From the NCBI GenBank assembly GCA_942492595.1, contig CALOFK010000003.1, forward strand, positions 677,554-741,553: a stretch of DNA of 64,000 nucleotides, given 5' to 3'. The notes beneath the pieces were generated by a model. That model was not told the DNA's origin and searched no databases. It was given only the letters and a program-made list of their open reading frames with translations. The position numbers and the translations under genes were made by a program. The DNA comes from an uncultured Marinilabiliaceae bacterium (lineage in GTDB: Bacteria > Bacteroidota > Bacteroidia > Bacteroidales > VadinHA17). The stretch's first letter is position 1. The number at the start of each line of letters is the position of its first letter. Shown in pieces: positions 1-64,000 of this stretch.

Positions 1-668
1 TTCTTTTATCAATAATTTCATTACCAGCCTATTCGCAGGTAATGGAAATTGATTTCCAGAGGTTTTACTATGACTTTGAAAATACAAAAAGCATTAATAA
101 AACCGCCTATGAAATAAACTATGATGGCAGTCCCTATCTTAATGATGAATTCCAATCCGGGAAGATAATTCTGGCTGACGGGAATGAATATAAGGATGTG
201 CTACTGAGATATAATGCATATTCTGACCAGTTTGAATTCAATCGAAATAATGAGATTCTTGCAATCATCAAAAACCCACAGTTTTCAGAATTCATTTTCG
301 GGGATCATATTTTCTGTTATCAAAGATTTCAAATTAAGAATGAAAAACAGGAAGGTTATCTGGAGAAGATAAGAGAGGGAAACTATTCTCTTTACTGCAA
401 ACATATTACTATTCTTAGAGAGGGTGAAGAAACTGGAGCATTCCAGGAAGCCAAAAAACCAACATTTATTCCGCAGAAACCCTTATATATGATAGGATCA
501 AAAGATAAAGGTATTGTTCCTATTAAAGGACCAAAAGATTTATATAATGAGTTTCAGGATATAGAAGAAACTATTGACAATTACACTGGCAAAAAGAAGC
601 TTAAATTAAAGTCGGAGGAGGATTATATAGAGCTTATTAACTTCTTAAACTCTCAGAGTAAGAAGTAA
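1..668 (+). CDS. Hypothetical secreted protein, 5' end cut by the window edge
   Basis: The frame of the listed ORF (42..668) stays open to base 3. The upstream in-frame residues LLSIISLPAYSQ look like the end of a signal peptide, so ATG 42 is probably internal. I recognise no family motif. Confidence 0.6.
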   Translation, partial: LLSIISLPAYSQVMEIDFQRFYYDFENTKSINKTAYEINYDGSPYLNDEFQSGKIILADGNEYKDVLLRYNAYSDQFEFNRNNEILAIIKNPQFSEFIFGDHIFCYQRFQIKNEKQEGYLEKIREGNYSLYCKHITILREGEETGAFQEAKKPTFIPQKPLYMIGSKDKGIVPIKGPKDLYNEFQDIEETIDNYTGKKKLKLKSEEDYIELINFLNSQSKK

Positions 669-692
669 AAACAAATAATAAATACTTATATT

Positions 693-730
693 AAAAAAAA
701 GGATGCATTTTTTGAATGCATCCTTTTTTT
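693..730. terminator. Bidirectional rho-independent terminator between convergent genes
   Basis: A-run 693-700, 9-bp stem GGATGCATT (701-709) / AATGCATCC (715-723), T-run 724-730. Confidence 0.75.
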
Positions 731-744
731 AATTAAAGACCCTG

Positions 745-1038
745 TCAGACTGAGGCCGTAATATCCCAGACAAAAGCCCGGGCACCGACATCTGTATTTA
801 TTTCATCCATTTTCTTTACTGCATCAAGCACTTCCTGTACAAGATTGTCGTCTATTACAACGAGCGATGCTGAGTTAATCTCGGGCCAGGTATGCGTGCC
901 AAGGTGAGGTGCTCCTCCCCTTCCACCGCGACCCTTCATATCTGTCCACTGGGTATACCCGCTTATGCCAAGTGTATTAAGGATATACTCGACCTTTTCT
1001 GTGTGTGCCTGGTTATATACTATAAATATTGCTTTCAT
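745..1038 (-). CDS. Small PII-like (ferredoxin-like fold) protein, last gene of the RND efflux operon
   Basis: 97 aa. The beta-alpha-beta-beta-alpha-beta length and pattern, with a Gly/Arg-rich loop (MKGRGGRGGAPHLG), resemble PII/DUF3240-type proteins. It lies 11 nt downstream of the RND pump gene. The function assignment is tentative. Confidence 0.6.
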   Translation of the reverse strand: MKAIFIVYNQAHTEKVEYILNTLGISGYTQWTDMKGRGGRGGAPHLGTHTWPEINSASLVVIDDNLVQEVLDAVKKMDEINTDVGARAFVWDITASV

Positions 1039-1049
1039 TTCTTTTAAGT

Positions 1050-4000
1050 TTAATTGGCTGTATCAGCTTCCAGGAAGCCATAATCATCCTGGCTACCGCG
1101 TTTTTTATTTCTCTCACCCCTTCGTGAGAATATAATATATACTACAGGCACCAGCACAAGAGTAACAAGAGTTGAAAATACTAATCCTCCTATAACTGCA
1201 ATACCCATTGGACTCCATATCTCTGCACCTTCACCAGTACTCAATGCCAGTGGCAGCATAGCAAGTATAGTAGTCAGTGAGGTCATTAAAACAGGGCGAA
1301 GTCTTGAACGTCCGGATACAGCAACAGCTTCATACAGTTCCATGCCCCTGTCTCGCATAAGGTTAATAAAGTCTACCAGCACGATGGCATTCTTTACCAC
1401 TATACCGATAAGCATAATTGCCCCTATTCCCGACACAAGACTGAAAGTAGTGTTTGTAACATACATTGCCAGTGCAACCCCGGAAAAAGCGAAAGGAATT
1501 GAAAACATAATTATAAATGGCATCCTGAGTGATTCGAACTGTGAGGCCATAACAAGGTAAACCAGTGCAAGACTCATTACCATTAATAGCATCAGGTCAC
1601 TCATTGCATCCATCATATCCTCAATCGCCCCGGATGATTCAACTGAAACTCCTGCGGGTATATCCATCTCTGCAATCTGACTGTCAATATCTTCAGCAAC
1701 GGCTGCAAGGGGTCTTTTGTGCGGAGTAGAAGAAACCGTTACAATCCGCTCCTTACGCTTATGTTCAATATTTGGAGGCGACCAGTATTCTTTAATCTCT
1801 GCTATCTCTCCAAGTCGTACCATCTGCCCCTGCATATTCCTTACCGGTATATTTTCGATATCGCTGATGGAGTTCCTGGAATCTTCATTATATCTTACTA
1901 TAACGTCATATTCATCCCCAAACTCTCTGAGCCTGGTAGCAAGCATCCCGTCGACACGATTCTTAATCGATGCCGAAACGGTAGCAGTATTAAGTCCGTG
2001 AAGACTCATCTTAGCCTGGTCGAGTACTATCTGGAGCTCAGGCTTGGAATCGTCACGACTAACCTGTATATCTGTAGCTCCTTCAATACGAGACATCCTG
2101 TCAGCCAGCTCATTTGCAACTTTATTTGTACTTACGATATCATAACCGTAGACTTCCATCTCAATATTATTCCCCATCATACCGCCCATCCCTGCATCTG
2201 AGGTACTCACCTGGTAATCTACAATTTCAGGAAATTGATCAAGCTCCTCCCTAAAGGCCTCGGCAATATCCCAGACCGATCTATCCCTCTCAGAGATATC
2301 ACTCAGGGAGAAAGTATATAAAATCGTATGAGTTCCGGTTGTGCTAAACATGGTAGCAAAGTTTGCCTCTTCATCTGTTCCGCTTGATGCTGAGATAAGC
2401 TCAATCTCAGGAAATCTCTCCATAAGGACCTTGTCAATCTTTGCAGCAAGTGCTTTTGTTTCGCTTACCCTGGTACCTGTCTGCAACTCAATAGTAGCAT
2501 TCATCGAAGACTGGTCGGCTTCAGGCATAAACTCCATACCAACCTGGGTCAATAATAGAATAGAACTAACAAATATTAAAAGGGAAACAATAACAGTAAA
2601 GGCCTTATGACGCAGAGCCCACCTGAGGGTACCTTCATAGAAGCCCTCGAACCTGTCAAGCCACTTCTTAATGGTATTATCATAACTGAGTCTTCTATTA
2701 CTCTTTTCCTTTTTCTCAAGCCTTAGCATAAGTGAACTAAGTGTAGGTGTAAGAGTAATAGCTGCTATTGTGGATGTTATGGTTGTTAAAGTAACAATCA
2801 TACCAAGCTGGCGGAACATGATTCCTGTTAATCCCTGTACAAAAGTAAGCGGGAAGAACACTGCCACAATTGTCAGTGTAGTTACTATAACAGCCAGCCA
2901 TACTTCGTTTGTCGCATAAATAGCTGCTTCCTTGGGCCGGCTTCCCTTCTCAATATGCTTTGTTATATTTTCAAGCACCACAATCGCGTCGTCGACTACC
3001 ATACCAATAGCAATTGAGAGCGAAGAAAGGGAGATAATATTTATTGAGTTTCCTGAAATAAACAGGTAAATAAATGCAACAATCAGTGAAATAGGTATTG
3101 TTACAATTACTATAAAGGTTGCCCTCCACCTTCCGAGGAAAAACAAAACAACCAGAATCACAAATATACCAGCGTACATCAGTGTACTGGTCAGGTTGCC
3201 TATGGAACCCTGGATAAACTCGGATGAATCGAAGATAGTATCAATCTTCACATCAGGAGGCAGGTCTGCCTTTAGCTCTTCAATGGCAGCACGCACTTCC
3301 TTGGCCACCTCTACAGTATTTCCCCCGGATTGTTTCTGAATATACATCCTTACACCCAGCTCCCCGTTGATTCTCTCTTCAGCCTTACTTTCCTTTTGCG
3401 AATCAACAATTTCGGCAACATCCTTGAGAAAAATAGTACTGCCATTAAAGCTGCCAACAACCAGATCCCTTAAAACATCACTCTCAGGAAATTCGCCTTC
3501 CACCCTCAAAGGATAGTCAAGTTCGCCCATCTCAAGAAAACCTGCAGGAGTATTCAGGTTTTCCATCCTCATAACATTTCCGATCTGCTCAACAGTCAGA
3601 TTATATGCTTCCATCTTAACCGGATCGACGTTAATATAAATCTCCCGACCCGGAGCACCTGCTATACCAACTGATGCTACACCTTCTATTCTGTTAAGGG
3701 GATTAACAATTTTTTCATCAAGTAGTTTTTCGAGTCCAGCAAAACTTTCATCTGCTGTAACAGAATAAAAGAGGATGGGCATCATGCTTGAGTTAAACTT
3801 CAGAAGAGTTGGATCTTCTGCATCTTCAGGAAAAAAACGACTTACAAAATCAAGATTATCCCTGATCTCGTTCGCAGCTTCATCCGTATTCGATCCCCAC
3901 TCAAACTCAAGGAAAAGGATTGAAGTGTTATCGCTTGATGTTGACGTAATCTCCTTTAAATTGCTGATTGTGCTTAGTGAGCTTTCAAGAGGCTCTGTAA

Positions 4001-4187
4001 CATTAGTTTCAATATCAGCAGCCGAGGCACCGGGATAGGATGTAAATACCGTAAGGAATGGAAATTCCATATCGGGATATAAATCCACCGGCAGCCTGGT
4101 AAGTGAATACAGGCCCATTACGATAAGTGCAACAAATATCAATATCGTGGTTAGTGGCCTTCTTACTGAATTACCGTATATACTCAT
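1050..4187 (-). CDS. RND efflux transporter permease (AcrB/HAE1-type inner-membrane pump)
   Basis: 1045 aa. It has the typical N-terminus MSIYGNSVRRPLTTILIF, two large periplasmic loops, a 12-TM layout and the conserved VVDDAIVVLENI segment. It sits in an operon with MFP and TolC-like genes. Confidence 0.95.
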   Translation of the reverse strand: MSIYGNSVRRPLTTILIFVALIVMGLYSLTRLPVDLYPDMEFPFLTVFTSYPGASAADIETNVTEPLESSLSTISNLKEITSTSSDNTSILFLEFEWGSNTDEAANEIRDNLDFVSRFFPEDAEDPTLLKFNSSMMPILFYSVTADESFAGLEKLLDEKIVNPLNRIEGVASVGIAGAPGREIYINVDPVKMEAYNLTVEQIGNVMRMENLNTPAGFLEMGELDYPLRVEGEFPESDVLRDLVVGSFNGSTIFLKDVAEIVDSQKESKAEERINGELGVRMYIQKQSGGNTVEVAKEVRAAIEELKADLPPDVKIDTIFDSSEFIQGSIGNLTSTLMYAGIFVILVVLFFLGRWRATFIVIVTIPISLIVAFIYLFISGNSINIISLSSLSIAIGMVVDDAIVVLENITKHIEKGSRPKEAAIYATNEVWLAVIVTTLTIVAVFFPLTFVQGLTGIMFRQLGMIVTLTTITSTIAAITLTPTLSSLMLRLEKKEKSNRRLSYDNTIKKWLDRFEGFYEGTLRWALRHKAFTVIVSLLIFVSSILLLTQVGMEFMPEADQSSMNATIELQTGTRVSETKALAAKIDKVLMERFPEIELISASSGTDEEANFATMFSTTGTHTILYTFSLSDISERDRSVWDIAEAFREELDQFPEIVDYQVSTSDAGMGGMMGNNIEMEVYGYDIVSTNKVANELADRMSRIEGATDIQVSRDDSKPELQIVLDQAKMSLHGLNTATVSASIKNRVDGMLATRLREFGDEYDVIVRYNEDSRNSISDIENIPVRNMQGQMVRLGEIAEIKEYWSPPNIEHKRKERIVTVSSTPHKRPLAAVAEDIDSQIAEMDIPAGVSVESSGAIEDMMDAMSDLMLLMVMSLALVYLVMASQFESLRMPFIIMFSIPFAFSGVALAMYVTNTTFSLVSGIGAIMLIGIVVKNAIVLVDFINLMRDRGMELYEAVAVSGRSRLRPVLMTSLTTILAMLPLALSTGEGAEIWSPMGIAVIGGLVFSTLVTLVLVPVVYIIFSRRGERNKKRGSQDDYGFLEADTAN

Positions 4188-4204
4188 TTTATTCTTTCTT
4201 TTCT

Positions 4205-5272
4205 TTAGTCAATTACTTTCACCTTATCACCATCCATAAGTTTGGTATGGCCCTCTGAAATAATTTTTGCTCCCTCTGCGATTTTTTCAGAAATAATTTC
4301 AACCATTTCATCGTATCGCTTACCTATGGTAACATTGTATCTCTTTGCTACGCCATTATTTTCAACAAAGACGTACCTGATATTCGTTCCTTCCTGCTGA
4401 AGAACGGTATTGGCCGGAACAATAAAAGATTCTTCTTCACCCACAAACATGGAGACCCTCGAAAACATTCCCGGTTTAAGTTTCTGGGAATTATTAGGAA
4501 CCTCAATTTCTACTTTGAAAGATCTCGTCATAGGATCTACTGTAGGGTAAACAAGTAATACTGTACCTGTAAACTCCTCATTAGCATATACATCTGCCTC
4601 AAGGGTGGCCTTCATCCCTTTCTTTAACATTGGATAATAGCTTTCTGAAATATTCAGAACTGCTTTCAGCGGATTAATCTGCATCAGTGTTAATACTGCT
4701 GCTTTTCCTGCCTGTGTATTTGGAGCGCCTGAATACATTTCGCCATTTTCAAAATATTTACCCGTAATAACTCCACCGAAAGGAGCATACATAATTGTAT
4801 TCTTCTCGAGGAAATCCAGGGAAGATAAGCTAACATCATACTGTGTTTTAAGCTGATCATAGGCCTGCTGTGTTATACTCCCTGTTTCAAGCAGGGCTTC
4901 CATCCTGTTAATGTCAACCTCCATGCTCTGTACCTGGATTTTAGTCTGGTGTAGCTGGGTCTGATCCATAAGGAAGAGTTTCTGTCCCTTGCTTACCCTG
5001 TCTCCAGGCTCTACGTAAATTCTTTCAATTCTTCCAGGTTGTGCAGGAGCCATATATACCTCTTCATAAGCCTCCAGGGTTGAATTATAATCAATAGTCC
5101 TGGATATACTGATCTTTTCGAGATCTATTACCCGAACCGGTACAACTGCTTTATCTACAGTTGCTAACCCGTCACCATCTGCAACTTTACCTTGCTTACC
5201 CTCAGGCGGATTGCACCCGGCCAGTATCAGCATAAATAATATTCCGATTGTTAATAATTTCTTGGTTCTCAT
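4205..5272 (-). CDS. RND efflux periplasmic adaptor (membrane fusion protein), lipoprotein
   Basis: 355 aa with a lipobox LAGC after the signal peptide. It has an HlyD/MFP-like coiled-coil plus beta-barrel pattern and is located between the TolC-like and RND genes. Confidence 0.9.
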   Translation of the reverse strand: MRTKKLLTIGILFMLILAGCNPPEGKQGKVADGDGLATVDKAVVPVRVIDLEKISISRTIDYNSTLEAYEEVYMAPAQPGRIERIYVEPGDRVSKGQKLFLMDQTQLHQTKIQVQSMEVDINRMEALLETGSITQQAYDQLKTQYDVSLSSLDFLEKNTIMYAPFGGVITGKYFENGEMYSGAPNTQAGKAAVLTLMQINPLKAVLNISESYYPMLKKGMKATLEADVYANEEFTGTVLLVYPTVDPMTRSFKVEIEVPNNSQKLKPGMFSRVSMFVGEEESFIVPANTVLQQEGTNIRYVFVENNGVAKRYNVTIGKRYDEMVEIISEKIAEGAKIISEGHTKLMDGDKVKVID

Positions 5273-5299
5273 TGTATATTATTTTATTATGTTTTATGA

Positions 5300-6649
5300 T
5301 TAGAGGTTGTTTAATAATTTATCAAGCTCGGTTTTTGAATTTAAAAGATTCATAAGAGCATTTATATAGTTATTCTCAGCATCCAGGTAATTACCGTTAG
5401 CCTGTGTCAGATCAAGGCTTGATGCTACACCCTGCTTATACTTATTCTCAACGCTTTTATATACTCTCATAGCCACCTTAACATTATCCCTCTGGCTCTG
5501 GAACTGTTCGTTAGCATTTATCAGGTTGTACCTGAGTTGTTTTTCCGTTATCAGAAGCTGGTCGCTTACCATCGATTTATTGGTTCTAACCTTCTCAAGA
5601 TCAAGTTGAGCCTTCTTTATTTTGGAGTATCTTTCACCACTTGCGAAAATAGGAATAGTCAATTGAACTCCAATCATTGAATTTGGAAACCATTGCATTT
5701 CGCTTAGCTCATTCCCCATACCATCCTTGTTGTACTGATAGAATCCTGCAAGAGTAGGTAGTACTGTCGATTTCTGCATTTTTACAGCCAGCTCCGACAT
5801 TTCTTCCTGGCTACCAAGCAGCCTGTAATCAATATTATCACGAAGATTAAAATTCTGACTGCCTAGAGTCATAATATCAATCTCCTTAAGCAGGTCATCA
5901 AGAGTCTGGCTCAGAACTATTTCAGTGTCGCGGTCAATTCCCAGTTGAAAACGTAACATATTATAACTCAGTTCCAGGTTCCTCTCCATAGATTTCCTGG
6001 TATTATCTACCATGCTGATATTGCTCGCCAATTGATCAACATCTGTCTCCTCTGCCATACCAACATTAAACATGGCCTTTGTGGATTTTAATGTTTCATC
6101 CAGGTTAGACCTGTTTCCATCGAGTATCTGTAGTGATTCCTCGGATATAAGGATTAAATAATAACTTGCTATTACAGAGCTTTTTGTATCAAGTTCTGTT
6201 TTTTCAAGGCTTTCTGCGCTCAGTCTCTCTGCCAGCTTTGCAGTCTGGACTCCCACAAAGTATGAAGCATTAAAAAGCAGCTGTGAAACCTGCACACCCC
6301 AGGATGCATTAAACTGTTGTCCAAACTGGACAGGGATATATGTTCCAGCCAATGCAGGATTGCCGGTTATTTCGCCTGGCAGAAGAGTAGTCCGGATCTT
6401 CAGATTATCATTAAACAATGCACTTCCATCCACTTTAGGCAAACCCCCCGAGATTGCTTCCCAGGTAGCCATCTTTGAAGCCTGTACGTCAATACCTGAA
6501 GCTCTTATCATTTTATTATGCTGAAGTGCATATGCCTGAGCTTCATCCAGTGAAAGGCTTAGTTTTTCTGTACTGTCCTGGGCAGACAGTAGCTGAAATG
6601 CAAAAAGCAGCAGTATAACTAATAGTTTACTTTTCATTATTATTTCCAT
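5300..6649 (-). CDS. TolC-family outer membrane efflux protein
   Basis: 449 aa with signal peptide ...LLSA/QD and two-repeat TolC-like heptad-rich halves. The likely true start is MKSKL at 6637. It overlaps the TetR gene end, indicating an operon. Confidence 0.9.
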   Translation of the reverse strand: MEIIMKSKLLVILLLFAFQLLSAQDSTEKLSLSLDEAQAYALQHNKMIRASGIDVQASKMATWEAISGGLPKVDGSALFNDNLKIRTTLLPGEITGNPALAGTYIPVQFGQQFNASWGVQVSQLLFNASYFVGVQTAKLAERLSAESLEKTELDTKSSVIASYYLILISEESLQILDGNRSNLDETLKSTKAMFNVGMAEETDVDQLASNISMVDNTRKSMERNLELSYNMLRFQLGIDRDTEIVLSQTLDDLLKEIDIMTLGSQNFNLRDNIDYRLLGSQEEMSELAVKMQKSTVLPTLAGFYQYNKDGMGNELSEMQWFPNSMIGVQLTIPIFASGERYSKIKKAQLDLEKVRTNKSMVSDQLLITEKQLRYNLINANEQFQSQRDNVKVAMRVYKSVENKYKQGVASSLDLTQANGNYLDAENNYINALMNLLNSKTELDKLLNNL

Positions 6650-7265
6650 TTTTATTTATTCCTAATTGTGTTCTGTATTGCTCTAAAAATATTACTCCTT
6701 CCTCGGTTGATATACCGCGCATATAATTAAATAGCAGGTTATCAAATATTTCCATTCTGCTAAAACGGTTACCGTGGAAGATATCTGATGAATGCGCAGA
6801 ATCAATAAAGCCATGGATTCCTTCATTTACAATCTCAATATTTATTTCATCCCTGAAGACCCCTTCTCCGACTCCCCTTTTAAGAATCGCCAGGCTTAAT
6901 TCTGAATTTCTTAGCTCGCCTCTTTTACATACCGCGTCATATACCCTGTGATGATATTTCTTAATATCCATCATATAGCTGGGATTCATCCCACTCATTT
7001 GATCGAATGCAGTCTCAAGAATTTTGAAAATAACCTCTATCACATTATCTGATTCATTCATTAAGTGATAGAATATTTCCTTCTGCTTATCTGCCTTTCT
7101 TCTTATAACATATTCGAGCAAACTGTCTTTATCACTGAATTTCTCATATATCGTGCGCTTAGACATACCAAGTTCATGAGCTATTCTATCCATTGTAACA
7201 GCCCTGATCCCATATCTCATAAAAAGAGATTCAGCTTCTTCAGCTATCCTGTTAGTATAATCCAT
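6627..7265 (-). CDS. TetR/AcrR-family transcriptional regulator, first gene of the efflux operon
   Basis: The N-terminal HTH RAVTMDRIAHELGMSKRTIYEKF is typical of TetR_N. At 212 aa it leads the tolC-MFP-RND genes. Confidence 0.9.
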   Translation of the reverse strand: MDYTNRIAEEAESLFMRYGIRAVTMDRIAHELGMSKRTIYEKFSDKDSLLEYVIRRKADKQKEIFYHLMNESDNVIEVIFKILETAFDQMSGMNPSYMMDIKKYHHRVYDAVCKRGELRNSELSLAILKRGVGEGVFRDEINIEIVNEGIHGFIDSAHSSDIFHGNRFSRMEIFDNLLFNYMRGISTEEGVIFLEQYRTQLGINKNGNNNEK

Positions 7266-7295
7266 CTCTCATCTCAATTTGAGCACAATAATGAG

Positions 7296-7321
7296 AAAAC
7301 TTTTTTGGTTTCCAAAGTTTT
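7296..7321. promoter_or_regulatory. Candidate operator: imperfect palindrome upstream of the TetR-efflux operon
   Basis: AAAACTTT(7296-7303)...AAAGTTTT(7314-7321) with inner TTGG-TTT-CCAA, 30-55 nt upstream of the tetR start codon. Confidence 0.25.
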
Positions 7322-7562
7322 AATAGATAAATTTTAAATAAAATCGGTGAATGGTGACTAATGGTCGGTAAACCGATCCGGGTCATGGAGCATGGTTGTA
7401 ATTCGTTCGCTATACTCTCTTTACTTCTTCCCTTTGGGAGTGTAATTTGCTCCATGCAGTCGCTCAGCTTTCACCTTCGGTGCCTAAGACAATTACCAAT
7501 TACACGAACAGAGTGATTAAATTAAGTTGCGAAGCAATAAATAACGCTGCGACAGCAGCAGT

Positions 7563-8774
7563 TTACCTGTACAGGTATACAAAGCCCCTGTGTTCCTTTC
7601 CATCGTATACTACATCATCCCAGCCAGTTGCCCTGATTACATAGTAGTAAATGCCCGGACTGGCCGGTGATGATCCAATCTTTCCATCCCAGCCCTGCCA
7701 GTCCTTAATTGAATCCTCGTCACCACTAAAATAGTAAACTCTTTTACCGGACTTGCTGAAAATCTGGACATCTATTCTTCTGAGTGATTTTGACTCAACA
7801 TAGAAGAACTCGTTATTACCATCTCCGTCGGGAGTAAATACATTTGTAATGTTTAAAGATGAAGGCTGTACTGTTATATTATCTATTTTCATAGAATCGA
7901 CACATCCCTGGTCGCTTTCTATCATCAATCTCAGTGTGTACTGGCCGGGCTTATAATATGTATGTGAAAGAGGGATTGGATCATTAGATATACTCTCATC
8001 ACCGAAGCGCCAGGTATATTCGAATGCCCTGATAGATTTATCTGTTATAAAGACCTCGAGAGGAGCCTCTCCATCAGCAGGATCGACCTCAAACTCAGCT
8101 TTAACATGTATCGATTCGTAATTAAATGAAGATAAGGCGGTGCACCCGAAACTGTCTGTAACCATAAGATTATATTCAACATCTTCGAGGGGCGGGTCGT
8201 AAGTAATCGGATCTATTTCAAGTGCCGGATAGGGTATACTTGAAACAGGATCTGAAGACCATAGAAAAGCTATATCATTGGGTAGTTCTATGCTTTGCCC
8301 GCTAATAATATCATAATAATCAAAATTATCCTTAGCAACTGTGCCATTTAATGCCACATAGTAACAACTTCTGTTCTGAAGCTCTGCCAGCGAATAGGGA
8401 TTATCAATATGTATCCATGCAATAAGTGAGGTATCGTAAGCAAAACCATCTGTAATTCTAACCCTGTAGCCTCCCTCCCCAAGAGGAGTTCTGTCAGAGT
8501 TTAGAACTCCAGGATCTGTTCCCAGCGAAATGCTAAAGTCTGATGTATTGGTATCCCACTGTGTCCATTCAAAATCAAAAGGGCCTGTACCCCCGGGGCT
8601 GCTCGCCTGCAGAGAAGGTGTCGATCCACCTGATGCACAATAGATATATACAGGATGCTTCTCTCCCCCGCTAAGATAGTTAGTAAATCTTAGCGCATTA
8701 CTCCCGGGACCTGTCACCTGGGCAGATAAGAGGGCTGATAAAAACAGAAAAACGAGTATAAAAATTCTTCTCAC
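7563..8774 (-). CDS. Secreted PKD-domain protein with T9SS type-B (gliding-motility CHU_C) C-terminal sorting domain
   Basis: GTG start and signal peptide ...LLSA/QV. It has a PKD-like segment (EAPLEVFITDKS...YTWRFGD...HTYYKPGQYTLRL). The C-terminus NVFTPDGDGNNEFF...WDGK...GIYYYVI matches the type-B sorting domain pattern. Confidence 0.85.
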   Translation of the reverse strand: MRRIFILVFLFLSALLSAQVTGPGSNALRFTNYLSGGEKHPVYIYCASGGSTPSLQASSPGGTGPFDFEWTQWDTNTSDFSISLGTDPGVLNSDRTPLGEGGYRVRITDGFAYDTSLIAWIHIDNPYSLAELQNRSCYYVALNGTVAKDNFDYYDIISGQSIELPNDIAFLWSSDPVSSIPYPALEIDPITYDPPLEDVEYNLMVTDSFGCTALSSFNYESIHVKAEFEVDPADGEAPLEVFITDKSIRAFEYTWRFGDESISNDPIPLSHTYYKPGQYTLRLMIESDQGCVDSMKIDNITVQPSSLNITNVFTPDGDGNNEFFYVESKSLRRIDVQIFSKSGKRVYYFSGDEDSIKDWQGWDGKIGSSPASPGIYYYVIRATGWDDVVYDGKEHRGFVYLYR

Positions 8775-8926
8775 AACAAGTAATATGGGTCTTCTAGGTT
8801 AACGGGAATATGTGCTATTTGTTATACAGTTTACAAGTATAATAAATGTGCAGTCTGTATCCAAACATGTGGTAAACTTACAACTTGTTTTATTAACTTT
8901 GGCTGCTTATTAATAAGTGTGGAAGA

Positions 8927-11230
8927 ATGTCTTTAGAATACCTGGATGAACTAAATGAGGCGCAGAAACAGGCTGTTGTTAACAGCGACGGACCGGCGCT
9001 GGTTATTGCCGGAGCCGGATCAGGTAAAACACGTGTCCTTACCTATAGAATTGCCCATCTCTTAAACAGTGGTGTAGAAGCCGGATCTATACTGGCCCTT
9101 ACATTTACCAATAAGGCGGCAGGTGAAATGAAAGACAGGATTATTTCACTGGCAGGATATAATAATGCCCGATATTTATGGATGGGTACTTTCCATTCAA
9201 TTTTTGCAAGAATTCTTCGAAGCGAAGCCGATAAACTGGGCTACCCTTCGGCTTATACTATCTACGACACTACCGATTCGCGCAGCCTGATAAAAACTAT
9301 TATCAAAGAGATGAACCTCGACGATAAAGTTTATAAGCCGGCAGGTGTTGCTGCAAGAATATCGGCTGCAAAAAACAATCTTATTACCGCTTCTACATAC
9401 TCATCAAACAGTGAAATAATTGAAAAAGACAGGTCTGCAAAGGCACCTCATCTCGCAGAGATTTATAAAATATACGCGGCAAGGTGCTTTAAGGCAGGAG
9501 CTATGGATTTTGATGATCTACTGCTTAATACCAATATATTGTTTCGTGATTTTCCCGAAGTGCTTCAGAAATACAGGGAAAGATTCAGATATGTACTTGT
9601 TGATGAATACCAGGATACAAATTATTCACAATATTTAATTATCAATAAACTTTCCGAAAGTCATCGTAATATCTGTGTTGTGGGCGACGATGCACAGAGC
9701 ATTTACTCTTTCAGAGGTGCCAGGATTGAAAATATACTTAACTTCAGAAAAGATTACCCCGACTACAAAATATATAAACTGGAACAGAACTACAGATCAA
9801 CAAAAACTATTGTAAAGGCTGCTAACAGCGTTATTCATAAGAACCAGGGGCAGATAAAAAAGACCATTTTCTCTGAAAAGAGTACCGGAGATAAAATAAG
9901 GGTAATAAGATCAATGACAGATGCTGAGGAGGGATTTAAAATAGCATCAGATATTTTTGACCGTAGCCTAAGACAGCAATTAAACTGGAGCGACTTTGCC
10001 ATATTATATCGGACCAATGCCCAGTCCAGGATTTTTGAAGAAACTCTCAGGAAAAGAAATGTACCATATAAGATTTATGGAGGTCAGTCCTTTTTCGAAA
10101 GAAAAGAGGTTAAGGATATACTGGCATATTTCAGGATGGTAGTAAATCCCAAAGATGAAGAAGCACTTAAGAGAACAATAAATTATCCTAAAAGAGGTAT
10201 TGGTAAGACAACTATCGACAGGATATTTGAGGCTGCCAATAAGTATGAGATTCCTGCATGGGCTATTATCTCGCACCCCGACAAATGGCAATCACTGTTT
10301 ACCGCTGCTACATGGAAAAGAATAACAGTCTATGCCGAACTGATAAACAGGATATTACAATCGGCATCCAGCATGAATGCTTATGATCTTGCACTGAAGA
10401 TTTCATCTGAAGCTGGCATAAAGAGGGATCTCGGTGAGGGCAGATCTCCGGAAGAAATCAGCAGGTATGAAAATTTCCAGGAACTACTAAACGCTGTTAA
10501 GGAATTTACGGAGTCGGCCGAAACTAATGGCGAAGCTGCTAACCTTGAGGCCTATCTTGAAACCGTAGCCCTGCTTACCGATCAGGACACCGATGGTGAG
10601 TCAGATATAAACAAAGTAACACTAATGACTGTACACTCAGCCAAGGGACTGGAATACAGGATGGTTTATGTCGTCGGGCTGGAGGAAAATCTATTTCCAT
10701 CGCTAATGGCAATGGGAACAAACAGGGAGATAGAGGAAGAAAGAAGACTTTTTTATGTTGCTATTACAAGGGCAATGGAGGGTCTATGCCTTAGCTACGC
10801 CGAAAACAGGTATAAGTGGGGTAATCTTGAGATCTGTAAACCAAGTATGTTCCTGAGCGAGATTAATGAAGAATTCCTGGAGCTGCCGGGTCCTGTAGCT
10901 TCAAGACCAACTACAAAAGACAGCTACAGACCGAGGGCACAGAGAAGTTTCGGAAAGAGTACAGGGGAGAAACAGCCAGAATACAAACCACATGGCAAAA
11001 AAAGCCTTACTAATATTAGCTCTGTAAAGGGTAAAAGTGAAAACTTTGAATACACAACTGATCTAGAAAAGATAATGCCTGGAATAAGAGTGTCTCACGA
11101 AAGATTCGGTGCCGGCGAAGTTATTTCGATCGATGGCAGGCCTCCAAATACAACTGCATTAGTCAGGTTCGATTCTGTAGGAGAAAAAAAGCTCCTCCTG
11201 CGTTTTGCTAAACTTAGAATAGAAATATAA
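8927..11230 (+). CDS. UvrD/PcrA/Rep-family ATP-dependent DNA helicase
   Basis: 767 aa with Walker A GAGSGKT, motif II VDEYQDT, QNYRS, and VHSAKGLEY near the C-terminus. Confidence 0.95.
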   Translation: MSLEYLDELNEAQKQAVVNSDGPALVIAGAGSGKTRVLTYRIAHLLNSGVEAGSILALTFTNKAAGEMKDRIISLAGYNNARYLWMGTFHSIFARILRSEADKLGYPSAYTIYDTTDSRSLIKTIIKEMNLDDKVYKPAGVAARISAAKNNLITASTYSSNSEIIEKDRSAKAPHLAEIYKIYAARCFKAGAMDFDDLLLNTNILFRDFPEVLQKYRERFRYVLVDEYQDTNYSQYLIINKLSESHRNICVVGDDAQSIYSFRGARIENILNFRKDYPDYKIYKLEQNYRSTKTIVKAANSVIHKNQGQIKKTIFSEKSTGDKIRVIRSMTDAEEGFKIASDIFDRSLRQQLNWSDFAILYRTNAQSRIFEETLRKRNVPYKIYGGQSFFERKEVKDILAYFRMVVNPKDEEALKRTINYPKRGIGKTTIDRIFEAANKYEIPAWAIISHPDKWQSLFTAATWKRITVYAELINRILQSASSMNAYDLALKISSEAGIKRDLGEGRSPEEISRYENFQELLNAVKEFTESAETNGEAANLEAYLETVALLTDQDTDGESDINKVTLMTVHSAKGLEYRMVYVVGLEENLFPSLMAMGTNREIEEERRLFYVAITRAMEGLCLSYAENRYKWGNLEICKPSMFLSEINEEFLELPGPVASRPTTKDSYRPRAQRSFGKSTGEKQPEYKPHGKKSLTNISSVKGKSENFEYTTDLEKIMPGIRVSHERFGAGEVISIDGRPPNTTALVRFDSVGEKKLLLRFAKLRIEI

Positions 11231-11233
11231 CTC

Positions 11234-11264
11234 AAAGAGGCTCTCCGTGGAGAGCCTCTTTTTG
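11234..11264. terminator. Rho-independent terminator after the helicase gene (shared with a convergent gene)
   Basis: Stem AGAGGCTCTCC (11236-11246) / GGAGAGCCTCT (11249-11259) followed by TTTTT. Confidence 0.75.
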
Positions 11265-11284
11265 AAAGTGTAACGGTCAGGTTA

Positions 11285-11956
11285 CTATAAAACAGGTTCT
11301 TCTCCCTTTTCTTCAAGGATATCCTGGTAGAGAACTGCAAATGAACTCGATACCCACATAATGGCAGGAAATATTCCGACGATAAGTAATACTAATCCGA
11401 ATATTACGATAAAAATTGAAACCAGTCCCATGGCAAAGATGGTCCAACCATAACCTTTTGTAAGCCTCCAACTCTCCTCAATTGCTGCAACCGGATCAAG
11501 ATTGCGGTCCATCACCAGGTAGGAAACAAAGGCTAATCTGCAGCCTATTATTATTCCGGGTATAATTAAGAAGATAATTCCCATAAATACCAGTGCGAAT
11601 ACAAGGAGGCTGGATAATATAATATTCAGGTAATTCGCCGTAAAACCTTTTATCAGCCAGTTAAAGTCTATGTCCTTCTTTCTGACAGCATGAACAAACA
11701 GGATATCGCTTCCATATGTAAATACCGGTACTATAAGAAAGGAATAGAACAACGCAAATACTGCAAACAGGGCTACTCCTACATTAAAACCGCCAACATC
11801 AATTTTTATCCTTACTATTTGCGAGGGCCCCTGAACCAGGCCAACTACTAATATAATCAAGAGAAGCCTGAGAAAATTATCTCCCATTACCTGCATTCCC
11901 TGCCCGAAGCTTCTGCCAAAAGATGGTCTTGAGTCAATTGAATTATTTGTTTCCAT
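11285..11956 (-). CDS. Integral membrane protein of unknown function
   Basis: It has 5-6 predicted hydrophobic helices. The start is probably METNN at 11956; the listed GTG at 11998 adds 14 aa. I recognise no catalytic motif. Confidence 0.6.
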   Translation of the reverse strand: METNNSIDSRPSFGRSFGQGMQVMGDNFLRLLLIILVVGLVQGPSQIVRIKIDVGGFNVGVALFAVFALFYSFLIVPVFTYGSDILFVHAVRKKDIDFNWLIKGFTANYLNIILSSLLVFALVFMGIIFLIIPGIIIGCRLAFVSYLVMDRNLDPVAAIEESWRLTKGYGWTIFAMGLVSIFIVIFGLVLLIVGIFPAIMWVSSSFAVLYQDILEEKGEEPVL

Positions 11957-12011
11957 AGCATGATAAATTTTCTGAATCAAATATATAAAGCGTAACACGA
12001 AAATGCTTAAT

Positions 12012-12070
12012 ACTTTAGTAGTGATAACTAATTTTCCTACTTAGGTATGCAGTTAATAACTTTAGTAGTG
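12012..12070 (+). promoter_or_regulatory. Direct repeat pair ACTTTAGTAGTG x2 upstream of the membrane LuxR-type regulator
   Basis: The perfect 12-mer occurs at 12012-12023 and 12059-12070, each preceded by TTAATA(A). The downstream copy ends 60 nt before the ATG at 12130. Confidence 0.25.
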
Positions 12071-12129
12071 CTTAGTTTTGACAGTAATAAATAATTAAAT
12101 CTTTTGTTAAGGTTTAATACCTTTACTTA

Positions 12130-13056
12130 ATGCTAGAATACTCCTCATACGCAATATTTAGTCTGACAGTAGGACTGTCGGCATTTGGAATAATGCTGGC
12201 AATTGAGATGAGGAAGCATTACCCCCAAAAACTAACAGCAGCTCTGATATATTACCAGGTTTTTGTGGCAGCATTTGGATTTTACGGTTTATGGGGACAG
12301 GCGGTATTCAATATTTATTTCGATGAACTTTTAAATGACGAAGTCAGGGCACGTATATCGACTGTTGCTACCCTTCAGGGCTTTCCGTTTATGATTCTTG
12401 GCTGGTATATGCTTTCAAGATTTGCCAGGGAGATATTGCAAAAGAAGACAGGAGCTGCATTTAATATTACCTTTATTATGTTCTCGGCCATTTCATTTGG
12501 CGCCCTGATATGGTTTATATCACAACCCGATAGCGAACCGGGATTATTCTACTATATATTTTACACCAGCCTGTCAATTATTATACAGGGAGGTGTAACT
12601 TTATCGCTTATTGTTTTTAGTCCGGGTAATAAAAGAATCAGCAGGAGGAAGCTTCTACTCCTTTCACTGTTTATACTCTTACTTACATCGGGCCAGTTAC
12701 TGATATTAAATCTGAGCGGAATGGACTCATATTACGCTCTTGGTTTTATACTTTTATTCTACCTACTGCACTCAGGTACGGTGATAATTGTTAGATACAG
12801 TAATGTTCTCAAGCCACTCAGGGATTCTAATAATCTAAATAAGACATTTTCCGAATTCTGCAAGGAATACGAAATTTCTCCCAGAGAATCAGATATAATA
12901 AAGGAAATATGTAAGGGCCTTACAAACAAGGAAATATCCGAATCACTCTTTATCAGTATTCAGACAGTAAAAGACCATTCCCATCGCATCTATATTAAAA
13001 CAGGTTCACGTAACAGGGTTGAGCTGATAAACCGGCTGAAGGGAGTACTGGAATAA
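12130..13056 (+). CDS. Polytopic membrane protein with C-terminal LuxR/GerE-type HTH
   Basis: The N-terminal ~220 aa contain about 6-7 hydrophobic helices. The C-terminal SPRESDIIKEICKGLTNKEISESLFISIQTVKDHSHRIYIKTGSRNRVELI is a LuxR_C-like HTH. Confidence 0.8.
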   Translation: MLEYSSYAIFSLTVGLSAFGIMLAIEMRKHYPQKLTAALIYYQVFVAAFGFYGLWGQAVFNIYFDELLNDEVRARISTVATLQGFPFMILGWYMLSRFAREILQKKTGAAFNITFIMFSAISFGALIWFISQPDSEPGLFYYIFYTSLSIIIQGGVTLSLIVFSPGNKRISRRKLLLLSLFILLLTSGQLLILNLSGMDSYYALGFILLFYLLHSGTVIIVRYSNVLKPLRDSNNLNKTFSEFCKEYEISPRESDIIKEICKGLTNKEISESLFISIQTVKDHSHRIYIKTGSRNRVELINRLKGVLE

Positions 13057-13096
13057 TAGCAAGTGCGAACTTAGTAAAAAGGCTCTATCCGGGCAA

Positions 13097-13948
13097 TTAA
13101 TATCCTTCTCCTCCTACATTCATTATCATATACCCATCAACTGATACAGCCTTGCTGTAATTCATATCGATATCTTTAACAAGCATCTTCATTACCAGCC
13201 TTTCGTCCTCAAAAGATTCCATCTCAATCATCATCCCCATACCGTCTTTCCCTCCGTACCACACAGGCATTCCTGCCTTTTCCATCTGTTTTCTATCGAC
13301 TTTATAGTGCAGGTCGTTGGTAATCCACATGCTCATACTGGTCTCATCTTCAGTATATGTGTATTCATCACACTTATAGCCGGAAATAGTCCTGGTTCGA
13401 CCGGTTTTAGTATATTCAGGAATATCAGATTCCTCCGCATCTTCATTATATATCTCCTCATCATACATATCTTCATCAATATCCATAGCTGTTACAAAAG
13501 CCGTCTTCTGATCGCCCTGGGAACTAAGCATAACTGCACTTTTGTTCTTCTGGTCGAAAACCATTGTCATAACCGACATACCCGACTGCGAAGCTTCTCC
13601 TGAAACCGGCTTAACCTCAATAGCGGCATTACCTGTGGTCTCATTAAAATATGAATAGTAATCGATTACCGATTCTTCTACGCTATCTTCATCATAAACT
13701 GTCATTTCTAATATTATCCTGCCAGTGAAGTTGTAATTCTCATCATAGGCAGCATCACCGCCCCCAAGCAGTCCCATAAGCGTTTTGCCCGGATTAGCAT
13801 TCTCCTTTTTCTCATCTTTCTTTTCATCAGCCGCAGCCTGGGTGGCCTCCTGTAATTTTTTCTTTAACAATTTACCTACCTGCGCATCTGCTGATGTCGG
13901 AAAAAGAAAAACGATGCATATAACAAGAGGAATAATATTTCTTTTCAT
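13097..13948 (-). CDS. Secreted hypothetical protein (possibly DUF4412-like)
   Basis: 283 aa with signal peptide ...TSADA/QV, a K/E-rich linker and an acidic beta-rich body. The family assignment is uncertain. Confidence 0.55.
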   Translation of the reverse strand: MKRNIIPLVICIVFLFPTSADAQVGKLLKKKLQEATQAAADEKKDEKKENANPGKTLMGLLGGGDAAYDENYNFTGRIILEMTVYDEDSVEESVIDYYSYFNETTGNAAIEVKPVSGEASQSGMSVMTMVFDQKNKSAVMLSSQGDQKTAFVTAMDIDEDMYDEEIYNEDAEESDIPEYTKTGRTRTISGYKCDEYTYTEDETSMSMWITNDLHYKVDRKQMEKAGMPVWYGGKDGMGMMIEMESFEDERLVMKMLVKDIDMNYSKAVSVDGYMIMNVGGEGY

Positions 13949-14008
13949 ATCACAATTAATTTAAGTTAGGTAGTTCAAAGATAATAATAAGAATTAAAGA
14001 GCGGAAAA

Positions 14009-14056
14009 GTTTGGGTGTTCGGGTATTCGGATGTTCGGGTATTTGGGTTTTAGTGA
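14009..14056. repeat. G/T-rich intergenic repeat with four GGG tracts and a 12-bp direct repeat
   Basis: TGTTCGGGTATT occurs at 14016-14027 and 14032-14043. GGG tracts lie at 14013, 14021, 14037 and 14045. The ending GTTTTAGTGATGG resembles the other GTTTAG/GTGATGG repeats in the window. Confidence 0.6.
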
Positions 14057-14069
14057 TGGATAATAAGTG

Positions 14070-14702
14070 TTATAATGCAAGAAATACTATCAGCGGACCT
14101 TCTTCAAATTGAAGGCTAAAGAAGTCAGCTGTGCATTCGTTAAGCGTGCCCGTCCATAGCTTATCCAGCAGAAGCTTTTCAAGTGGATATTTTAAATTTC
14201 TCGAATCTGCCCTGGTATTATTGACGAATGAAAATATTGAAATCTGCTGGCCCGGGAAGGACCTGATTCTCTCTCCCGGATTTACCGGTACAAAAATACC
14301 TGTATCTGTCACCATCCTAACGGCAAGGAATTCAGAATATTCAGCCAGAAGGGAGATATTACCCAGGGTATGATCTTCCCTGTATCCACTTGATCCAAGT
14401 ATCACGATATCAGTATACCCTCTACTTATGCAATACTTAACTGCCTTGGTAAGATCATTAGTATTTTCATCGCTGTCGGGGTGCAGAATATTTGAATATT
14501 GTACTTTTAGCTTATCACTTATCGAATCCATATCTCCTACGATAGCATCAGGTTCCAGACCATGAGCCACGAGATTTTCCACGGCTCCATCGCAGCAAAT
14601 TATCTTATCAGCATTTTTCAGGTAGCCTGTGGGAACGTCCGACTCAGGAAATTTCCCATTAGCAAGAATTACTACTTTTTCCATCTTAGCTCCTTTCTCC
14701 AT
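14070..14702 (-). CDS. Thiamine diphosphokinase (thiamine pyrophosphokinase)
   Basis: It has the TPK pattern VILANG...IICCDGA...IVGDMDSI...DQD-like NTNDLTKA. It is the last gene of the riboswitch-controlled thiamine operon. An alternative start is at 14684. Confidence 0.85.
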   Translation of the reverse strand: MEKGAKMEKVVILANGKFPESDVPTGYLKNADKIICCDGAVENLVAHGLEPDAIVGDMDSISDKLKVQYSNILHPDSDENTNDLTKAVKYCISRGYTDIVILGSSGYREDHTLGNISLLAEYSEFLAVRMVTDTGIFVPVNPGERIRSFPGQQISIFSFVNNTRADSRNLKYPLEKLLLDKLWTGTLNECTADFFSLQFEEGPLIVFLAL

Positions 14703-15343
14703 TCAAGATAACCAATAATAGCCATTACACCATAGACAATAAACAGTATTACTGTTGGATAAAGGCCTTTATAAATATATAAGCAAACTGATACAACATT
14801 AACTATCATCCATAAGTACCAGTGTTCAATTATTTTCCTTGCAAGCATCCAGGTGGCGGTAATTGATAGAGCAGTAGTAAATGCATCCCATCCGGGGATA
14901 GTTGAATCAGTAAATTTCACAAGAATTATCCAGATTATAAAAAAAAGAATCGCAGTAACTATTATAAGACTCAATCCCATACTTAAGCTTATTCTGCTTA
15001 TCGATAGTTTCGATCCAGCTCCTTTATTCTCCTCTTCTCTCTCTTCCATTAACCTCTTCTCTTCATTGCTGCCTGCTCCCTGCTTTGTAGTCCCAATCTG
15101 CTCTGCATCGAAGGAGCGCTCCCTGCTCCATATTATCCATCCATATACACTAATAAAAAGATAATACCATTGCAGACCCATATCTGCATAAAACCCGGTA
15201 TTATAAAAGACATATATATAAATAGCTGATGTTACCAGGCCAAGAGGCCAGAGCCATATGTTTTGCTTTATCTCAAGAAAAACATATATAATACCTGTGA
15301 TGGCACCAAATATTTCAATGTAAGATCCTGTAAGCCAATCCAT
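14672..15343 (-). CDS. pnuC: PnuC-family transporter (thiamine-type PnuT inferred from context)
   Basis: The PnuC-like N-terminus is IEIFGAITGIIYVFLEIKQNIWLWPLG, with a W/Y-rich TM pattern. The gene lies between a TonB-dependent receptor and TPK, under a TPP riboswitch. Confidence 0.85.
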   Translation of the reverse strand: MDWLTGSYIEIFGAITGIIYVFLEIKQNIWLWPLGLVTSAIYIYVFYNTGFYADMGLQWYYLFISVYGWIIWSRERSFDAEQIGTTKQGAGSNEEKRLMEEREEENKGAGSKLSISRISLSMGLSLIIVTAILFFIIWIILVKFTDSTIPGWDAFTTALSITATWMLARKIIEHWYLWMIVNVVSVCLYIYKGLYPTVILFIVYGVMAIIGYLEWRKELRWKK

Positions 15344-15347
15344 TTAA

Positions 15348-17789
15348 TTAAAAATTCATTGTCAGCCTCAGCAGGTAATTAGTCCCGGCCTGGGGGAAAT
15401 AGTAGGCCCATGTATACTCCTGCATATCTTCGTACCAGTTGCCACCATAAGCATTACTTTCATAGAGCTTATTAAAAATATTGTTTACCAAAAACTGGAG
15501 ACTTATCTCGCTAAACTTCTCAAAACTAAAAGAATAGTCGAATCTGAGATTATTTACAAAATAGGGATCAAGGGACCTGTTTTCGCTCTGTGTATTATCA
15601 AAATACTGCATACCAACATACTTACTGATTAAGCTAATATCAAAATCTTTATAGGGATGAAGAGTAAGTATACCTGAGCCAATAAGAGAGGGAGAATAAG
15701 CAATATTAACATCCCCATGATAAATGGAAATTTCTTCTTCAGACCAATCGAAAGTATTGTAATTAATAGAATACTCTGTAAAGTTCTTTATAATGTTCCT
15801 GCTAAGAGTTATGCTGCCTGCCCATTCAATAAGATCTACAGGTTTTATTCCGAAAGAGAACTCTATCCCTGCCCTGTAGCTTGCATCAACATTTGTCATA
15901 ATGGGATAACCAACGTTACTCAGTTTACCAGTGGGCACCAGCTGGTCATTATACAGCATATAATATAAATTGACTCCTGCGGATATGCGAGAAAGGTTTA
16001 ATTCATAGCCCCCTTCAAAGTCATAAAGGGTCTCGGGAGCAGGGAAGGCAGAATCATCACCAGCAGCATCTTTATAGTTTGCTCTTGTAGGTTCCTTGTT
16101 AGCTACTGCAAAAGAAAGGTAAAAATCATTTTGTGAATTAAGTTTATAGAACAGACCGGCCTTAGGATTGAAAAAATTAAATTTTTCCGAAACGTAAAGA
16201 TCTCTCAGATCGTCATCATTGCCTGATATATAATAAGCAATGTTCCTGTATTGCAGATCACCATAAAAGCTTAGCTTATCACTAAGCCGATAATTAAGCT
16301 TAGAGTAGATATTAAACTCGTCCTTCTGACCGCCATTTATATACCATTGATGATTCATCTCGGTAGTACCGGCAAAACGCATCCAAATTAGTCTGCCAAA
16401 ATGATCACCTACATACCTGTTTGCAGCACCTCCAAATGAAAGTTCCATACGGGCATCCTTATAATTAAGGTTAAATACGCCTCCATAGTAATGATTATAC
16501 ATCCACTTCCTCCTGATAAGATCCGACCTGTCGAGATAAACATCTTCAATTAAGCCGTGAATTATCCAGTTTGGCAGGCCGTAATCGGCAAGGATCTGAT
16601 CTTCTTTATACTGTTCGTAATATCCTGAACCCTGTGTAAAATGGCCGGCACTTTTCAGGTATAATTTATCATTAATCTGCCAGTTATATATAAGGTGTAA
16701 ATGTGTTTGTGAATAGTTATCCTTCTGGCCGTAATAGTACTGCGTTCTACCATAGATATCGGTATATTCTCCTGCTGGATTATATGTACGGTTGGTCTTA
16801 AGGCTGTCGGCCGGAACACCCCACCAGCTAATCCCGGTAATTTCTTCACCATGAATAAAATTAGCTTTTATTATACTGGATTTCAGTCGGTATAATCCCG
16901 ACACGACTAAAGATCTGTGCTCGGAACCAGACCGGTCGATATATCCGTCGCTGTTTATTCCTGAGAATCTCATATCTATTTTAAACCTGTCTTTTAGCAG
17001 ACCGCTACCAAGTCTAATCGATGTTTTCTTCGTATTAAAGGATCCCATCGTGGCACTTATACTTGCATAGGGATCATCTGAAGGGTTCTCCATGGTGAGA
17101 TTTATACTTCCTCCAAACGAAGCGGCTCCATTTGTTGATGTTCCCACTCCTCTCTGGACCTGTATCTCTGAAAGGGAGGCTACGATATCGGGCGTATTTA
17201 CCCAGAAAACCTGCTGCGACTCTGAGTCATTCAAAGGAATTCCATCCAAGGTTACATTTATCCGGCTAGCATCAGTTCCCCTGATCCTGATACCCGTATA
17301 CCCAATGCCTGCACCAGCTTCAGATGTTTCGACTAGAGAGGGCACAAGTGTCAGCAGATAAGGCAGGTCCTGCCCTGTATTTATCCGTATTAATTCTTCT
17401 CTATTAATATCTGTAAATGCCACAGGTGTGGTTTGAGAGGCTTTCAATCCTCTGACAATAACCTCATCAGAAACAATGGTTGAAACACTAAGTGAAATAT
17501 TAAGTTCAGTATCTGATTTCACAGTAATATCGCCCTGATAAGTATTATAGCCTATATAAGAAACCTTGAGTATATATTCTCCCTGGGGGACTGCACTAAA
17601 GACAAAGCCGCCATCAATATCAGTATACGCACCAAGGTATGTGTCTGATATTATTACTGTTGCTCCAGAAAGCGCCTGTCCGTTTTCGTCTTGAACTTTT
17701 CCTGAAACCTTCCATCTTATATCATCCGGCAGGGCCATAATAATTATGTTCAGGAATAAAAAAGCAGATACCAACAGAGTCCTTTTCAT
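15348..17789 (-). CDS. TonB-dependent outer membrane receptor with N-terminal carboxypeptidase-regulatory-like domain
   Basis: 813 aa with a signal peptide and a CarbopepD_reg-like segment (GKVQDENGQALSGATVII). It has a plug-domain pattern (IRIRGTDASRINVTLDGIPLND) and a C-terminal aromatic beta-barrel end ...LRLTMNF. It is the first gene after the TPP riboswitch. Confidence 0.9.
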   Translation of the reverse strand: MKRTLLVSAFLFLNIIIMALPDDIRWKVSGKVQDENGQALSGATVIISDTYLGAYTDIDGGFVFSAVPQGEYILKVSYIGYNTYQGDITVKSDTELNISLSVSTIVSDEVIVRGLKASQTTPVAFTDINREELIRINTGQDLPYLLTLVPSLVETSEAGAGIGYTGIRIRGTDASRINVTLDGIPLNDSESQQVFWVNTPDIVASLSEIQVQRGVGTSTNGAASFGGSINLTMENPSDDPYASISATMGSFNTKKTSIRLGSGLLKDRFKIDMRFSGINSDGYIDRSGSEHRSLVVSGLYRLKSSIIKANFIHGEEITGISWWGVPADSLKTNRTYNPAGEYTDIYGRTQYYYGQKDNYSQTHLHLIYNWQINDKLYLKSAGHFTQGSGYYEQYKEDQILADYGLPNWIIHGLIEDVYLDRSDLIRRKWMYNHYYGGVFNLNYKDARMELSFGGAANRYVGDHFGRLIWMRFAGTTEMNHQWYINGGQKDEFNIYSKLNYRLSDKLSFYGDLQYRNIAYYISGNDDDLRDLYVSEKFNFFNPKAGLFYKLNSQNDFYLSFAVANKEPTRANYKDAAGDDSAFPAPETLYDFEGGYELNLSRISAGVNLYYMLYNDQLVPTGKLSNVGYPIMTNVDASYRAGIEFSFGIKPVDLIEWAGSITLSRNIIKNFTEYSINYNTFDWSEEEISIYHGDVNIAYSPSLIGSGILTLHPYKDFDISLISKYVGMQYFDNTQSENRSLDPYFVNNLRFDYSFSFEKFSEISLQFLVNNIFNKLYESNAYGGNWYEDMQEYTWAYYFPQAGTNYLLRLTMNF

Positions 17790-17829
17790 AGCATCATAAA
17801 TAAAAGATTACAAAAAAAAGATTGAGGTA

Positions 17830-17920
17830 AATCACCATCCCTACGCCGGCATTATCCGGATCAGGTTTTAAGGGTATGATCTCAGCCTGTTTTGAATGAG
17901 GCACCCCATCTTCTGACAGC
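17830..17920 (-). promoter_or_regulatory. TPP (THI-box) riboswitch
   Basis: The minus strand reads GGGGUGCCUCAUUCAAAACAGGCUGAGAUCAUACCCUUAAAACCUGAUCCGGAUAAUGCCGGCGUAGGGA. It contains the conserved GGGGUGC, CUGAGA, ACCCUU, ACCUGAUCCGGAUAAUGCCGGCGUAGGGA blocks. It lies 45-130 nt upstream of the receptor start codon, followed by a U-run. Confidence 0.92.
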
Positions 17921-18025
17921 AAATGTAGCACCTTTTTCTGAACTACATGAACTTTCTTGAAAATGACTAAGCCGGGAATAATAAAAGATTTTTCTACTTT
18001 TGAGCTGTCAATATAAAATAGTCCT

Positions 18026-18439
18026 ATGGATAAGCTTCTTACAAAGCTAAATTATAAAGGAGACAGCAGGATACTAATTCTTGAAGGGGAGCTTGGCTTC
18101 GTAAAAACATTTTCAAGGAAAATTAAGGGAACCCAGATTGATTCAGAAATTGACCCTAAGTTTTTATATAATTTCATTATTATTTTTGCAGGAACCTCAG
18201 AAGATGTCGACAGAACCTTCCCTGATGCGGTCCAGAATCTTTATGAAGATGGCATTATATGGTTTATATACCCTAGCAATCCTCTGGCTAATGATGAGAT
18301 AAGCCTTACCCGTAAGAAAGGATGGAATGTTTGCAAAGATTACGGTTTTGATGCAGTAAGGCATATATGTGTGGATGACAAGCTGAGTGCTACAAGGTTC
18401 AGAAATAAAAAGTTTATAAGACGTCGTCAGAAAGATTAA
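18026..18439 (+). CDS. Hypothetical cytoplasmic protein
   Basis: A 137-aa ORF with reasonable codon usage and no overlap. I recognise no motif. Confidence 0.5.
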   Translation: MDKLLTKLNYKGDSRILILEGELGFVKTFSRKIKGTQIDSEIDPKFLYNFIIIFAGTSEDVDRTFPDAVQNLYEDGIIWFIYPSNPLANDEISLTRKKGWNVCKDYGFDAVRHICVDDKLSATRFRNKKFIRRRQKD

Positions 18440-18447
18440 GCCAGCTT

Positions 18448-20049
18448 TCAGTTAGCATTAATAAAAAGAAGTTTTACATCCGGATCAATCTTAAGCTCGA
18501 CGGGTGATCTTCGTGTTTTAATTTTTATTTCTTCATTTTTCTCATCTATTCTCACCTTCTTCCTTAAGGTCCTTCCACGATAAACAATTTCGATCTCAAG
18601 CGGAATATCAAAGATATATACATCCTGCTCCTGTACCACCTTAATAATTGTTTCCTTTCTGCTCCGACTATGCTCCCATTCCAGATCAAGAACAGGTAGT
18701 GATGGCTGAATGAGCCACTGATCAAAAAATTTACCAAGATCCCTGTCTGAAACTTCTTCCATTATCAACCTGAAATCGCTGGTAAGAGCATTTCCATCCC
18801 TGAACTTTAAGTAATATCTTCTTATGCCTGTAAAAAACACCTTATCGCCCAGCTCATCCCGGAGCATATGAAGAACCCATGACCCCTTCTGATAAGAGTT
18901 AGCATTTAGCAATTTCATTAAATTAGTAACAGTAGTATCAATAATAGGTAATGGAGCGTTCTCATATGCCTTTATAACTCTTTGACGCGAAACCCCCATT
19001 AAACTTTCCATTGCGGGCTTGCCATATCTGTCTTCCATATAGCAGGAAGTAAAATATGTTGCAAAGCCCTCGCTAAGCCATATATGATGCCAGTCGTATT
19101 CTGTAACAGAATTTCCGAACCACTGATGAGCTATCTCATGTGCCATTAATCTTTCCATCCTGTTTTTACCGGTAACACTCTTTTCTGAGTAGAAAATACA
19201 GCCAGCATTTTCCATACCGCCAAACATAGTTTTGGATTGAACATTTGCCAGCTTTTCATAGGGATATTCACCTATAAGATCCGAATAATACTTCAAAGGT
19301 TCGCTTGCTACAGAATAATCACTAAAACCGGCTTCCCTGTTTTCAGGGAATACATAGGTCCATATATCAACACCTTTTACATTAGCTGCCAGCTGGGATG
19401 CAAAGTTCGCAACTCCGATTACCATAACCTTTGTTGGGATTGCAACATCCTCTCTCCAGTGAGTCAGCTTTCTGCCATCACTAATAGTAGTCTCATCAAT
19501 AAGTCTTCCATTACTCACTACCTTATAAATGCCCGGTGCATTTACTATAAACTCTACCCTGGCCTTATCATAGGGGTGATCAACGCATGGTATCCAGTTT
19601 CTTGCCCTATCGGGCCAATTATCAGAAAAAAATGTTCTTTCTCCATACATATTTTCCGAAATAATAAGTCCGTCGGCCGGGATGCCCGAATACTTAATTA
19701 GCAGTATAGACTTATCTCCATCTTGTTTCTCTCTATCAAATTTTATAAGCAAGCTGTTATTTTTGTGTTCCCAGAATACAGGCTTGCCATCAGAAAGCAC
19801 ACTTTGAACTTCCATACCCTTCTGGTCTTTATTTATATTAACCAGGTCAAGTTGGATCTGAGAGCCTTTCCCGCTATGCAGAATATTTATTACAGCCTCA
19901 CCACTTATTAAATCGCAACTATCTGACAGATAGATATTGAAGCTATAGTTCTGTACATCAATATTGTCGTTTTTCGGGTAATTATCTGTAGCATGAGATG
20001 TAATTGAAAGAGAGAAAAATATCAGCAGAATAGAAATACGATACTTCAT
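18448..20049 (-). CDS. M1-family zinc metallopeptidase (aminopeptidase N-like), secreted
   Basis: It has the exopeptidase motif GGMENAG and the zinc motif HEIAHQWFG-x18-WLSEGFATY. The probable start is MKYRISILL (signal peptide) at 20049 rather than the GTG at 20091. Confidence 0.9.
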   Translation of the reverse strand: MKYRISILLIFFSLSITSHATDNYPKNDNIDVQNYSFNIYLSDSCDLISGEAVINILHSGKGSQIQLDLVNINKDQKGMEVQSVLSDGKPVFWEHKNNSLLIKFDREKQDGDKSILLIKYSGIPADGLIISENMYGERTFFSDNWPDRARNWIPCVDHPYDKARVEFIVNAPGIYKVVSNGRLIDETTISDGRKLTHWREDVAIPTKVMVIGVANFASQLAANVKGVDIWTYVFPENREAGFSDYSVASEPLKYYSDLIGEYPYEKLANVQSKTMFGGMENAGCIFYSEKSVTGKNRMERLMAHEIAHQWFGNSVTEYDWHHIWLSEGFATYFTSCYMEDRYGKPAMESLMGVSRQRVIKAYENAPLPIIDTTVTNLMKLLNANSYQKGSWVLHMLRDELGDKVFFTGIRRYYLKFRDGNALTSDFRLIMEEVSDRDLGKFFDQWLIQPSLPVLDLEWEHSRSRKETIIKVVQEQDVYIFDIPLEIEIVYRGRTLRKKVRIDEKNEEIKIKTRRSPVELKIDPDVKLLFINAN

Positions 20050-20254
20050 TAGAGAAAGGGTGAGTATTAATTTGATCTGTTCAGGTAGCACAAAGTTAAT
20101 GTTAATGATTACTTATCAATACCCTGTAGAGCATTTTTTACTTTGGTCATTCATAGTATATTGATTAGATTTGCACTGAACTTAACTGGCATGATCAGAT
20201 ATTCTCTTTTATCATCAGTATAGGTTGAACAAAATCCACGTTAATAAACTAGAA

Positions 20255-20884
20255 ATGAATCACGACTATAATACCCAGAGAAAAAGGATGGCTCTGCCAG
20301 AATATGGCAGAAATGTTCAGAAGATGATCGATTATATCAAAACAATCGAAGACAGGGATGAAAGAAATAGGGCAGCCAGAACAATTATTAAGATTATGGG
20401 GAACCTAAACCCCCACCTGAGAGATTACGGGGATATCAATCATAAGTTGTGGGATCATATCTCAATTATCTCCCAGTTTGAACTCGATATTGATGCTCCA
20501 TACCCTCCTCCAGAAAAAGAAAAACTCAACGAAAAACCCCAGAGGGTCGAGTATAAAGAGGGTGAAGTTAAGTATCTTCACTATGGCAGGGTAGTTGAAA
20601 TGATGATTGATGTGGCAGTTGAAATGCCCGAAGACGATAAACGGGATTTTCTGGTTCTTCTTATTGCCAACCAGATGAAGAAGGCAGCTGCTGGCTGGAA
20701 CAGGGGTAATGTATCGGATGAGGTAATCTTTAAGGATATATCAGAGCTCTCAAAAAATAAGTTAAAGGTACCCGAAGGAACCAGGCTTATGGAAGTAAAG
20801 GACCTTATAGGACCTAAAAAGAAAAAGCAAACTAAGCAGCAGGGTGGAAAACAATCAAAGAAAAAATATCATAGCAGACACTAA
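20255..20884 (+). CDS. DUF4290-family protein (conserved partner of murA in Bacteroidota)
   Basis: It has the YNTQRKRMALPEYGRNVQKMIDYI pattern and a K-rich tail. The stop overlaps the murA start (TAATG). The likely ATG is at 20255; the track uses the TTG at 20225. Confidence 0.8.
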   Translation: MNHDYNTQRKRMALPEYGRNVQKMIDYIKTIEDRDERNRAARTIIKIMGNLNPHLRDYGDINHKLWDHISIISQFELDIDAPYPPPEKEKLNEKPQRVEYKEGEVKYLHYGRVVEMMIDVAVEMPEDDKRDFLVLLIANQMKKAAAGWNRGNVSDEVIFKDISELSKNKLKVPEGTRLMEVKDLIGPKKKKQTKQQGGKQSKKKYHSRH

Positions 20885-22191
20885 TGAGCACCTTTGTTAT
20901 TGAAGGAGGAAGGAAACTCTCCGGAAGTATTGAACCACAGGGAGCAAAAAATGAAGCGCTTCAGATAATATGCGCCACTCTGCTTACCTCCGAAAAAGTC
21001 ACTATTAATAATTTACCTGATATAAGGGATGTAAATAAACTTATCGACCTGATTGCTGATATGGGAGTTGAGGTGAGAAGAGAAACACGCAATATTGTTT
21101 CATTCAAAGCTGCAGCTATCGATAATAAGTTCCTTCAATCGCAGGATTATTTCCAGAAGAGCTCCGCTCTCAGAGGTTCGGTAATGCTTCTGGGTCCTCT
21201 ACTTGCCAGGCAGGGTTACGCAAACATGCCTAAACCGGGGGGCGATAAAATTGGTCGAAGAAGGGTTGATACACATTTTACCGGTTTTGGCAAGCTTGGT
21301 GCAGACTTTAACTTCGACGCAGAAAAACGTCTCTATTCAGTAAAAACAGATAAACTAATAGGGGCCTATATTCATCTCGATGAAGCCTCTGTTACCGGAA
21401 CAGCAAATATTATTATGGCAGCCACCCTGGCTGAAGGTAAAACAACTATTTATAATGCCGCCTGTGAACCATATATCCAGCAATTATGCAAAATGCTGGT
21501 GAGCATGGGAGCACAGATAGACGGCATTGGTTCAAACCTCCTTCATATAGAGGGTGTTTCTTCTCTTTCAGGTTGCAATCATACCGTATTGCCTGATATG
21601 ATAGAAACCGGTTCATTTATTGGGATGGCAGCCATGACTCAGTCTGAATTAACAATAAAAAATGTTTCTTATGATAATCTTGGTATTATCCCCGATTCAT
21701 TTAAAAGACTTGGAATAAGGCTGGAAAGAAGAGGTGATGATATTTTTATTCCCGAGCAGGATAATTACGTAATTGAGTCATTTATCGACGGATCCATTAT
21801 GACTATCGCCGATGCAATATGGCCGGGTCTTACACCAGACCTTTTGAGCGTATTCCTTGTTACCGCCACTCAGGCAAAGGGCTCTGTACTTATTCATCAG
21901 AAGATGTTTGAAAGTCGACTCTTTTTCGTTGACAAGCTAATTGATATGGGCGCGCAAATAATCTTATGCGACCCTCATCGTGCAACGGTTATTGGCCACG
22001 ACAGGAAAGTAAACCTGCGCGGTACCACTATGACCTCACCCGATATCAGAGCAGGTGTCGCCCTGCTTATTGCTGCAATGTCGGCCGATGGGGAGAGTAC
22101 AATAAATAATATTGAACAGATTGATCGTGGATACCAGGAAATTGATAAAAGACTTAATGCCCTGGGAGCCAATATAAGACGAACCGAATAA
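20884..22191 (+). CDS. murA: UDP-N-acetylglucosamine 1-carboxyvinyltransferase
   Basis: 435 aa with N-terminus FVIEGGRKLSGSIEPQGAKNEALQ. The active-site loop is KPGGDKIGRRRVDTH, with Asp in place of the fosfomycin-target Cys. Confidence 0.95.
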   Translation: MSTFVIEGGRKLSGSIEPQGAKNEALQIICATLLTSEKVTINNLPDIRDVNKLIDLIADMGVEVRRETRNIVSFKAAAIDNKFLQSQDYFQKSSALRGSVMLLGPLLARQGYANMPKPGGDKIGRRRVDTHFTGFGKLGADFNFDAEKRLYSVKTDKLIGAYIHLDEASVTGTANIIMAATLAEGKTTIYNAACEPYIQQLCKMLVSMGAQIDGIGSNLLHIEGVSSLSGCNHTVLPDMIETGSFIGMAAMTQSELTIKNVSYDNLGIIPDSFKRLGIRLERRGDDIFIPEQDNYVIESFIDGSIMTIADAIWPGLTPDLLSVFLVTATQAKGSVLIHQKMFESRLFFVDKLIDMGAQIILCDPHRATVIGHDRKVNLRGTTMTSPDIRAGVALLIAAMSADGESTINNIEQIDRGYQEIDKRLNALGANIRRTE

Positions 22192-22201
22192 TACCCTGTA
22201 A

Positions 22202-22579
22202 ATGCAATATTTTAATTCACCCAATGCACCTGCTCCGGGCGGCCACTACTCACAGGCGGTTATCCATAACGGACTGATATATATATCCGGACAACTACCT
22301 ATTAACCCCTTTACGGGCGAGAAGGTAGCAGGTTCTATTGAAGATCAGACCAGGCAGGTACTTGAAAACATGAATACTATCCTGGGCGATGCAGGAACAA
22401 GCATGAAAAATGTAATTAAGTGTACTATTTACATCTCCGATATCAGTCTATGGGGAAAGGTAAACGAGGTATATAAAGACTTTTTCGGAAAACATAAACC
22501 TGCCAGGGCAGTTGTACCGGTTAAAGATTTACATTTTGGATTCAAAATTGAGCTGGAAGCAATTGCAGCTATTCAGTAA
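22202..22579 (+). CDS. ridA: RidA/YjgF-family reactive intermediate deaminase
   Basis: 125 aa with APAPGGHYSQAV...GQLP...ARAVVPV...IELEAIA, typical of YjgF/UK114. Confidence 0.9.
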   Translation: MQYFNSPNAPAPGGHYSQAVIHNGLIYISGQLPINPFTGEKVAGSIEDQTRQVLENMNTILGDAGTSMKNVIKCTIYISDISLWGKVNEVYKDFFGKHKPARAVVPVKDLHFGFKIELEAIAAIQ

Positions 22580-22599
22580 TAATCTCCGGATATTTCTCT

Positions 22600-22642
22600 A
22601 AGGGTTTAGAGACCAATGGTATTGAAACCCTTTATTTTTTTT
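22600..22642 (+). terminator. Rho-independent terminator after ridA
   Basis: Stem AAGGGTTT (22600-22607) / AAACCCTT (22625-22632) followed by TATTTTTTTT. Confidence 0.7.
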
Positions 22643-22706
22643 AACCTAATTGAACAAAACACTCGCTATTGCATTATAACAATATAATGTAAAACTAAAC
22701 TGCGCT

Positions 22707-23507
22707 ATGAACCACAACCTGATTTTTGAAAAGCTCTGGAAAGAGTACAGCGAAACAAATCCAAGTGCAAACCAGATCCACTCACTGCTTGAAAAACGCG
22801 GAGAAAAGATAGTCAACGATCATGTTGCCTTCAGAACCTATGATATTCCCGGGATAGATATTAAAGCTCTGTCTGCTCCCTTTATTAATGCCGGATATGT
22901 TGAGAAAGGAGAATACTTCTTTGAGACAAAACGCCTCAGGGCAAAACACTATGAGCATAATTCAGATCCACTGGCACCAAAGGTATTTATAAGTGAATTA
23001 ATTACTGCCGACTTTAGCGAGTTTGTACAGTCGACAGCAAGAGAAGCCGCCGAACAAACGCTTGCTGCCATAAATACACCCGATGATCTTATCTTTGCAC
23101 TGGTTCCCTGGGGTAAAGCTTCATTTGAAACTTACAGCAAACTACTCGAGGAATCCGAATATGCAGCATGGATGTATGTGTGGGGTTTCAGGGCCAATCA
23201 TTTTACGATATTTATTAACCACCTTGACAATTTCGATAGCATAGAATCACTGAATACTTTCCTTAAGGAAAAAGGATATAAGCTAAATGCATCGGGCGGT
23301 GAAATAAAGGGTACCCGTGAACAGCTCCTTAAGCAATCATCAACCCTGGCCGACATGGTCGCACTTAAGTTTACAGAAGGAAGTCATAATATTCCCTGCT
23401 GCTACTATGAATTTGCAGAACGATTTGAAAAATCTCCCGGAAAGCTCTATACCGGCTTTATTGCCAGCTCGGCAGATAAAATTTTCGAGAGTACAGACGC
23501 CAGATAG
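22707..23507 (+). CDS. DUF1338-family protein (HglS-like 2-oxoadipate dioxygenase/decarboxylase family)
   Basis: 266 aa. The N-terminal LWKEY...VNDHVAFRTY pattern and ...NHFTI... are characteristic of DUF1338. Confidence 0.75.
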   Translation: MNHNLIFEKLWKEYSETNPSANQIHSLLEKRGEKIVNDHVAFRTYDIPGIDIKALSAPFINAGYVEKGEYFFETKRLRAKHYEHNSDPLAPKVFISELITADFSEFVQSTAREAAEQTLAAINTPDDLIFALVPWGKASFETYSKLLEESEYAAWMYVWGFRANHFTIFINHLDNFDSIESLNTFLKEKGYKLNASGGEIKGTREQLLKQSSTLADMVALKFTEGSHNIPCCYYEFAERFEKSPGKLYTGFIASSADKIFESTDAR

Positions 23508-23559
23508 ATTTTAAATTTAATAGGGCCGGATTAAGTTCTTCGAATCTTCTCTTTTTTAT

Positions 23560-24369
23560 TTACAAGAACCTGGAGCGGTTAAATTCTGAAGGATCAATAA
23601 ATTTCCTGGAAGTATCAACATCAGCAATTAAGATTCCCGCCCGGTTTCTGGGTAGTTTTTTCATAACTATTCCATCAGGTTGTATAAGGAAGGATCCCAG
23701 GCTGCTTTCCCTGTTACACGCATTGGATCCGCTGACCCACATGTAGTTGTTGGCAGCGCTGCTCCTTACTGCACCCATAATAAGTGAGCCATGATCTCTG
23801 CCCGATTTTTTATACTCATCGGGTTCAACACTGGCGTCATACCAGGATTGAAAAATTAAATCCACTCCCATTGACTTATATTCCCGGTATAGTTCCGGAT
23901 AACGCCATTCATGGCAGATAAGCAGGCCGCATTTGATTCCATTTAAAAAGAAAGTAACAGGCCTTATCCCAGCTGAAAAATAGTACACATCATCACCGCT
24001 GTCGCCAGCTGTCAGCAACCTTTTATCATATCTGCACTCAATCTTCCCAACAGGATTAATTACAAATAAGGAGTTATACGGCAAATCCATACCTTCCTCA
24101 AAGTAGTAGCCTCCAACAATAAGCCATAATTTTAAATTAGCAGCAAGATCAGCAATCTCCTCAAGTGCTTTATTTTGAGCTATCCTCCTTTCTTCTGTAT
24201 ATTCTGTAAACTCAACACCTGCATAGCCGCTCAGGTTACATTCAGGAAAGTGAACAAGATCAGCCCTCCTCCGGGCAGCGTTTTTAATATGCTTTTTACT
24301 TTGAGCAAGGTTATTACTTATATTGCCGGATAAGCTATACTGACAAACTGCAATCTTAAGAGTACTCAT
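23560..24369 (-). CDS. Carbon-nitrogen hydrolase (nitrilase-superfamily amidohydrolase)
   Basis: It has LKIAVCQ..., the catalytic Glu context HFPECNLSGY, a Lys in RYDKRLL and a Cys in GLLICHEWRYPE. The probable start is MSTLK at 24369. Confidence 0.85.
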   Translation of the reverse strand: MSTLKIAVCQYSLSGNISNNLAQSKKHIKNAARRRADLVHFPECNLSGYAGVEFTEYTEERRIAQNKALEEIADLAANLKLWLIVGGYYFEEGMDLPYNSLFVINPVGKIECRYDKRLLTAGDSGDDVYYFSAGIRPVTFFLNGIKCGLLICHEWRYPELYREYKSMGVDLIFQSWYDASVEPDEYKKSGRDHGSLIMGAVRSSAANNYMWVSGSNACNRESSLGSFLIQPDGIVMKKLPRNRAGILIADVDTSRKFIDPSEFNRSRFL

Positions 24370-24430
24370 TATCTTTGTTGATTTAGGAACCAATATAGCA
24401 GAATTATACTAAATCTCCATTTCTCTTTCT

Positions 24431-24480
24431 CTACCTCCCTCACCTCACCCCATCACCCCATCACACCATTACCCAATCAT
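24431..24480. repeat. C/A-rich low-complexity tract with tandem ACCCCATC units (G-tracts on the minus strand)
   Basis: The sequence is CTACCTCCCTCACCTCACCCCATCACCCCATCACACCATTACCCAATCAT. C3-4 runs start at 24437, 24448, 24456 and 24472. Confidence 0.6.
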
Positions 24481-24517
24481 CCAATAACAGGCTTAAAGAT
24501 GCTACCCATTGACTTTA

Positions 24518-24545
24518 GTCTTTTGTCTTTTGTCCTTTGTCTTAC
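24518..24545 (+). repeat. Four tandem 7-bp units GTCTTTT/GTCCTTT upstream of the grpE promoter
   Basis: The sequence is GTCTTTTGTCTTTTGTCCTTTGTCTTAC. A further TTGTCC occurs at 24557-24562. Confidence 0.6.
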
Positions 24546-24574
24546 TTTCTGTCATTTTGTCCAAACATAATGCT

Positions 24575-24590
24575 TGGCAGAGTATTTGCT
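24575..24590 (+). promoter_or_regulatory. Sigma-54-type -24/-12 promoter element upstream of grpE-dnaJ
   Basis: TGGCAG(24575-80)-AGTAT-TTGCT(24586-90). It matches TGGCAC-N5-TTGCW at 10 of 11 positions with exact spacing. The ATG at 24624 is 34 nt downstream. Confidence 0.55.
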
Positions 24591-24623
24591 CCCTTGGAGT
24601 AGGTTTTTAAAAATATATTTTTG

Positions 24624-25277
24624 ATGGCTACGAGTAAAGATTCTAAGAAGGATAAAAAGAAGGCAGATAATAAAACAAAAGCTGCTGATATTAAGGATGT
24701 TAATGCAGACAACAAGGATGCTGGAAACAACGAAAATGCTGAGGACTCAGTTAATTCAGAACAGCAATCCTCTGCTAAGAAAAAAGATAAGGTAAAAGAG
24801 GACGGAATAAATACTGACAACAAAGCCGATACTGAGGAGAGCCTCGAGGAAAAATTGGCAGAAGCAAAGGATAAGTATTTACGCCTCTCTGCTGAATTCG
24901 ATAATTACAGGAAAAGAACACTTAAAGAGAAAATGGATCTTACCAAGTCGGCAGGTGAGTCTATAATAAATAACCTCCTGCCTGTTATGGATGATTTTGA
25001 CAGGGCACTGCAGCTTATGGAGGAAGTTAGCGATTGCAAAGCGATGAAAGATGGCATTGATCTGATATACTCAAAGTTCAGTGAATTTCTAAAGGGAAAC
25101 GGAGTCAAAGAAATAGATGCTCTAAACAAGGAATTTGACACCGACCTTCATGAGGCCATTACTAAAATTCCTGCGCCAGACAAAAAATCAAAAGGGAAAG
25201 TAGTGGATGTTATTCAAAAAGGCTATTATCTAAACGACAGGGTTATGAGGTATGCTAAAGTTGTGATAGGAGAATAG
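24624..25277 (+). CDS. grpE: Nucleotide exchange factor GrpE, with a long K/D/N-rich N-terminal extension
   Basis: It has the GrpE core LRLSAEFDNYRKRT...DPxxHEA-like DTDLHEAI...GYYLNDRVMRYAKVVIG. The ATG at 24624 immediately follows the TTG used by the track. Confidence 0.93.
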   Translation: MATSKDSKKDKKKADNKTKAADIKDVNADNKDAGNNENAEDSVNSEQQSSAKKKDKVKEDGINTDNKADTEESLEEKLAEAKDKYLRLSAEFDNYRKRTLKEKMDLTKSAGESIINNLLPVMDDFDRALQLMEEVSDCKAMKDGIDLIYSKFSEFLKGNGVKEIDALNKEFDTDLHEAITKIPAPDKKSKGKVVDVIQKGYYLNDRVMRYAKVVIGE

Positions 25278-25415
25278 CCAGGAGAACTTCATTAAAGTTC
25301 TGGAGAACTATGGCGGACGAAGAAAGAGCTAAGAGCCAGGACACAGGGCAAAGAAGATTTTAATAATTGGAAGAGTGGATGGCTAAGGCAAAACTCCACA
25401 CAAAAAACAAACAGG

Positions 25416-26567
25416 ATGTCAAAAAGAGATTATTACGAAGTACTTGAAGTTTCAAAGAGTGCAAGCAAAGAAGAGATCAAAAAGGCTTACAGAAAGAAAG
25501 CACTTCAATATCATCCTGATAAGAATCCTGGAGATTCCGGGGCCGAGGATAAATTTAAGGAGGCAGCAGAAGCCTACGAAGTTCTTCGCGACGACAACAA
25601 GAGAGCACGGTACGACAGGTATGGTCATGCCGGCATGGGTAATGCCGGTGGATTTAGTGGAGGTGGAATGTCGATGGATGATATCTTCTCATCCTTTGGC
25701 GATATATTTGGGGATGCTTTTGGCGGTTTCGGAGGTTTCGGAGGATTTAGCGGAGGCAGGACAAGAGAAAGAGTAAATAAGGGATCAAACCTGAGAGTAA
25801 GGGTTAAACTTACCCTTGCAGAGGTAGCAAAAGGCGTAGAAAAGAAAATAAAAGTTAAAAAGTATGTCTCCTGTGAAGTCTGCGGAGGATCTGGTGCGGC
25901 TGACAGCAATAGCTTCAGCACATGCTCAACATGCCAGGGAGCAGGAAGGGTAACCCGGGTTACCAACACCATACTGGGACAAATGCAAAGTGCCTCAACC
26001 TGCCCTTCATGCGGAGGAGAAGGTAAAATTATCACCAAAAAATGTAATACCTGCTTTGGTGAAGGAATGATAAAAAAGGAAGAGGTCATAACTATTAAGA
26101 TTCCTGCCGGGGTTGGGAATGGCATGCAGCTTACCGTTAGCGGTAAAGGAAATGCGGCAAGAAGAGGAGGTATACCGGGCGATCTGCTTGTTATGATAGA
26201 CGAGATAGATGATGACAAGTTGATTAGAGAAGGAAACGACCTTATATATAATCTGTTTATTAGTGTACCCGATGCAATACTGGGCACCCAGGTTGAGATC
26301 CCGACAGTAGAAAACAGTGTTAAAATAAAGATAGAACCAGGCACTCAGGCAGGAAAAATTTTAAGACTCAGAGGTAAGGGAATACCTGATGTTAATGGCT
26401 ATGGAACAGGAGACCTGCTGGTGAACATTAATGTCTGGATTCCGAAGATCCTGACAGCTGAGGAACAGAAACTAATCGAGAAAATAAAAGGTGCCGAATC
26501 GTTTACACCCAAACCAGGTAAGGGAGATAAGGGGTTTTTTGATAGGATGAGATCATACTTTGAATAG
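25416..26567 (+). CDS. dnaJ: Molecular chaperone DnaJ
   Basis: It has a J domain with HPD (YHPDKNPGD), a G/F-rich region and four CxxCxGxG zinc-finger repeats. Confidence 0.97.
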
Positions 26568-26619
26568 ATATCACCTGTCAAAAATACTGATATACCGACA
26601 ATAATAAGCTATATATATA

Positions 26620-26660
26620 ATAGCCCTTACCAGAAGCACCCTGTAAGGGCTATTTATATT
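26620..26660 (+). terminator. Terminator hairpin after dnaJ
   Basis: Stem ATAGCCCTTAC (26620-26630) / GTAAGGGCTAT (26643-26653) followed by a T-rich TTATATT. Confidence 0.6.
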
Positions 26661-26694
26661 ATATTTACAGAAATAAACCTGAAAATTATAACTT

Positions 26695-27615
26695 ATGACA
26701 CTTTTAAGAGCTGATAATGTAAGAAAACAATACAGCAACCACCTGGCTCTTGATGATGTTTCTCTGGCGGTACCTAAGCAGAGTATATATGGACTGCTTG
26801 GTCCGAATGGCGCCGGAAAGACAACCCTCCTGAGAATAATTAACCAGATTACTGCTCCGGATAGTGGAAGTGTATTCCTGGACGGACATCCGCTTTCCTC
26901 TTCAGATCTGATAAATATCGGCTATCTTCCGGAAGAAAGAGGCCTTTATAAGAAAATGAAGGTAGGTGAGCAATCTATTTATCTGGCTATGTTAAAAGGT
27001 CTCTCCAAGAGTGAAGCTATATCAAAGCTGAAGGAGTGGTTTACAAAATTTGAGATAATCGACTGGTGGGACAAGAAAGTTGAAGAATTATCGAAGGGTA
27101 TGCAACAGAAGATACAATTTGTAACGACTGTTTTGCATGAGCCTAAGTTACTTATCTTCGATGAACCCTTCAGTGGATTTGATCCTATAAACGCTAATCT
27201 TCTTAAGAAGGAAATCCTCGACCTGCGTGACAGAGGTGCTACCATAATATTCTCAACCCATAATATGGCATCAGTCGAAGAGCTCTGCGATCATATTACT
27301 CTGATTGATAACTCCAAATCGATACTGGAAGGAAGCGTCGAAACCATCAGAAAAGAATGGGCTGCCAATGAATATATTATAGAGTTTGAAGGGAAAACCG
27401 ATATTCAGATTAATTCTGCTTATGAAATACTCTCTAACGAACAAAAAGAAGGCAAATCAAGCTTACATATAAAAGCTGCAGCAGTAAATAACGAAAATAA
27501 GATTATTGGCGATATGCTTAAAGCAGGTAATATTTTGTCTTTTAATCCTGCCCTACCCTCAATGAACGAGATATTCATAAGGGTTGTCGAGGCAAATGTA
27601 AAACCTTCGAAATAA
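26695..27615 (+). CDS. ABC transporter ATP-binding protein (ABC-2/NatA-like exporter subfamily)
   Basis: It has Walker A GPNGAGKTT, signature LSKGMQQK, Walker B LLIFDEPFSGFD and an H-loop STHNM. Confidence 0.92.
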   Translation: MTLLRADNVRKQYSNHLALDDVSLAVPKQSIYGLLGPNGAGKTTLLRIINQITAPDSGSVFLDGHPLSSSDLINIGYLPEERGLYKKMKVGEQSIYLAMLKGLSKSEAISKLKEWFTKFEIIDWWDKKVEELSKGMQQKIQFVTTVLHEPKLLIFDEPFSGFDPINANLLKKEILDLRDRGATIIFSTHNMASVEELCDHITLIDNSKSILEGSVETIRKEWAANEYIIEFEGKTDIQINSAYEILSNEQKEGKSSLHIKAAAVNNENKIIGDMLKAGNILSFNPALPSMNEIFIRVVEANVKPSK

Positions 27616-27629
27616 TAAAATCAAGTGTT

Positions 27630-28991
27630 ATGTCAAAGACTTCAATAATAATACAAAGAGAATATACCAGCAGGGTTAAGAAGAAATCATTTATTATAAT
27701 GACTATTCTCACTCCCCTGCTTTTTGCAGGATTAATGGTAATACCAGCTCTGATAATGGATAGCGATGATAAAGATTTTAAGAAAATCGCTGTTATAGAA
27801 GATGGTTCTGACCTCTTCACAAATGTTATTCCCAATACGGAATTCATGGAATTCGATTACCTGGGTGATGCTGGAATTGAAAGCCTGAAAGATACTTTTG
27901 AAGAAGCAGGTTATTACGGGATACTTTATATTTCTCCAACAGTCGTAAATGTTCCTAATGCTATCCAGCTTATATCGGCAAAGCAACCTCCCCTTAATGT
28001 TACCGAACATATAGAACGATCGCTTGAAAAATATATCGAAACCGAGAAGATGGCTCAGTACGAAATCGAAAATCTTGACGAGATACTAAAGAGCGTACAA
28101 ACTAATGTTAAGGTTCAGACAATTCGTATTAATGAAAGCGGAGAGACAAAGGAGACTAATACAGGTATAGCTATGGCCCTTGCATATATAGGTGCCTTTA
28201 TGATGTATATGATAGTGATTCTATATGGTGTGCAGGTTATGAGGGGTGTTTTTGAGGAAAAGAATAACCGGATTGTCGAGGTTATAATATCATCTGTTAA
28301 ACCGGTCCAGCTGATGATGGGGAAAATAATCGGTATTGCTCTGGTAGGGCTTACGCAGTTTGCAATCTGGATACTGCTTACCTTTGGAATAGTCTTCGTG
28401 GTAAAAGGACTTATAATACCTGAAAATAATACACAGCTAACAGAGATGGTTTCACAAAACGTGATGCAACAATCTCCTGAAGCGGCAGCTATTCTTGAAA
28501 ATTCAACTACGGGTAACATAAGCGATAACCCTGAGTTTGTAAGGCTGTATAACAATATTATGAATTTCAACTGGCCACTTGTAATTATATCATTTATCTT
28601 CTACTTTATTTTTGGATATTTGCTATATGCCTCAATATTTGCTGCAATAGGGTCTGCCGTTGACTCCGAAACAGATACACAGCAGTTTATGTTTCCTGTT
28701 ATGCTGCCAATAATACTGGGATTATTTATAGCCATGGGAACTATGCAAAATCCCGAAAGTTCACTTTCATTCTGGGGTTCCATGATCCCCTTTACATCAC
28801 CTATCGTGATGATGGCTCGCATACCCTTTGAAGTTCCTATATGGGAAATTGTTCTTTCAATAGCTATTCTTGCAGCAACCTTCTTCGGATTCGTATATCT
28901 TGCAGCTAAAATATACAGAATTGGAATACTGATGTACGGAAAGAAAGTGAGCTATAAGGAAATGATTAAATGGATCAGATATAAAGGATGA
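27630..28991 (+). CDS. ABC-2 type transporter permease (NatB-like, large extracytoplasmic loop after TM1)
   Basis: 453 aa with one N-terminal TM, a ~150-aa loop and then 5 clustered TMs. It lies 14 nt downstream of the ATPase gene. Confidence 0.85.
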   Translation: MSKTSIIIQREYTSRVKKKSFIIMTILTPLLFAGLMVIPALIMDSDDKDFKKIAVIEDGSDLFTNVIPNTEFMEFDYLGDAGIESLKDTFEEAGYYGILYISPTVVNVPNAIQLISAKQPPLNVTEHIERSLEKYIETEKMAQYEIENLDEILKSVQTNVKVQTIRINESGETKETNTGIAMALAYIGAFMMYMIVILYGVQVMRGVFEEKNNRIVEVIISSVKPVQLMMGKIIGIALVGLTQFAIWILLTFGIVFVVKGLIIPENNTQLTEMVSQNVMQQSPEAAAILENSTTGNISDNPEFVRLYNNIMNFNWPLVIISFIFYFIFGYLLYASIFAAIGSAVDSETDTQQFMFPVMLPIILGLFIAMGTMQNPESSLSFWGSMIPFTSPIVMMARIPFEVPIWEIVLSIAILAATFFGFVYLAAKIYRIGILMYGKKVSYKEMIKWIRYKG

Positions 28992-29045
28992 AATAGTTTA
29001 GTGGTTTAGAAACTAAACAGTTAAGCTTCTAAACCACTAAACCAA
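28992..29045. repeat. Perfect 16-bp inverted repeat built from GTTTAGNG octamers (hairpin/terminator after the ABC operon)
   Basis: GTTTAGTGGTTTAGAA (28996-29011) and TTCTAAACCACTAAAC (29027-29042) are separated by a 15-nt loop. The octamer is related to the tandem repeat at 31661-31691. Confidence 0.7.
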
Positions 29046-29063
29046 TAAACTACTAGAATACCC

Positions 29064-30233
29064 ATGGCAAAAGTACTTGTAATAGACGACGAAAAAGCAA
29101 TTAGGAATACTCTGAAAGACGTTCTCGAATATGAGAAACATATAGTAGATCTTGCACAGGATGGCATAGCAGGTCTTGATTTATTTGCTGAAGGTCACTA
29201 TGATGTAGTACTGTGCGATATAAAAATGGATAACATGGATGGAGTCGAAGTACTGGAAAAAATTCAGGAAACCACACATGATATACCTGTAATTATGATC
29301 TCCGGTCATGGAAATATTGATACTGCCGTTGATGCCATTAAAAAGGGAGCCTTCGATTTTCTTGAAAAACCCCTTGACCTTAACAGGCTGCTTATTACCA
29401 TGCGAAATGCAATGGAAAAATCAAACCTGATAAGCGAAACAAAGGTCCTGAAAAAGAAGGTAAGCAAGAAATATGAAATTATTGGGGAATCAGAGCCAAT
29501 TCTGAAAGTCAAAGAGATGATAGACCGTGTCGCACCCACAGAGGCACGAGTACTTATTACAGGTTCAAACGGAACGGGCAAGGAACTTGTTGCCCACCAG
29601 CTCCATGAGAAAAGCAGTCGATCAAAAGCCCCTTTTATAGAGGTTAACTGTGCAGCAATACCAGGTGAGTTAATTGAAAGCGAACTTTTCGGTCATGAAA
29701 AAGGTTCCTTCACCTCAGCACATAAACAGAGAATAGGAAAGTTTGAACAGGCTGACGGAGGGACAATATTCCTCGACGAAATAGGAGATATGAGCCTTTC
29801 AGCCCAGGCAAAGGTGCTTCGCGCGCTCCAGGAAAATAAGATATCCAGGGTGGGCTCAGATAAAGATATACAGGTAAACGTAAGAGTTATTGCAGCCACC
29901 AATAAAGACCTCAGTAAGGAAATTGAGAATAACAGCTTCAGGGAAGACCTTTATCACAGGTTAAGCGTTATACTGATCAATGTACCTGACCTGAAAGACC
30001 GAAAAATCGATATTCCCTTACTCGCAGATCATTTCAACGACATTATATGTTCCGAATATGGTATGACTAAGAAGATTATTACAAAGGATGCTATCAGCGA
30101 ACTTAAGAAAATTGAGTGGACCGGTAATATACGTGAATTCAGAAATGTTCTTGAAAGGCTTATTATCCTCTGCCAGGAAGAAATAAGGGGAAAAGATGTG
30201 CAGGCATTTGCCCATCCGGTATCAAAAAAATAG
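29064..30233 (+). CDS. Sigma-54-dependent enhancer-binding protein: receiver domain + AAA+ domain, no C-terminal HTH
   Basis: It has REC (VLVIDDE..., LCDIKMDNMDG), Walker A GSNGTGKE, the loop ELFGHEKGSFTSA (a GAFTGA variant), Walker B GGTIFLDEIG and sensor II GNIREFRNVLERL. The protein ends 17 aa later at residue 389. Confidence 0.9.
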   Translation: MAKVLVIDDEKAIRNTLKDVLEYEKHIVDLAQDGIAGLDLFAEGHYDVVLCDIKMDNMDGVEVLEKIQETTHDIPVIMISGHGNIDTAVDAIKKGAFDFLEKPLDLNRLLITMRNAMEKSNLISETKVLKKKVSKKYEIIGESEPILKVKEMIDRVAPTEARVLITGSNGTGKELVAHQLHEKSSRSKAPFIEVNCAAIPGELIESELFGHEKGSFTSAHKQRIGKFEQADGGTIFLDEIGDMSLSAQAKVLRALQENKISRVGSDKDIQVNVRVIAATNKDLSKEIENNSFREDLYHRLSVILINVPDLKDRKIDIPLLADHFNDIICSEYGMTKKIITKDAISELKKIEWTGNIREFRNVLERLIILCQEEIRGKDVQAFAHPVSKK

Positions 30234-30350
30234 TCCTGATTCCTCTTATCTGACATATAAAAATTCTTAACAATTTTTAACTCCCAGTTACTTCTGAGAC
30301 CCTCATTTTTTGGGTAATTTCGTGCATTATTAAAAATTTGAATTTTCAAT

Positions 30351-31649
30351 ATGCTTCGATACCGTTATCTAATACTTGTTATTCTTATAATAGCTCCCCT
30401 GGCTGTGTCTGCCCAGGATATCTTTACAAGCAAAAAAGCTCATGAAGAAAAAGACGCTTTAAGTTCTGAAGAATTAAGGAAGCATGCACTGAATGTATTT
30501 CTTGACTGCTCCTGGTGCGACAGAGACTATATCAAACAGGTTATCCCTTATGTAAATTATGTTACTAATAAGGATGATGCCGATGTTCATATACTGGTAA
30601 GAAGACAGACCAACGGGGGTGGCGGAAGTGAATATATAATCGATTTTATTGGAAGCGGTGATTTTAAAGACCTGGATGACCAACTGAAATTCATATCACC
30701 CGTTGATGAAACACGTGATGAAACAAGAGTGGCCAGATCAGGAATCATTTCGATGGGACTGATGCAATATGTTTCCCGGACACCTATCGGAAGGAACATT
30801 AAGATTATTTATGAGAATAAAGGTGTACCCGAAAGAATACTGAACCCTACCGTGGCTGATGATCCATGGGATAGCTGGATGTTCAGACTGAGAGCCTCGG
30901 GTTCAATAAACAGGGATGAGAATTATAACAACTCAAACATAGAGACCTCTCTTTCGGCCGACAGGGTAACCCCCGAGCTAAAGGTTGAATTCGATGCTGA
31001 ATATGAATTAAACCAGAGAGTCTATAAACTTCTTGAAACAGAAACGATACAGAGGGAGTGGAAATTAAACGGACTAATTGTAAAGAGCTTAAGCCCGAGA
31101 TGGTCGGCCGGAATAAGATCAAATGCTTTTGGTAGCATAAAGAATAATTACGATTATTCAATTTCAGCTGGGCCCGCGATAGAATATAATATATTCCCAT
31201 ACGAAGAGTCTTTTAAGCACCAGGTCAGATTGCAGTATGGAGTTCAATCGGTTTATAATAACTACTCCGATACAACAACCTTGTTGAAAACAGATGAATT
31301 AATCTTTAAACATAGCCTGAGTGTTACAGGTGGAGTAAACAAGGAATGGGGAAATGGTTATATATATATTACCTACTCTAATTACCTGCACGATTTTGAA
31401 TTATATAATCTTACAATCGGGGGAAGAATAGACTATAGAATATATAAGGGCCTGTCGGTTAATTTCAGAACAAGTGCCAGTATTATCCACGACCAGATTA
31501 ACCTGAGGCTTGAAGGTGCGACAACGGATGAAATACTAACCCAGCAATATGCCCTGAAATCAGGTTATAAATACTCCTTCTCGGTAGGATTAACATATTC
31601 CTTTGGTTCAATCTACAATAACGTTGTAAATACCAGATTCGGCAACTAA
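30351..31649 (+). CDS. Uncharacterised secreted protein, probable outer-membrane beta-barrel
   Basis: It has signal peptide ...LAVSA/QD and an N-terminal ~150-aa domain containing CSWCDRDY. The C-terminal ~270 aa show alternating hydrophobic/aromatic strands with short turns. I recognise no family. Confidence 0.6.
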   Translation: MLRYRYLILVILIIAPLAVSAQDIFTSKKAHEEKDALSSEELRKHALNVFLDCSWCDRDYIKQVIPYVNYVTNKDDADVHILVRRQTNGGGGSEYIIDFIGSGDFKDLDDQLKFISPVDETRDETRVARSGIISMGLMQYVSRTPIGRNIKIIYENKGVPERILNPTVADDPWDSWMFRLRASGSINRDENYNNSNIETSLSADRVTPELKVEFDAEYELNQRVYKLLETETIQREWKLNGLIVKSLSPRWSAGIRSNAFGSIKNNYDYSISAGPAIEYNIFPYEESFKHQVRLQYGVQSVYNNYSDTTTLLKTDELIFKHSLSVTGGVNKEWGNGYIYITYSNYLHDFELYNLTIGGRIDYRIYKGLSVNFRTSASIIHDQINLRLEGATTDEILTQQYALKSGYKYSFSVGLTYSFGSIYNNVVNTRFGN

Positions 31650-31660
31650 CAACTGGCATA

Positions 31661-31691
31661 AACCCCTAAACCTCTAAACCTCTAAACTATT
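31661..31691. repeat. Tandem octamer repeat CCCTAAAC-CTCTAAAC-CTCTAAAC (complement of GTTTAGNG)
   Basis: The sequence is AACCCCTAAACCTCTAAACCTCTAAACTATT. The reverse complement of 31672-31691 matches 28992-29011 at 18 of 20 positions. Confidence 0.7.
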
Positions 31692-31699
31692 CGTAGTCA

Positions 31700-31730
31700 T
31701 TGCATAGTCTGACTAAAAGTTTTAAGTTTG
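31700..31730 (+). promoter_or_regulatory. Candidate Bacteroidota sigma-A promoter (TTG-N20-TAAGTTTG) for aspA
   Basis: TTG lies at 31700-31702 and TAAGTTTG at 31723-31730, matching the -33 TTG / -7 TAnnTTTG consensus. The ATG is at 31754. Confidence 0.35.
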
Positions 31731-31753
31731 TAATAGACTAAAAATATTGGGCT

Positions 31754-33193
31754 ATGAACCGGACTGAAAGCGACAGACTGGGAGATGTAAAAATTCCCGT
31801 AGAGGCTCTTTATGGCATCCACTCACTGAGAGCAAAAGAAAACTTTCCGGCAGATATCCAATTTCACTCTGAGTGGTATAAGGCAGTCGGACTGGTTAAA
31901 CTGGCATGCTACAGAACCTACCGCAAATTTAAGATAGCAAGTGTCGAAAAATACGGTCAAACTGTACCTTTTAAATTACTTGATGATAAAATAATTGATG
32001 CTCTTGAAAAGGCAGCAGTCGAAGTATCTGAGGGAATTTACTTTGGCCATTTCATTGTACCCGGTCTCCAGGGGGGTGCCGGAACGAGCATAAACATGAA
32101 TATCAATGAAATAATAGCCAATACAGCTCTCTTATCCCTTGGAAAAGAATGCGGCGAATATTCTGTTATAGACCCGATAGAAGAGGCCAATATTTACCAG
32201 TCGACAAATGATGTTATTCCTTCCTCTCTGACTATTGCAGCGATAAACCTCCTGAAATCACTTGAGGAGGAAATAAACAATAACAGGCAGATAATAGAAA
32301 CTCTTGAAACTGATAACAGAAATAAGCTCAGAACTGCATATACCCAGATGCAGGAGGCTGTACCCTCTACATTCGGGTCGCTGTTCTCAACATATAATGA
32401 AGCTCTTTCCCGCGACTGGTGGAGAGTATCAAAGTGTAAGGAAAGAATTAAGGTTGTTAACCTGGGAGGAGGAGCCACAGGAACAGGTATAGGAATACCA
32501 AGGTTCTTTATTATGGAAGTAGTACCCCAGCTCAGAAATATTACATCTCTGCCGGTAAGCAGAAGCGAAAACCTTCAGGATGCAACTGCAAATCTTGACA
32601 GCTGGGTGGAGGTGCATGCTATATTGAAGGCACACGCCGTAAACCTGGAGAAGATATCAAACGATATCAGATTATTATCTTCTGATATCTCGGGCAAAGG
32701 CTTTGTTACAATACCTGCTAGACAGATTGGAAGTTCTATAATGCCCGGGAAGATAAACCCTGTTATACCCGAATATGTAATATCATCGGCACATAAAATA
32801 TACGCGAACGACCAGCTTATAAGTTCGCTGTGCGGACAGGGCTGTCTCGACCTGAATGCCTATCTGCCAACAATTGGCCATGCAATCCTGGAGTCTCTGA
32901 AACTTCTTATTGCTGCCAATAATTCAATGGCAAATTTCCTGTTCCAGGGATTGCTAATTAATAAAGAAGCTGCCCTGGAATCTCTGCTAAAAAGCCCGGC
33001 AATAGCAACTGCTTTAAGCCCCTACATTGGATATAATAAAGCTGCTGAACTGTCAGCGCTTATGAAAAAGGAAGATATCGACATCTACGAAGCCGCCACA
33101 AAAACAGGCGCAATATCCAAAGAAAAGCTAAATAAGATAATGGATCCTTCAAACCTCCTTAAGCTTGGATTTACAATCTCTGATATACTTTGA
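31754..33193 (+). CDS. aspA: Aspartate ammonia-lyase (class II fumarase/aspartase family)
   Basis: 479 aa with the signature GSSIMPGKINPVIPE (the PV-PE variant is typical of aspartase) and an N-terminal ESD.LG...P..ALYG pattern. Confidence 0.8.
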   Translation: MNRTESDRLGDVKIPVEALYGIHSLRAKENFPADIQFHSEWYKAVGLVKLACYRTYRKFKIASVEKYGQTVPFKLLDDKIIDALEKAAVEVSEGIYFGHFIVPGLQGGAGTSINMNINEIIANTALLSLGKECGEYSVIDPIEEANIYQSTNDVIPSSLTIAAINLLKSLEEEINNNRQIIETLETDNRNKLRTAYTQMQEAVPSTFGSLFSTYNEALSRDWWRVSKCKERIKVVNLGGGATGTGIGIPRFFIMEVVPQLRNITSLPVSRSENLQDATANLDSWVEVHAILKAHAVNLEKISNDIRLLSSDISGKGFVTIPARQIGSSIMPGKINPVIPEYVISSAHKIYANDQLISSLCGQGCLDLNAYLPTIGHAILESLKLLIAANNSMANFLFQGLLINKEAALESLLKSPAIATALSPYIGYNKAAELSALMKKEDIDIYEAATKTGAISKEKLNKIMDPSNLLKLGFTISDIL

Positions 33194-33213
33194 TATATTT
33201 TTAAAATTTTCTT

Positions 33214-33238
33214 CCAACGTTTTATTAATTCTTACGTC
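33214..33238 (+). promoter_or_regulatory. Candidate ECF-type promoter (CCAAC-N16-CGTC) upstream of the ECF sigma gene
   Basis: AAC lies at 33216-33218 and CGTC at 33235-33238 with a 16-nt spacer, 14 nt upstream of the ATG at 33252. The pattern resembles autoregulated ECF promoters. Confidence 0.4.
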
Positions 33239-33251
33239 TCTGAAATAAAGG

Positions 33252-33788
33252 ATGATCGCTAAGGAAAAAAATATTATTGAGAAGTGCCAGGAAGGCGATG
33301 TTAAAGCGCAATTCCTCTTATATAAACAATACTCAAAAGCAATGTACAATATCGCTATCAGATTCCTTAATAATACGATGGATGCCGAAGACATTCTCCA
33401 GGAATCATTTCTATCTGCTTTTGAAAAAATAGATAGCCTGGCAAATACCAATTCATTTGGGTCATGGCTGAAAAGAATAGTAATTAATAATTGCCTGAGC
33501 CTGCTTAGAAAGAAGAAAATATATTATGAAGATATAGATGATTATAAACTTGAAGATGTTGATGAGCACGACTCGTTTGCTGATATTGACCCGGTAGTGG
33601 TACACAGGGAAATCAAAAACCTGCCAGATGGAGGCAGAACAATTCTGGTGTTACATGCTCTTGAAGGGTATAAGCACAGGGAAATTGCAAAAATGATGGG
33701 CATAAGTGAATCGACAAGCAGGACCCAGTATAAAAGAGCTCTTGGAATACTGAATAAAAACGTAAAGGAGAAAGTATATGTCAACTAA
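33252..33788 (+). CDS. RNA polymerase ECF-type sigma-70 factor
   Basis: It has region 2 (AMYNIAIRFLNNTMDAEDILQESFLSAF) and a region 4 HTH (GYKHREIAKMMGISESTSRTQYKRAL). Length is 178 aa. Confidence 0.92.
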   Translation: MIAKEKNIIEKCQEGDVKAQFLLYKQYSKAMYNIAIRFLNNTMDAEDILQESFLSAFEKIDSLANTNSFGSWLKRIVINNCLSLLRKKKIYYEDIDDYKLEDVDEHDSFADIDPVVVHREIKNLPDGGRTILVLHALEGYKHREIAKMMGISESTSRTQYKRALGILNKNVKEKVYVN

Positions 33789-34341
33789 GTTCGAAAAATA
33801 TCTTAAAGAAAACCGTCGTGTTTTCGATGTTGAATATCCCGACGATGAAGCTATCTGGAGAAGGATGGAGGAGAACAGACCGGAACAGAATAGAAGCAAA
33901 AAGGGAAGGTCCATCAGGATAAGCGCAAAATTCCAAAGGATAGCAGCTTCTGTAATAATAGTAATTGCATTATCATATATAGCTATTGACCTCAGTATAG
34001 GGATCTCATTTAATAATAATAACTCCTCCCTCTCGCAGATAAACAGCCAATATGGAGAAATTGAACAGAATTATATGCAAGTGGTAAAGTATAAGAAGGA
34101 AGAAATAAACAACACCAGCATACCTGATAACGATATTATTAGGTCAATACTGGGGGAACTTAAACAACTGGATAAACTCTACAGTGAAACACAGGAAGAT
34201 CTTCAAAAACTTGGCGACAATGAAAGAGTTGTAAATACAATATTTAATATCTACGAGCGAAAGATAGAGCTACTTGAGAGAATAATAGTAGAAACAAATA
34301 AATACGATAATTATGAAAAAAATAATAAATCCGAGATTTAG
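33778..34341 (+). CDS. Putative anti-sigma factor (single-pass membrane protein)
   Basis: It overlaps the sigma gene by 11 nt. It has one TM (IAASVIIVIALSYIAIDL) between a short cytoplasmic N-terminus and a ~110-aa extracytoplasmic part. Confidence 0.65.
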   Translation: MSTKFEKYLKENRRVFDVEYPDDEAIWRRMEENRPEQNRSKKGRSIRISAKFQRIAASVIIVIALSYIAIDLSIGISFNNNNSSLSQINSQYGEIEQNYMQVVKYKKEEINNTSIPDNDIIRSILGELKQLDKLYSETQEDLQKLGDNERVVNTIFNIYERKIELLERIIVETNKYDNYEKNNKSEI

Positions 34342-35626
34342 TCTGTCATTCCTATTCCTGTTATTAATGGCAGGACTGATGGCTCAGACAGGAAGCGATA
34401 TCGAAAAAAGCTATAAATGGTCCTATAAGCTTGGAGCAGAAGGAATACTTACTATAAGTAATTACGACTGCGATCTGGTAATTCATACATGGGACAGTGA
34501 AAAGACCGAACTAAGGATGATAGTAAGCGCTAAAATGAGAAATAGCGAAGATGCTAAAACTCTTGATAGCTATCTTAAAAATCTTGAATTTGATAGTTCT
34601 CCCGGGAAAGTAGTATATAACACCAGGTTCTGGGAATCCCGCGTTAATATTATGGGAAGAAAAACTCTTAAACTTAAAGGAGGGAAAAGTCTTCTTTATA
34701 GAAATATTAAAATTAAAGCTGAGATATGGATGCCCATAAGCGCCAGGCTGGATCTGAATTCTAAATATTCAAATATTGAGCTTGATAAAGCAGAAGGCGA
34801 TTTAAACCTGAACCTTTATAATGACAAGCTATTTTCAGATGATATAAATGGTGATATGGAGATTAGTGCAAAATACTCAAGCCTTGAGTTTAAAAATTGT
34901 AAAAATATTGTTGCAGATCTATACGATTGCGATATCACAACTTTAAAAGCAGGTAAATGCCAGTATAACTCCAAATATTCAAAAATATCTTCAAGCGAGG
35001 TTCAGGATATAACAATTGCTTCATACACCGATAGATTTACTTTTAAGAACTGCGGCAATATAAATATAAACTCTAAATATTCAGACCTTAAAACTACTGT
35101 AGCCGGAAAGGTTATAATAGATAGTTACGAAGGGACATTTGAAATAGATAATTGCCTCAATATGGAAATTACTTCAAAATATACAGACTTTCAAAACAAA
35201 AATGTTAAAGATATACTCGTAAAAGATATATATGAAGGCAGTATTGAATCAGAAAAAATAAACTCGCTAATTATCAATAAATCAAGATATGTAAATTACA
35301 AGCTGGGCATCCTCGATAAATCAATCAGGCTGGACGAAGGCTACGAAGATGATTTCTTTATCGATGAACTGGGCCCCGGTTTTAGTTTATTAGAGCTAAA
35401 TGGCAAATATCTTAAGTGTGAGACAATCTTTAACAATAGTCTGAATCTAAAGTTTTTAGCCAGTATAAAGTACCCCCATCTTGAACTGGAAAATGTAGAC
35501 CTGACTACAAAGACCAAAATTAAGGAATCCTCCAGCCTGGAATACGAAGCATATAAAGGGGAGGTCAGTGATGCTATGCCTCTGATATCCCTTAACGGTT
35601 ATGAGATCAGATTTACCTTTAAATAG
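34313..35626 (+). CDS. Secreted repeat protein, DUF4097-like putative beta-helical adhesin
   Basis: It has signal peptide ...GLMA/QT. Repeats of the type SKYSNIELDK / AKYSSLEFKN / SKYSKISSSE / SKYSDLKTTV / SKYTDFQNKN recur. It overlaps the anti-sigma gene, the typical third gene of such ECF modules. Confidence 0.7.
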   Translation: MKKIINPRFSLSFLFLLLMAGLMAQTGSDIEKSYKWSYKLGAEGILTISNYDCDLVIHTWDSEKTELRMIVSAKMRNSEDAKTLDSYLKNLEFDSSPGKVVYNTRFWESRVNIMGRKTLKLKGGKSLLYRNIKIKAEIWMPISARLDLNSKYSNIELDKAEGDLNLNLYNDKLFSDDINGDMEISAKYSSLEFKNCKNIVADLYDCDITTLKAGKCQYNSKYSKISSSEVQDITIASYTDRFTFKNCGNININSKYSDLKTTVAGKVIIDSYEGTFEIDNCLNMEITSKYTDFQNKNVKDILVKDIYEGSIESEKINSLIINKSRYVNYKLGILDKSIRLDEGYEDDFFIDELGPGFSLLELNGKYLKCETIFNNSLNLKFLASIKYPHLELENVDLTTKTKIKESSSLEYEAYKGEVSDAMPLISLNGYEIRFTFK

Positions 35627-35638
35627 ATCCCGGATTTT

Positions 35639-35686
35639 ATCCCTGCTAAGCCTGTCCCTGCGAAAGCAGGGAGCAGGGATCTTATT
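35639..35686 (+). terminator. Nested hairpin terminator after the ECF module
   Basis: The outer stem is ATCCCTGCT (35639-47) / AGCAGGGAT (35672-80). The inner stem is TCCCTGC-GAAA-GCAGGGA (35655-72). It is followed by CTTATTT. Confidence 0.55.
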
Positions 35687-35775
35687 TAAGAATCAGCCTC
35701 CGATAAAAAGATTCATGCTTCCGCAGGAAGGTCAATAGTAAAATATATGCTAATTTTGCCTGAAACTATTTGCTG

Positions 35776-37002
35776 ATGGCAAAAGGAAAAGAAAATACTC
35801 CTCATATCGGAATTTATGGCAGAAGAAATCTTGGCAAAAGCAGCCTGATTAATGTGCTGGCCGGTCAGGATATTGCAATAGTGTCAGATCATGCCGGCAC
35901 AACAACCGATCCGGTAAAAAAAACATTTGAGATTAGCGGCTTCGGACCTGTAGTTTTTATTGATACGGCAGGAATTGATGATTCGGGTGAGCTGGGTGAC
36001 AAAAGGGTAGATCGGTCTATTAATACAATCGAAACCATAGACCTGGCAATTCTGGTAGTAGGAGAGGAAAAATGGAACATCTTTGAGGCCACTATCCTGA
36101 ATAGATTTATTGAGCGCGATATTCCTTATATCGTTATTTATAATAAAACTGACCTTGGCAGTCCATCCGAAAAATTCATCCAGGATATAAAACAAAAGAC
36201 CGGAAAAGATGTACTTCTCTTTTCCACTATCAACAATAACGGCTACGAAAGCCTGATAAAGCAAATTAAAGAATCTATTCCGGAAAGCACCCTCAGGATA
36301 CCTAGTCTGCTGGGTGATATTATCTCAGAGGGCGACCTTGTACTTCTTATTACACCTATCGACGTCGAAGCCCCGGAGGGAAGATTAATACTCCCGCAGG
36401 TTCAAACAATAAGAGATATTCTTGATAATGATGCTATTTCAATAGTTCTTAAAGAACGCGAGGTGGATACCTTCCTTAGCAGAACAGCTATTCTTCCAGC
36501 ACTCGCAATTACAGATTCACAGATATTTGTTAAGGCAGATTCATCAATACCTCCGGAAGTACCATTAACCAGCTTTAGTATAGCACTGGCAAGATATAAG
36601 GGCGATTTTGACTCCTACCTCAAGGGTACTCCAAAAATAGCCGATCTGAAAGATGGCGACCGGGTATTAATCCTTGAATCCTGCACCCATCATGTTTCAT
36701 GCGACGATATCGGAAGGGTGAAAATACCAAGGTGGCTGATAAACTATACAGGTAAAGACCTTTTATTCGACGTGGTAGCAGGACTGGATAAAATAGAAAA
36801 AGATATCAGGGATTATTCTCTCGTTATACAATGTGGGGGCTGTATGATTACCCGCCGGCAACTTCATAACAGGCTTCAGCCAGCAATAAAGGCGGGAGTG
36901 CCTGTAACTAACTACGGAATGGCAATAGCCTATATCCAGGGTATTTACTCACGTGCTATAGCACCTTTTACTAAAGGATCTGAGGGCGAAAACTACCTGT
37001 AA
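35776..37002 (+). CDS. hydF: [FeFe]-hydrogenase H-cluster maturation GTPase HydF
   Basis: It has the GTPase N-terminus GIYGRRNLGKSSLINVLAGQDIAIVSDHAGTTTDPV, DTAG and NKTD. The C-terminal FeS motif is CTHH-x45-CGGCM. Confidence 0.88.
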   Translation: MAKGKENTPHIGIYGRRNLGKSSLINVLAGQDIAIVSDHAGTTTDPVKKTFEISGFGPVVFIDTAGIDDSGELGDKRVDRSINTIETIDLAILVVGEEKWNIFEATILNRFIERDIPYIVIYNKTDLGSPSEKFIQDIKQKTGKDVLLFSTINNNGYESLIKQIKESIPESTLRIPSLLGDIISEGDLVLLITPIDVEAPEGRLILPQVQTIRDILDNDAISIVLKEREVDTFLSRTAILPALAITDSQIFVKADSSIPPEVPLTSFSIALARYKGDFDSYLKGTPKIADLKDGDRVLILESCTHHVSCDDIGRVKIPRWLINYTGKDLLFDVVAGLDKIEKDIRDYSLVIQCGGCMITRRQLHNRLQPAIKAGVPVTNYGMAIAYIQGIYSRAIAPFTKGSEGENYL

Positions 37003-37004
37003 AT

Positions 37005-39941
37005 CTAAAATCTGAAATATATAAAGGGCTGAATATCTGTCAATTGTATATTGTATAAAGCTATGGCTACAATATAAACCAGCAGAACCTGTAGTAGCAG
37101 GGGCATTCTAATAAATAAGCCACGATATGCTTCTTTTACTCTTACCGGAAGGAAATGAATGATATATGCAGCGATCATAACCGTAAGTACCTTTGCATAT
37201 GAAACAAGCATAAGAAGAATATTTCCAGGACTAAAACCTGTAATGATCCTATCTAAAATAATTCTGACAGTTTCCATATTTTCTGCCCTGAAAAAGATCC
37301 AGCAGAAAGAAACAAAATTGAAAGTAATAAATATTGAAATTATACGTGCCAGCCTGCTACTTTTTTCATCAGAATTAGTTATCCTCATCCATAATTTATG
37401 AATTACCAGACCTGCACCATGCAAACCACCCCAGATTATAAACCTGAAAGCAGCGCCATGCCACAGACCTCCAAGCAACATGGTAATAAGAAGGTTTATG
37501 TTTGTTCTTAGCCTTCCCTTCCTGTTCCCACCAAGGGATATATAGAGGTAATCCTTAAGCCACCTCGACAAAGATATGTGCCATCTTCTCCAGAAATCAG
37601 TAATATTTCTTGCTTTATAAGGTGAGTTGAAATTAAGTGGTAGCCTGAAGCCAAGCATCAGGGCTATACCTATAGCTATATCTGTATATCCTGAAAAATC
37701 GCAGTAGATCTGAAGTCCGTAGCCATAAACAGCCAGAAGATTCTCAAGACCTGAGAAGGATGCTGGTGAAGCAAATACATTATCCACAAAGTTTACAGCA
37801 ATATAGTCTGATACAACAATCTTTTTAACCAGTCCTGCTACAATAAGAAGCAGGGCATGACTCCACTCCCTTTTTGAGAGTGAAAAATTCTGGTATAGCT
37901 GTGGAATAAATTCTGAGGCTCTTACTATAGGTCCTGCAACGAGCTGTGGAAAGAAGGAAACATAAAATCCAAAATCGAGGATATTTTTTACGGGTTTTGT
38001 TCTATTTCTGTATACATCGATAGTATAACTGATTGTCTGGAAAGTAAAAAATGAAATACCAACAGGAAGAACTATTGAATTTATATTAAACCCGGTTCCG
38101 ATATAATTATTAGACAATACTGCAAGCCAGTCCAGCTGAGGTATATCTGTACCAAATATTGTATTTACTGCCCCTGTAAAGAAAGCTGTATATTTAAAGT
38201 ATGCGAGCATGCCAAGGTTTACAAAAAGGCTAAAAACAAGCCAGGCAGTTTTTTTATACTTCTTATTAGAGAGATATATCATCCATCCCGCAGCATAATC
38301 TGTTATTGTTGATATAAGAAGAAGGGAAAAGAATATTCCTCCTGATTTATAGTAAAATAAGAGACTAAACAAAAACAGGTAGGCATTCCGAATTAAGGGT
38401 TTATTAAAAATAAGACTATAGATACATAAGAGTGCCAGCATAAAGATCCAGAAAGCTGTCATGGTAAACATAAGTGGCTTATCTTTATCATAATTGCTTA
38501 ATACACTAAGTGGACCGTAATTCTTTTCCACTATAAGTGTATCAACACTTACAGTAATTATTGTATCGAAACTGCTTGAATCTGGTTCTGGAGGGCTTTT
38601 AGTCATTGCTGCATACAGTAAGGCAGCAATTTGATGCCCCCCTTCATATGAGATATGCGTATAATCGTTTGATGCAAGTGGAGGATCATTTTTTCTCCAT
38701 TCAACAATTGCATCCTTACCGCCCATCTGCGTCCATGAATCCCAGAAAAGCACTTCACTTCTTAAGGCGGCTCTTCTCTGTGCTTCAACGATAAGTGGGA
38801 TATTGGGATATGAATGAATGCCAGACTCATCTTCCCTGGCCATATCCGTTACGCCAATCAATAGTATCCTGCAGCCTGGATATATTTTTTTCAGATATTC
38901 TATCTGCCTGAAAATATTTTCCTCGTAGTAGGTATAATCGTCCTTAATATTCAGAACGACATTTAAACCAAAATGAAGAATAATCAGATCAGGATCGAGA
39001 AGTCGATAAGATTCTCTCAGGTTCTCCTTTCCTACCCTGGTAAACTCCATGCCTGCACTTCCCCTGAGGGCTATATTGTCGATAACAAGTCCGCTATCGC
39101 TCTCAATGCTAAGCCCATATAAATCAGGGCTGCTTATCCCTCTAAAGTCTATCTCAATACTGCCTGGAGAAGCCAGGTCGCAACGAAACTCAGAAATATT
39201 CTCTGTAGGCAAGAGCCACCCACTATAAATAATCTTTCTGTCATTCTTAATATTTATACTAAGAGAGTCTTTTAGGCTGCCATAAAAAATCCTTAAGACC
39301 TTGTATTCCTTAGCATAGTTATCGGCAGTAGTTGAGGGCCTTATTTTAATCCAGGCAGCACTTGTATCATTTCCTTCGGTACTGAAACGACTGAAGTTCA
39401 AAAGCGGACCCAGGTCCGGGCGGCTTATACCATTCTGCTTTAAGGCCCGATAATCATATCTAAACCAGTTAGAAGAAGACCTTATATAGGCTGTTCTTGT
39501 ATAGGGAACAAGCATGTCAGGCAGTAACATACCGGGGCCAGATCCACCTAAGTCATCCCTCAGTATTTTCCTCAGGTAATCGGTTATCCTGTCGCCCTCC
39601 ATCTGAGAATCGCCATAATACATTATCCTTAGCTGTTTCTCGCCAGATGCTAATGAGTCGATTAAAGAAAGAAATACATCAGATAATCCGGGATCTTCGA
39701 TTACATTTAATGTACTGATATTAATGGTATCACCAATATGAGGGCTTTTAACAAAAAGCGTATCATAAATAAGTTCAAAGTCTTCTTCAGGGTAAGACAG
39801 AGGAAGTAAGAGATCGTTTACCTGTGGAAGCTTTATCGAAAGAGAATCTCCAGGATGAATTCTCTCATACTGAAAAAGTGATGGCCCGTATAGCAAAACC
39901 ATTAAGACCAGGAGGATAAGAAGGGTCTTGTAAGGCTTCAT
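37005..39941 (-). CDS. Fusion protein: N-terminal membrane-anchored SGNH/GDSL-type domain + C-terminal MBOAT (AlgI/PatA/DltB-like) O-acyltransferase
   Basis: 978 aa. It has a TM anchor, then YYGDSQMEGD (block I Ser) and NDYTHIS (DxxH block V). From ~aa 490 there are multi-TM MBOAT hallmarks: FWRRWHISLSRWLKDYLYISLGGNRKG and GLWHGAAF. Confidence 0.85.
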   Translation of the reverse strand: MKPYKTLLILLVLMVLLYGPSLFQYERIHPGDSLSIKLPQVNDLLLPLSYPEEDFELIYDTLFVKSPHIGDTINISTLNVIEDPGLSDVFLSLIDSLASGEKQLRIMYYGDSQMEGDRITDYLRKILRDDLGGSGPGMLLPDMLVPYTRTAYIRSSSNWFRYDYRALKQNGISRPDLGPLLNFSRFSTEGNDTSAAWIKIRPSTTADNYAKEYKVLRIFYGSLKDSLSINIKNDRKIIYSGWLLPTENISEFRCDLASPGSIEIDFRGISSPDLYGLSIESDSGLVIDNIALRGSAGMEFTRVGKENLRESYRLLDPDLIILHFGLNVVLNIKDDYTYYEENIFRQIEYLKKIYPGCRILLIGVTDMAREDESGIHSYPNIPLIVEAQRRAALRSEVLFWDSWTQMGGKDAIVEWRKNDPPLASNDYTHISYEGGHQIAALLYAAMTKSPPEPDSSSFDTIITVSVDTLIVEKNYGPLSVLSNYDKDKPLMFTMTAFWIFMLALLCIYSLIFNKPLIRNAYLFLFSLLFYYKSGGIFFSLLLISTITDYAAGWMIYLSNKKYKKTAWLVFSLFVNLGMLAYFKYTAFFTGAVNTIFGTDIPQLDWLAVLSNNYIGTGFNINSIVLPVGISFFTFQTISYTIDVYRNRTKPVKNILDFGFYVSFFPQLVAGPIVRASEFIPQLYQNFSLSKREWSHALLLIVAGLVKKIVVSDYIAVNFVDNVFASPASFSGLENLLAVYGYGLQIYCDFSGYTDIAIGIALMLGFRLPLNFNSPYKARNITDFWRRWHISLSRWLKDYLYISLGGNRKGRLRTNINLLITMLLGGLWHGAAFRFIIWGGLHGAGLVIHKLWMRITNSDEKSSRLARIISIFITFNFVSFCWIFFRAENMETVRIILDRIITGFSPGNILLMLVSYAKVLTVMIAAYIIHFLPVRVKEAYRGLFIRMPLLLQVLLVYIVAIALYNIQLTDIQPFIYFRF

Positions 39942-39972
39942 TCTTTAGTCCCGATAATTTTCGGTTTTCAAG

Positions 39973-41508
39973 TTAACTCTTTCTTTTAATCTTTATTTTT
40001 TGTCCCACTGCAAGATTCCCTGAGCTGCTCATACCATTTAAGGACAAAATTTCAGACACAGATACACCATCATACTTTTTAGCTATATCCCACACAGTAT
40101 CACCACTTCTTACGGTATGATAAATATAATCACCATTCTGTGGCACATTTGTCTGCGTTATTTCTGCACTGGCCGTAACCTTCTTGCCTATTCTGCTTTG
40201 TTTTTCTTCAAAGCTTAAAGAATTTACTGCTTCGTAATAGTCCTTTCTGGACGGGTCTACAAAGATTGTTATCTTCTGCCCTATTCTTATTGTATTACGA
40301 TATATATTGTTCCAGTAGCGAATATTTGAAAGGCCCACATTATACCAGCTAGCAATATAGCCAAGGTTATCTCCTTCCTTAACAGTATAAGTAAGTTTAG
40401 CCTTACCTTTTATATCAGGAGGAATATAGGTCGATCTGGTCGGACTTGCAGTTTGTGTCTGAGGTTTCAGAAAATGATCAGCCCTGTATAAAGCAATACT
40501 GTCCTGCATTGTAATAAACTCACCCGTTTTGATCAGCGGAAGCGTAAGAGGCATGGCTTTGCCTGAGCCAGGAATCAGTCCTGCCCTGTATTGTGGATTT
40601 AGAGTCTTTAATTCGGCATAAGGAATAGACAGTACTTCAGAAACTTGCTGAAGGTGAATATCACTTGTCACCATAATTGTATCTGTAACCACAGGAAAGG
40701 TAACCTTAATTGCTTCAATATTATGTTCTTTATAATATGTCATGGCATATGTTGCCGCAATATATCCTGGCAAATAACCCCTTGTTTCTCGCGGAAGCCG
40801 GTAGTAGATCTCCCAGTAATCCTTCCTGTTTCCGGATCGCCTGATTGCCTTATTAACATTTCCAGGACCGCAATTATATGCTGCGATTACCAGTCCCCAG
40901 TCCTTATACACCCTGTATAGATCCTTAATATACCTTGCTGCAGCGTGAGTAGCCAATACAGGATCACGCCTTTCGTCAATAACAGAATTAATTGTTAGTC
41001 CGTATTGCTTACCAGTACTATACATAAATTGCCACATTCCTGTTGCACCGACTCTCGATACGGCATTTGGGTTTAAAGCAGATTCTATAACTGCCATATA
41101 TTTAAGCTCTGTCGGGAGTCCATAAGAGTCGAATATATCTTCTATCATAGGAAAATAATATTCTCTCATCCCAAGCATTATTTCAAACCTATCTCTCTTA
41201 TTGCCAGTATATACATGGATATGATTTCTTACTATTGAATTATAAGGCAGGTTAACAAGCGATGGAATTGCTTTAAGTCTTTCCCTGTAAACAGAATCCG
41301 GAAATTCAACAAGTGGTGGGGCATCGTATGCTGTTGACTGATTCTGTTCCACAAGTTTCGATATATACCATATATTAACAAGACTGTCCAGGTTAAGTGA
41401 AATAATTTCCTGGCTATTATCATTCTTAATAATAATTGTATCGTTTACTGCCCCGGCCATCAAAGGAAACAGGCTGAGCACAAAAATAAATATCCAATGT
41501 TTCTTCAT
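39973..41508 (-). CDS. Lytic murein transglycosylase (MltD-like SLT domain) with C-terminal LysM repeats
   Basis: It has the SLT motif ESALNPNAVSRVGATGMWQFM...AYNCGPGNV. LysM segments are YTVKEGDNLGYIASWYNV... and HTVRSGDTVWDIAKKYDGVSVSEILSLNG. Confidence 0.9.
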   Translation of the reverse strand: MKKHWIFIFVLSLFPLMAGAVNDTIIIKNDNSQEIISLNLDSLVNIWYISKLVEQNQSTAYDAPPLVEFPDSVYRERLKAIPSLVNLPYNSIVRNHIHVYTGNKRDRFEIMLGMREYYFPMIEDIFDSYGLPTELKYMAVIESALNPNAVSRVGATGMWQFMYSTGKQYGLTINSVIDERRDPVLATHAAARYIKDLYRVYKDWGLVIAAYNCGPGNVNKAIRRSGNRKDYWEIYYRLPRETRGYLPGYIAATYAMTYYKEHNIEAIKVTFPVVTDTIMVTSDIHLQQVSEVLSIPYAELKTLNPQYRAGLIPGSGKAMPLTLPLIKTGEFITMQDSIALYRADHFLKPQTQTASPTRSTYIPPDIKGKAKLTYTVKEGDNLGYIASWYNVGLSNIRYWNNIYRNTIRIGQKITIFVDPSRKDYYEAVNSLSFEEKQSRIGKKVTASAEITQTNVPQNGDYIYHTVRSGDTVWDIAKKYDGVSVSEILSLNGMSSSGNLAVGQKIKIKRKS

Positions 41509-41517
41509 AATAATCTT

Positions 41518-42153
41518 CTAAAATGTTATTCGTACACCCAGTCCTACAGAATTGCCATAGGCAGTTGGAATAGGAGTTGGTTCAACAACAATACTTAAAT
41601 CTTCGCCTACATCATAATCATAGAGGTTTGCATCCACATTGGCATCCAGAATAGTTATCAGGTACCATACTGCTACCCCTATATAGCTCAAATCCCTGTA
41701 CCTTCTGTAATAGTCAACTCCATTCAGTAACTGGTCTTTTACCCATGACTCTGTTGCCGCACTAAAGCTATCTGAACCAAGAGCCCTGTCGAACTCCTCC
41801 GGATCAACCCCAAACTCAACAAAAGAGTAACTATTTGTCTCTACTACTAAATCAGTTACATCCCTGTAGGCATCCAGGAATTTGGTATGATTGGCACTAT
41901 TAAAAACTATACTATAGCCAAGCGCTCCAAATCCTGCATATACTACGGGTATTTTCCAGTATTTACGGTTATAAATCTGTCCGAGGCCTGGGAATGCTGC
42001 AGCAAGCATAGTAGCTTTAACGGGCAAAACCACTCTCTCCGGTCTCGCTTTCTCAACAGCGAGAGAATCAGTCTGCCCTGACAAATCCTGAATATTAGAA
42101 ATAAACAACAGGATCAATAATAATATTGTTAGCTTATTGAGTTTCAATTGCAT
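41518..42153 (-). CDS. DUF5683-family protein (conserved downstream of parB in Bacteroidota)
   Basis: It has a signal peptide followed by PGLGQIYNRKYWKIPVVYAGFG. Synteny is parA-parB-DUF5683-LT. The ATG is at 42153. Confidence 0.75.
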   Translation of the reverse strand: MQLKLNKLTILLLILLFISNIQDLSGQTDSLAVEKARPERVVLPVKATMLAAAFPGLGQIYNRKYWKIPVVYAGFGALGYSIVFNSANHTKFLDAYRDVTDLVVETNSYSFVEFGVDPEEFDRALGSDSFSAATESWVKDQLLNGVDYYRRYRDLSYIGVAVWYLITILDANVDANLYDYDVGEDLSIVVEPTPIPTAYGNSVGLGVRITF

Positions 42154-42200
42154 CAAACCCGGCTCTTATACCGGAATATTACCGGGTAAAGATAAATAAA

Positions 42201-43082
42201 TTAGGAGTTAAGTTTATCCAACAGCGCCAAAATACGTTCCATATCATCAGAATCTTCAAAAGGAATAACGATTTTGCCCTTTCCTTTATTGTTGATTCTA
42301 AAAACTACTTCGCTGCTAAATACTTTTGATAGGTGACCCGACAGTTCTTCAAAATCCTGATTAAGCTGCTTCTTTTTAGTTGCTTTTGCAGGATCCTTTA
42401 GTTTTTCTACCTGCATCTGTCTTACCAGTTCTTCAGTCTTTCTAACAGACAATTCTTCTTCTAGCACCTGGTAATAAACTTTAATCTGCTGATCTATATC
42501 TTTAATATTTATAAGGGTCCGTGCATGACCCATGGTAAGTTGATTATCTCTTATCCCTAGCTGTATTTCGGCCGGAAGCTTAAGTAACCTGAGGTAGTTA
42601 GCTACCGTGGATCTTTGTTTTCCCACCCTGTCGCTCAGCTGCTCCTGTGTAAGCTGACACTCATCTATTAATCTCTGGTAACTAATTGCAACCTCAATTG
42701 CATCGAGATCTTCTCGCTGTATATTTTCAACAAGGGCAAGCTCGAGCATCGACTGGTCGTCGGCTGTTCTGATATAGGCCGGGACAGTCTTTAAGCCTGC
42801 TATCTTAGCAGCTCTCAATCTTCTCTCACCGGCAATCAGCTGGTATGTGCCATCTCCTTTCTCCCTTACAGTAAGAGGCTGCACTATCCCCAGTTGTTTT
42901 ATTGATGAAGCCAGTTCATTCAGGGCGTCTTCTTTAAAGCGAGTACGAGGCTGAAAGGGATTATATTCAATTGCAGAAATATCAATTTCCAGGTTTGCCT
43001 CTACTTTTTTCTCCAGGACTTCTTTCTCGACACCATCAATCAGTGCTCCCAGTCCTCTTCCCAATGCCTTCTTTTGTGCCAT
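42201..43082 (-). CDS. parB: Chromosome partitioning protein ParB/Spo0J
   Basis: It has LGRGLGALI, the ParB box QLIAGERRLRAAKIAG and the HTH SDRVGKQRSTVANYLRLLKL. Confidence 0.95.
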   Translation of the reverse strand: MAQKKALGRGLGALIDGVEKEVLEKKVEANLEIDISAIEYNPFQPRTRFKEDALNELASSIKQLGIVQPLTVREKGDGTYQLIAGERRLRAAKIAGLKTVPAYIRTADDQSMLELALVENIQREDLDAIEVAISYQRLIDECQLTQEQLSDRVGKQRSTVANYLRLLKLPAEIQLGIRDNQLTMGHARTLINIKDIDQQIKVYYQVLEEELSVRKTEELVRQMQVEKLKDPAKATKKKQLNQDFEELSGHLSKVFSSEVVFRINNKGKGKIVIPFEDSDDMERILALLDKLNS

Positions 43083-43117
43083 ATAGTCTAATGGTTTAAG
43101 AGTTTATTCTAAATGAT

Positions 43118-43891
43118 TCAGCCTTCACCGTCAAGTTTGCCGATAAGTTCTCTGGCAAGATTAAGGTAGTTAACCGCTCCCCGCGATTCGGCGTCATATA
43201 ATAGCGCTGGCTGTCCGAAACTGGGAGCCTCGCTCAGCTTAATATTCCTCTGTATAATTGTTTCGAATACCATTTGTTGGAAATGTTTTCTTACCTCATC
43301 TACAACCTGGTTCGACAACCTCAGCCTCGAATCGTACATGGTAAGCAAGAATCCTTCTATCTCCAGTTCCTTATTCAGATTACTCTGTATAATTTTAATG
43401 GTATTTAATAACTTACCCAGTCCCTCCAGGGCAAAATATTCGCACTGAACAGGAACAATAACAGAATCTGAAGCCGTAAGTGCATTCACTGTGAGAAGCC
43501 CTAATGAAGGAGAACAATCTATCAGCATATAATCATATTCGCCTTTTACCTTGGCAAGGACCTGTTTTAATATGCTCTCTCTGCTTTCCATATTCAGCAT
43601 CTCAATTTCTGCTCCAACCAGATCAATATTTGAAGGGATCAGATCCAGATTGTCAATCTCGCAACTAACAATGGCTTTATTGGGATCAGCTCCATCTATC
43701 AGGCAATCGTAAATAGTTGTATTTACCTTCCTGACATCAACACCCAGTCCTGACCCTGCATTTGCCTGAGGATCAGAATCAACAACCAGCACTTTCTTAT
43801 CGAGAGCAGCAAGGCTCGCAGCCAGATTAATTGCTGTTGTCGTTTTACCTACTCCACCCTTCTGATTCGCCAATGATATAATTCTTGCCAT
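43118..43891 (-). CDS. parA: Chromosome partitioning ATPase ParA/Soj
   Basis: It has the deviant Walker A NQKGGVGKTTTAINLA and an LVVDSDPQ pattern. Length is 257 aa. Confidence 0.95.
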   Translation of the reverse strand: MARIISLANQKGGVGKTTTAINLAASLAALDKKVLVVDSDPQANAGSGLGVDVRKVNTTIYDCLIDGADPNKAIVSCEIDNLDLIPSNIDLVGAEIEMLNMESRESILKQVLAKVKGEYDYMLIDCSPSLGLLTVNALTASDSVIVPVQCEYFALEGLGKLLNTIKIIQSNLNKELEIEGFLLTMYDSRLRLSNQVVDEVRKHFQQMVFETIIQRNIKLSEAPSFGQPALLYDAESRGAVNYLNLARELIGKLDGEG

Positions 43892-44093
43892 CTAAAATTT
43901 ATTTGAGTTTTCCCTTTATCGAGAGCTTCAAATTTAATATATATGACAGGGATCATTCTTTGAGGGCAATGGTAATTGTAAACAATTTTTTCGTGGTTTT
44001 CAACATTTTATTAACACCCTGATATAAGTATATTAGCATCACTTTTCCATTTCTATTAAAAATAACCATCTTTAGAAATTCAAATTTTAAAGG

Positions 44094-45038
44094 ATGGAGA
44101 AAAATAATGATAATAGAAAATGGCTTGTTATAGTAAATCCAAATGCAGGCAATAAAAAAGGAAGACGTGACTGGGAAGATATATCGAAGCTTCTGGATGC
44201 CAGTGGATTTAACTATGAAGTAAGGTTTACCGAAAGGAGATATCATGCAACAGAGCTTACGGACGAAGGCATCTCTTCGGGGTACCGGAAGATAATTATC
44301 ATAGGTGGTGATGGTACCATGAACGAAGTTGTAAACGGCATTTTCAGGCAGAATTCTTGCCCCAGTGTTGAGCTTATACTAGGAATGATTACAGTAGGTA
44401 CCGGCAATGACTGGGGTAAAATGTATAATATCCCGCAGGATTATAAAAAAGCAATAGATGCAATTAAGGAAGGAAAGACAAGGCTTCAGGATGTTGGCAG
44501 GGTAGTTTATTCTATAAACGGAAGCACTGAACAGAGGTATTTTGCTAATATAGCCGGATTGGGCTTTGATGCTTCAGTTGTTGACCGAACCAATTATCAA
44601 AAATCAAGAGGTAAATCAGGCAAAACAAGCTATTACTCTGCCCTGCTAAAGAGTCTTGGCACTTACAAAAGTACAAATACAAGGGTCAAGGTAAATGATA
44701 AGAGTACGGAAAATGATACTTTCTCAATAAGTATTGGAATCGGTAAATTTTCAGGGGGTGGTATGATGCAAACTCCTGAAGCATTAATCGATGACGGGCT
44801 TTTCGATGTAACGGTGATTAAAAGCATGACAAAAATTGAGATTATAAGGAGTCTTAAAAAGTTATACGACGGATCCATTCTTGATCATCCTAAAATAATA
44901 TCACTTAGAGGAGAAAAAATCAGGATTGAATCTGATCCTGAAATTAATCTTGAAGTAGACGGCGAATCACTTGGTAATAGCCCGATCGACTTTGATATTA
45001 TCCCGAAAAGCCTCTGTGCAATATATGCAAGCACATAA
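44094..45038 (+). CDS. Diacylglycerol kinase-family lipid kinase (YegS/BmrU-like)
   Basis: It has the DAGK catalytic motif IIIIGGDGTMNEVVNG and GTGNDW. Length is 314 aa. Confidence 0.88.
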   Translation: MEKNNDNRKWLVIVNPNAGNKKGRRDWEDISKLLDASGFNYEVRFTERRYHATELTDEGISSGYRKIIIIGGDGTMNEVVNGIFRQNSCPSVELILGMITVGTGNDWGKMYNIPQDYKKAIDAIKEGKTRLQDVGRVVYSINGSTEQRYFANIAGLGFDASVVDRTNYQKSRGKSGKTSYYSALLKSLGTYKSTNTRVKVNDKSTENDTFSISIGIGKFSGGGMMQTPEALIDDGLFDVTVIKSMTKIEIIRSLKKLYDGSILDHPKIISLRGEKIRIESDPEINLEVDGESLGNSPIDFDIIPKSLCAIYAST

Positions 45039-45039
45039 G

Positions 45040-46155
45040 CTACCTGAGAACCACCTCAAATATTTTTGACCAGTGTTTCCCGGTTATAAACATTCTTTTA
45101 TTTTCGCTATCCCAGGCAATACCATTTAGTACTTCTTCAGAGTCGAGGTTCTTATCATATCTATCGATTATCCCTGAAAGATCGTAGTATGCAAGTACTT
45201 TTCCAGTGGCCGGATCAATACTGGCAATAAGGTTGCTGGTAAAAATATTTGCCCAGAGAACGCCATTTATATATTCGAGCTCATTTAGCTGGTATACAGC
45301 TTTCTGATTATCATAGACCTCAAATGATGAAATAACGGTAAAATATTCTGGTTCAAGTATATAAATCTTATTTGTGCCATCACTCATAAATAAATTATGC
45401 CCATCGGTGGTAAGTCCCCATCCCTGGGTATCATAGTGTATGGTATTAATCTGTGTAAAAGAATCAGCATCATAAACGAATCCGGTATTTTTTAACCAGG
45501 TAAGCTGATAAAACCTGCCATCCAGATAAGCCAGTCCTTCGCCAAAGAATTTATTATCAAGCTTATGCTGCATCAGCACCTCGCCTGTTTCAATATCCAC
45601 CTTTCTCAGGGTAGATTGTCCTTCCTTACCGGTACTCTCATAGAAGTAATCATTATAGACCAGCAGCCCCTGGGTATAAGCCTCCTTATCATGGGGATAG
45701 GTATTTATAACTCGATAAGACCCTGTAGTCGGAGTAATATCAGAAAGCATAAGGATAAATCGTGTAAGAGTATGTGGCCTTTCAGACCCTGAATAAGCAA
45801 TTGCCTTAAGTGGAATTCTGCCCAGCCTTGACTGGTCGGTACTTATTTTATACTCCCATGGTCCATCATAAAGTGTTTTTATCAGAGATCCGTCGTAATA
45901 AAGTCGGATCGAGTCTGGTCGCTCCTCTCCCAGGAGCGACAATGAAAACTCAATCTCGTCACCCGACTTAAAGTTCTGGTTATCCGACGGCTTATCGATT
46001 TTTATCAGTTTTGCCGCAACCATCACTTCACTGGAATTTGATTTATTACCTCCTTCAGCAGGTTTAACAGAGCTATTGCCCCTGCATGAAAAACCTGAAA
46101 AAATCCCAAAAGGAACCATTATCACAAAAAACAATCTTAAATAAGATATTTTCAT
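45040..46155 (-). CDS. Glutaminyl-peptide cyclotransferase (beta-propeller, plant/bacterial type) with N-terminal extra domain; lipoprotein
   Basis: It has YPHDKEAYTQGLLVYNDYFYESTGKEGQSTLRKVDIETGEVL and a GIAWD...FITGKHW pattern. The signal ends FSGFS/C. An additional ~110 aa precede the cyclase domain. Confidence 0.85.
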   Translation of the reverse strand: MKISYLRLFFVIMVPFGIFSGFSCRGNSSVKPAEGGNKSNSSEVMVAAKLIKIDKPSDNQNFKSGDEIEFSLSLLGEERPDSIRLYYDGSLIKTLYDGPWEYKISTDQSRLGRIPLKAIAYSGSERPHTLTRFILMLSDITPTTGSYRVINTYPHDKEAYTQGLLVYNDYFYESTGKEGQSTLRKVDIETGEVLMQHKLDNKFFGEGLAYLDGRFYQLTWLKNTGFVYDADSFTQINTIHYDTQGWGLTTDGHNLFMSDGTNKIYILEPEYFTVISSFEVYDNQKAVYQLNELEYINGVLWANIFTSNLIASIDPATGKVLAYYDLSGIIDRYDKNLDSEEVLNGIAWDSENKRMFITGKHWSKIFEVVLR

Positions 46156-46156
46156 C

Positions 46157-46597
46157 TCACAAACTTTTTCTTTTACCTAATAATCTGGAAAATAGCGATC
46201 CTCTCCTGTTCAGTAACCTTTCCGTTTCCTTTTCACGCATCTCGTACAGACTCAGATCCTGCCAAATTTCACTCCATCCCCTAAATCCACCTACATTCTT
46301 ATCGTCGATAAATACATCCGCATTTACCTTCCTGCTTATCGATTCATTATAAACTTCTTCAGGGTAGTTCTTATTTATAGCATAAAACTCAATCCCTTTA
46401 GAGAGGCAATATTCAACTGCCTCATCCAATTCTTTCCCGGCCCTGAAGGTCCATAAGATTAACAGAGCTCCATTCTTCTGAAGTTCCTTCAGGGTCTCAA
46501 AAGCAAATAAAAGATCCTTTCCAATTTCAGGATACTCATGTTCAACAATAGTGCCATCAAAATCGACTGCTATTTTAAGATTCTTAAGGTGCTCCAT
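46157..46597 (-). CDS. Small HAD-like hydrolase-fold protein
   Basis: It has the N-terminal motif KIAVDFDGTIV (DxDGT) and a late FIDDK. It lies 1 nt upstream of the glutaminyl cyclase gene. Confidence 0.6.
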   Translation of the reverse strand: MEHLKNLKIAVDFDGTIVEHEYPEIGKDLLFAFETLKELQKNGALLILWTFRAGKELDEAVEYCLSKGIEFYAINKNYPEEVYNESISRKVNADVFIDDKNVGGFRGWSEIWQDLSLYEMREKETERLLNRRGSLFSRLLGKRKSL

Positions 46598-46692
46598 TCA
46601 GATATATATATGTGTAAAAATAACCAAATTGACCAGATTCCTGAAATTTATCTTAATTTTACTCTCCAGGTTATTTCAGCAACAAAGATTAA

Positions 46693-47391
46693 ATGAAAAA
46701 GCATATTCCTAACCTTCTGACCTTATTAAATCTGGCATCCGGATTTATTGCTATAATATTTATTACAAGAGGTGAAGTGTTAATAGCTGCATGGATACTT
46801 GGCGTTGCTCTGGTATTTGATTTTATGGATGGACTGGCTGCCAGGTTTTTGAATGCAGGGTCTGAACTTGGAGTACAACTCGACAGCCTTGCAGATCTTG
46901 TTAGTTTTGGTGTTGCTCCCGGACTGATGATGCATCATCTTATACTTACAGGAAATGGCGCCGAAGAGTTTAAAAACTATCTTATCTGGCTTCCTATTAT
47001 TATACCCGTTTTATCAGGACTGAGACTGGCTATTTTTAATCTAGATGATTCACAGACAGATTCTTTCAGAGGATTGCCAACACCTGCAAATGCTATCTTT
47101 ATTATTGGACTGATTATAACAAGTGAATTGTCAGAAAGCCAGATTATAGAAACTCTTTACTCATCTAGATGGGTGCTCAGTTTCTTTACTCTCTGTTTTT
47201 CTGTTCTAATGGTTACCAGGATCCCGATGTTTTCACTGAAGGTAAAGCACCTCAGGTTTAAAGGAAATGAATTAAGGTTTATTTTCATCCTTTTAACTAT
47301 AATGCTTGCAGCCGGGACAGGTATTGATTCTATACCCCTGATAATTATTCTCTACGTTACCGTATCAATCAGTCACGGCCTTATCAGCTGA
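46693..47391 (+). CDS. pssA: CDP-diacylglycerol--serine O-phosphatidyltransferase (CDP-alcohol phosphatidyltransferase family)
   Basis: It has the motif DFMDGLAARFLNAGSELGVQLDSLADLVSFGVAP (D-G-x2-A-R-x8-G-x3-D-x3-D) and multiple TMs. Confidence 0.88.
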   Translation: MKKHIPNLLTLLNLASGFIAIIFITRGEVLIAAWILGVALVFDFMDGLAARFLNAGSELGVQLDSLADLVSFGVAPGLMMHHLILTGNGAEEFKNYLIWLPIIIPVLSGLRLAIFNLDDSQTDSFRGLPTPANAIFIIGLIITSELSESQIIETLYSSRWVLSFFTLCFSVLMVTRIPMFSLKVKHLRFKGNELRFIFILLTIMLAAGTGIDSIPLIIILYVTVSISHGLIS

Positions 47392-48489
47392 GCCGTTTGC
47401 AGCCTTCTTCTTTGTAATCATTACTTCCGTCTGTCTCCTTATTGATTCCTGGTGTAGATGCTTAAGCAGCTGTTCCATAAACCTTGTATCCAGATCTACT
47501 CTATTTCCATGCTCAGTTCTTGTTTTAAGTATCTCAAGCCACCTGTCCATCTGCAAAACCGATACATTATTACTGAACTTATACTCGGCTATCCTTTCTA
47601 TTATCTTCATCCTCTCACTTAATAGCTCAACAAACTGGTGATCGATTGAATCGACCTGGTTCCTGAGCTCTTCAAGGTCATCCAGAAATCCCGGGTCGTC
47701 GAACCGGGGCTTTCTTATTACCAGCCTTTCGATAAGCTCATTATATTGGATGGGAGTAATCTGCTGATTACAATCGCTTAATGCGCTGGATGGATCGGAA
47801 TGCACCTCTACCATCAAACCATCCATATTAAGGTCCATTGCCTTCTGCGACACTTCATATACCAATGATGAATCACCACTTATATGACTGGGGTCGCATA
47901 GTAGTGGAATATTATTTATCCGTCTTCTCAATTCAATGGGTATCTCCCACTTGGGCATATTCCTGTAGAGGGTGCGTTCAAAAGGTGAAAATCCGCGATG
48001 TATCGCCGCGATCTTACTTATTCCGGCACCATAGATCCTTTCAATTGCTCCAATCCATAAATCAATATCAGGATTAAGAGGGTTCTTAATAAATATAGGC
48101 ATATCAACACCCTGTAGCGACCTTGCAATCTCATCTACTGAAAAAGGATTTGAGACAGTCCTTGCCCCTATCCATAATATATCAATACCTGCCTCAATAC
48201 ACTGCTCCACATGCTTGGCCGAAGCCGCTTCAACAGCAATACGGAAACCAAATTCCTGCTTCACATTAGCCAGCCACTTCAATCCTTTCTGGCCCACTCC
48301 GCTGAATGATCCGGGACGCGTCCGTGGCTTCCATATACCCGCTCTAAATACCGCCGGCGATATCCCTGCACTTAGTGCAGAGGCAATCTCCATAAGCTGC
48401 TTTTCAGACTCAGCACTACAGGGTCCGGCAATAAAAAACGGACCCCTGTTAAAGTTATCAAACCAATTTTCTATAGGAACAATATTCAT
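47365..48489 (-). CDS. Bifunctional 3-deoxy-7-phosphoheptulonate (DAHP) synthase / chorismate mutase
   Basis: The N-terminal ~270 aa are type I-beta DAHPS/KDO8PS-like (IAGPCSAES...PRT...FRG...CDPSH). The C-terminal ~90 aa are AroQ chorismate mutase-like (IDHQFVELLSERMKIIERIAEYK). Confidence 0.88.
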   Translation of the reverse strand: MNIVPIENWFDNFNRGPFFIAGPCSAESEKQLMEIASALSAGISPAVFRAGIWKPRTRPGSFSGVGQKGLKWLANVKQEFGFRIAVEAASAKHVEQCIEAGIDILWIGARTVSNPFSVDEIARSLQGVDMPIFIKNPLNPDIDLWIGAIERIYGAGISKIAAIHRGFSPFERTLYRNMPKWEIPIELRRRINNIPLLCDPSHISGDSSLVYEVSQKAMDLNMDGLMVEVHSDPSSALSDCNQQITPIQYNELIERLVIRKPRFDDPGFLDDLEELRNQVDSIDHQFVELLSERMKIIERIAEYKFSNNVSVLQMDRWLEILKTRTEHGNRVDLDTRFMEQLLKHLHQESIRRQTEVMITKKKAANGSADKAVTD

Positions 48490-48699
48490 ACCGCGAACTT
48501 CGTGCTTAACTGTATAATTTGATAATATAATTTCAGATTGGAATAAGGCGAACTAAATATAAGAATAATCTACCAGATCGCAGGCGACAAAAACAAAGAA
48601 GTAAACACTGCAAAATGCATAATCCTAATGCCAAATTTGCACCTTGCCGAACAACAACATGTCGTTTTGTCAGTCTTTGACTCGACAACACTGCCATTA

Positions 48700-48715
48700 T
48701 GGCACCTTTGCTGCC
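48700..48715 (+). promoter_or_regulatory. Sigma-54-type -24/-12 element upstream of hsp20
   Basis: TGGCAC(48700-05)-CTTTG-CTGCC(48711-15). The -24 box is perfect and the -12 box retains TGC. The ATG at 48783 is 68 nt downstream. Confidence 0.4.
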
Positions 48716-48782
48716 CTGGTATACATATTGATATTAATAGTTTATAAAACAATAATAATTAATTAATAAGGAGGATAAAGTT

Positions 48783-49199
48783 ATGTTACCAATTAGAAGA
48801 ACTTACAAACCGATGTATATGTCGAACTTTTTTGACAATGATCTTGATACATTTTTCAAACCGGCAAGCACATTTAAGCCAGCAGTAAATGTAAGGGAAG
48901 ATGATAAAGCTTATAATATTGAACTGGCACTTCCTGGTATGTCGAAAGAAGATATTAAGATTGAGATAGAAAAGAATACTCTTATGATATCTTCTGAAAA
49001 AAATGAAAGCAAGGAAGAAGTTAGCGACTCTTATAACCTTAGGGAATTTGGCTACCAGTCATTTTGCAGAAACTTTACAATTCCGGAAAATGCAGATGCC
49101 GAGAAAATAAGTGCATCATACAAAGACGGAATACTGAATGTTGGGATTCCAAAGTCTCAAAAGGACACAAAAGTAAACAGACATATAAAGATATCGTAG
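48783..49199 (+). CDS. Hsp20/alpha-crystallin family small heat-shock protein
   Basis: It has the alpha-crystallin domain PAVNVREDDKAYNIELALPGMSKEDIKIEIEKNTLMIS...F.R.F.LP...I.A.Y.DGIL.V..PK. AAGGAGG lies 8 nt upstream of the ATG. Confidence 0.92.
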   Translation: MLPIRRTYKPMYMSNFFDNDLDTFFKPASTFKPAVNVREDDKAYNIELALPGMSKEDIKIEIEKNTLMISSEKNESKEEVSDSYNLREFGYQSFCRNFTIPENADAEKISASYKDGILNVGIPKSQKDTKVNRHIKIS

Positions 49200-49235
49200 A
49201 CTGAGTAAATAAGAATTTACGAATAGGAGAAAAGG

Positions 49236-49261
49236 CCAGCAGGAAACTGCTGGTTTTTTTA
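49236..49261. terminator. Bidirectional terminator between hsp20 and the flavodiiron gene
   Basis: CCAGCAG-GAAA-CTGCTGG (49236-49253) followed by TTTTTTTT. The T-run overlaps the stop codon of the convergent gene. Confidence 0.8.
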
Positions 49262-50479
49262 TTCGCAATTAGCCAGTTCGCTGGCGAATTTTGTCCCAAA
49301 AGCAAGCAGTTCAATACGCTTTTCTTCGTCAGGTGAGAACTTAAATTTACCGAGTTCATCCATAACGTTTAGCTTAAGGTTCTTAAGATTGCCTGCAATA
49401 ATACCTGATGCTTCTCCACTCCAGCCATATGAGCCAAAGGCTGCGGCATGCTTACCCTTGTCGCGGAGGGGATTAATTACGGCAAACAGCCTGTAAACTG
49501 GCAATAAGGTATTCTGGTTTATTGTAGGAGACCCAACAAGAAGACCATCAGCTTTTACAACTTCAGATTCAAGTTCACCAAGATCTATATTTTCAATATC
49601 AAGCAGTTTAACCTGAGTATCCGGAACTCCTTCGAGTCCAAGTTTTATTATTTCTGCCATCTCCCTGGTATAACCATATGCCGAAACATACATCAGCAAT
49701 ATATTTTTTACAGGCTTAACACTCGTAATATCAAGATATTCCTCAGCGTATTTCTTTGAAAGTTCAAGCTTTTCTTTCCATGTGGTTCTAAGTATCGGTC
49801 CGTGCCCGGGGCAAATGGCATCAATCTCCAGCGGACTTATCTTTTCAATTGCCTTAAGCATAAACCTGCTGAAGGGCCTGAGGATTACATCAAAGTAATA
49901 TTTAAACGAATCACTATAATCACCCACCTTATCATCAAACATCTCCTCATTGCAATAATGAGCTCCGAAAGAATCACAGGTAAAAAGCAGCTTATCCTCC
50001 TCAAGATATGTGTAAATTGAATCAGGCCAGTGAAGGTTAGGTGCCGCTACGAACCTTAATGTCTTGTTTCCAAGATCAAGCGTATCTCCATCTTTTACGG
50101 CAAGCGACTTAAACGAAGTGCCCACCATATCATTCAGGTACCTTATAGCGTTTCCACTTCCAACAACAACAGCATCAGGGGCAAGCTTAAGTAAATGCTT
50201 TAATGATCCGGAGTGATCCGGTTCCGTATGGTTTAAGATGATATACTCTATATCTGAGGGATCGGTAACAGAGCTAAGTTTCCTGAGATAGGTATCATGG
50301 AATTTCTCCTTTGCCGTTTCAATAACAGCTTTCTTCTCGGCATTTATAAAGTATGAATTATATGTTGTTCCATACTCTGTTTCCATAACGATATCAAAAG
50401 TTACTATCTCATAATCAAGGATTCCTATCCATTTTACATCATCCGTTACATTATGTATCCTGTTATCAACTCTGTTCAT
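49259..50479 (-). CDS. FprA-type flavodiiron protein (metallo-beta-lactamase-like diiron domain + flavodoxin domain)
   Basis: 406 aa with the diiron motif NHTEPDHSG. The C-terminal flavodoxin-like part has [17 protein letters not shown] and GSPTINQN. Confidence 0.9.
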
Positions 50480-50493
50480 GTTAAATGCTTTAA

Positions 50494-51153
50494 TTAAAAG
50501 TCTGATGATATTTTAGTTATTCCTGATCGCATAGAATCACCTAAGATGGCATCTATCTTTGTGCCGATTGGTAATAAGAGGTCAACTCTTGACCCAAACT
50601 TAATAAATCCAAGCTCCTCACCCTGTTCAATCCTGTCGCCCACATTCGGGTAAGTTACTATTCTTCGGGCAACTGCTCCGGCAATCTGCCTTAGCATAAT
50701 CTCGGTGCCCTGATCGTTTCTTATAACAAGTGTAGAACGCTCATTTAACTCAGACGATTTGGGATGCCATGCAAGCAGGAATTTCCCGGGGTGATATTTA
50801 TAATATATCAGCTCTCCTGAGAGAGGGCTCCTGTTACTGTGGACATTATAAGGGGACATAAAAATTGATACCTGGAGGCGCTTATCTTTAAAATATTCAT
50901 TCTCCATAGTCTCCTCTACTACTACAAGTCTTCCATCTGCCGGGGCATACAATATTTTATTGTCTTTATCAATAATTCTAAGAGGGCTTCTGAAAAACTG
51001 GGTAAAATAAGTCATTATAAGCAATGATACTGCTACAACAGCACCCATACTCCATGATCTAAGTCCGACAAGCAGAAATAAGACCATGTTAAGAACAAAC
51101 AAGCTTATTACAACAAATAATAATGTACTATATCCTTCCCTGTGTATTTTCAT
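50494..51153 (-). CDS. psd: Phosphatidylserine decarboxylase proenzyme (short Bacteroidota/archaetidylserine-type)
   Basis: It has N-terminal TMs and the self-cleavage region [14 protein letters not shown]. It lies between cdsA and the flavodiiron gene. Confidence 0.88.
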
Positions 51154-51182
51154 CAGGCACAAAACTAATCAACTGTTATGAA

Positions 51183-52004
51183 TCAACCAAAAAATGTAAC
51201 TAAGAGGTAGAGTGCAGGAAAGGCAAATGTTACTCCATCAAAGCGATCGAGGAAGCCTCCATGACCGGGAAGTATTGATCCCGAATCCTTAATGCCATAC
51301 TCTCGTTTTATCTGCGACTCAAAAAGGTCTCCAAATGTTCCGAAAACAGAGACAATTAATCCTGTCATTACCCAGAAATACTGTTCAAAAGATCCCAATA
51401 ACTTTCCCACGAGTAAGGCTGCAATTATAGTAAGCAAAGCTCCTCCTGCAAATCCCTCCCATGTCTTTTTAGGAGATATTCTTTCAAATAATTTATGTCG
51501 CCCAAATGCAACTCCAAAAAGGTAGGCACCTGTATCGTTAATCCATAACAGAACAAAAAATGCAGCAACCAATTCCGGAGAAAAACCTGACAAGCCATCA
51601 CCTGAACCAAAAGCTGATAATGCCATAAACATGTAAGGCATAGTTGTGTAAACAACTATCAGAAGTACTTTAGACAGCGACGTAAAATGATCTTTACCCC
51701 TGTTATATAGTTCTGAAATAAGAATCAGTATAATTATTAATACTAAAAGTAGAAGAGTTGATTCAGGAAAGATATTAGCTGCAATTAAGGGTGCAGCAAG
51801 GTAGAGAGGTATGGAAATCAATAAGCTTTTAAGCAGGTATTTATTATTGCCTCCTGCAAATAATATGCGTCCGAGTTCGATCTGCGAACCAACTATAATT
51901 GCAAGAAACAATAAAATAAAAGTAAGAGGATGAATTATTATTCCACCCATTACTATAAGTACGATAAAAAATCCTGTTAATGTTCGTGTCAGGAAGTTAC
52001 TCAA
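51183..52004 (-). CDS. cdsA: Phosphatidate cytidylyltransferase (CDP-diglyceride synthase)
   Basis: It has the C-terminal signature SQIKREYGIKDSGSILPGHGGFLDRFDG. It has multiple TMs and an apparent TTG start. Confidence 0.9.
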   Translation of the reverse strand: MSNFLTRTLTGFFIVLIVMGGIIIHPLTFILLFLAIIVGSQIELGRILFAGGNNKYLLKSLLISIPLYLAAPLIAANIFPESTLLLLVLIIILILISELYNRGKDHFTSLSKVLLIVVYTTMPYMFMALSAFGSGDGLSGFSPELVAAFFVLLWINDTGAYLFGVAFGRHKLFERISPKKTWEGFAGGALLTIIAALLVGKLLGSFEQYFWVMTGLIVSVFGTFGDLFESQIKREYGIKDSGSILPGHGGFLDRFDGVTFAFPALYLLVTFFG

Positions 52005-52016
52005 AACAGCCAGTTT

Positions 52017-54071
52017 TTAAGATTCCTTTTTCTTCTTCGCAGTTCGAGGAGCTTTCGTTGCAGCTTTTGGCTTCTCTTTTTCGGCAGCCTCTTTAGCAAT
52101 ATCGCCGGCTCTTTTACCAAATACCTTTTCAAGGTCTTCACTGAAGATCACTTCCCTTTCGAGCAAGAGATTTGCAAGTTCTTCGAGTCCTTTTCTGTTA
52201 TTCTTAAGCACCTCTTTAGCTCTTTCGTAAGACTGACTTACAATACGTTTTGCCTCAGCATCAATAAGTTCTGCTGTTTTTTCACTGTAAGGCTTTGTAA
52301 ATCCATATTCATTCTGACCTGAAGAATCGTAGAAGCTTAGATTACCTACTTCAGGACTCATTCCGAAATATGAAACCATAGCATATGCTTGCTTTGTAAC
52401 CTTCTCAAGATCGTTAAGTGCACCTGTAGATATTTTTCCAAACACTATTTCTTCAGAAGCTCTTCCCCCAAGTGCGTATGCCAGTTCGTCAAGAATCTGT
52501 TCCTGGGTGGTAAGAGATCTCTCCTCGGGAAGATACCATGCCGCTCCAAGTGCTCGGCCCCTGGGTATTATTGTTACTTTAACCAGCGGACTGGCATACT
52601 TTAACAACCAGCTTACCGTTGCATGACCAGCTTCATGAAAAGCAATAGTTTTCTTCTCCTCAATTGAAATAATCTTATTCTTTCTTTCCAGTCCACCAAT
52701 AATTCGATCTACAGCATCCAGAAAATCCTGCTTTCCTACCATTTTCTTATTCTTCCTGGCTGCTATCAAAGCAGCCTCATTGCACACATTAGCAATATCA
52801 GCACCTGAAAATCCGGGGGTCTGCTTGGCAATAAAATCAATATCAAAGTTCTTAGGCAACTTGATGGGCCTCAGGTGAACCTTAAAAATTTCTCTCCTCT
52901 CGTTCAGGTCAGGTAATTCCACATGAATCTGCCTGTCGAATCTGCCTGCTCTGAGCAAAGCCCTGTCGAGCACATCGGCCCTGTTTGTTGCTGCCAGAAT
53001 TATTACGCCAATATTTGTTCCGAACCCATCCATCTCGGTAAGTAACTGATTAAGGGTATTTTCCCTTTCGTCGTTAGCTCCAAAGTTAGCATTCCTTCCT
53101 CTGGCCCTTCCAACGGCGTCTATCTCATCAATAAATACTATACAGGGTGCCTTTTCTTTAGCCTGCTTAAAAAGGTCTCTTACACGTGAAGCGCCTACTC
53201 CAACAAACATTTCAACAAAATCAGAACCAGATATTGAGAAGAATGGAACATTGGCTTCACCGGCAACAGCTTTAGCCATTAATGTTTTACCTGTTCCGGG
53301 AGGTCCTACAAGTAATGCTCCCTTAGGTATTTTACCTCCCAGAGAAGTGTATTTTTTGGGGTTTTTAAGGAAATCGACAATCTCCATTATTTCAGTCTTT
53401 GCCTCTTCCAGTCCCGCTACGTCTTTAAAGTTAATTTTAACATTTGTATCCTTATCGAAGATCTGGGCTTTTGACTTGCCAACACTAAAAATATTACCAG
53501 CTCCACCGCCAGCACCTCCACCACCAGCCATTCTACGAAAGATAAACACCCAGATAAGTAAAATAATTACAAATGGCAGTATCCAGCCAAGGATATCTCC
53601 CATATAATTCCTTCTTGTTTCATAAGAAGGATGTATCCTCTCAGACTGTGAATAATCGGCCCTATCCTGTACCTCGGATAATTGCTTGTCGAATAGCTCA
53701 ACAGATGCGATATTATAAATAAAATTAGGTCCTACCTGACCCATACTAAAGGGATTGCTCCCTCCTGAGGCTTCAGGGTATCTTCCGGATTCTACAGCCT
53801 CCGGTTTAAGATATAGTTCTGCCTTATCCTTATTTACCACTACTATCCTTTCGATGTCACGATTATTAATCATCATCTCGACATCACCCCATTCCATAGA
53901 TTTAGTAAGGTTTCTGCCTCCGAAAAGAAGGTTTATCCCTATAAAACCAAGGGCCAGGGCTGCCAGAATCCAGTTTAAATTGAATTTCGGCTTACCATCC
54001 TTGCCATCCTTACCATCCTTTGGACCATTCTTTCCCAGCCTGGGATTATTATTATTACTCTTCTCTGCCAT
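52017..54071 (-). CDS. ftsH: ATP-dependent zinc metalloprotease FtsH
   Basis: It has Walker A GPPGTGKT, Walker [10 protein letters not shown], the SRH region and the zinc site HEAGHA. Length is 684 aa. Confidence 0.97.
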
Positions 54072-54083
54072 TTCTTAAAACTC

Positions 54084-54461
54084 TTAATTTTTTTTACTGT
54101 CAACAATATTTTCAATCTCCGCATCTGCCCAGAGTCCTTCAAGGTTATAAAACCTTCTATACTCTTCCATAAAGATATGAACAATAACATTTCCATAATC
54201 AAGTAAAACCCAGAAGCAATTATCCAATCCTTCCTTATGTATGGGGCGTTCACCACTGAGCGACTTAACCTTTGCAATCACTGATTCTGCAATAGAATCT
54301 ACCTGTGTTCCGGATTGTGCATCAGTAATAATAAAGTAATCACAAACTGAACTCTCCAGTTTGCCCATCCCTACTTTTACAACATTGTTCCCGCTCTTTT
54401 CAAATATCCCTTCAATTATATTCTCTACAAGCTGCGTAGTATCATCTTTCTTTTTGCTCAT
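54084..54461 (-). CDS. rsfS: Ribosome silencing factor RsfS (Iojap family)
   Basis: 125 aa with the pattern CDYFIITDAQSGTQVDSIAESV...WVLLDYGNVIVHIF..E.R.FY.LE.LW. Confidence 0.9.
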   Translation of the reverse strand: MSKKKDDTTQLVENIIEGIFEKSGNNVVKVGMGKLESSVCDYFIITDAQSGTQVDSIAESVIAKVKSLSGERPIHKEGLDNCFWVLLDYGNVIVHIFMEEYRRFYNLEGLWADAEIENIVDSKKN

Positions 54462-54545
54462 CTAGCTTCTTACTGTATTATAGAAAAAATTCATCAACGA
54501 AAGTACAAACATTTATTATTACTTTTGCTGAGCTATTATCTTTTT

Positions 54546-54561
54546 TACAATTACAGTGCCA
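54546..54561 (-). promoter_or_regulatory. Sigma-54-like -24/-12 element upstream of rsfS-ftsH operon (imperfect -12)
   Basis: The minus strand reads TGGCAC-TGTAA-TTGTA. The -24 box is perfect, but the -12 box has GT instead of the conserved GC. It is 85 nt upstream of the rsfS ATG at 54461. Confidence 0.3.
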
Positions 54562-54626
54562 TTCTGTACGCCAGGATGTATTAGAATAAATAGCAAATCT
54601 ATTTTGGTGATAAACAGCTGAATAAC

Positions 54627-55379
54627 ATGATAATAGGGAATAAAACAATATATCATGCTAATGTGTCATCTACAAATGATGTTGCAGCAGAATTAATTAG
54701 TAAGGGCAGAGCTTATGAAGGGATGGTAATTTCTGCCGGTTTTCAGTCGAAGGGAAAGGGTCAGCGTAATAACATATGGGACAGCGAGCCTTTTATGAAT
54801 CTGATTATGAGCGTAATACTTATGCCGGAAAGCATTCTGCCCGAACAGCAGTTTTATATATCAAAGATAGTTTCGCTGGCGATTACAGATGCATTGGAAA
54901 GCTTCTCAGACCAATTCTCAATAAAATGGCCTAATGACATCTACCATGGAAGTGACAAAATAGCAGGTATTTTAATTGAGAATATCATTATCGGAGAAAA
55001 AATTGCGGCCAGCATTGTTGGTGTAGGATTAAATATTAATCAGGAAAATTTTCCTGAAAACATTCCTAATCCGGTCTCACTAACACAGATTACCAAAAAT
55101 AAACACAATGTGCAGGTAATTCTTGATGAAATTTGCAATAAGCTTAATAGCAGGTATGTTTCTCTTAAAGACGGCGACTATTCAGGAATAGATAGTTCAT
55201 ATGAAAGCAGGCTATATCACAGAAATGATGAGTTAGGCTTTATAACAAACGAAGGGCCCTTAAAGGGAAAAATTAAAGGTGTGAATAAACTTGGCCAACT
55301 TATTATTGAGCTGCCAGAAGGAGAAAGCAGAGAATTCTCATTCAAAGAAATAGAGTTTTTAAATACTACCAGGCTGTAA
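54627..55379 (+). CDS. birA: Biotin--[acetyl-CoA-carboxylase] ligase (group I, no N-terminal HTH)
   Basis: 250 aa with the biotin-binding loop FQSKGKGQRNNIWDS (GRGRxGRxW-type) and KWPNDI...KIAGILIE. Confidence 0.88.
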   Translation: MIIGNKTIYHANVSSTNDVAAELISKGRAYEGMVISAGFQSKGKGQRNNIWDSEPFMNLIMSVILMPESILPEQQFYISKIVSLAITDALESFSDQFSIKWPNDIYHGSDKIAGILIENIIIGEKIAASIVGVGLNINQENFPENIPNPVSLTQITKNKHNVQVILDEICNKLNSRYVSLKDGDYSGIDSSYESRLYHRNDELGFITNEGPLKGKIKGVNKLGQLIIELPEGESREFSFKEIEFLNTTRL

Positions 55380-55800
55380 ATTCCTCCATCCCTTTAACAA
55401 GCTTCTCAAGAAAGTCCTTCAAGGGTCCTGAGGCCATCATTTTTATCATGGGCTTAATATCGGCTTTGAGGGTAATCTTTACCCTGGTATCATTATCTGA
55501 CAACTCTTTTAGCTGGACCCATAGCCAGAAATTGGTATTGTTCAGACCATTACCTTCATATTTAAGCTGTATATAAGGCTCACGGTCAACTATTCTGATT
55601 TTGGCTTCCCCAACAGGTGAGACCGAGAAGGAGCAGTTATCTTCTTCTGCAAGCCAGTTATCAACTTTACCTTCGGGTAAAAATTGCTCGAAATTTCGCA
55701 TATCATTCAGGAAGGTATATACAGCTTTGCTGTTACTCTGTATTTTACCGACCCGGCTCTCAAATTTTGATAGATTATCCATATTTACTAAACCCCCCAT
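55366..55800 (-). CDS. Small SRPBCC-like protein of unknown function
   Basis: 144 aa, a compact alpha/beta pattern. The gene overlaps the pyrE stop and the birA end. The fold assignment is tentative. An alternative start is at 55782. Confidence 0.5.
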   Translation of the reverse strand: MGGLVNMDNLSKFESRVGKIQSNSKAVYTFLNDMRNFEQFLPEGKVDNWLAEEDNCSFSVSPVGEAKIRIVDREPYIQLKYEGNGLNNTNFWLWVQLKELSDNDTRVKITLKADIKPMIKMMASGPLKDFLEKLVKGMEEFTAW

Positions 55801-56420
55801 ACCGAAGGATCAATCCTCCATTCCTTAAGCGCACTTAATTCTTCGTTACTTATATATCCCTTTTCAACAGCCAGTTCCGCCAGTGTATCATAGTCGGAAA
55901 GGGTATCTAACTCGCAGGCGGCTTTTTGAAATGCATCAACTGCCTTCTGGAAGCCGTAGGTAAATATTGCCAGCATACCCATAACCTCACACTTTGCTTC
56001 CCTGAGGGCAGATACAGCAGAAAGGCTACTTCCTCCGGTTGAAATAAGATCCTCAATAACAACTACCCTGTCTCCCTCTTTATAGCTACCCTCGATCTGG
56101 TTACCCAGTCCGTGACCTTTTGCAGATGATCTTACATATATAAACGGCAGATTAAGTACATCGGCTACCAGCATCCCTATTGCAATTGCACCTGTAGCAA
56201 CGCCTGCTATAAGGTCGACTTCGGGGTATTTATCTCTTATTTTGAGGGCAAAGACATCCCTTATATAGTTTCTCACTTCAGGGTATGATAGTGTTTTCCT
56301 GTTATCACAGTAAATTGGAGATTTCCAACCAGAAGCCCAGGTAAAAGGATTTGACGGCTCTAATTTTATTGCTTTAATTTGTAGGAGGTATTCAGCAACC
56401 ATTTTTGAGTTATTGTTCAT
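55788..56420 (-). CDS. pyrE: Orotate phosphoribosyltransferase
   Basis: It has the PRPP-binding motif RVVVIEDLISTGGSS and FTWASGWKSPIYCDNR. Confidence 0.95.
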   Translation of the reverse strand: MNNNSKMVAEYLLQIKAIKLEPSNPFTWASGWKSPIYCDNRKTLSYPEVRNYIRDVFALKIRDKYPEVDLIAGVATGAIAIGMLVADVLNLPFIYVRSSAKGHGLGNQIEGSYKEGDRVVVIEDLISTGGSSLSAVSALREAKCEVMGMLAIFTYGFQKAVDAFQKAACELDTLSDYDTLAELAVEKGYISNEELSALKEWRIDPSVWGV

Positions 56421-56427
56421 AGCAGAA

Positions 56428-57051
56428 ATGTATAAAATTTATTTAGATAACAGGTTTATTATTCTTAGCAGTCAACCCGACCATAGGCAAAATTACTGCT
56501 TATTACATAAATACAATAATCAGGAAGCACTTTCTGAGCAAATATCTGCTTTCCTGTCGGACGAGAGTATTAATTTTCTTAATATATATTCGGCCGATAT
56601 AGAGTCACTCTGGCAATCTTTCAAGGAGATATTTCATTTTCTCGAAGCTTCAGGTGGCATCGTTAAAGACAATAAGGGAAACCTGCTGCTAATAAAGAGA
56701 TATAAAAGATGGGATGCTCCGAAAGGTCATTTTGAACCATGTGAGACTCCAGAATTATGTGCCCGAAGGGAAATAAAAGAAGAATGTGGAATTGTGTGTG
56801 GCAATACTATTGCAGAGTTGTCGCCAACTTACCATGTTTATAAATTCAGGGAGGAATACTACCTTAAGAAAACATACTGGTTTCTATTTGACTATTCAGG
56901 TAATGGAAAAACCATACCCCAGCAGGAAGAGGGTATTACTCAGGCAGACTGGATTAAAAGGGATTCAATCGACGATATTATTAAAGATATGTGGCATTCG
57001 ATAAGGGATGTGCTTTCAGAAGTTATTGAAAAGCATATATCTTACAAATAA
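56428..57051 (+). CDS. NUDIX hydrolase
   Basis: The Nudix box is GHFEPCETPELCARREIKEECG. The ATG at 56428 avoids overlap with the divergent pyrE start; the track uses the TTG at 56413. Confidence 0.85.
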   Translation: MYKIYLDNRFIILSSQPDHRQNYCLLHKYNNQEALSEQISAFLSDESINFLNIYSADIESLWQSFKEIFHFLEASGGIVKDNKGNLLLIKRYKRWDAPKGHFEPCETPELCARREIKEECGIVCGNTIAELSPTYHVYKFREEYYLKKTYWFLFDYSGNGKTIPQQEEGITQADWIKRDSIDDIIKDMWHSIRDVLSEVIEKHISYK

Positions 57052-57518
57052 TCATCAATATTTATTCCTTTGGGAATAAAAGGAGATGCATCTCCACCAT
57101 TCCTGATAACATCTCTTACAATAGTTGAATTAATCGGTGTAAGTTCGGGAGTTGTAAGAAGCATTATTGTATCCAGATCAGGATACATTGCCTTATTCAT
57201 CTGTGCTATTGCTCTTTCATACTCAAAGTCAGCCGCTGTTCTTATTCCACGAAGAATATATCTCGCACTTTTCTCCCTGGCAAAATCTACAGTAAGTCCC
57301 TTATAATGTTCAACCTTTATCATTGGATAGCTATTAAAAATATCCCTGATCATTTTCTCCCTGTTAGCTAGTGAAAAAAAGCCATCTTTAAGTGCATTCG
57401 GACCTATAGCAATTATAATCTCATCAAACAGACCCAGTGCCCTTTTAATAATAGATTCATGTCCAAGGGTAAACGGATCAAAAGATCCGGGAAACAAAGC
57501 AATTCTTTTATCAGTCAT
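57042..57518 (-). CDS. coaD: Pantetheine-phosphate adenylyltransferase
   Basis: It has FPGSFDPFTLGH (T/HxGH nucleotidyltransferase motif) and ISSTIVR-like NSTIVRD. The ATG is at 57518. Confidence 0.93.
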   Translation of the reverse strand: MTDKRIALFPGSFDPFTLGHESIIKRALGLFDEIIIAIGPNALKDGFFSLANREKMIRDIFNSYPMIKVEHYKGLTVDFAREKSARYILRGIRTAADFEYERAIAQMNKAMYPDLDTIMLLTTPELTPINSTIVRDVIRNGGDASPFIPKGINIDDYL

Positions 57519-57535
57519 ATCTTTCTGTATTATTA

Positions 57536-59755
57536 TCAAACTATTTCCTTATCCTCATTTGCATTAACGAAAAGGATATTCCCCAGGTCCTTATATCCTT
57601 CGAAAGTTTCAGTCCCATATTGTTTTAATTCATTCCCAGTAAACCCAATTATTGTAAGATCTGCATCGGTAGAGTATTTACAAATAATATCATGCATATC
57701 CTCATCAGCGTCAACCAGCTGAATATTAGAGGCAGATATTGGCAGTCGGCCCGATTTAATAAGCTCGAGGAGCTGCTCTTTCTTTTTCTCCAGCAGGTGT
57801 ACTTTAACAGAGGCAAAAATCTTAATTTCGCCACCATTCCAGTCGGGATGACCCAGGATAATATATGCCATAAGGATCATCAGGTTTGAATTTTCAAAAT
57901 CGTTCGGGCTTATCCATACATGTATTTCTTTCCTGTATCCAAATCCTTTATAAGAGGTACTTAACACACAGGTATCAAAGCCTGTTGAACTTATCAGGTC
58001 ATAATTTTTAAGAGGTTCTTTCAGTTTTTCTTGCTCCGTCCTGGAAAACTCAAATAATATCATATTATTACCCTTACCTGAGATTCCTGATAACTGAATT
58101 ACCTGAGCAATGGCCGTTGTGTAAGACGGGCTTATAATAGTATCGACATAGACCCTGCTTTTACTGCCTGCAGTAAGATTAAGTAATTTACGTACAGACT
58201 CCTTCGATTCCCTGTTTGTTTCCTGATTAAGCAGACCTTTAATATAATGTATATATGTTCCAAACCCGTGCCTGTATGAAATCCAGCGAAGCAGATCAAA
58301 AGCTGTTCGTCTCTTAAATGAATCGGCCGAAATACAAATTGCAAAAGGCCGCCAGGAAGAGTTCAGATCCTCCTTATCGGCTCTCTGGGCAAAAACTTGC
58401 AACTGTCTGCTTAGCTGGAATATAACTCCGCGGAATAATTTGGCAAGTCCTTTTCTTTCCCTTCCTGTTTTGCTAATCATCCAATAAAAGAAGCCCATCA
58501 GCATTAAGGCTATAATGGCGTAAGGAGTATTCATCTTAAACATAAGCCAGATAGACAGAACAGCCCCTACAAGAGAAATATACCATCGGGATTTAAAGGT
58601 AGGCCGGTAGGACGGATCGGCAGCAAAATGTTCCAGTACGGAAATAATACAGATGGCACCATAGGTAACCATAAAGAACATTGAAATAATCTGGGCTACA
58701 AAATTAATATCCCCAACCAGAATAAAGGCAAAGGCAATCAGTATAGTAACGAGTGAAGAATTTATTGGTTCGTTAGAGCCCTTTTTACCCTTAGCAAACC
58801 ATCGGCTTATTATTTTAGAAGGAAATATCCTGTCATTTCCCAGTGCCTGGAGCGTACGCGGTCCAACCATAATCGACCCGAGGGCGGATGAGAGTGATGC
58901 TGCTGCCAATCCAATGGGTATTATTGGGCCCCACAGTGCAATCCGGCTCATTATAAGCTGATCATTTCCAAGATCTTCGGGTGTTGCTGAGATAACAAGT
59001 TTATAAGCAACCGCGATATAAATAAAAAAACCGGCCGCAGTTGCAAGGAGGGTTCCCCTTGGAATAGATTTCTGAGGTTCCTTGAGGTCGCCCGACAAGC
59101 CCAGCCCAGCAGCAAGGCCCGTAAAAGCAGGAAAGACAATCATAAATACATAAAAGAAGCTATCGGGGTTTGCAACTCTCTCTCCAAGGTTAACTACTTC
59201 CGGGGGAGCCTGACCTTTCCCTGCAAAGAAAAAAGCAAGTGAAGTAAAAAGAAGAGCTACTACAACATAGAGGAACTTCATCCCAAGGTTTGCCCCACGT
59301 GTAAGGAAGAGTATTGACAGAAGAAGCATAGTGGGGATAGAAATCCATCTTTTATCGGGGATAACTATATCCCATCTATTGGACAAAAAACTTATCAGGG
59401 GGTCAAATGCCTCAGCGAAGGCAATAATATAGAAAGCTACGCTTATTGCCTGCGAAAGATAGAGAGCCAGGCCGATAGACGCTCCTATATTAATACCAAA
59501 TGATCTGGATATAATATAATATGCCCCTCCTCCTCTCACCTTCTGGTTGGTTGCAATTTCGGCAACAGCCATAGCTGTTGGAAAGGTAACCAGGTGACCC
59601 AGCAATATAATTCCGATAACACCAATAAAACCAACATTTCCAACTGCATACCCAAACCTCAGGAAAAGTATTGCTCCCAGGATAGTGGAAATGGCGGTCA
59701 TAAAGACCGGCATTGTACCAAAGTTGGCCTTTTGTTCTGATATCAGACGTGGCAT
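57536..59755 (-). CDS. APC-superfamily transporter of the cation-chloride cotransporter (SLC12-like) type with large cytoplasmic C-terminal domain
   Basis: 739 aa. The N-terminal ~470 aa have ~12 TMs with an amino-acid-permease-like pattern (GAILFLRFGY, GDLKEPQKSIPRGT). The C-terminal ~270 aa form a soluble domain, as in prokaryotic CCC homologues. Confidence 0.75.
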   Translation of the reverse strand: MPRLISEQKANFGTMPVFMTAISTILGAILFLRFGYAVGNVGFIGVIGIILLGHLVTFPTAMAVAEIATNQKVRGGGAYYIISRSFGINIGASIGLALYLSQAISVAFYIIAFAEAFDPLISFLSNRWDIVIPDKRWISIPTMLLLSILFLTRGANLGMKFLYVVVALLFTSLAFFFAGKGQAPPEVVNLGERVANPDSFFYVFMIVFPAFTGLAAGLGLSGDLKEPQKSIPRGTLLATAAGFFIYIAVAYKLVISATPEDLGNDQLIMSRIALWGPIIPIGLAAASLSSALGSIMVGPRTLQALGNDRIFPSKIISRWFAKGKKGSNEPINSSLVTILIAFAFILVGDINFVAQIISMFFMVTYGAICIISVLEHFAADPSYRPTFKSRWYISLVGAVLSIWLMFKMNTPYAIIALMLMGFFYWMISKTGRERKGLAKLFRGVIFQLSRQLQVFAQRADKEDLNSSWRPFAICISADSFKRRTAFDLLRWISYRHGFGTYIHYIKGLLNQETNRESKESVRKLLNLTAGSKSRVYVDTIISPSYTTAIAQVIQLSGISGKGNNMILFEFSRTEQEKLKEPLKNYDLISSTGFDTCVLSTSYKGFGYRKEIHVWISPNDFENSNLMILMAYIILGHPDWNGGEIKIFASVKVHLLEKKKEQLLELIKSGRLPISASNIQLVDADEDMHDIICKYSTDADLTIIGFTGNELKQYGTETFEGYKDLGNILFVNANEDKEIV

Positions 59756-59765
59756 ATTGCCGAAT

Positions 59766-62222
59766 TTATATTATTGTCTTAGGATTATTGACTTTCTGTT
59801 TAAGCAGAGCCAGGTCCAGTACATCCATAATCGTTTTGACATAGCTAAATTTGAGTCCTTTCAGATAAAGGTCGTTAATTTCTTCAACATTTTTTCTGTT
59901 TTCCTCAGAAAGTATAATCTCCTTTATTCCTGCTCTTCTTGCTGCAAGTATCTTTTCTTTTATTCCCCCAACCGGCAACACTTTCCCTCTTAGAGTTATT
60001 TCGCCCGTCATAGCAATAAATTTCTTAACCTTGCGCTGCGTAAATGCCGATGCTATTGACGTAGCCATAGTGACTCCTGCCGAGGGTCCGTCTTTTGGTA
60101 TCGCTCCTTCCGGAACATGTACATGTACGTTCCACTTATCAGAAAAAGTATCGGGCAGATCGAGAACGGTGGTGTTAGCTTTAAGGTATTCAAGAGCAAT
60201 AATGGCAGATTCTTTCATCACCTCACCCAGGTTACCGGTTAGTGTTAATTTACCTGAACCTTTGCTAAGGCTGGTTTCGACAAAAAGAATTACTCCCCCC
60301 ACTGCTGTCCATGCCAATCCTGTAACTACCCCAGCTTGCTCATTACCAGCATATTGATCTCTGGTATACCTGGGCGGCCCCAGTACCTTAAATAAGCTTT
60401 CTTTAGAGATTACAGGATTTATATCCTTCTCAAAAGCAATTTCTTTAGCATTGCTTCGCACAAGTTTAGCCAGTCTCTTATCAAGTTCCCGTACTCCCGA
60501 CTCCCTTGTATATTTATCAATAAGTTCAGATATAACAGGCTTACCAATCTTAAACTGCGGCTTCCTTACTCCATGATCACTCAGCTGTTTTGGGATAAGG
60601 TGTCTTCGTGCGATTTCTATTTTTTCTTCCAGCAGGTAACCATTTATTTCGATTAGCTCCATTCTGTCTTTAAGTGCAGGGCTAATTGTATTTAACATAT
60701 TTGCCGTTGCAATAAATAAGACTTTAGAAAGGTCATAGTCAAGATCGAGGAAATTATCATGAAAGGCACTATTTTGTTCCGGGTCCAGAACCTCAAGAAG
60801 TGCTGAAGAAGGGTCGCCCCTGAAATCCTGTCCAACCTTATCTATTTCGTCAAGTATAAAAACAGGGTTTGAGGTCCCTGCCTTCTTTATATTCTGAAGT
60901 ATTCTGCCGGGCATAGCACCAATATAGGTTTTTCGGTGACCTCTTATTTCTGCCTCATCATGAAGGCCTCCCAACGACACTCTTACGTATTTCCTTCCAA
61001 GGGCCTCGGCAATTGACTTGCCAAGGGATGTTTTACCGACTCCCGGAGGTCCGTGAAGACAAATAATTGGTGACTTAAGGTCGCCCTTAAGCTTAATAAC
61101 AGCAAGGTGCTCAAGTATTCTTTCCTTAACTTCCTCCAGACCGTAATGATCACTATTCAAAACCTTCCTGGCGTGTTCAAGGTCAAGATTATCGCTGGTA
61201 TACTCACCCCATGGTAAATCGACCAGTGTCTGTATATAGTTCATCTGAACTGAATATTCAGCCGCTGCGGGGTTAAGTCTCTGAAGCTTATCAAGTTCCT
61301 TTTCGAAGGTCTCAGCTACAATCTCATCCCATTTTTTATTTTCAGCTTTCTTTCTGAATTCCGCTATCTCTTTTTCATGCGGATTATCACCCAGCTCATT
61401 CTGGATTGTTTTCATCTGCTGAAGAAGCAGGAATTCTCTCTGCTGCTGATCGAGGTCGCTCTTAACTTTAGACTGAAGTTCGTTTTTCAGTTCGAGCAAC
61501 TGCATCTCCTGTACTAGAAATTCCAGAAGCATAATACCTCTGTCGTATAATGAATTAACTTCCAGCAGGCTTTGCTTGTCTTTAAGACCTACATTAGTGT
61601 TTGAGCAAATAAAATTTATAAGGTAGGTCTTGTTTTCAATATTCTTAATTGCAAAAGATGCATCCTGCGATATTGTAGGGTTTATTTTTATTATTCTCAG
61701 CGACATATCCTTGAGAGAACCCACGATGGCTTCAAAATCTTTGGATTTATCATCAGGAAAAATATCCTCACGTAATTTAATTTTCGAAATAATATAAGGC
61801 TTGTCTGTAAGCTGCTCGGTAAGCTCGATACGTCTTTTACCCTGAATAATTGCAGTAGTAGAGCCATCAGGCATCTCCAGCAGCTTAACGATCTGGCCTA
61901 TTGTACCTATCTTATGAAGATCATCAAATCCAGGATCGTCAACCTCAGGATCTTTTTGAGCAACTGTTCCAACAATCCTGTTGCCGTTATAAACATCCCT
62001 GATTAGCTTAACACTTTTAGGGCGTCCAATTGATATAGGCAATACAACTCCAGGAAAGAGAACGTTGTTCCTGAGTGAAAGTATTGGCAGCTCACCCGGG
62101 AATTCATCTTCAGTCATATCAGTGTCATCACCATCTGCTATAATAGGAATTATCTCACCATCATCATCCATCATCTCATTAAGCCCATAGAGGTCCAGAG
62201 ATTTCTCAAGTTTACTTTTCAT
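59766..62222 (-). CDS. lon: ATP-dependent Lon protease (LonA, endopeptidase La)
   Basis: It has an N-terminal LON substrate-binding domain and Walker A GPPGVGKTS. The proteolytic Ser lies in KDGPSAGVTM and the Lys in GGIKEKILAA. Confidence 0.97.
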   Translation of the reverse strand: MKSKLEKSLDLYGLNEMMDDDGEIIPIIADGDDTDMTEDEFPGELPILSLRNNVLFPGVVLPISIGRPKSVKLIRDVYNGNRIVGTVAQKDPEVDDPGFDDLHKIGTIGQIVKLLEMPDGSTTAIIQGKRRIELTEQLTDKPYIISKIKLREDIFPDDKSKDFEAIVGSLKDMSLRIIKINPTISQDASFAIKNIENKTYLINFICSNTNVGLKDKQSLLEVNSLYDRGIMLLEFLVQEMQLLELKNELQSKVKSDLDQQQREFLLLQQMKTIQNELGDNPHEKEIAEFRKKAENKKWDEIVAETFEKELDKLQRLNPAAAEYSVQMNYIQTLVDLPWGEYTSDNLDLEHARKVLNSDHYGLEEVKERILEHLAVIKLKGDLKSPIICLHGPPGVGKTSLGKSIAEALGRKYVRVSLGGLHDEAEIRGHRKTYIGAMPGRILQNIKKAGTSNPVFILDEIDKVGQDFRGDPSSALLEVLDPEQNSAFHDNFLDLDYDLSKVLFIATANMLNTISPALKDRMELIEINGYLLEEKIEIARRHLIPKQLSDHGVRKPQFKIGKPVISELIDKYTRESGVRELDKRLAKLVRSNAKEIAFEKDINPVISKESLFKVLGPPRYTRDQYAGNEQAGVVTGLAWTAVGGVILFVETSLSKGSGKLTLTGNLGEVMKESAIIALEYLKANTTVLDLPDTFSDKWNVHVHVPEGAIPKDGPSAGVTMATSIASAFTQRKVKKFIAMTGEITLRGKVLPVGGIKEKILAARRAGIKEIILSEENRKNVEEINDLYLKGLKFSYVKTIMDVLDLALLKQKVNNPKTII

Positions 62223-62295
62223 ACGATCTGATCTAATATGCCAAAATTACATATAGTTTTACAAAAACCATTCATTTATCTAACACACTGATTAA

Positions 62296-62311
62296 AGCAA
62301 TTGTTGTGCCA
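62296..62311 (-). promoter_or_regulatory. Sigma-54-type -24/-12 promoter element upstream of lon
   Basis: The minus strand reads TGGCAC(62311-06)-AACAA-TTGCT(62300-296), a perfect match to TGGCAC-N5-TTGCW. It is 74 nt upstream of the lon ATG at 62222 and downstream of the L31 terminator. Confidence 0.6.
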
Positions 62312-62384
62312 TCAGCTTATCTACCTGATAAACTATAAATTAAAAGAAATTGGCAGGACAATATGACCTGCTATATCAAATAGA

Positions 62385-62417
62385 ATAAAATAAAAAAAGC
62401 CCCATTAAATGAGGCTT
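62385..62417 (-). terminator. Rho-independent terminator after the L31 gene
   Basis: The minus strand reads AGCCUCA-UUUAA-UGGGGCU (7 bp including one G-U) followed by UUUUUUUAUUUU. Confidence 0.7.
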
Positions 62418-62441
62418 CCTGTTTTCAAACAATAACTCTTA

Positions 62442-62702
62442 TTATTTCTTCGATCCGTGGTTTTTATACCTGTTCATAAATTTATCAACCCTACCGGCTG
62501 TGTCTACAAGCTTCATCTTTCCAGTGTAAAAAGGATGGGATGTGTTTGATATCTCAAGCTTTATAAGGGGATACTCTTTACCGTCATCCCACTTAACTGT
62601 CTCTTTTGAAGGCGCAGTTGACCTGGTAAGAAATGAAGTATCATTTGACATGTCCTTAAAGACAACAAATCTGTAATTATCAGGATGTATATTCTCTTTC
62701 AT
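62442..62702 (-). CDS. rpmE2: 50S ribosomal protein L31, type B (zinc-independent)
   Basis: It has [17 protein letters not shown]...HPFYTGK with no CxxC zinc motif. The true start is the internal ATG at 62702; the track ORF begins 14 codons upstream. Confidence 0.92.
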
Positions 62703-62810
62703 CTCTCTTCTTTTTTTTAATCCGTTCACCACTATTTTGGGCATGCAAAATTAACTAACATATTTTAATTTGCAAAGATATCCCAATAAATTTAAGGTCC
62801 CGGGATAATA

Positions 62811-64000
62811 TTATTCGCTATCGACCTTCTCTGGCAGTTCGTCTTTATACCTTATAAAAGGCAAATTTCTGTCTACCAGGTATCTGTATGTTGTATGAAC
62901 CTTGTATTTCTGAGCACCAATAGCCTCATATATTGAGATCATTTTGGGATTGAAATCGCCTACCCAGGAAAGCTCCAGTTCTTTATAATGACGTTTCTTC
63001 TGAAAAACATTGTAAAGTTGAAGGAAGATTGCAGATTCGACTCCACTGTTCTGGTATTTTGGATGAACGCCTGCGGCTGATGCCCTTAGCCTTGTCATTG
63101 CCTTTCTTTTTTTCAATACAATAAACCTTGTAATGTCGAAGGCATTCATTCTTCCGTTAAAATGCTGTAAAATCTGGTTCAGATCGGGATATAGAATAAA
63201 AAATGCTATAGGTTCATCATTATGATAGGCAAACCATACAAGTTCTTCATCTAGAAAGGCCTTGCTTTTTCTAATCATATCATAGAGTGCAGAACCATCC
63301 AGAGGTGTAAAGTCATCCTTAAACTCAGCCCATGTAGCATTGTATATTTTCACTACATCGTCTACATATTTTGAAGCAGAGGCAAACCTGAAATGTTCGA
63401 AACTATATCCCGGCCGTTTTGATATCCACTCTGCTATCCTCATAAACCTCTCAGGAAAGACCTCAACAGCGGCGATATCTTTCAGATAACTATACTGATC
63501 GAAATAATTCTGAAAGCCATATCTTTCAAAAAAGTCCTTGTAGTACTTCATATGGTAAGGCATTCCATAGGTGGGCGGCATATCATAGCCCTCTATCAGC
63601 AATCCCCAGTTGGAGTCATTTTCGCCAAAGTTAATTGGTCCGTCGATAGCCTCTATACCTCTTTCAACCAGCCACTCACGGGCAATATCAAATAATTTCT
63701 CAGCTACCGTATAATCATCAATTACCTCGAAATAGCCAATTCCTCCGGTAGGGTACTTATATACATCACGTCTGACAACATCAATAAAAGCAGCTATTCG
63801 TCCGATTACCCTGCCCTTATTATCCTTAATTATCCATCTGATAGCTTCTCCCTTACTAAATGCTGCATTTTTTTTAGGATCAAATACAGCTTCGGTTTCG
63901 CTGTCAAGGGGTGATATCCAGAACTTTTTGCCCCGGTAAAGATCCCTTTGGAAATCGTTAAACTCTTTTTTATGATTACCTGTGATTACTTCAACAACAC
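62811..64000 (-). CDS. Conserved hypothetical protein, possibly GNAT-fold acyltransferase; 5' end beyond the window
   Basis: The reading frame stays open from 63602 to the window edge, with upstream residues ...GIGYFEVIDDYTVAEKLFDIAREWLVERGIEAIDGPINFGENDSNWG. The TTG at 63602 is therefore an ORF-caller artefact. The C-terminal part has a GNAT-like RASAAGVHPKYQNSGVES pattern. Confidence 0.6.
   Translation of the reverse strand, partial: VVEVITGNHKKEFNDFQRDLYRGKKFWISPLDSETEAVFDPKKNAAFSKGEAIRWIIKDNKGRVIGRIAAFIDVVRRDVYKYPTGGIGYFEVIDDYTVAEKLFDIAREWLVERGIEAIDGPINFGENDSNWGLLIEGYDMPPTYGMPYHMKYYKDFFERYGFQNYFDQYSYLKDIAAVEVFPERFMRIAEWISKRPGYSFEHFRFASASKYVDDVVKIYNATWAEFKDDFTPLDGSALYDMIRKSKAFLDEELVWFAYHNDEPIAFFILYPDLNQILQHFNGRMNAFDITRFIVLKKRKAMTRLRASAAGVHPKYQNSGVESAIFLQLYNVFQKKRHYKELELSWVGDFNPKMISIYEAIGAQKYKVHTTYRYLVDRNLPFIRYKDELPEKVDSE

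Follow-up and report, generated by a model that had tools for sequence, protein, structure and literature searches.

Which form of RNA polymerase transcribes the gene for the Lon protease in this Bacteroidales genome? The stretch of DNA analysed here (64,000 nucleotides, called the window throughout) carries, upstream of lon and on the same strand, an element that the first-pass annotation had read as a sigma-54 promoter. That reading is borne out by the GG-N10-GC signature itself, by its conservation in 64 of 80 related loci, by the presence in the window of a gene for an activator of sigma-54, and by a mapped start site at the orthologous promoter of Flavobacterium psychrophilum. The element is very probably a working sigma-54 (RpoN) promoter of lon. 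The sequence itself shows the motif, its conservation, the arrangement of two boxes, and the presence and domains of an activator; for this organism the start sites, the dependence on sigma-54, the choice of activator and the inducing signal are deductions. Sigma-54 control of lon and of chaperone genes is already documented in the phylum, and the promoter as such comes as no surprise. What is new is a housekeeping sigma-A box at a fixed distance, an activator without a DNA-binding domain that is syntenic with grpE-dnaJ, and a conserved box upstream of grpE. The features concerned are collected in Table 1.

Table 1. Location of the features discussed in the text, and the basis on which each was assigned
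Feature	Coordinates	Strand	Basis
Putative sigma-54 promoter core TGGCACaacaaTTGCT	62296..62311	minus	Sequence, uniqueness in the window, ortholog conservation, core versus flank identity
Putative Bacteroidota sigma-A -7 box TAATTTTG (consensus TAnnTTTG)	62242..62249	minus	Sequence and ortholog conservation
lon (ATP-dependent protease La), 818 aa	59766..62222	minus	Pfam Lon_C, LON_substr_bdg and AAA; NCBIfam TIGR00763 'endopeptidase La', 900.9 bits
rpmE (ribosomal protein L31)	62442..62744	minus	Pfam Ribosomal_L31; syntenic upstream neighbour
rpmE intrinsic terminator	62394..62420	minus	12-pair stem followed by a T-run
Cation-chloride cotransporter-like permease	57536..59755	minus	Pfam AA_permease
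coaD (pantetheine-phosphate adenylyltransferase)	57042..57539	minus	NCBIfam TIGR01510
Second sigma-54-type box TGGCAGagtatTTGCT	24575..24590	plus	49 nt upstream of the grpE ATG (24624); dnaJ at 25416
Sigma-54 enhancer-binding protein, 389 aa	29064..30233	plus	Pfam Response_reg, Sigma54_activat and AAA_lid_14; no HTH_8

Sequence and setting of the element upstream of lon

Within its wider minus-strand context, gctgaTGGCACaacaaTTGCTttaatcag, the motif runs from a first T at 62311 to a last T at 62296. It agrees with TGGCAC-N5-TTGCW at 11 of 11 positions, with GG at 62310/62309 (-25/-24) and GC at 62298/62297 (-13/-12), separated by exactly 10 nt, and the perfect match to the RpoN consensus that had been reported for this strand is found again on re-reading, GG-N10-GC included. 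The motif is intergenic, lies on the same strand as lon, and is bounded by the rpmE terminator on one side and by the lon ATG (A at 62222) on the other. Its 3' end is 74 nt from the ATG, and the coordinates of the reading frame and of the terminator agree with its earlier placement just past the L31 terminator.

The exact consensus TGGCAC-N5-TTGCW occurs once in the window, where 0.07 matches are expected, and at least one exact match turns up in 7 of 100 shuffles of the window; because of these figures, the window site taken by itself is only suggestive of a sigma-54 promoter. Sites with a single mismatch number six (1.65 expected). One of them, at 46556..46541, was considered as a promoter and set aside as a chance match, since it lies inside coding sequence (DFDGTIVEH). 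A position weight matrix built from the lon sites and scanned over the window found no further site that stood out, its power being low (of 20 mononucleotide shuffles of the window, one reaches a similar score).

Downstream, lon and the permease gene are separated by a gap of 10 nt and no minus-strand terminator was found between them, which makes co-transcription of lon, the permease gene and coaD plausible; the permease gene, at least, is probably co-transcribed with lon. Against the NCBIfam K-Cl cotransporter subfamily TIGR00930 the permease scores 297.9 bits, below the cut-off of 953.4. The gene order GNAT-L31-lon-coaD-nudix is kept in most of the 80 related loci described below, with lon-coaD synteny in about 70 of them, while a permease gene between lon and coaD is found, among these loci and the window, only in the window and in two relatives, L001 and L002. 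By comparison of the loci, the permease gene is a lineage-specific insert and lon-coaD the ancestral arrangement. The earlier proposal that the promoter also serves the co-oriented CCC transporter gene and coaD is thus plausible as regards co-transcription, with the qualification that the transporter belongs to one lineage.

Conservation of the core and a second box downstream

The sample for comparison consists of 80 lon loci from Bacteroidales and Marinilabiliaceae MAGs, retrieved with the Lon protein (70-93% Lon identity). A strict motif, defined as TGG[CT]A[CT]-N5-TTGC on the lon strand and at most 400 nt upstream of lon, is present in 56 of the 80. The rest of the same loci (about 1.24 Mb, both strands) holds 7 matches, a background rate at which about 0.18 strict matches would be expected upstream of lon. 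CGGCA variants add four loci, and TTGA or TTGT at -12 adds another four (L002, L013, L022 and L030), giving a sigma-54 box in 64 of 80 loci, or in 65 of 81 if the window is counted. A cross-species alignment of lon upstream regions had been named in the first-pass annotation as a check, the claim being taken to fail if the motif were missing from close relatives; by these counts it is not missing there. The box is lacking in 16 of the 80 relatives, mostly the more distant ones (one of them is too short upstream to judge), and the others keep only the sigma-A box described below. Given these relatives with a sigma-A promoter alone, sigma-54 control of lon is apparently dispensable in part of the clade.

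An alignment of the loci on the motif gives mean pairwise identities of 0.30 for the upstream part, 0.86 for the core and 0.36 for the next 19 nt, then 0.85 around a downstream TAnnTTTG and 0.32 beyond it. Since the core is kept at 0.86 while its flanks are randomised, it is under selection, and not merely inherited. The invariant positions of the alignment coincide with the GG and TTG(C) positions of sigma-54 promoters. The spacer most often starts with AAT[CG]A, the usual box of the relatives being TGGCACAATCATTGCA and that of the window TGGCACAACAATTGCT. A spacer palindrome, CAAT-N-ATTG, was considered as a separate operator and rejected, as it is broken by the TGGCAT variants. The second closest relative, L002, has TTGA as its -12 element; TTGA at this position is weak by the classical consensus and is used in F. 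psychrophilum.

Two inverted repeats upstream of the box had been suggested as sites for an activator or an architectural protein. The first, GCAGG-N9-CCTGC, is present where it was reported (62371..62353), but is no conserved site of either kind, being absent from L001 (Lon 93% identical) and L002 (82%). The second, given as TATCAG-N9-CTGATA abutting the -24 box, had been misread by one base: the sequence is TATCAG-gtagataag-CTGAT-G, with arms of 5 bp (ATCAG/CTGAT), and the final T is the T of TGGCAC. It too is absent from both of these relatives, and neither repeat is conserved in the motif-anchored alignment of 61 loci. Both were therefore rejected as activator or architectural sites, and are on this comparison species-specific 5-bp repeats. 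An enhancer, usually 80-150 nt upstream, is typical of sigma-54 promoters, though not obligatory. No conserved enhancer was found between -160 and -4 of the box, where conservation stays at or below about 0.6 bit per column except in two columns beside the box.

The second conserved island of the alignment, AAAATAtTATGTAAaTTTGgCA, lies downstream of the sigma-54 box and contains TAnnTTTG. The sigma-A -7 box of F. psychrophilum is located at -12..-5 (PMC9723704), and a sigma-A start is accordingly predicted near 62237, with a leader of about 15 nt. The earlier reading of the window had overlooked this conserved box, which lies past the sigma-54 box and before the ATG. Of 81 loci, 77 have TAnnTTTG no further than 400 nt upstream of lon, the loci that lack a sigma-54 box among them; inside the lon coding sequence its rate is 0.029 per 100 nt. 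lon has, as predicted from these boxes, two promoters, a distal one for sigma-54 and a proximal housekeeping one for sigma-A. The leader between promoter and gene gave only sub-threshold, terminator-like matches when searched for structured or known RNA families in Rfam, and its predicted fold is no better than those of shuffles (z = 0.49).

The distance between the two boxes is regular. Measured between the T of TGGCA and the TA of TAnnTTTG, it falls into two classes, one of 50-53 nt (57 loci) and one of 62-63 nt (five loci), which together make up 62 of the 65 loci with a sigma-54 box; the window and L001 belong to the longer class. Between the sigma-A box and the ATG, by comparison, there can be anything from 22 to 254 nt, and the two boxes themselves are separated by randomised sequence. 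Two promoters that worked independently would not be expected to keep to 50-53 or 62-63 nt, lengths that differ by about one helical turn. In the window the housekeeping promoter lies about 48 nt past the predicted sigma-54 start, and in most relatives about 37 nt past it. At this spacing the predicted sigma-54 start coincides with the upstream portion of the sigma-A promoter, and the two holoenzymes should therefore compete.

A start site for an orthologous promoter is available from F. psychrophilum. In the map of transcription start sites by Guerin et al. (2021), class SM4 corresponds to sigma-54 -24/-12 promoters and includes groES-groEL, lon, dnaK, grpE-dnaJ, htpG, skp and clpB; lon is co-expressed with the chaperone genes in a single cluster, B254 (PMC9723704). 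Among the rows of that map used here, the lon start (1168709) is assigned to class Sig54 with a posterior of 0.999 and a leader of 116 nt, its promoter being ATGGCACAATCCTTGAC and its box TGGCACAATCCTTGAC (PMC9723704). If the printed 61-nt sequence is taken to cover -50..+10, GG falls at -25/-24 and GA at -13/-12, with the start 12 nt past -12. The F. psychrophilum and window promoters thus belong to the same gene and phylum and have the same -24/-12 geometry and all but identical boxes, with TGGCACAATCCTTGAC in one and TGGCACAACAATTGCT in the other, and the spacer start AATC is common to the F. psychrophilum box and to the lon boxes of Bacteroidales. They differ in that the former is from the Flavobacteriia, with TTGA at -12 and a measured start, whereas the window is from the Bacteroidia, with TTGC and a predicted start. 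Since AATC matches the AAT[CG]A of the 80 loci, the lon promoter is, as far as sequence can tell, orthologous across classes, and a base other than C at -12 is evidently functional.

The grpE box and a candidate activator

The first-pass annotation had seen lon as part of a wider pattern of sigma-54 promoters at proteostasis genes, and this is strengthened by TGGCAGagtatTTGCT, the box upstream of grpE in the same window. A TGGCA-N6-TTG[CAT] box precedes grpE in 59 of 73 related loci, in most cases with 48-51 nt to the ATG, against a background of 57 matches in 0.92 Mb. Judged by its position, the grpE box must itself be a promoter, because the ATG is too close to leave room for a separate sigma-A promoter downstream; this geometry also argues against the lon box being an operator for a sigma-A promoter. 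The palindromic form of the grpE box, TGnCA-N3-TGnCA, is absent upstream of lon and is found only three times in 1.27 Mb of lon loci. Among the open reading frames scanned in the window there is no groES-EL, dnaK, htpG or clpB. In Bacteroides thetaiotaomicron, Sabree and colleagues reportedly described sigma-54-dependent grpE and groES in 2009.

The enhancer-binding protein encoded in the window matches Sigma54_activat with E = 2.2e-71, and its closest relatives in the PDB are NtrC1, NtrC4 and NtrX. It aligns to positions 1-372 of 452 of the NtrX model and 1-379 of 463 of the NtrC model in NCBIfam; as both alignments end before the C-termini of the models, the protein appears to lack the C-terminal HTH, that is, the DNA-binding domain. 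The loop that contacts sigma-54 reads GSFTSA. Gene order is grpE-dnaJ-ABC-ABC2-activator in 14 loci longer than 7 kb, on metagenomic contigs fetched with GrpE. All 14 complete orthologs of the activator have G[SA]FTSA in the loop, and 13 of them are 383-391 aa long, the other (L145) being 552 aa; the contig ends within a fifteenth, which was left out of the length count.

A terminator-like hairpin is found 3' of dnaJ, and the dnaJ-ABC and ABC2-activator gaps both lack a sigma-54 box. For both reasons the possibility that the activator gene is part of the grpE-dnaJ transcript was judged unlikely, and its cluster is probably a separate transcription unit. No kinase was identified beside the activator gene, the reading frame at 30351..31649 having no family match. 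There is no rpoN among the reading frames scanned in the window, those left unscanned being too short. However, a survey of the phylum has found sigma-54 always present in genomes with such activators (PMC12316311), and this invariable co-occurrence, together with the activator gene, implies that rpoN is present in this genome. In view of the synteny with grpE-dnaJ and of the lack of a conserved enhancer at lon, the protein would be the best candidate for the activator of the lon promoter. Activators other than this one may be encoded elsewhere in the genome.

Proposed mechanism, competing readings and known systems

If the element works as a sigma-54 promoter, sigma-54 RNA polymerase would bind the -24 GG (62310/62309) and the -12 GC (62298/62297) as a closed complex, which would open when an AAA+ enhancer-binding protein hydrolyses ATP. 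Transcription would then set out from near 62285 and cover lon, with the transporter gene and coaD probably read as well. The predicted +1, at about 62285 (62284..62286, minus strand) with a leader of about 63 nt, follows from the -12 C at 62297 and from the same geometry at the F. psychrophilum lon start. The sigma-A promoter (TAATTTTG, start near 62237) would lie inside this leader and provide basal expression of lon. Because no enhancer is conserved upstream, the likeliest class of activator would be one that works from solution, with the receiver-AAA+ protein at 29064..30233 as the best candidate.

The overlap of the two promoters could also mean that the sigma-54 holoenzyme is mainly a roadblock, its closed complex gating sigma-A transcription of lon with little productive initiation, but the chances of this are slim. 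In Escherichia coli the sigma-54 holoenzyme occludes overlapping sigma-70 promoters, for example at glmY, and the predicted sigma-54 start at lon (index +26) falls where the -33 element of a sigma-A promoter would lie; the -12 variants TTGA and TTGT of some relatives can be counted for the same explanation. On the other hand, a primary 5' end was detected at the TTGA promoter of F. psychrophilum, and this promoter is part of a co-induced chaperone cluster; moreover, a roadblock is compatible with productive initiation, which makes it more of an addition to a sigma-54 promoter than an alternative to one.

Marginally less probable again, and hence quite unlikely, is that the box serves as operator to a DNA-binding regulator, such as a response regulator on a direct repeat TKGCA-N6-TKGCA one helical turn apart, with the sigma-A promoter downstream being activated or repressed from a position near -56 or -67. 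Such a regulator would explain the two spacing classes, as a step of roughly one helical turn is typical of activator sites that depend on the face of the helix, and it would fit with the randomised intervening sequence and the variable distance from the sigma-A box to the ATG. It would not explain why the invariant positions are exactly the GG and TTG(C) of sigma-54, nor the grpE box, which at 48-51 nt from the ATG has no room for a sigma-A promoter downstream. In F. psychrophilum the mapped lon start is 12 nt past -12 (with the sequence read as -50..+10) and is accompanied by no other start among the rows of the map seen here, and mutations of conserved bases in a promoter of the same class, remFG-sprCDBF, lowered its activity (PMC9723704).

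A chance consensus match in AT-rich intergenic DNA, for which one could cite the single exact match per 64-kb window (0.07 expected), the similar matrix score in 1 of 20 shuffles and the plainly coding one-mismatch site at 46556, has a negligible probability and is, at the level of sequence, refuted by the conservation data, namely 56 orthologous upstream matches against about 0.18 expected, a core identity of 0.86 between flanks at random level, and the recurrence of the motif, with a mapped start, in another class of the phylum.

The preferred reading of the element is that of a productive sigma-54 promoter. A bolder version, which is doubtful but deserves mention, would have the sigma-54 and sigma-A boxes form one rigidly phased switch: the resting closed complex would gate the housekeeping promoter, and the switch would be fired, free of any enhancer, by the 29064..30233 protein as the master regulator of the Bacteroidota proteostasis regulon.

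Chaperone and protease genes of Bacteroidota have sigma-54 promoters, and not the sigma-32-type heat-shock promoters of E. coli. About 80 genomes of uncultured Bacteroidales now add comparative evidence to the mapping in one Flavobacterium and to an in-silico prediction, and the lon box is conserved across classes with the start of its spacer included. The combination of no conserved enhancer, an HTH-less candidate activator beside grpE-dnaJ and a fixed distance to the sigma-A box could make the question of the regulon's activator directly testable.

The in-silico prediction is that of Carrera-Reyna et al. (2025), who described a sigma-54 regulon for Bacteroidota (Flavobacteriia and Bacteroidia), with sigma-54 promoters enriched before GroEL/ES, GrpE, DnaJ/K, IbpA, HtpG and the proteases COG0542, COG0466 (Lon) and COG1066 (PMC12316311). 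Their survey consists of statistics at the COG level, and does not extend to promoter architecture, the sigma-A box, its spacing or the activator. Both the lon box and the grpE-dnaJ box of this protein-quality-control regulon are found in the window.

Outside the phylum, a comparable case is known from Myxococcus xanthus. Ueki and Inouye are said to have found, in 2002, that the heat-shock promoter of its lonD gene is activated by the two-component system HsfA/HsfB, and HsfA reportedly has a DNA-binding domain and binds to upstream sites. The two cases share a lon-family gene, sigma-54, an AAA+ activator with a receiver domain and a connection to proteotoxic stress. M. xanthus, however, belongs to an unrelated phylum, and at the window locus there is no conserved upstream site, the candidate activator, the only one that the window encodes, is without an HTH or other DNA-binding domain, and no adjacent kinase was identified. 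In E. coli, lon, dnaK and grpE have sigma-32 promoters, often beside sigma-70 promoters, which follows the same logic of a stress-specific and a housekeeping promoter. RpoH, though, is a sigma factor of the sigma-70 type that is controlled through its abundance and needs no ATP-dependent activator, unlike the sigma-54 system proposed here.

A known minority of activators, type Ic, have no DNA-binding domain; FlgR of Helicobacter and CtcC of Chlamydia are among them (Francke et al. 2011, PMC3162934). The 29064..30233 protein resembles these in consisting of a receiver and an AAA+ domain with no HTH, and as FlgR and CtcC engage the sigma-54 holoenzyme without an enhancer, they fit with the lack of a conserved site at lon. 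Their own targets are flagellar or developmental genes, whereas lon as a target of the window protein is a deduction, and the loop of the window protein is GSFTSA rather than GAFTGA. Tandem or overlapping promoters for sigma-54 and sigma-70 are known from E. coli, at glnAp1/p2 and glmY. There, as at lon, two types of promoter lie close enough for the holoenzymes to compete, but the order and spacing are different, and at lon the distance is conserved across many species.

Paired promoter boxes upstream of lon

In the window, as in most of the related Bacteroidales loci retrieved with the Lon protein (L001-L080), the sigma-54 box upstream of lon is accompanied by a sigma-A -7 box (TAnnTTTG, the housekeeping promoter element of Bacteroidota). 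The spacing between the two is fixed and helically phased: it is 50-53 nt in 57 loci, with a second class of 62-63 nt in five. Sequence in the 35 nt separating the boxes is randomised, at an identity of 0.36, and the ATG lies at a variable distance from the box, ranging across loci from 22 to 254 nt.

About one third of the relatives (including L007, L009, L012, L016-L020, L024, L027, L029, L031, L034 and others) have a lon leader of 90-250 nt 3' of the sigma-A box, compared with about 15-30 nt otherwise. These long leaders lack an ORF, and sequence conservation is not obvious in them. Some of them (those listed are L016, L031, L018 and L042) contain GACAAAAG repeats, and short tandem repeats of 7-8 bp are abundant in the intergenic DNA of this genome and its relatives, with units such as TCACCCCA, TTGTCTT, CTAAACCA, TAAACCTC and GGGTATTC. 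The repeats vary from locus to locus; they look like a habit of the lineage more than a site.

Behind lon, a permease gene separates lon from coaD only in the window and its two closest relatives (L001, L002). It follows lon after a gap of 10 nt that holds no terminator, and for this reason the permease may have acquired control by the lon promoters through insertion. The window also encodes an ECF-type sigma factor of 178 aa, followed by an overlapping ORF of 187 aa (33252-34341, + strand). This ORF has no family match and is probably an anti-sigma factor; the two genes have no relation to the lon promoter finding.

Features of the window and their positions
Feature	Position	Strand	Setting
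Sigma-54 box and sigma-A -7 box pair	62242-62311	-	upstream of lon
Cation-chloride-cotransporter-like permease	57536-59755	-	between lon and coaD
Candidate sigma-54 box TGGCACtgtaaTTGTA	54546-54561	-	intergenic, 100 nt upstream of rsfS
rsfS	54084-54461		3' of candidate box
ftsH	52017-54071		after rsfS
Sigma-54 activator of about 389 aa, with receiver domain, AAA+ domain and lid	29064-30233	+	
Palindromic box TGnCA-WWW-TGnCA, TGTCATTTTGTCC	24550-24562	+	5' of grpE sigma-54 box
Short tandem repeats	14013-14048, 24445-24479, 24509-24543, 29029-29055, 31659-31687		intergenic

A palindrome and an activator at grpE

The related loci retrieved with GrpE (L081-L160) yield 61 matches to the palindromic box, at a constant -24 to -26 from the T of TGGCA, and it is nearly missing from the lon loci, which have 3 matches over 1.27 Mb. 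For the clpB sigma-54 promoter of F. psychrophilum, the supplement to the transcription start map of that species gives ACATTTTGTCC at a similar upstream position (PMC9723704). The palindrome may be the operator of some regulator. The same pattern also matches a perfect palindrome, TGCCATTATGGCA (48692-48704), between a DAHP synthase/chorismate mutase gene (47365-48489, - strand) and an ORF at 48783-49199 (+ strand).

The sigma-54 activator encoded in the window lacks a C-terminal HTH, and its loop reads GSFTSA in place of GAFTGA. It is 72-83% identical across related grpE loci (L084, L088, L090, L091, L093, L094, L098, L105, L117, L131, L132, L142, L145, L157 and L158), 14 of which carry the fixed cluster grpE-dnaJ-ABC ATPase-ABC-2 permease-activator(-orf432). 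L131 has the same order from grpE to the activator, but there the activator gene is truncated by the contig end.

Further boxes and the -12 element

TGGCACtgtaaTTGTA may be an additional sigma-54 box, with the -12 variant TTGT, ahead of the protease operon rsfS-ftsH. Five relatives (L011, L018, L046, L063, L071) have a second conserved box of sigma-54 type, TGGCA[TC]TGAAATTGCA, about 3 kb past the end of lon, at about 8351-8438 (+ strand) on the extreme edge of the fetched loci.

Among these Bacteroidota sigma-54 boxes (the grpE upstream boxes of L081-L160 and the lon boxes of L002, L013, L022 and L030), the C of the classical GC at -12 is frequently A or T (TTTGA, TTTGT), above all at grpE. 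The invariant part of these -12 elements is TTG rather than GC. Two of the F. psychrophilum promoters with mapped starts, those of lon (TTGA) and groES (CTGA), likewise have a base other than C at -12 (PMC9723704).
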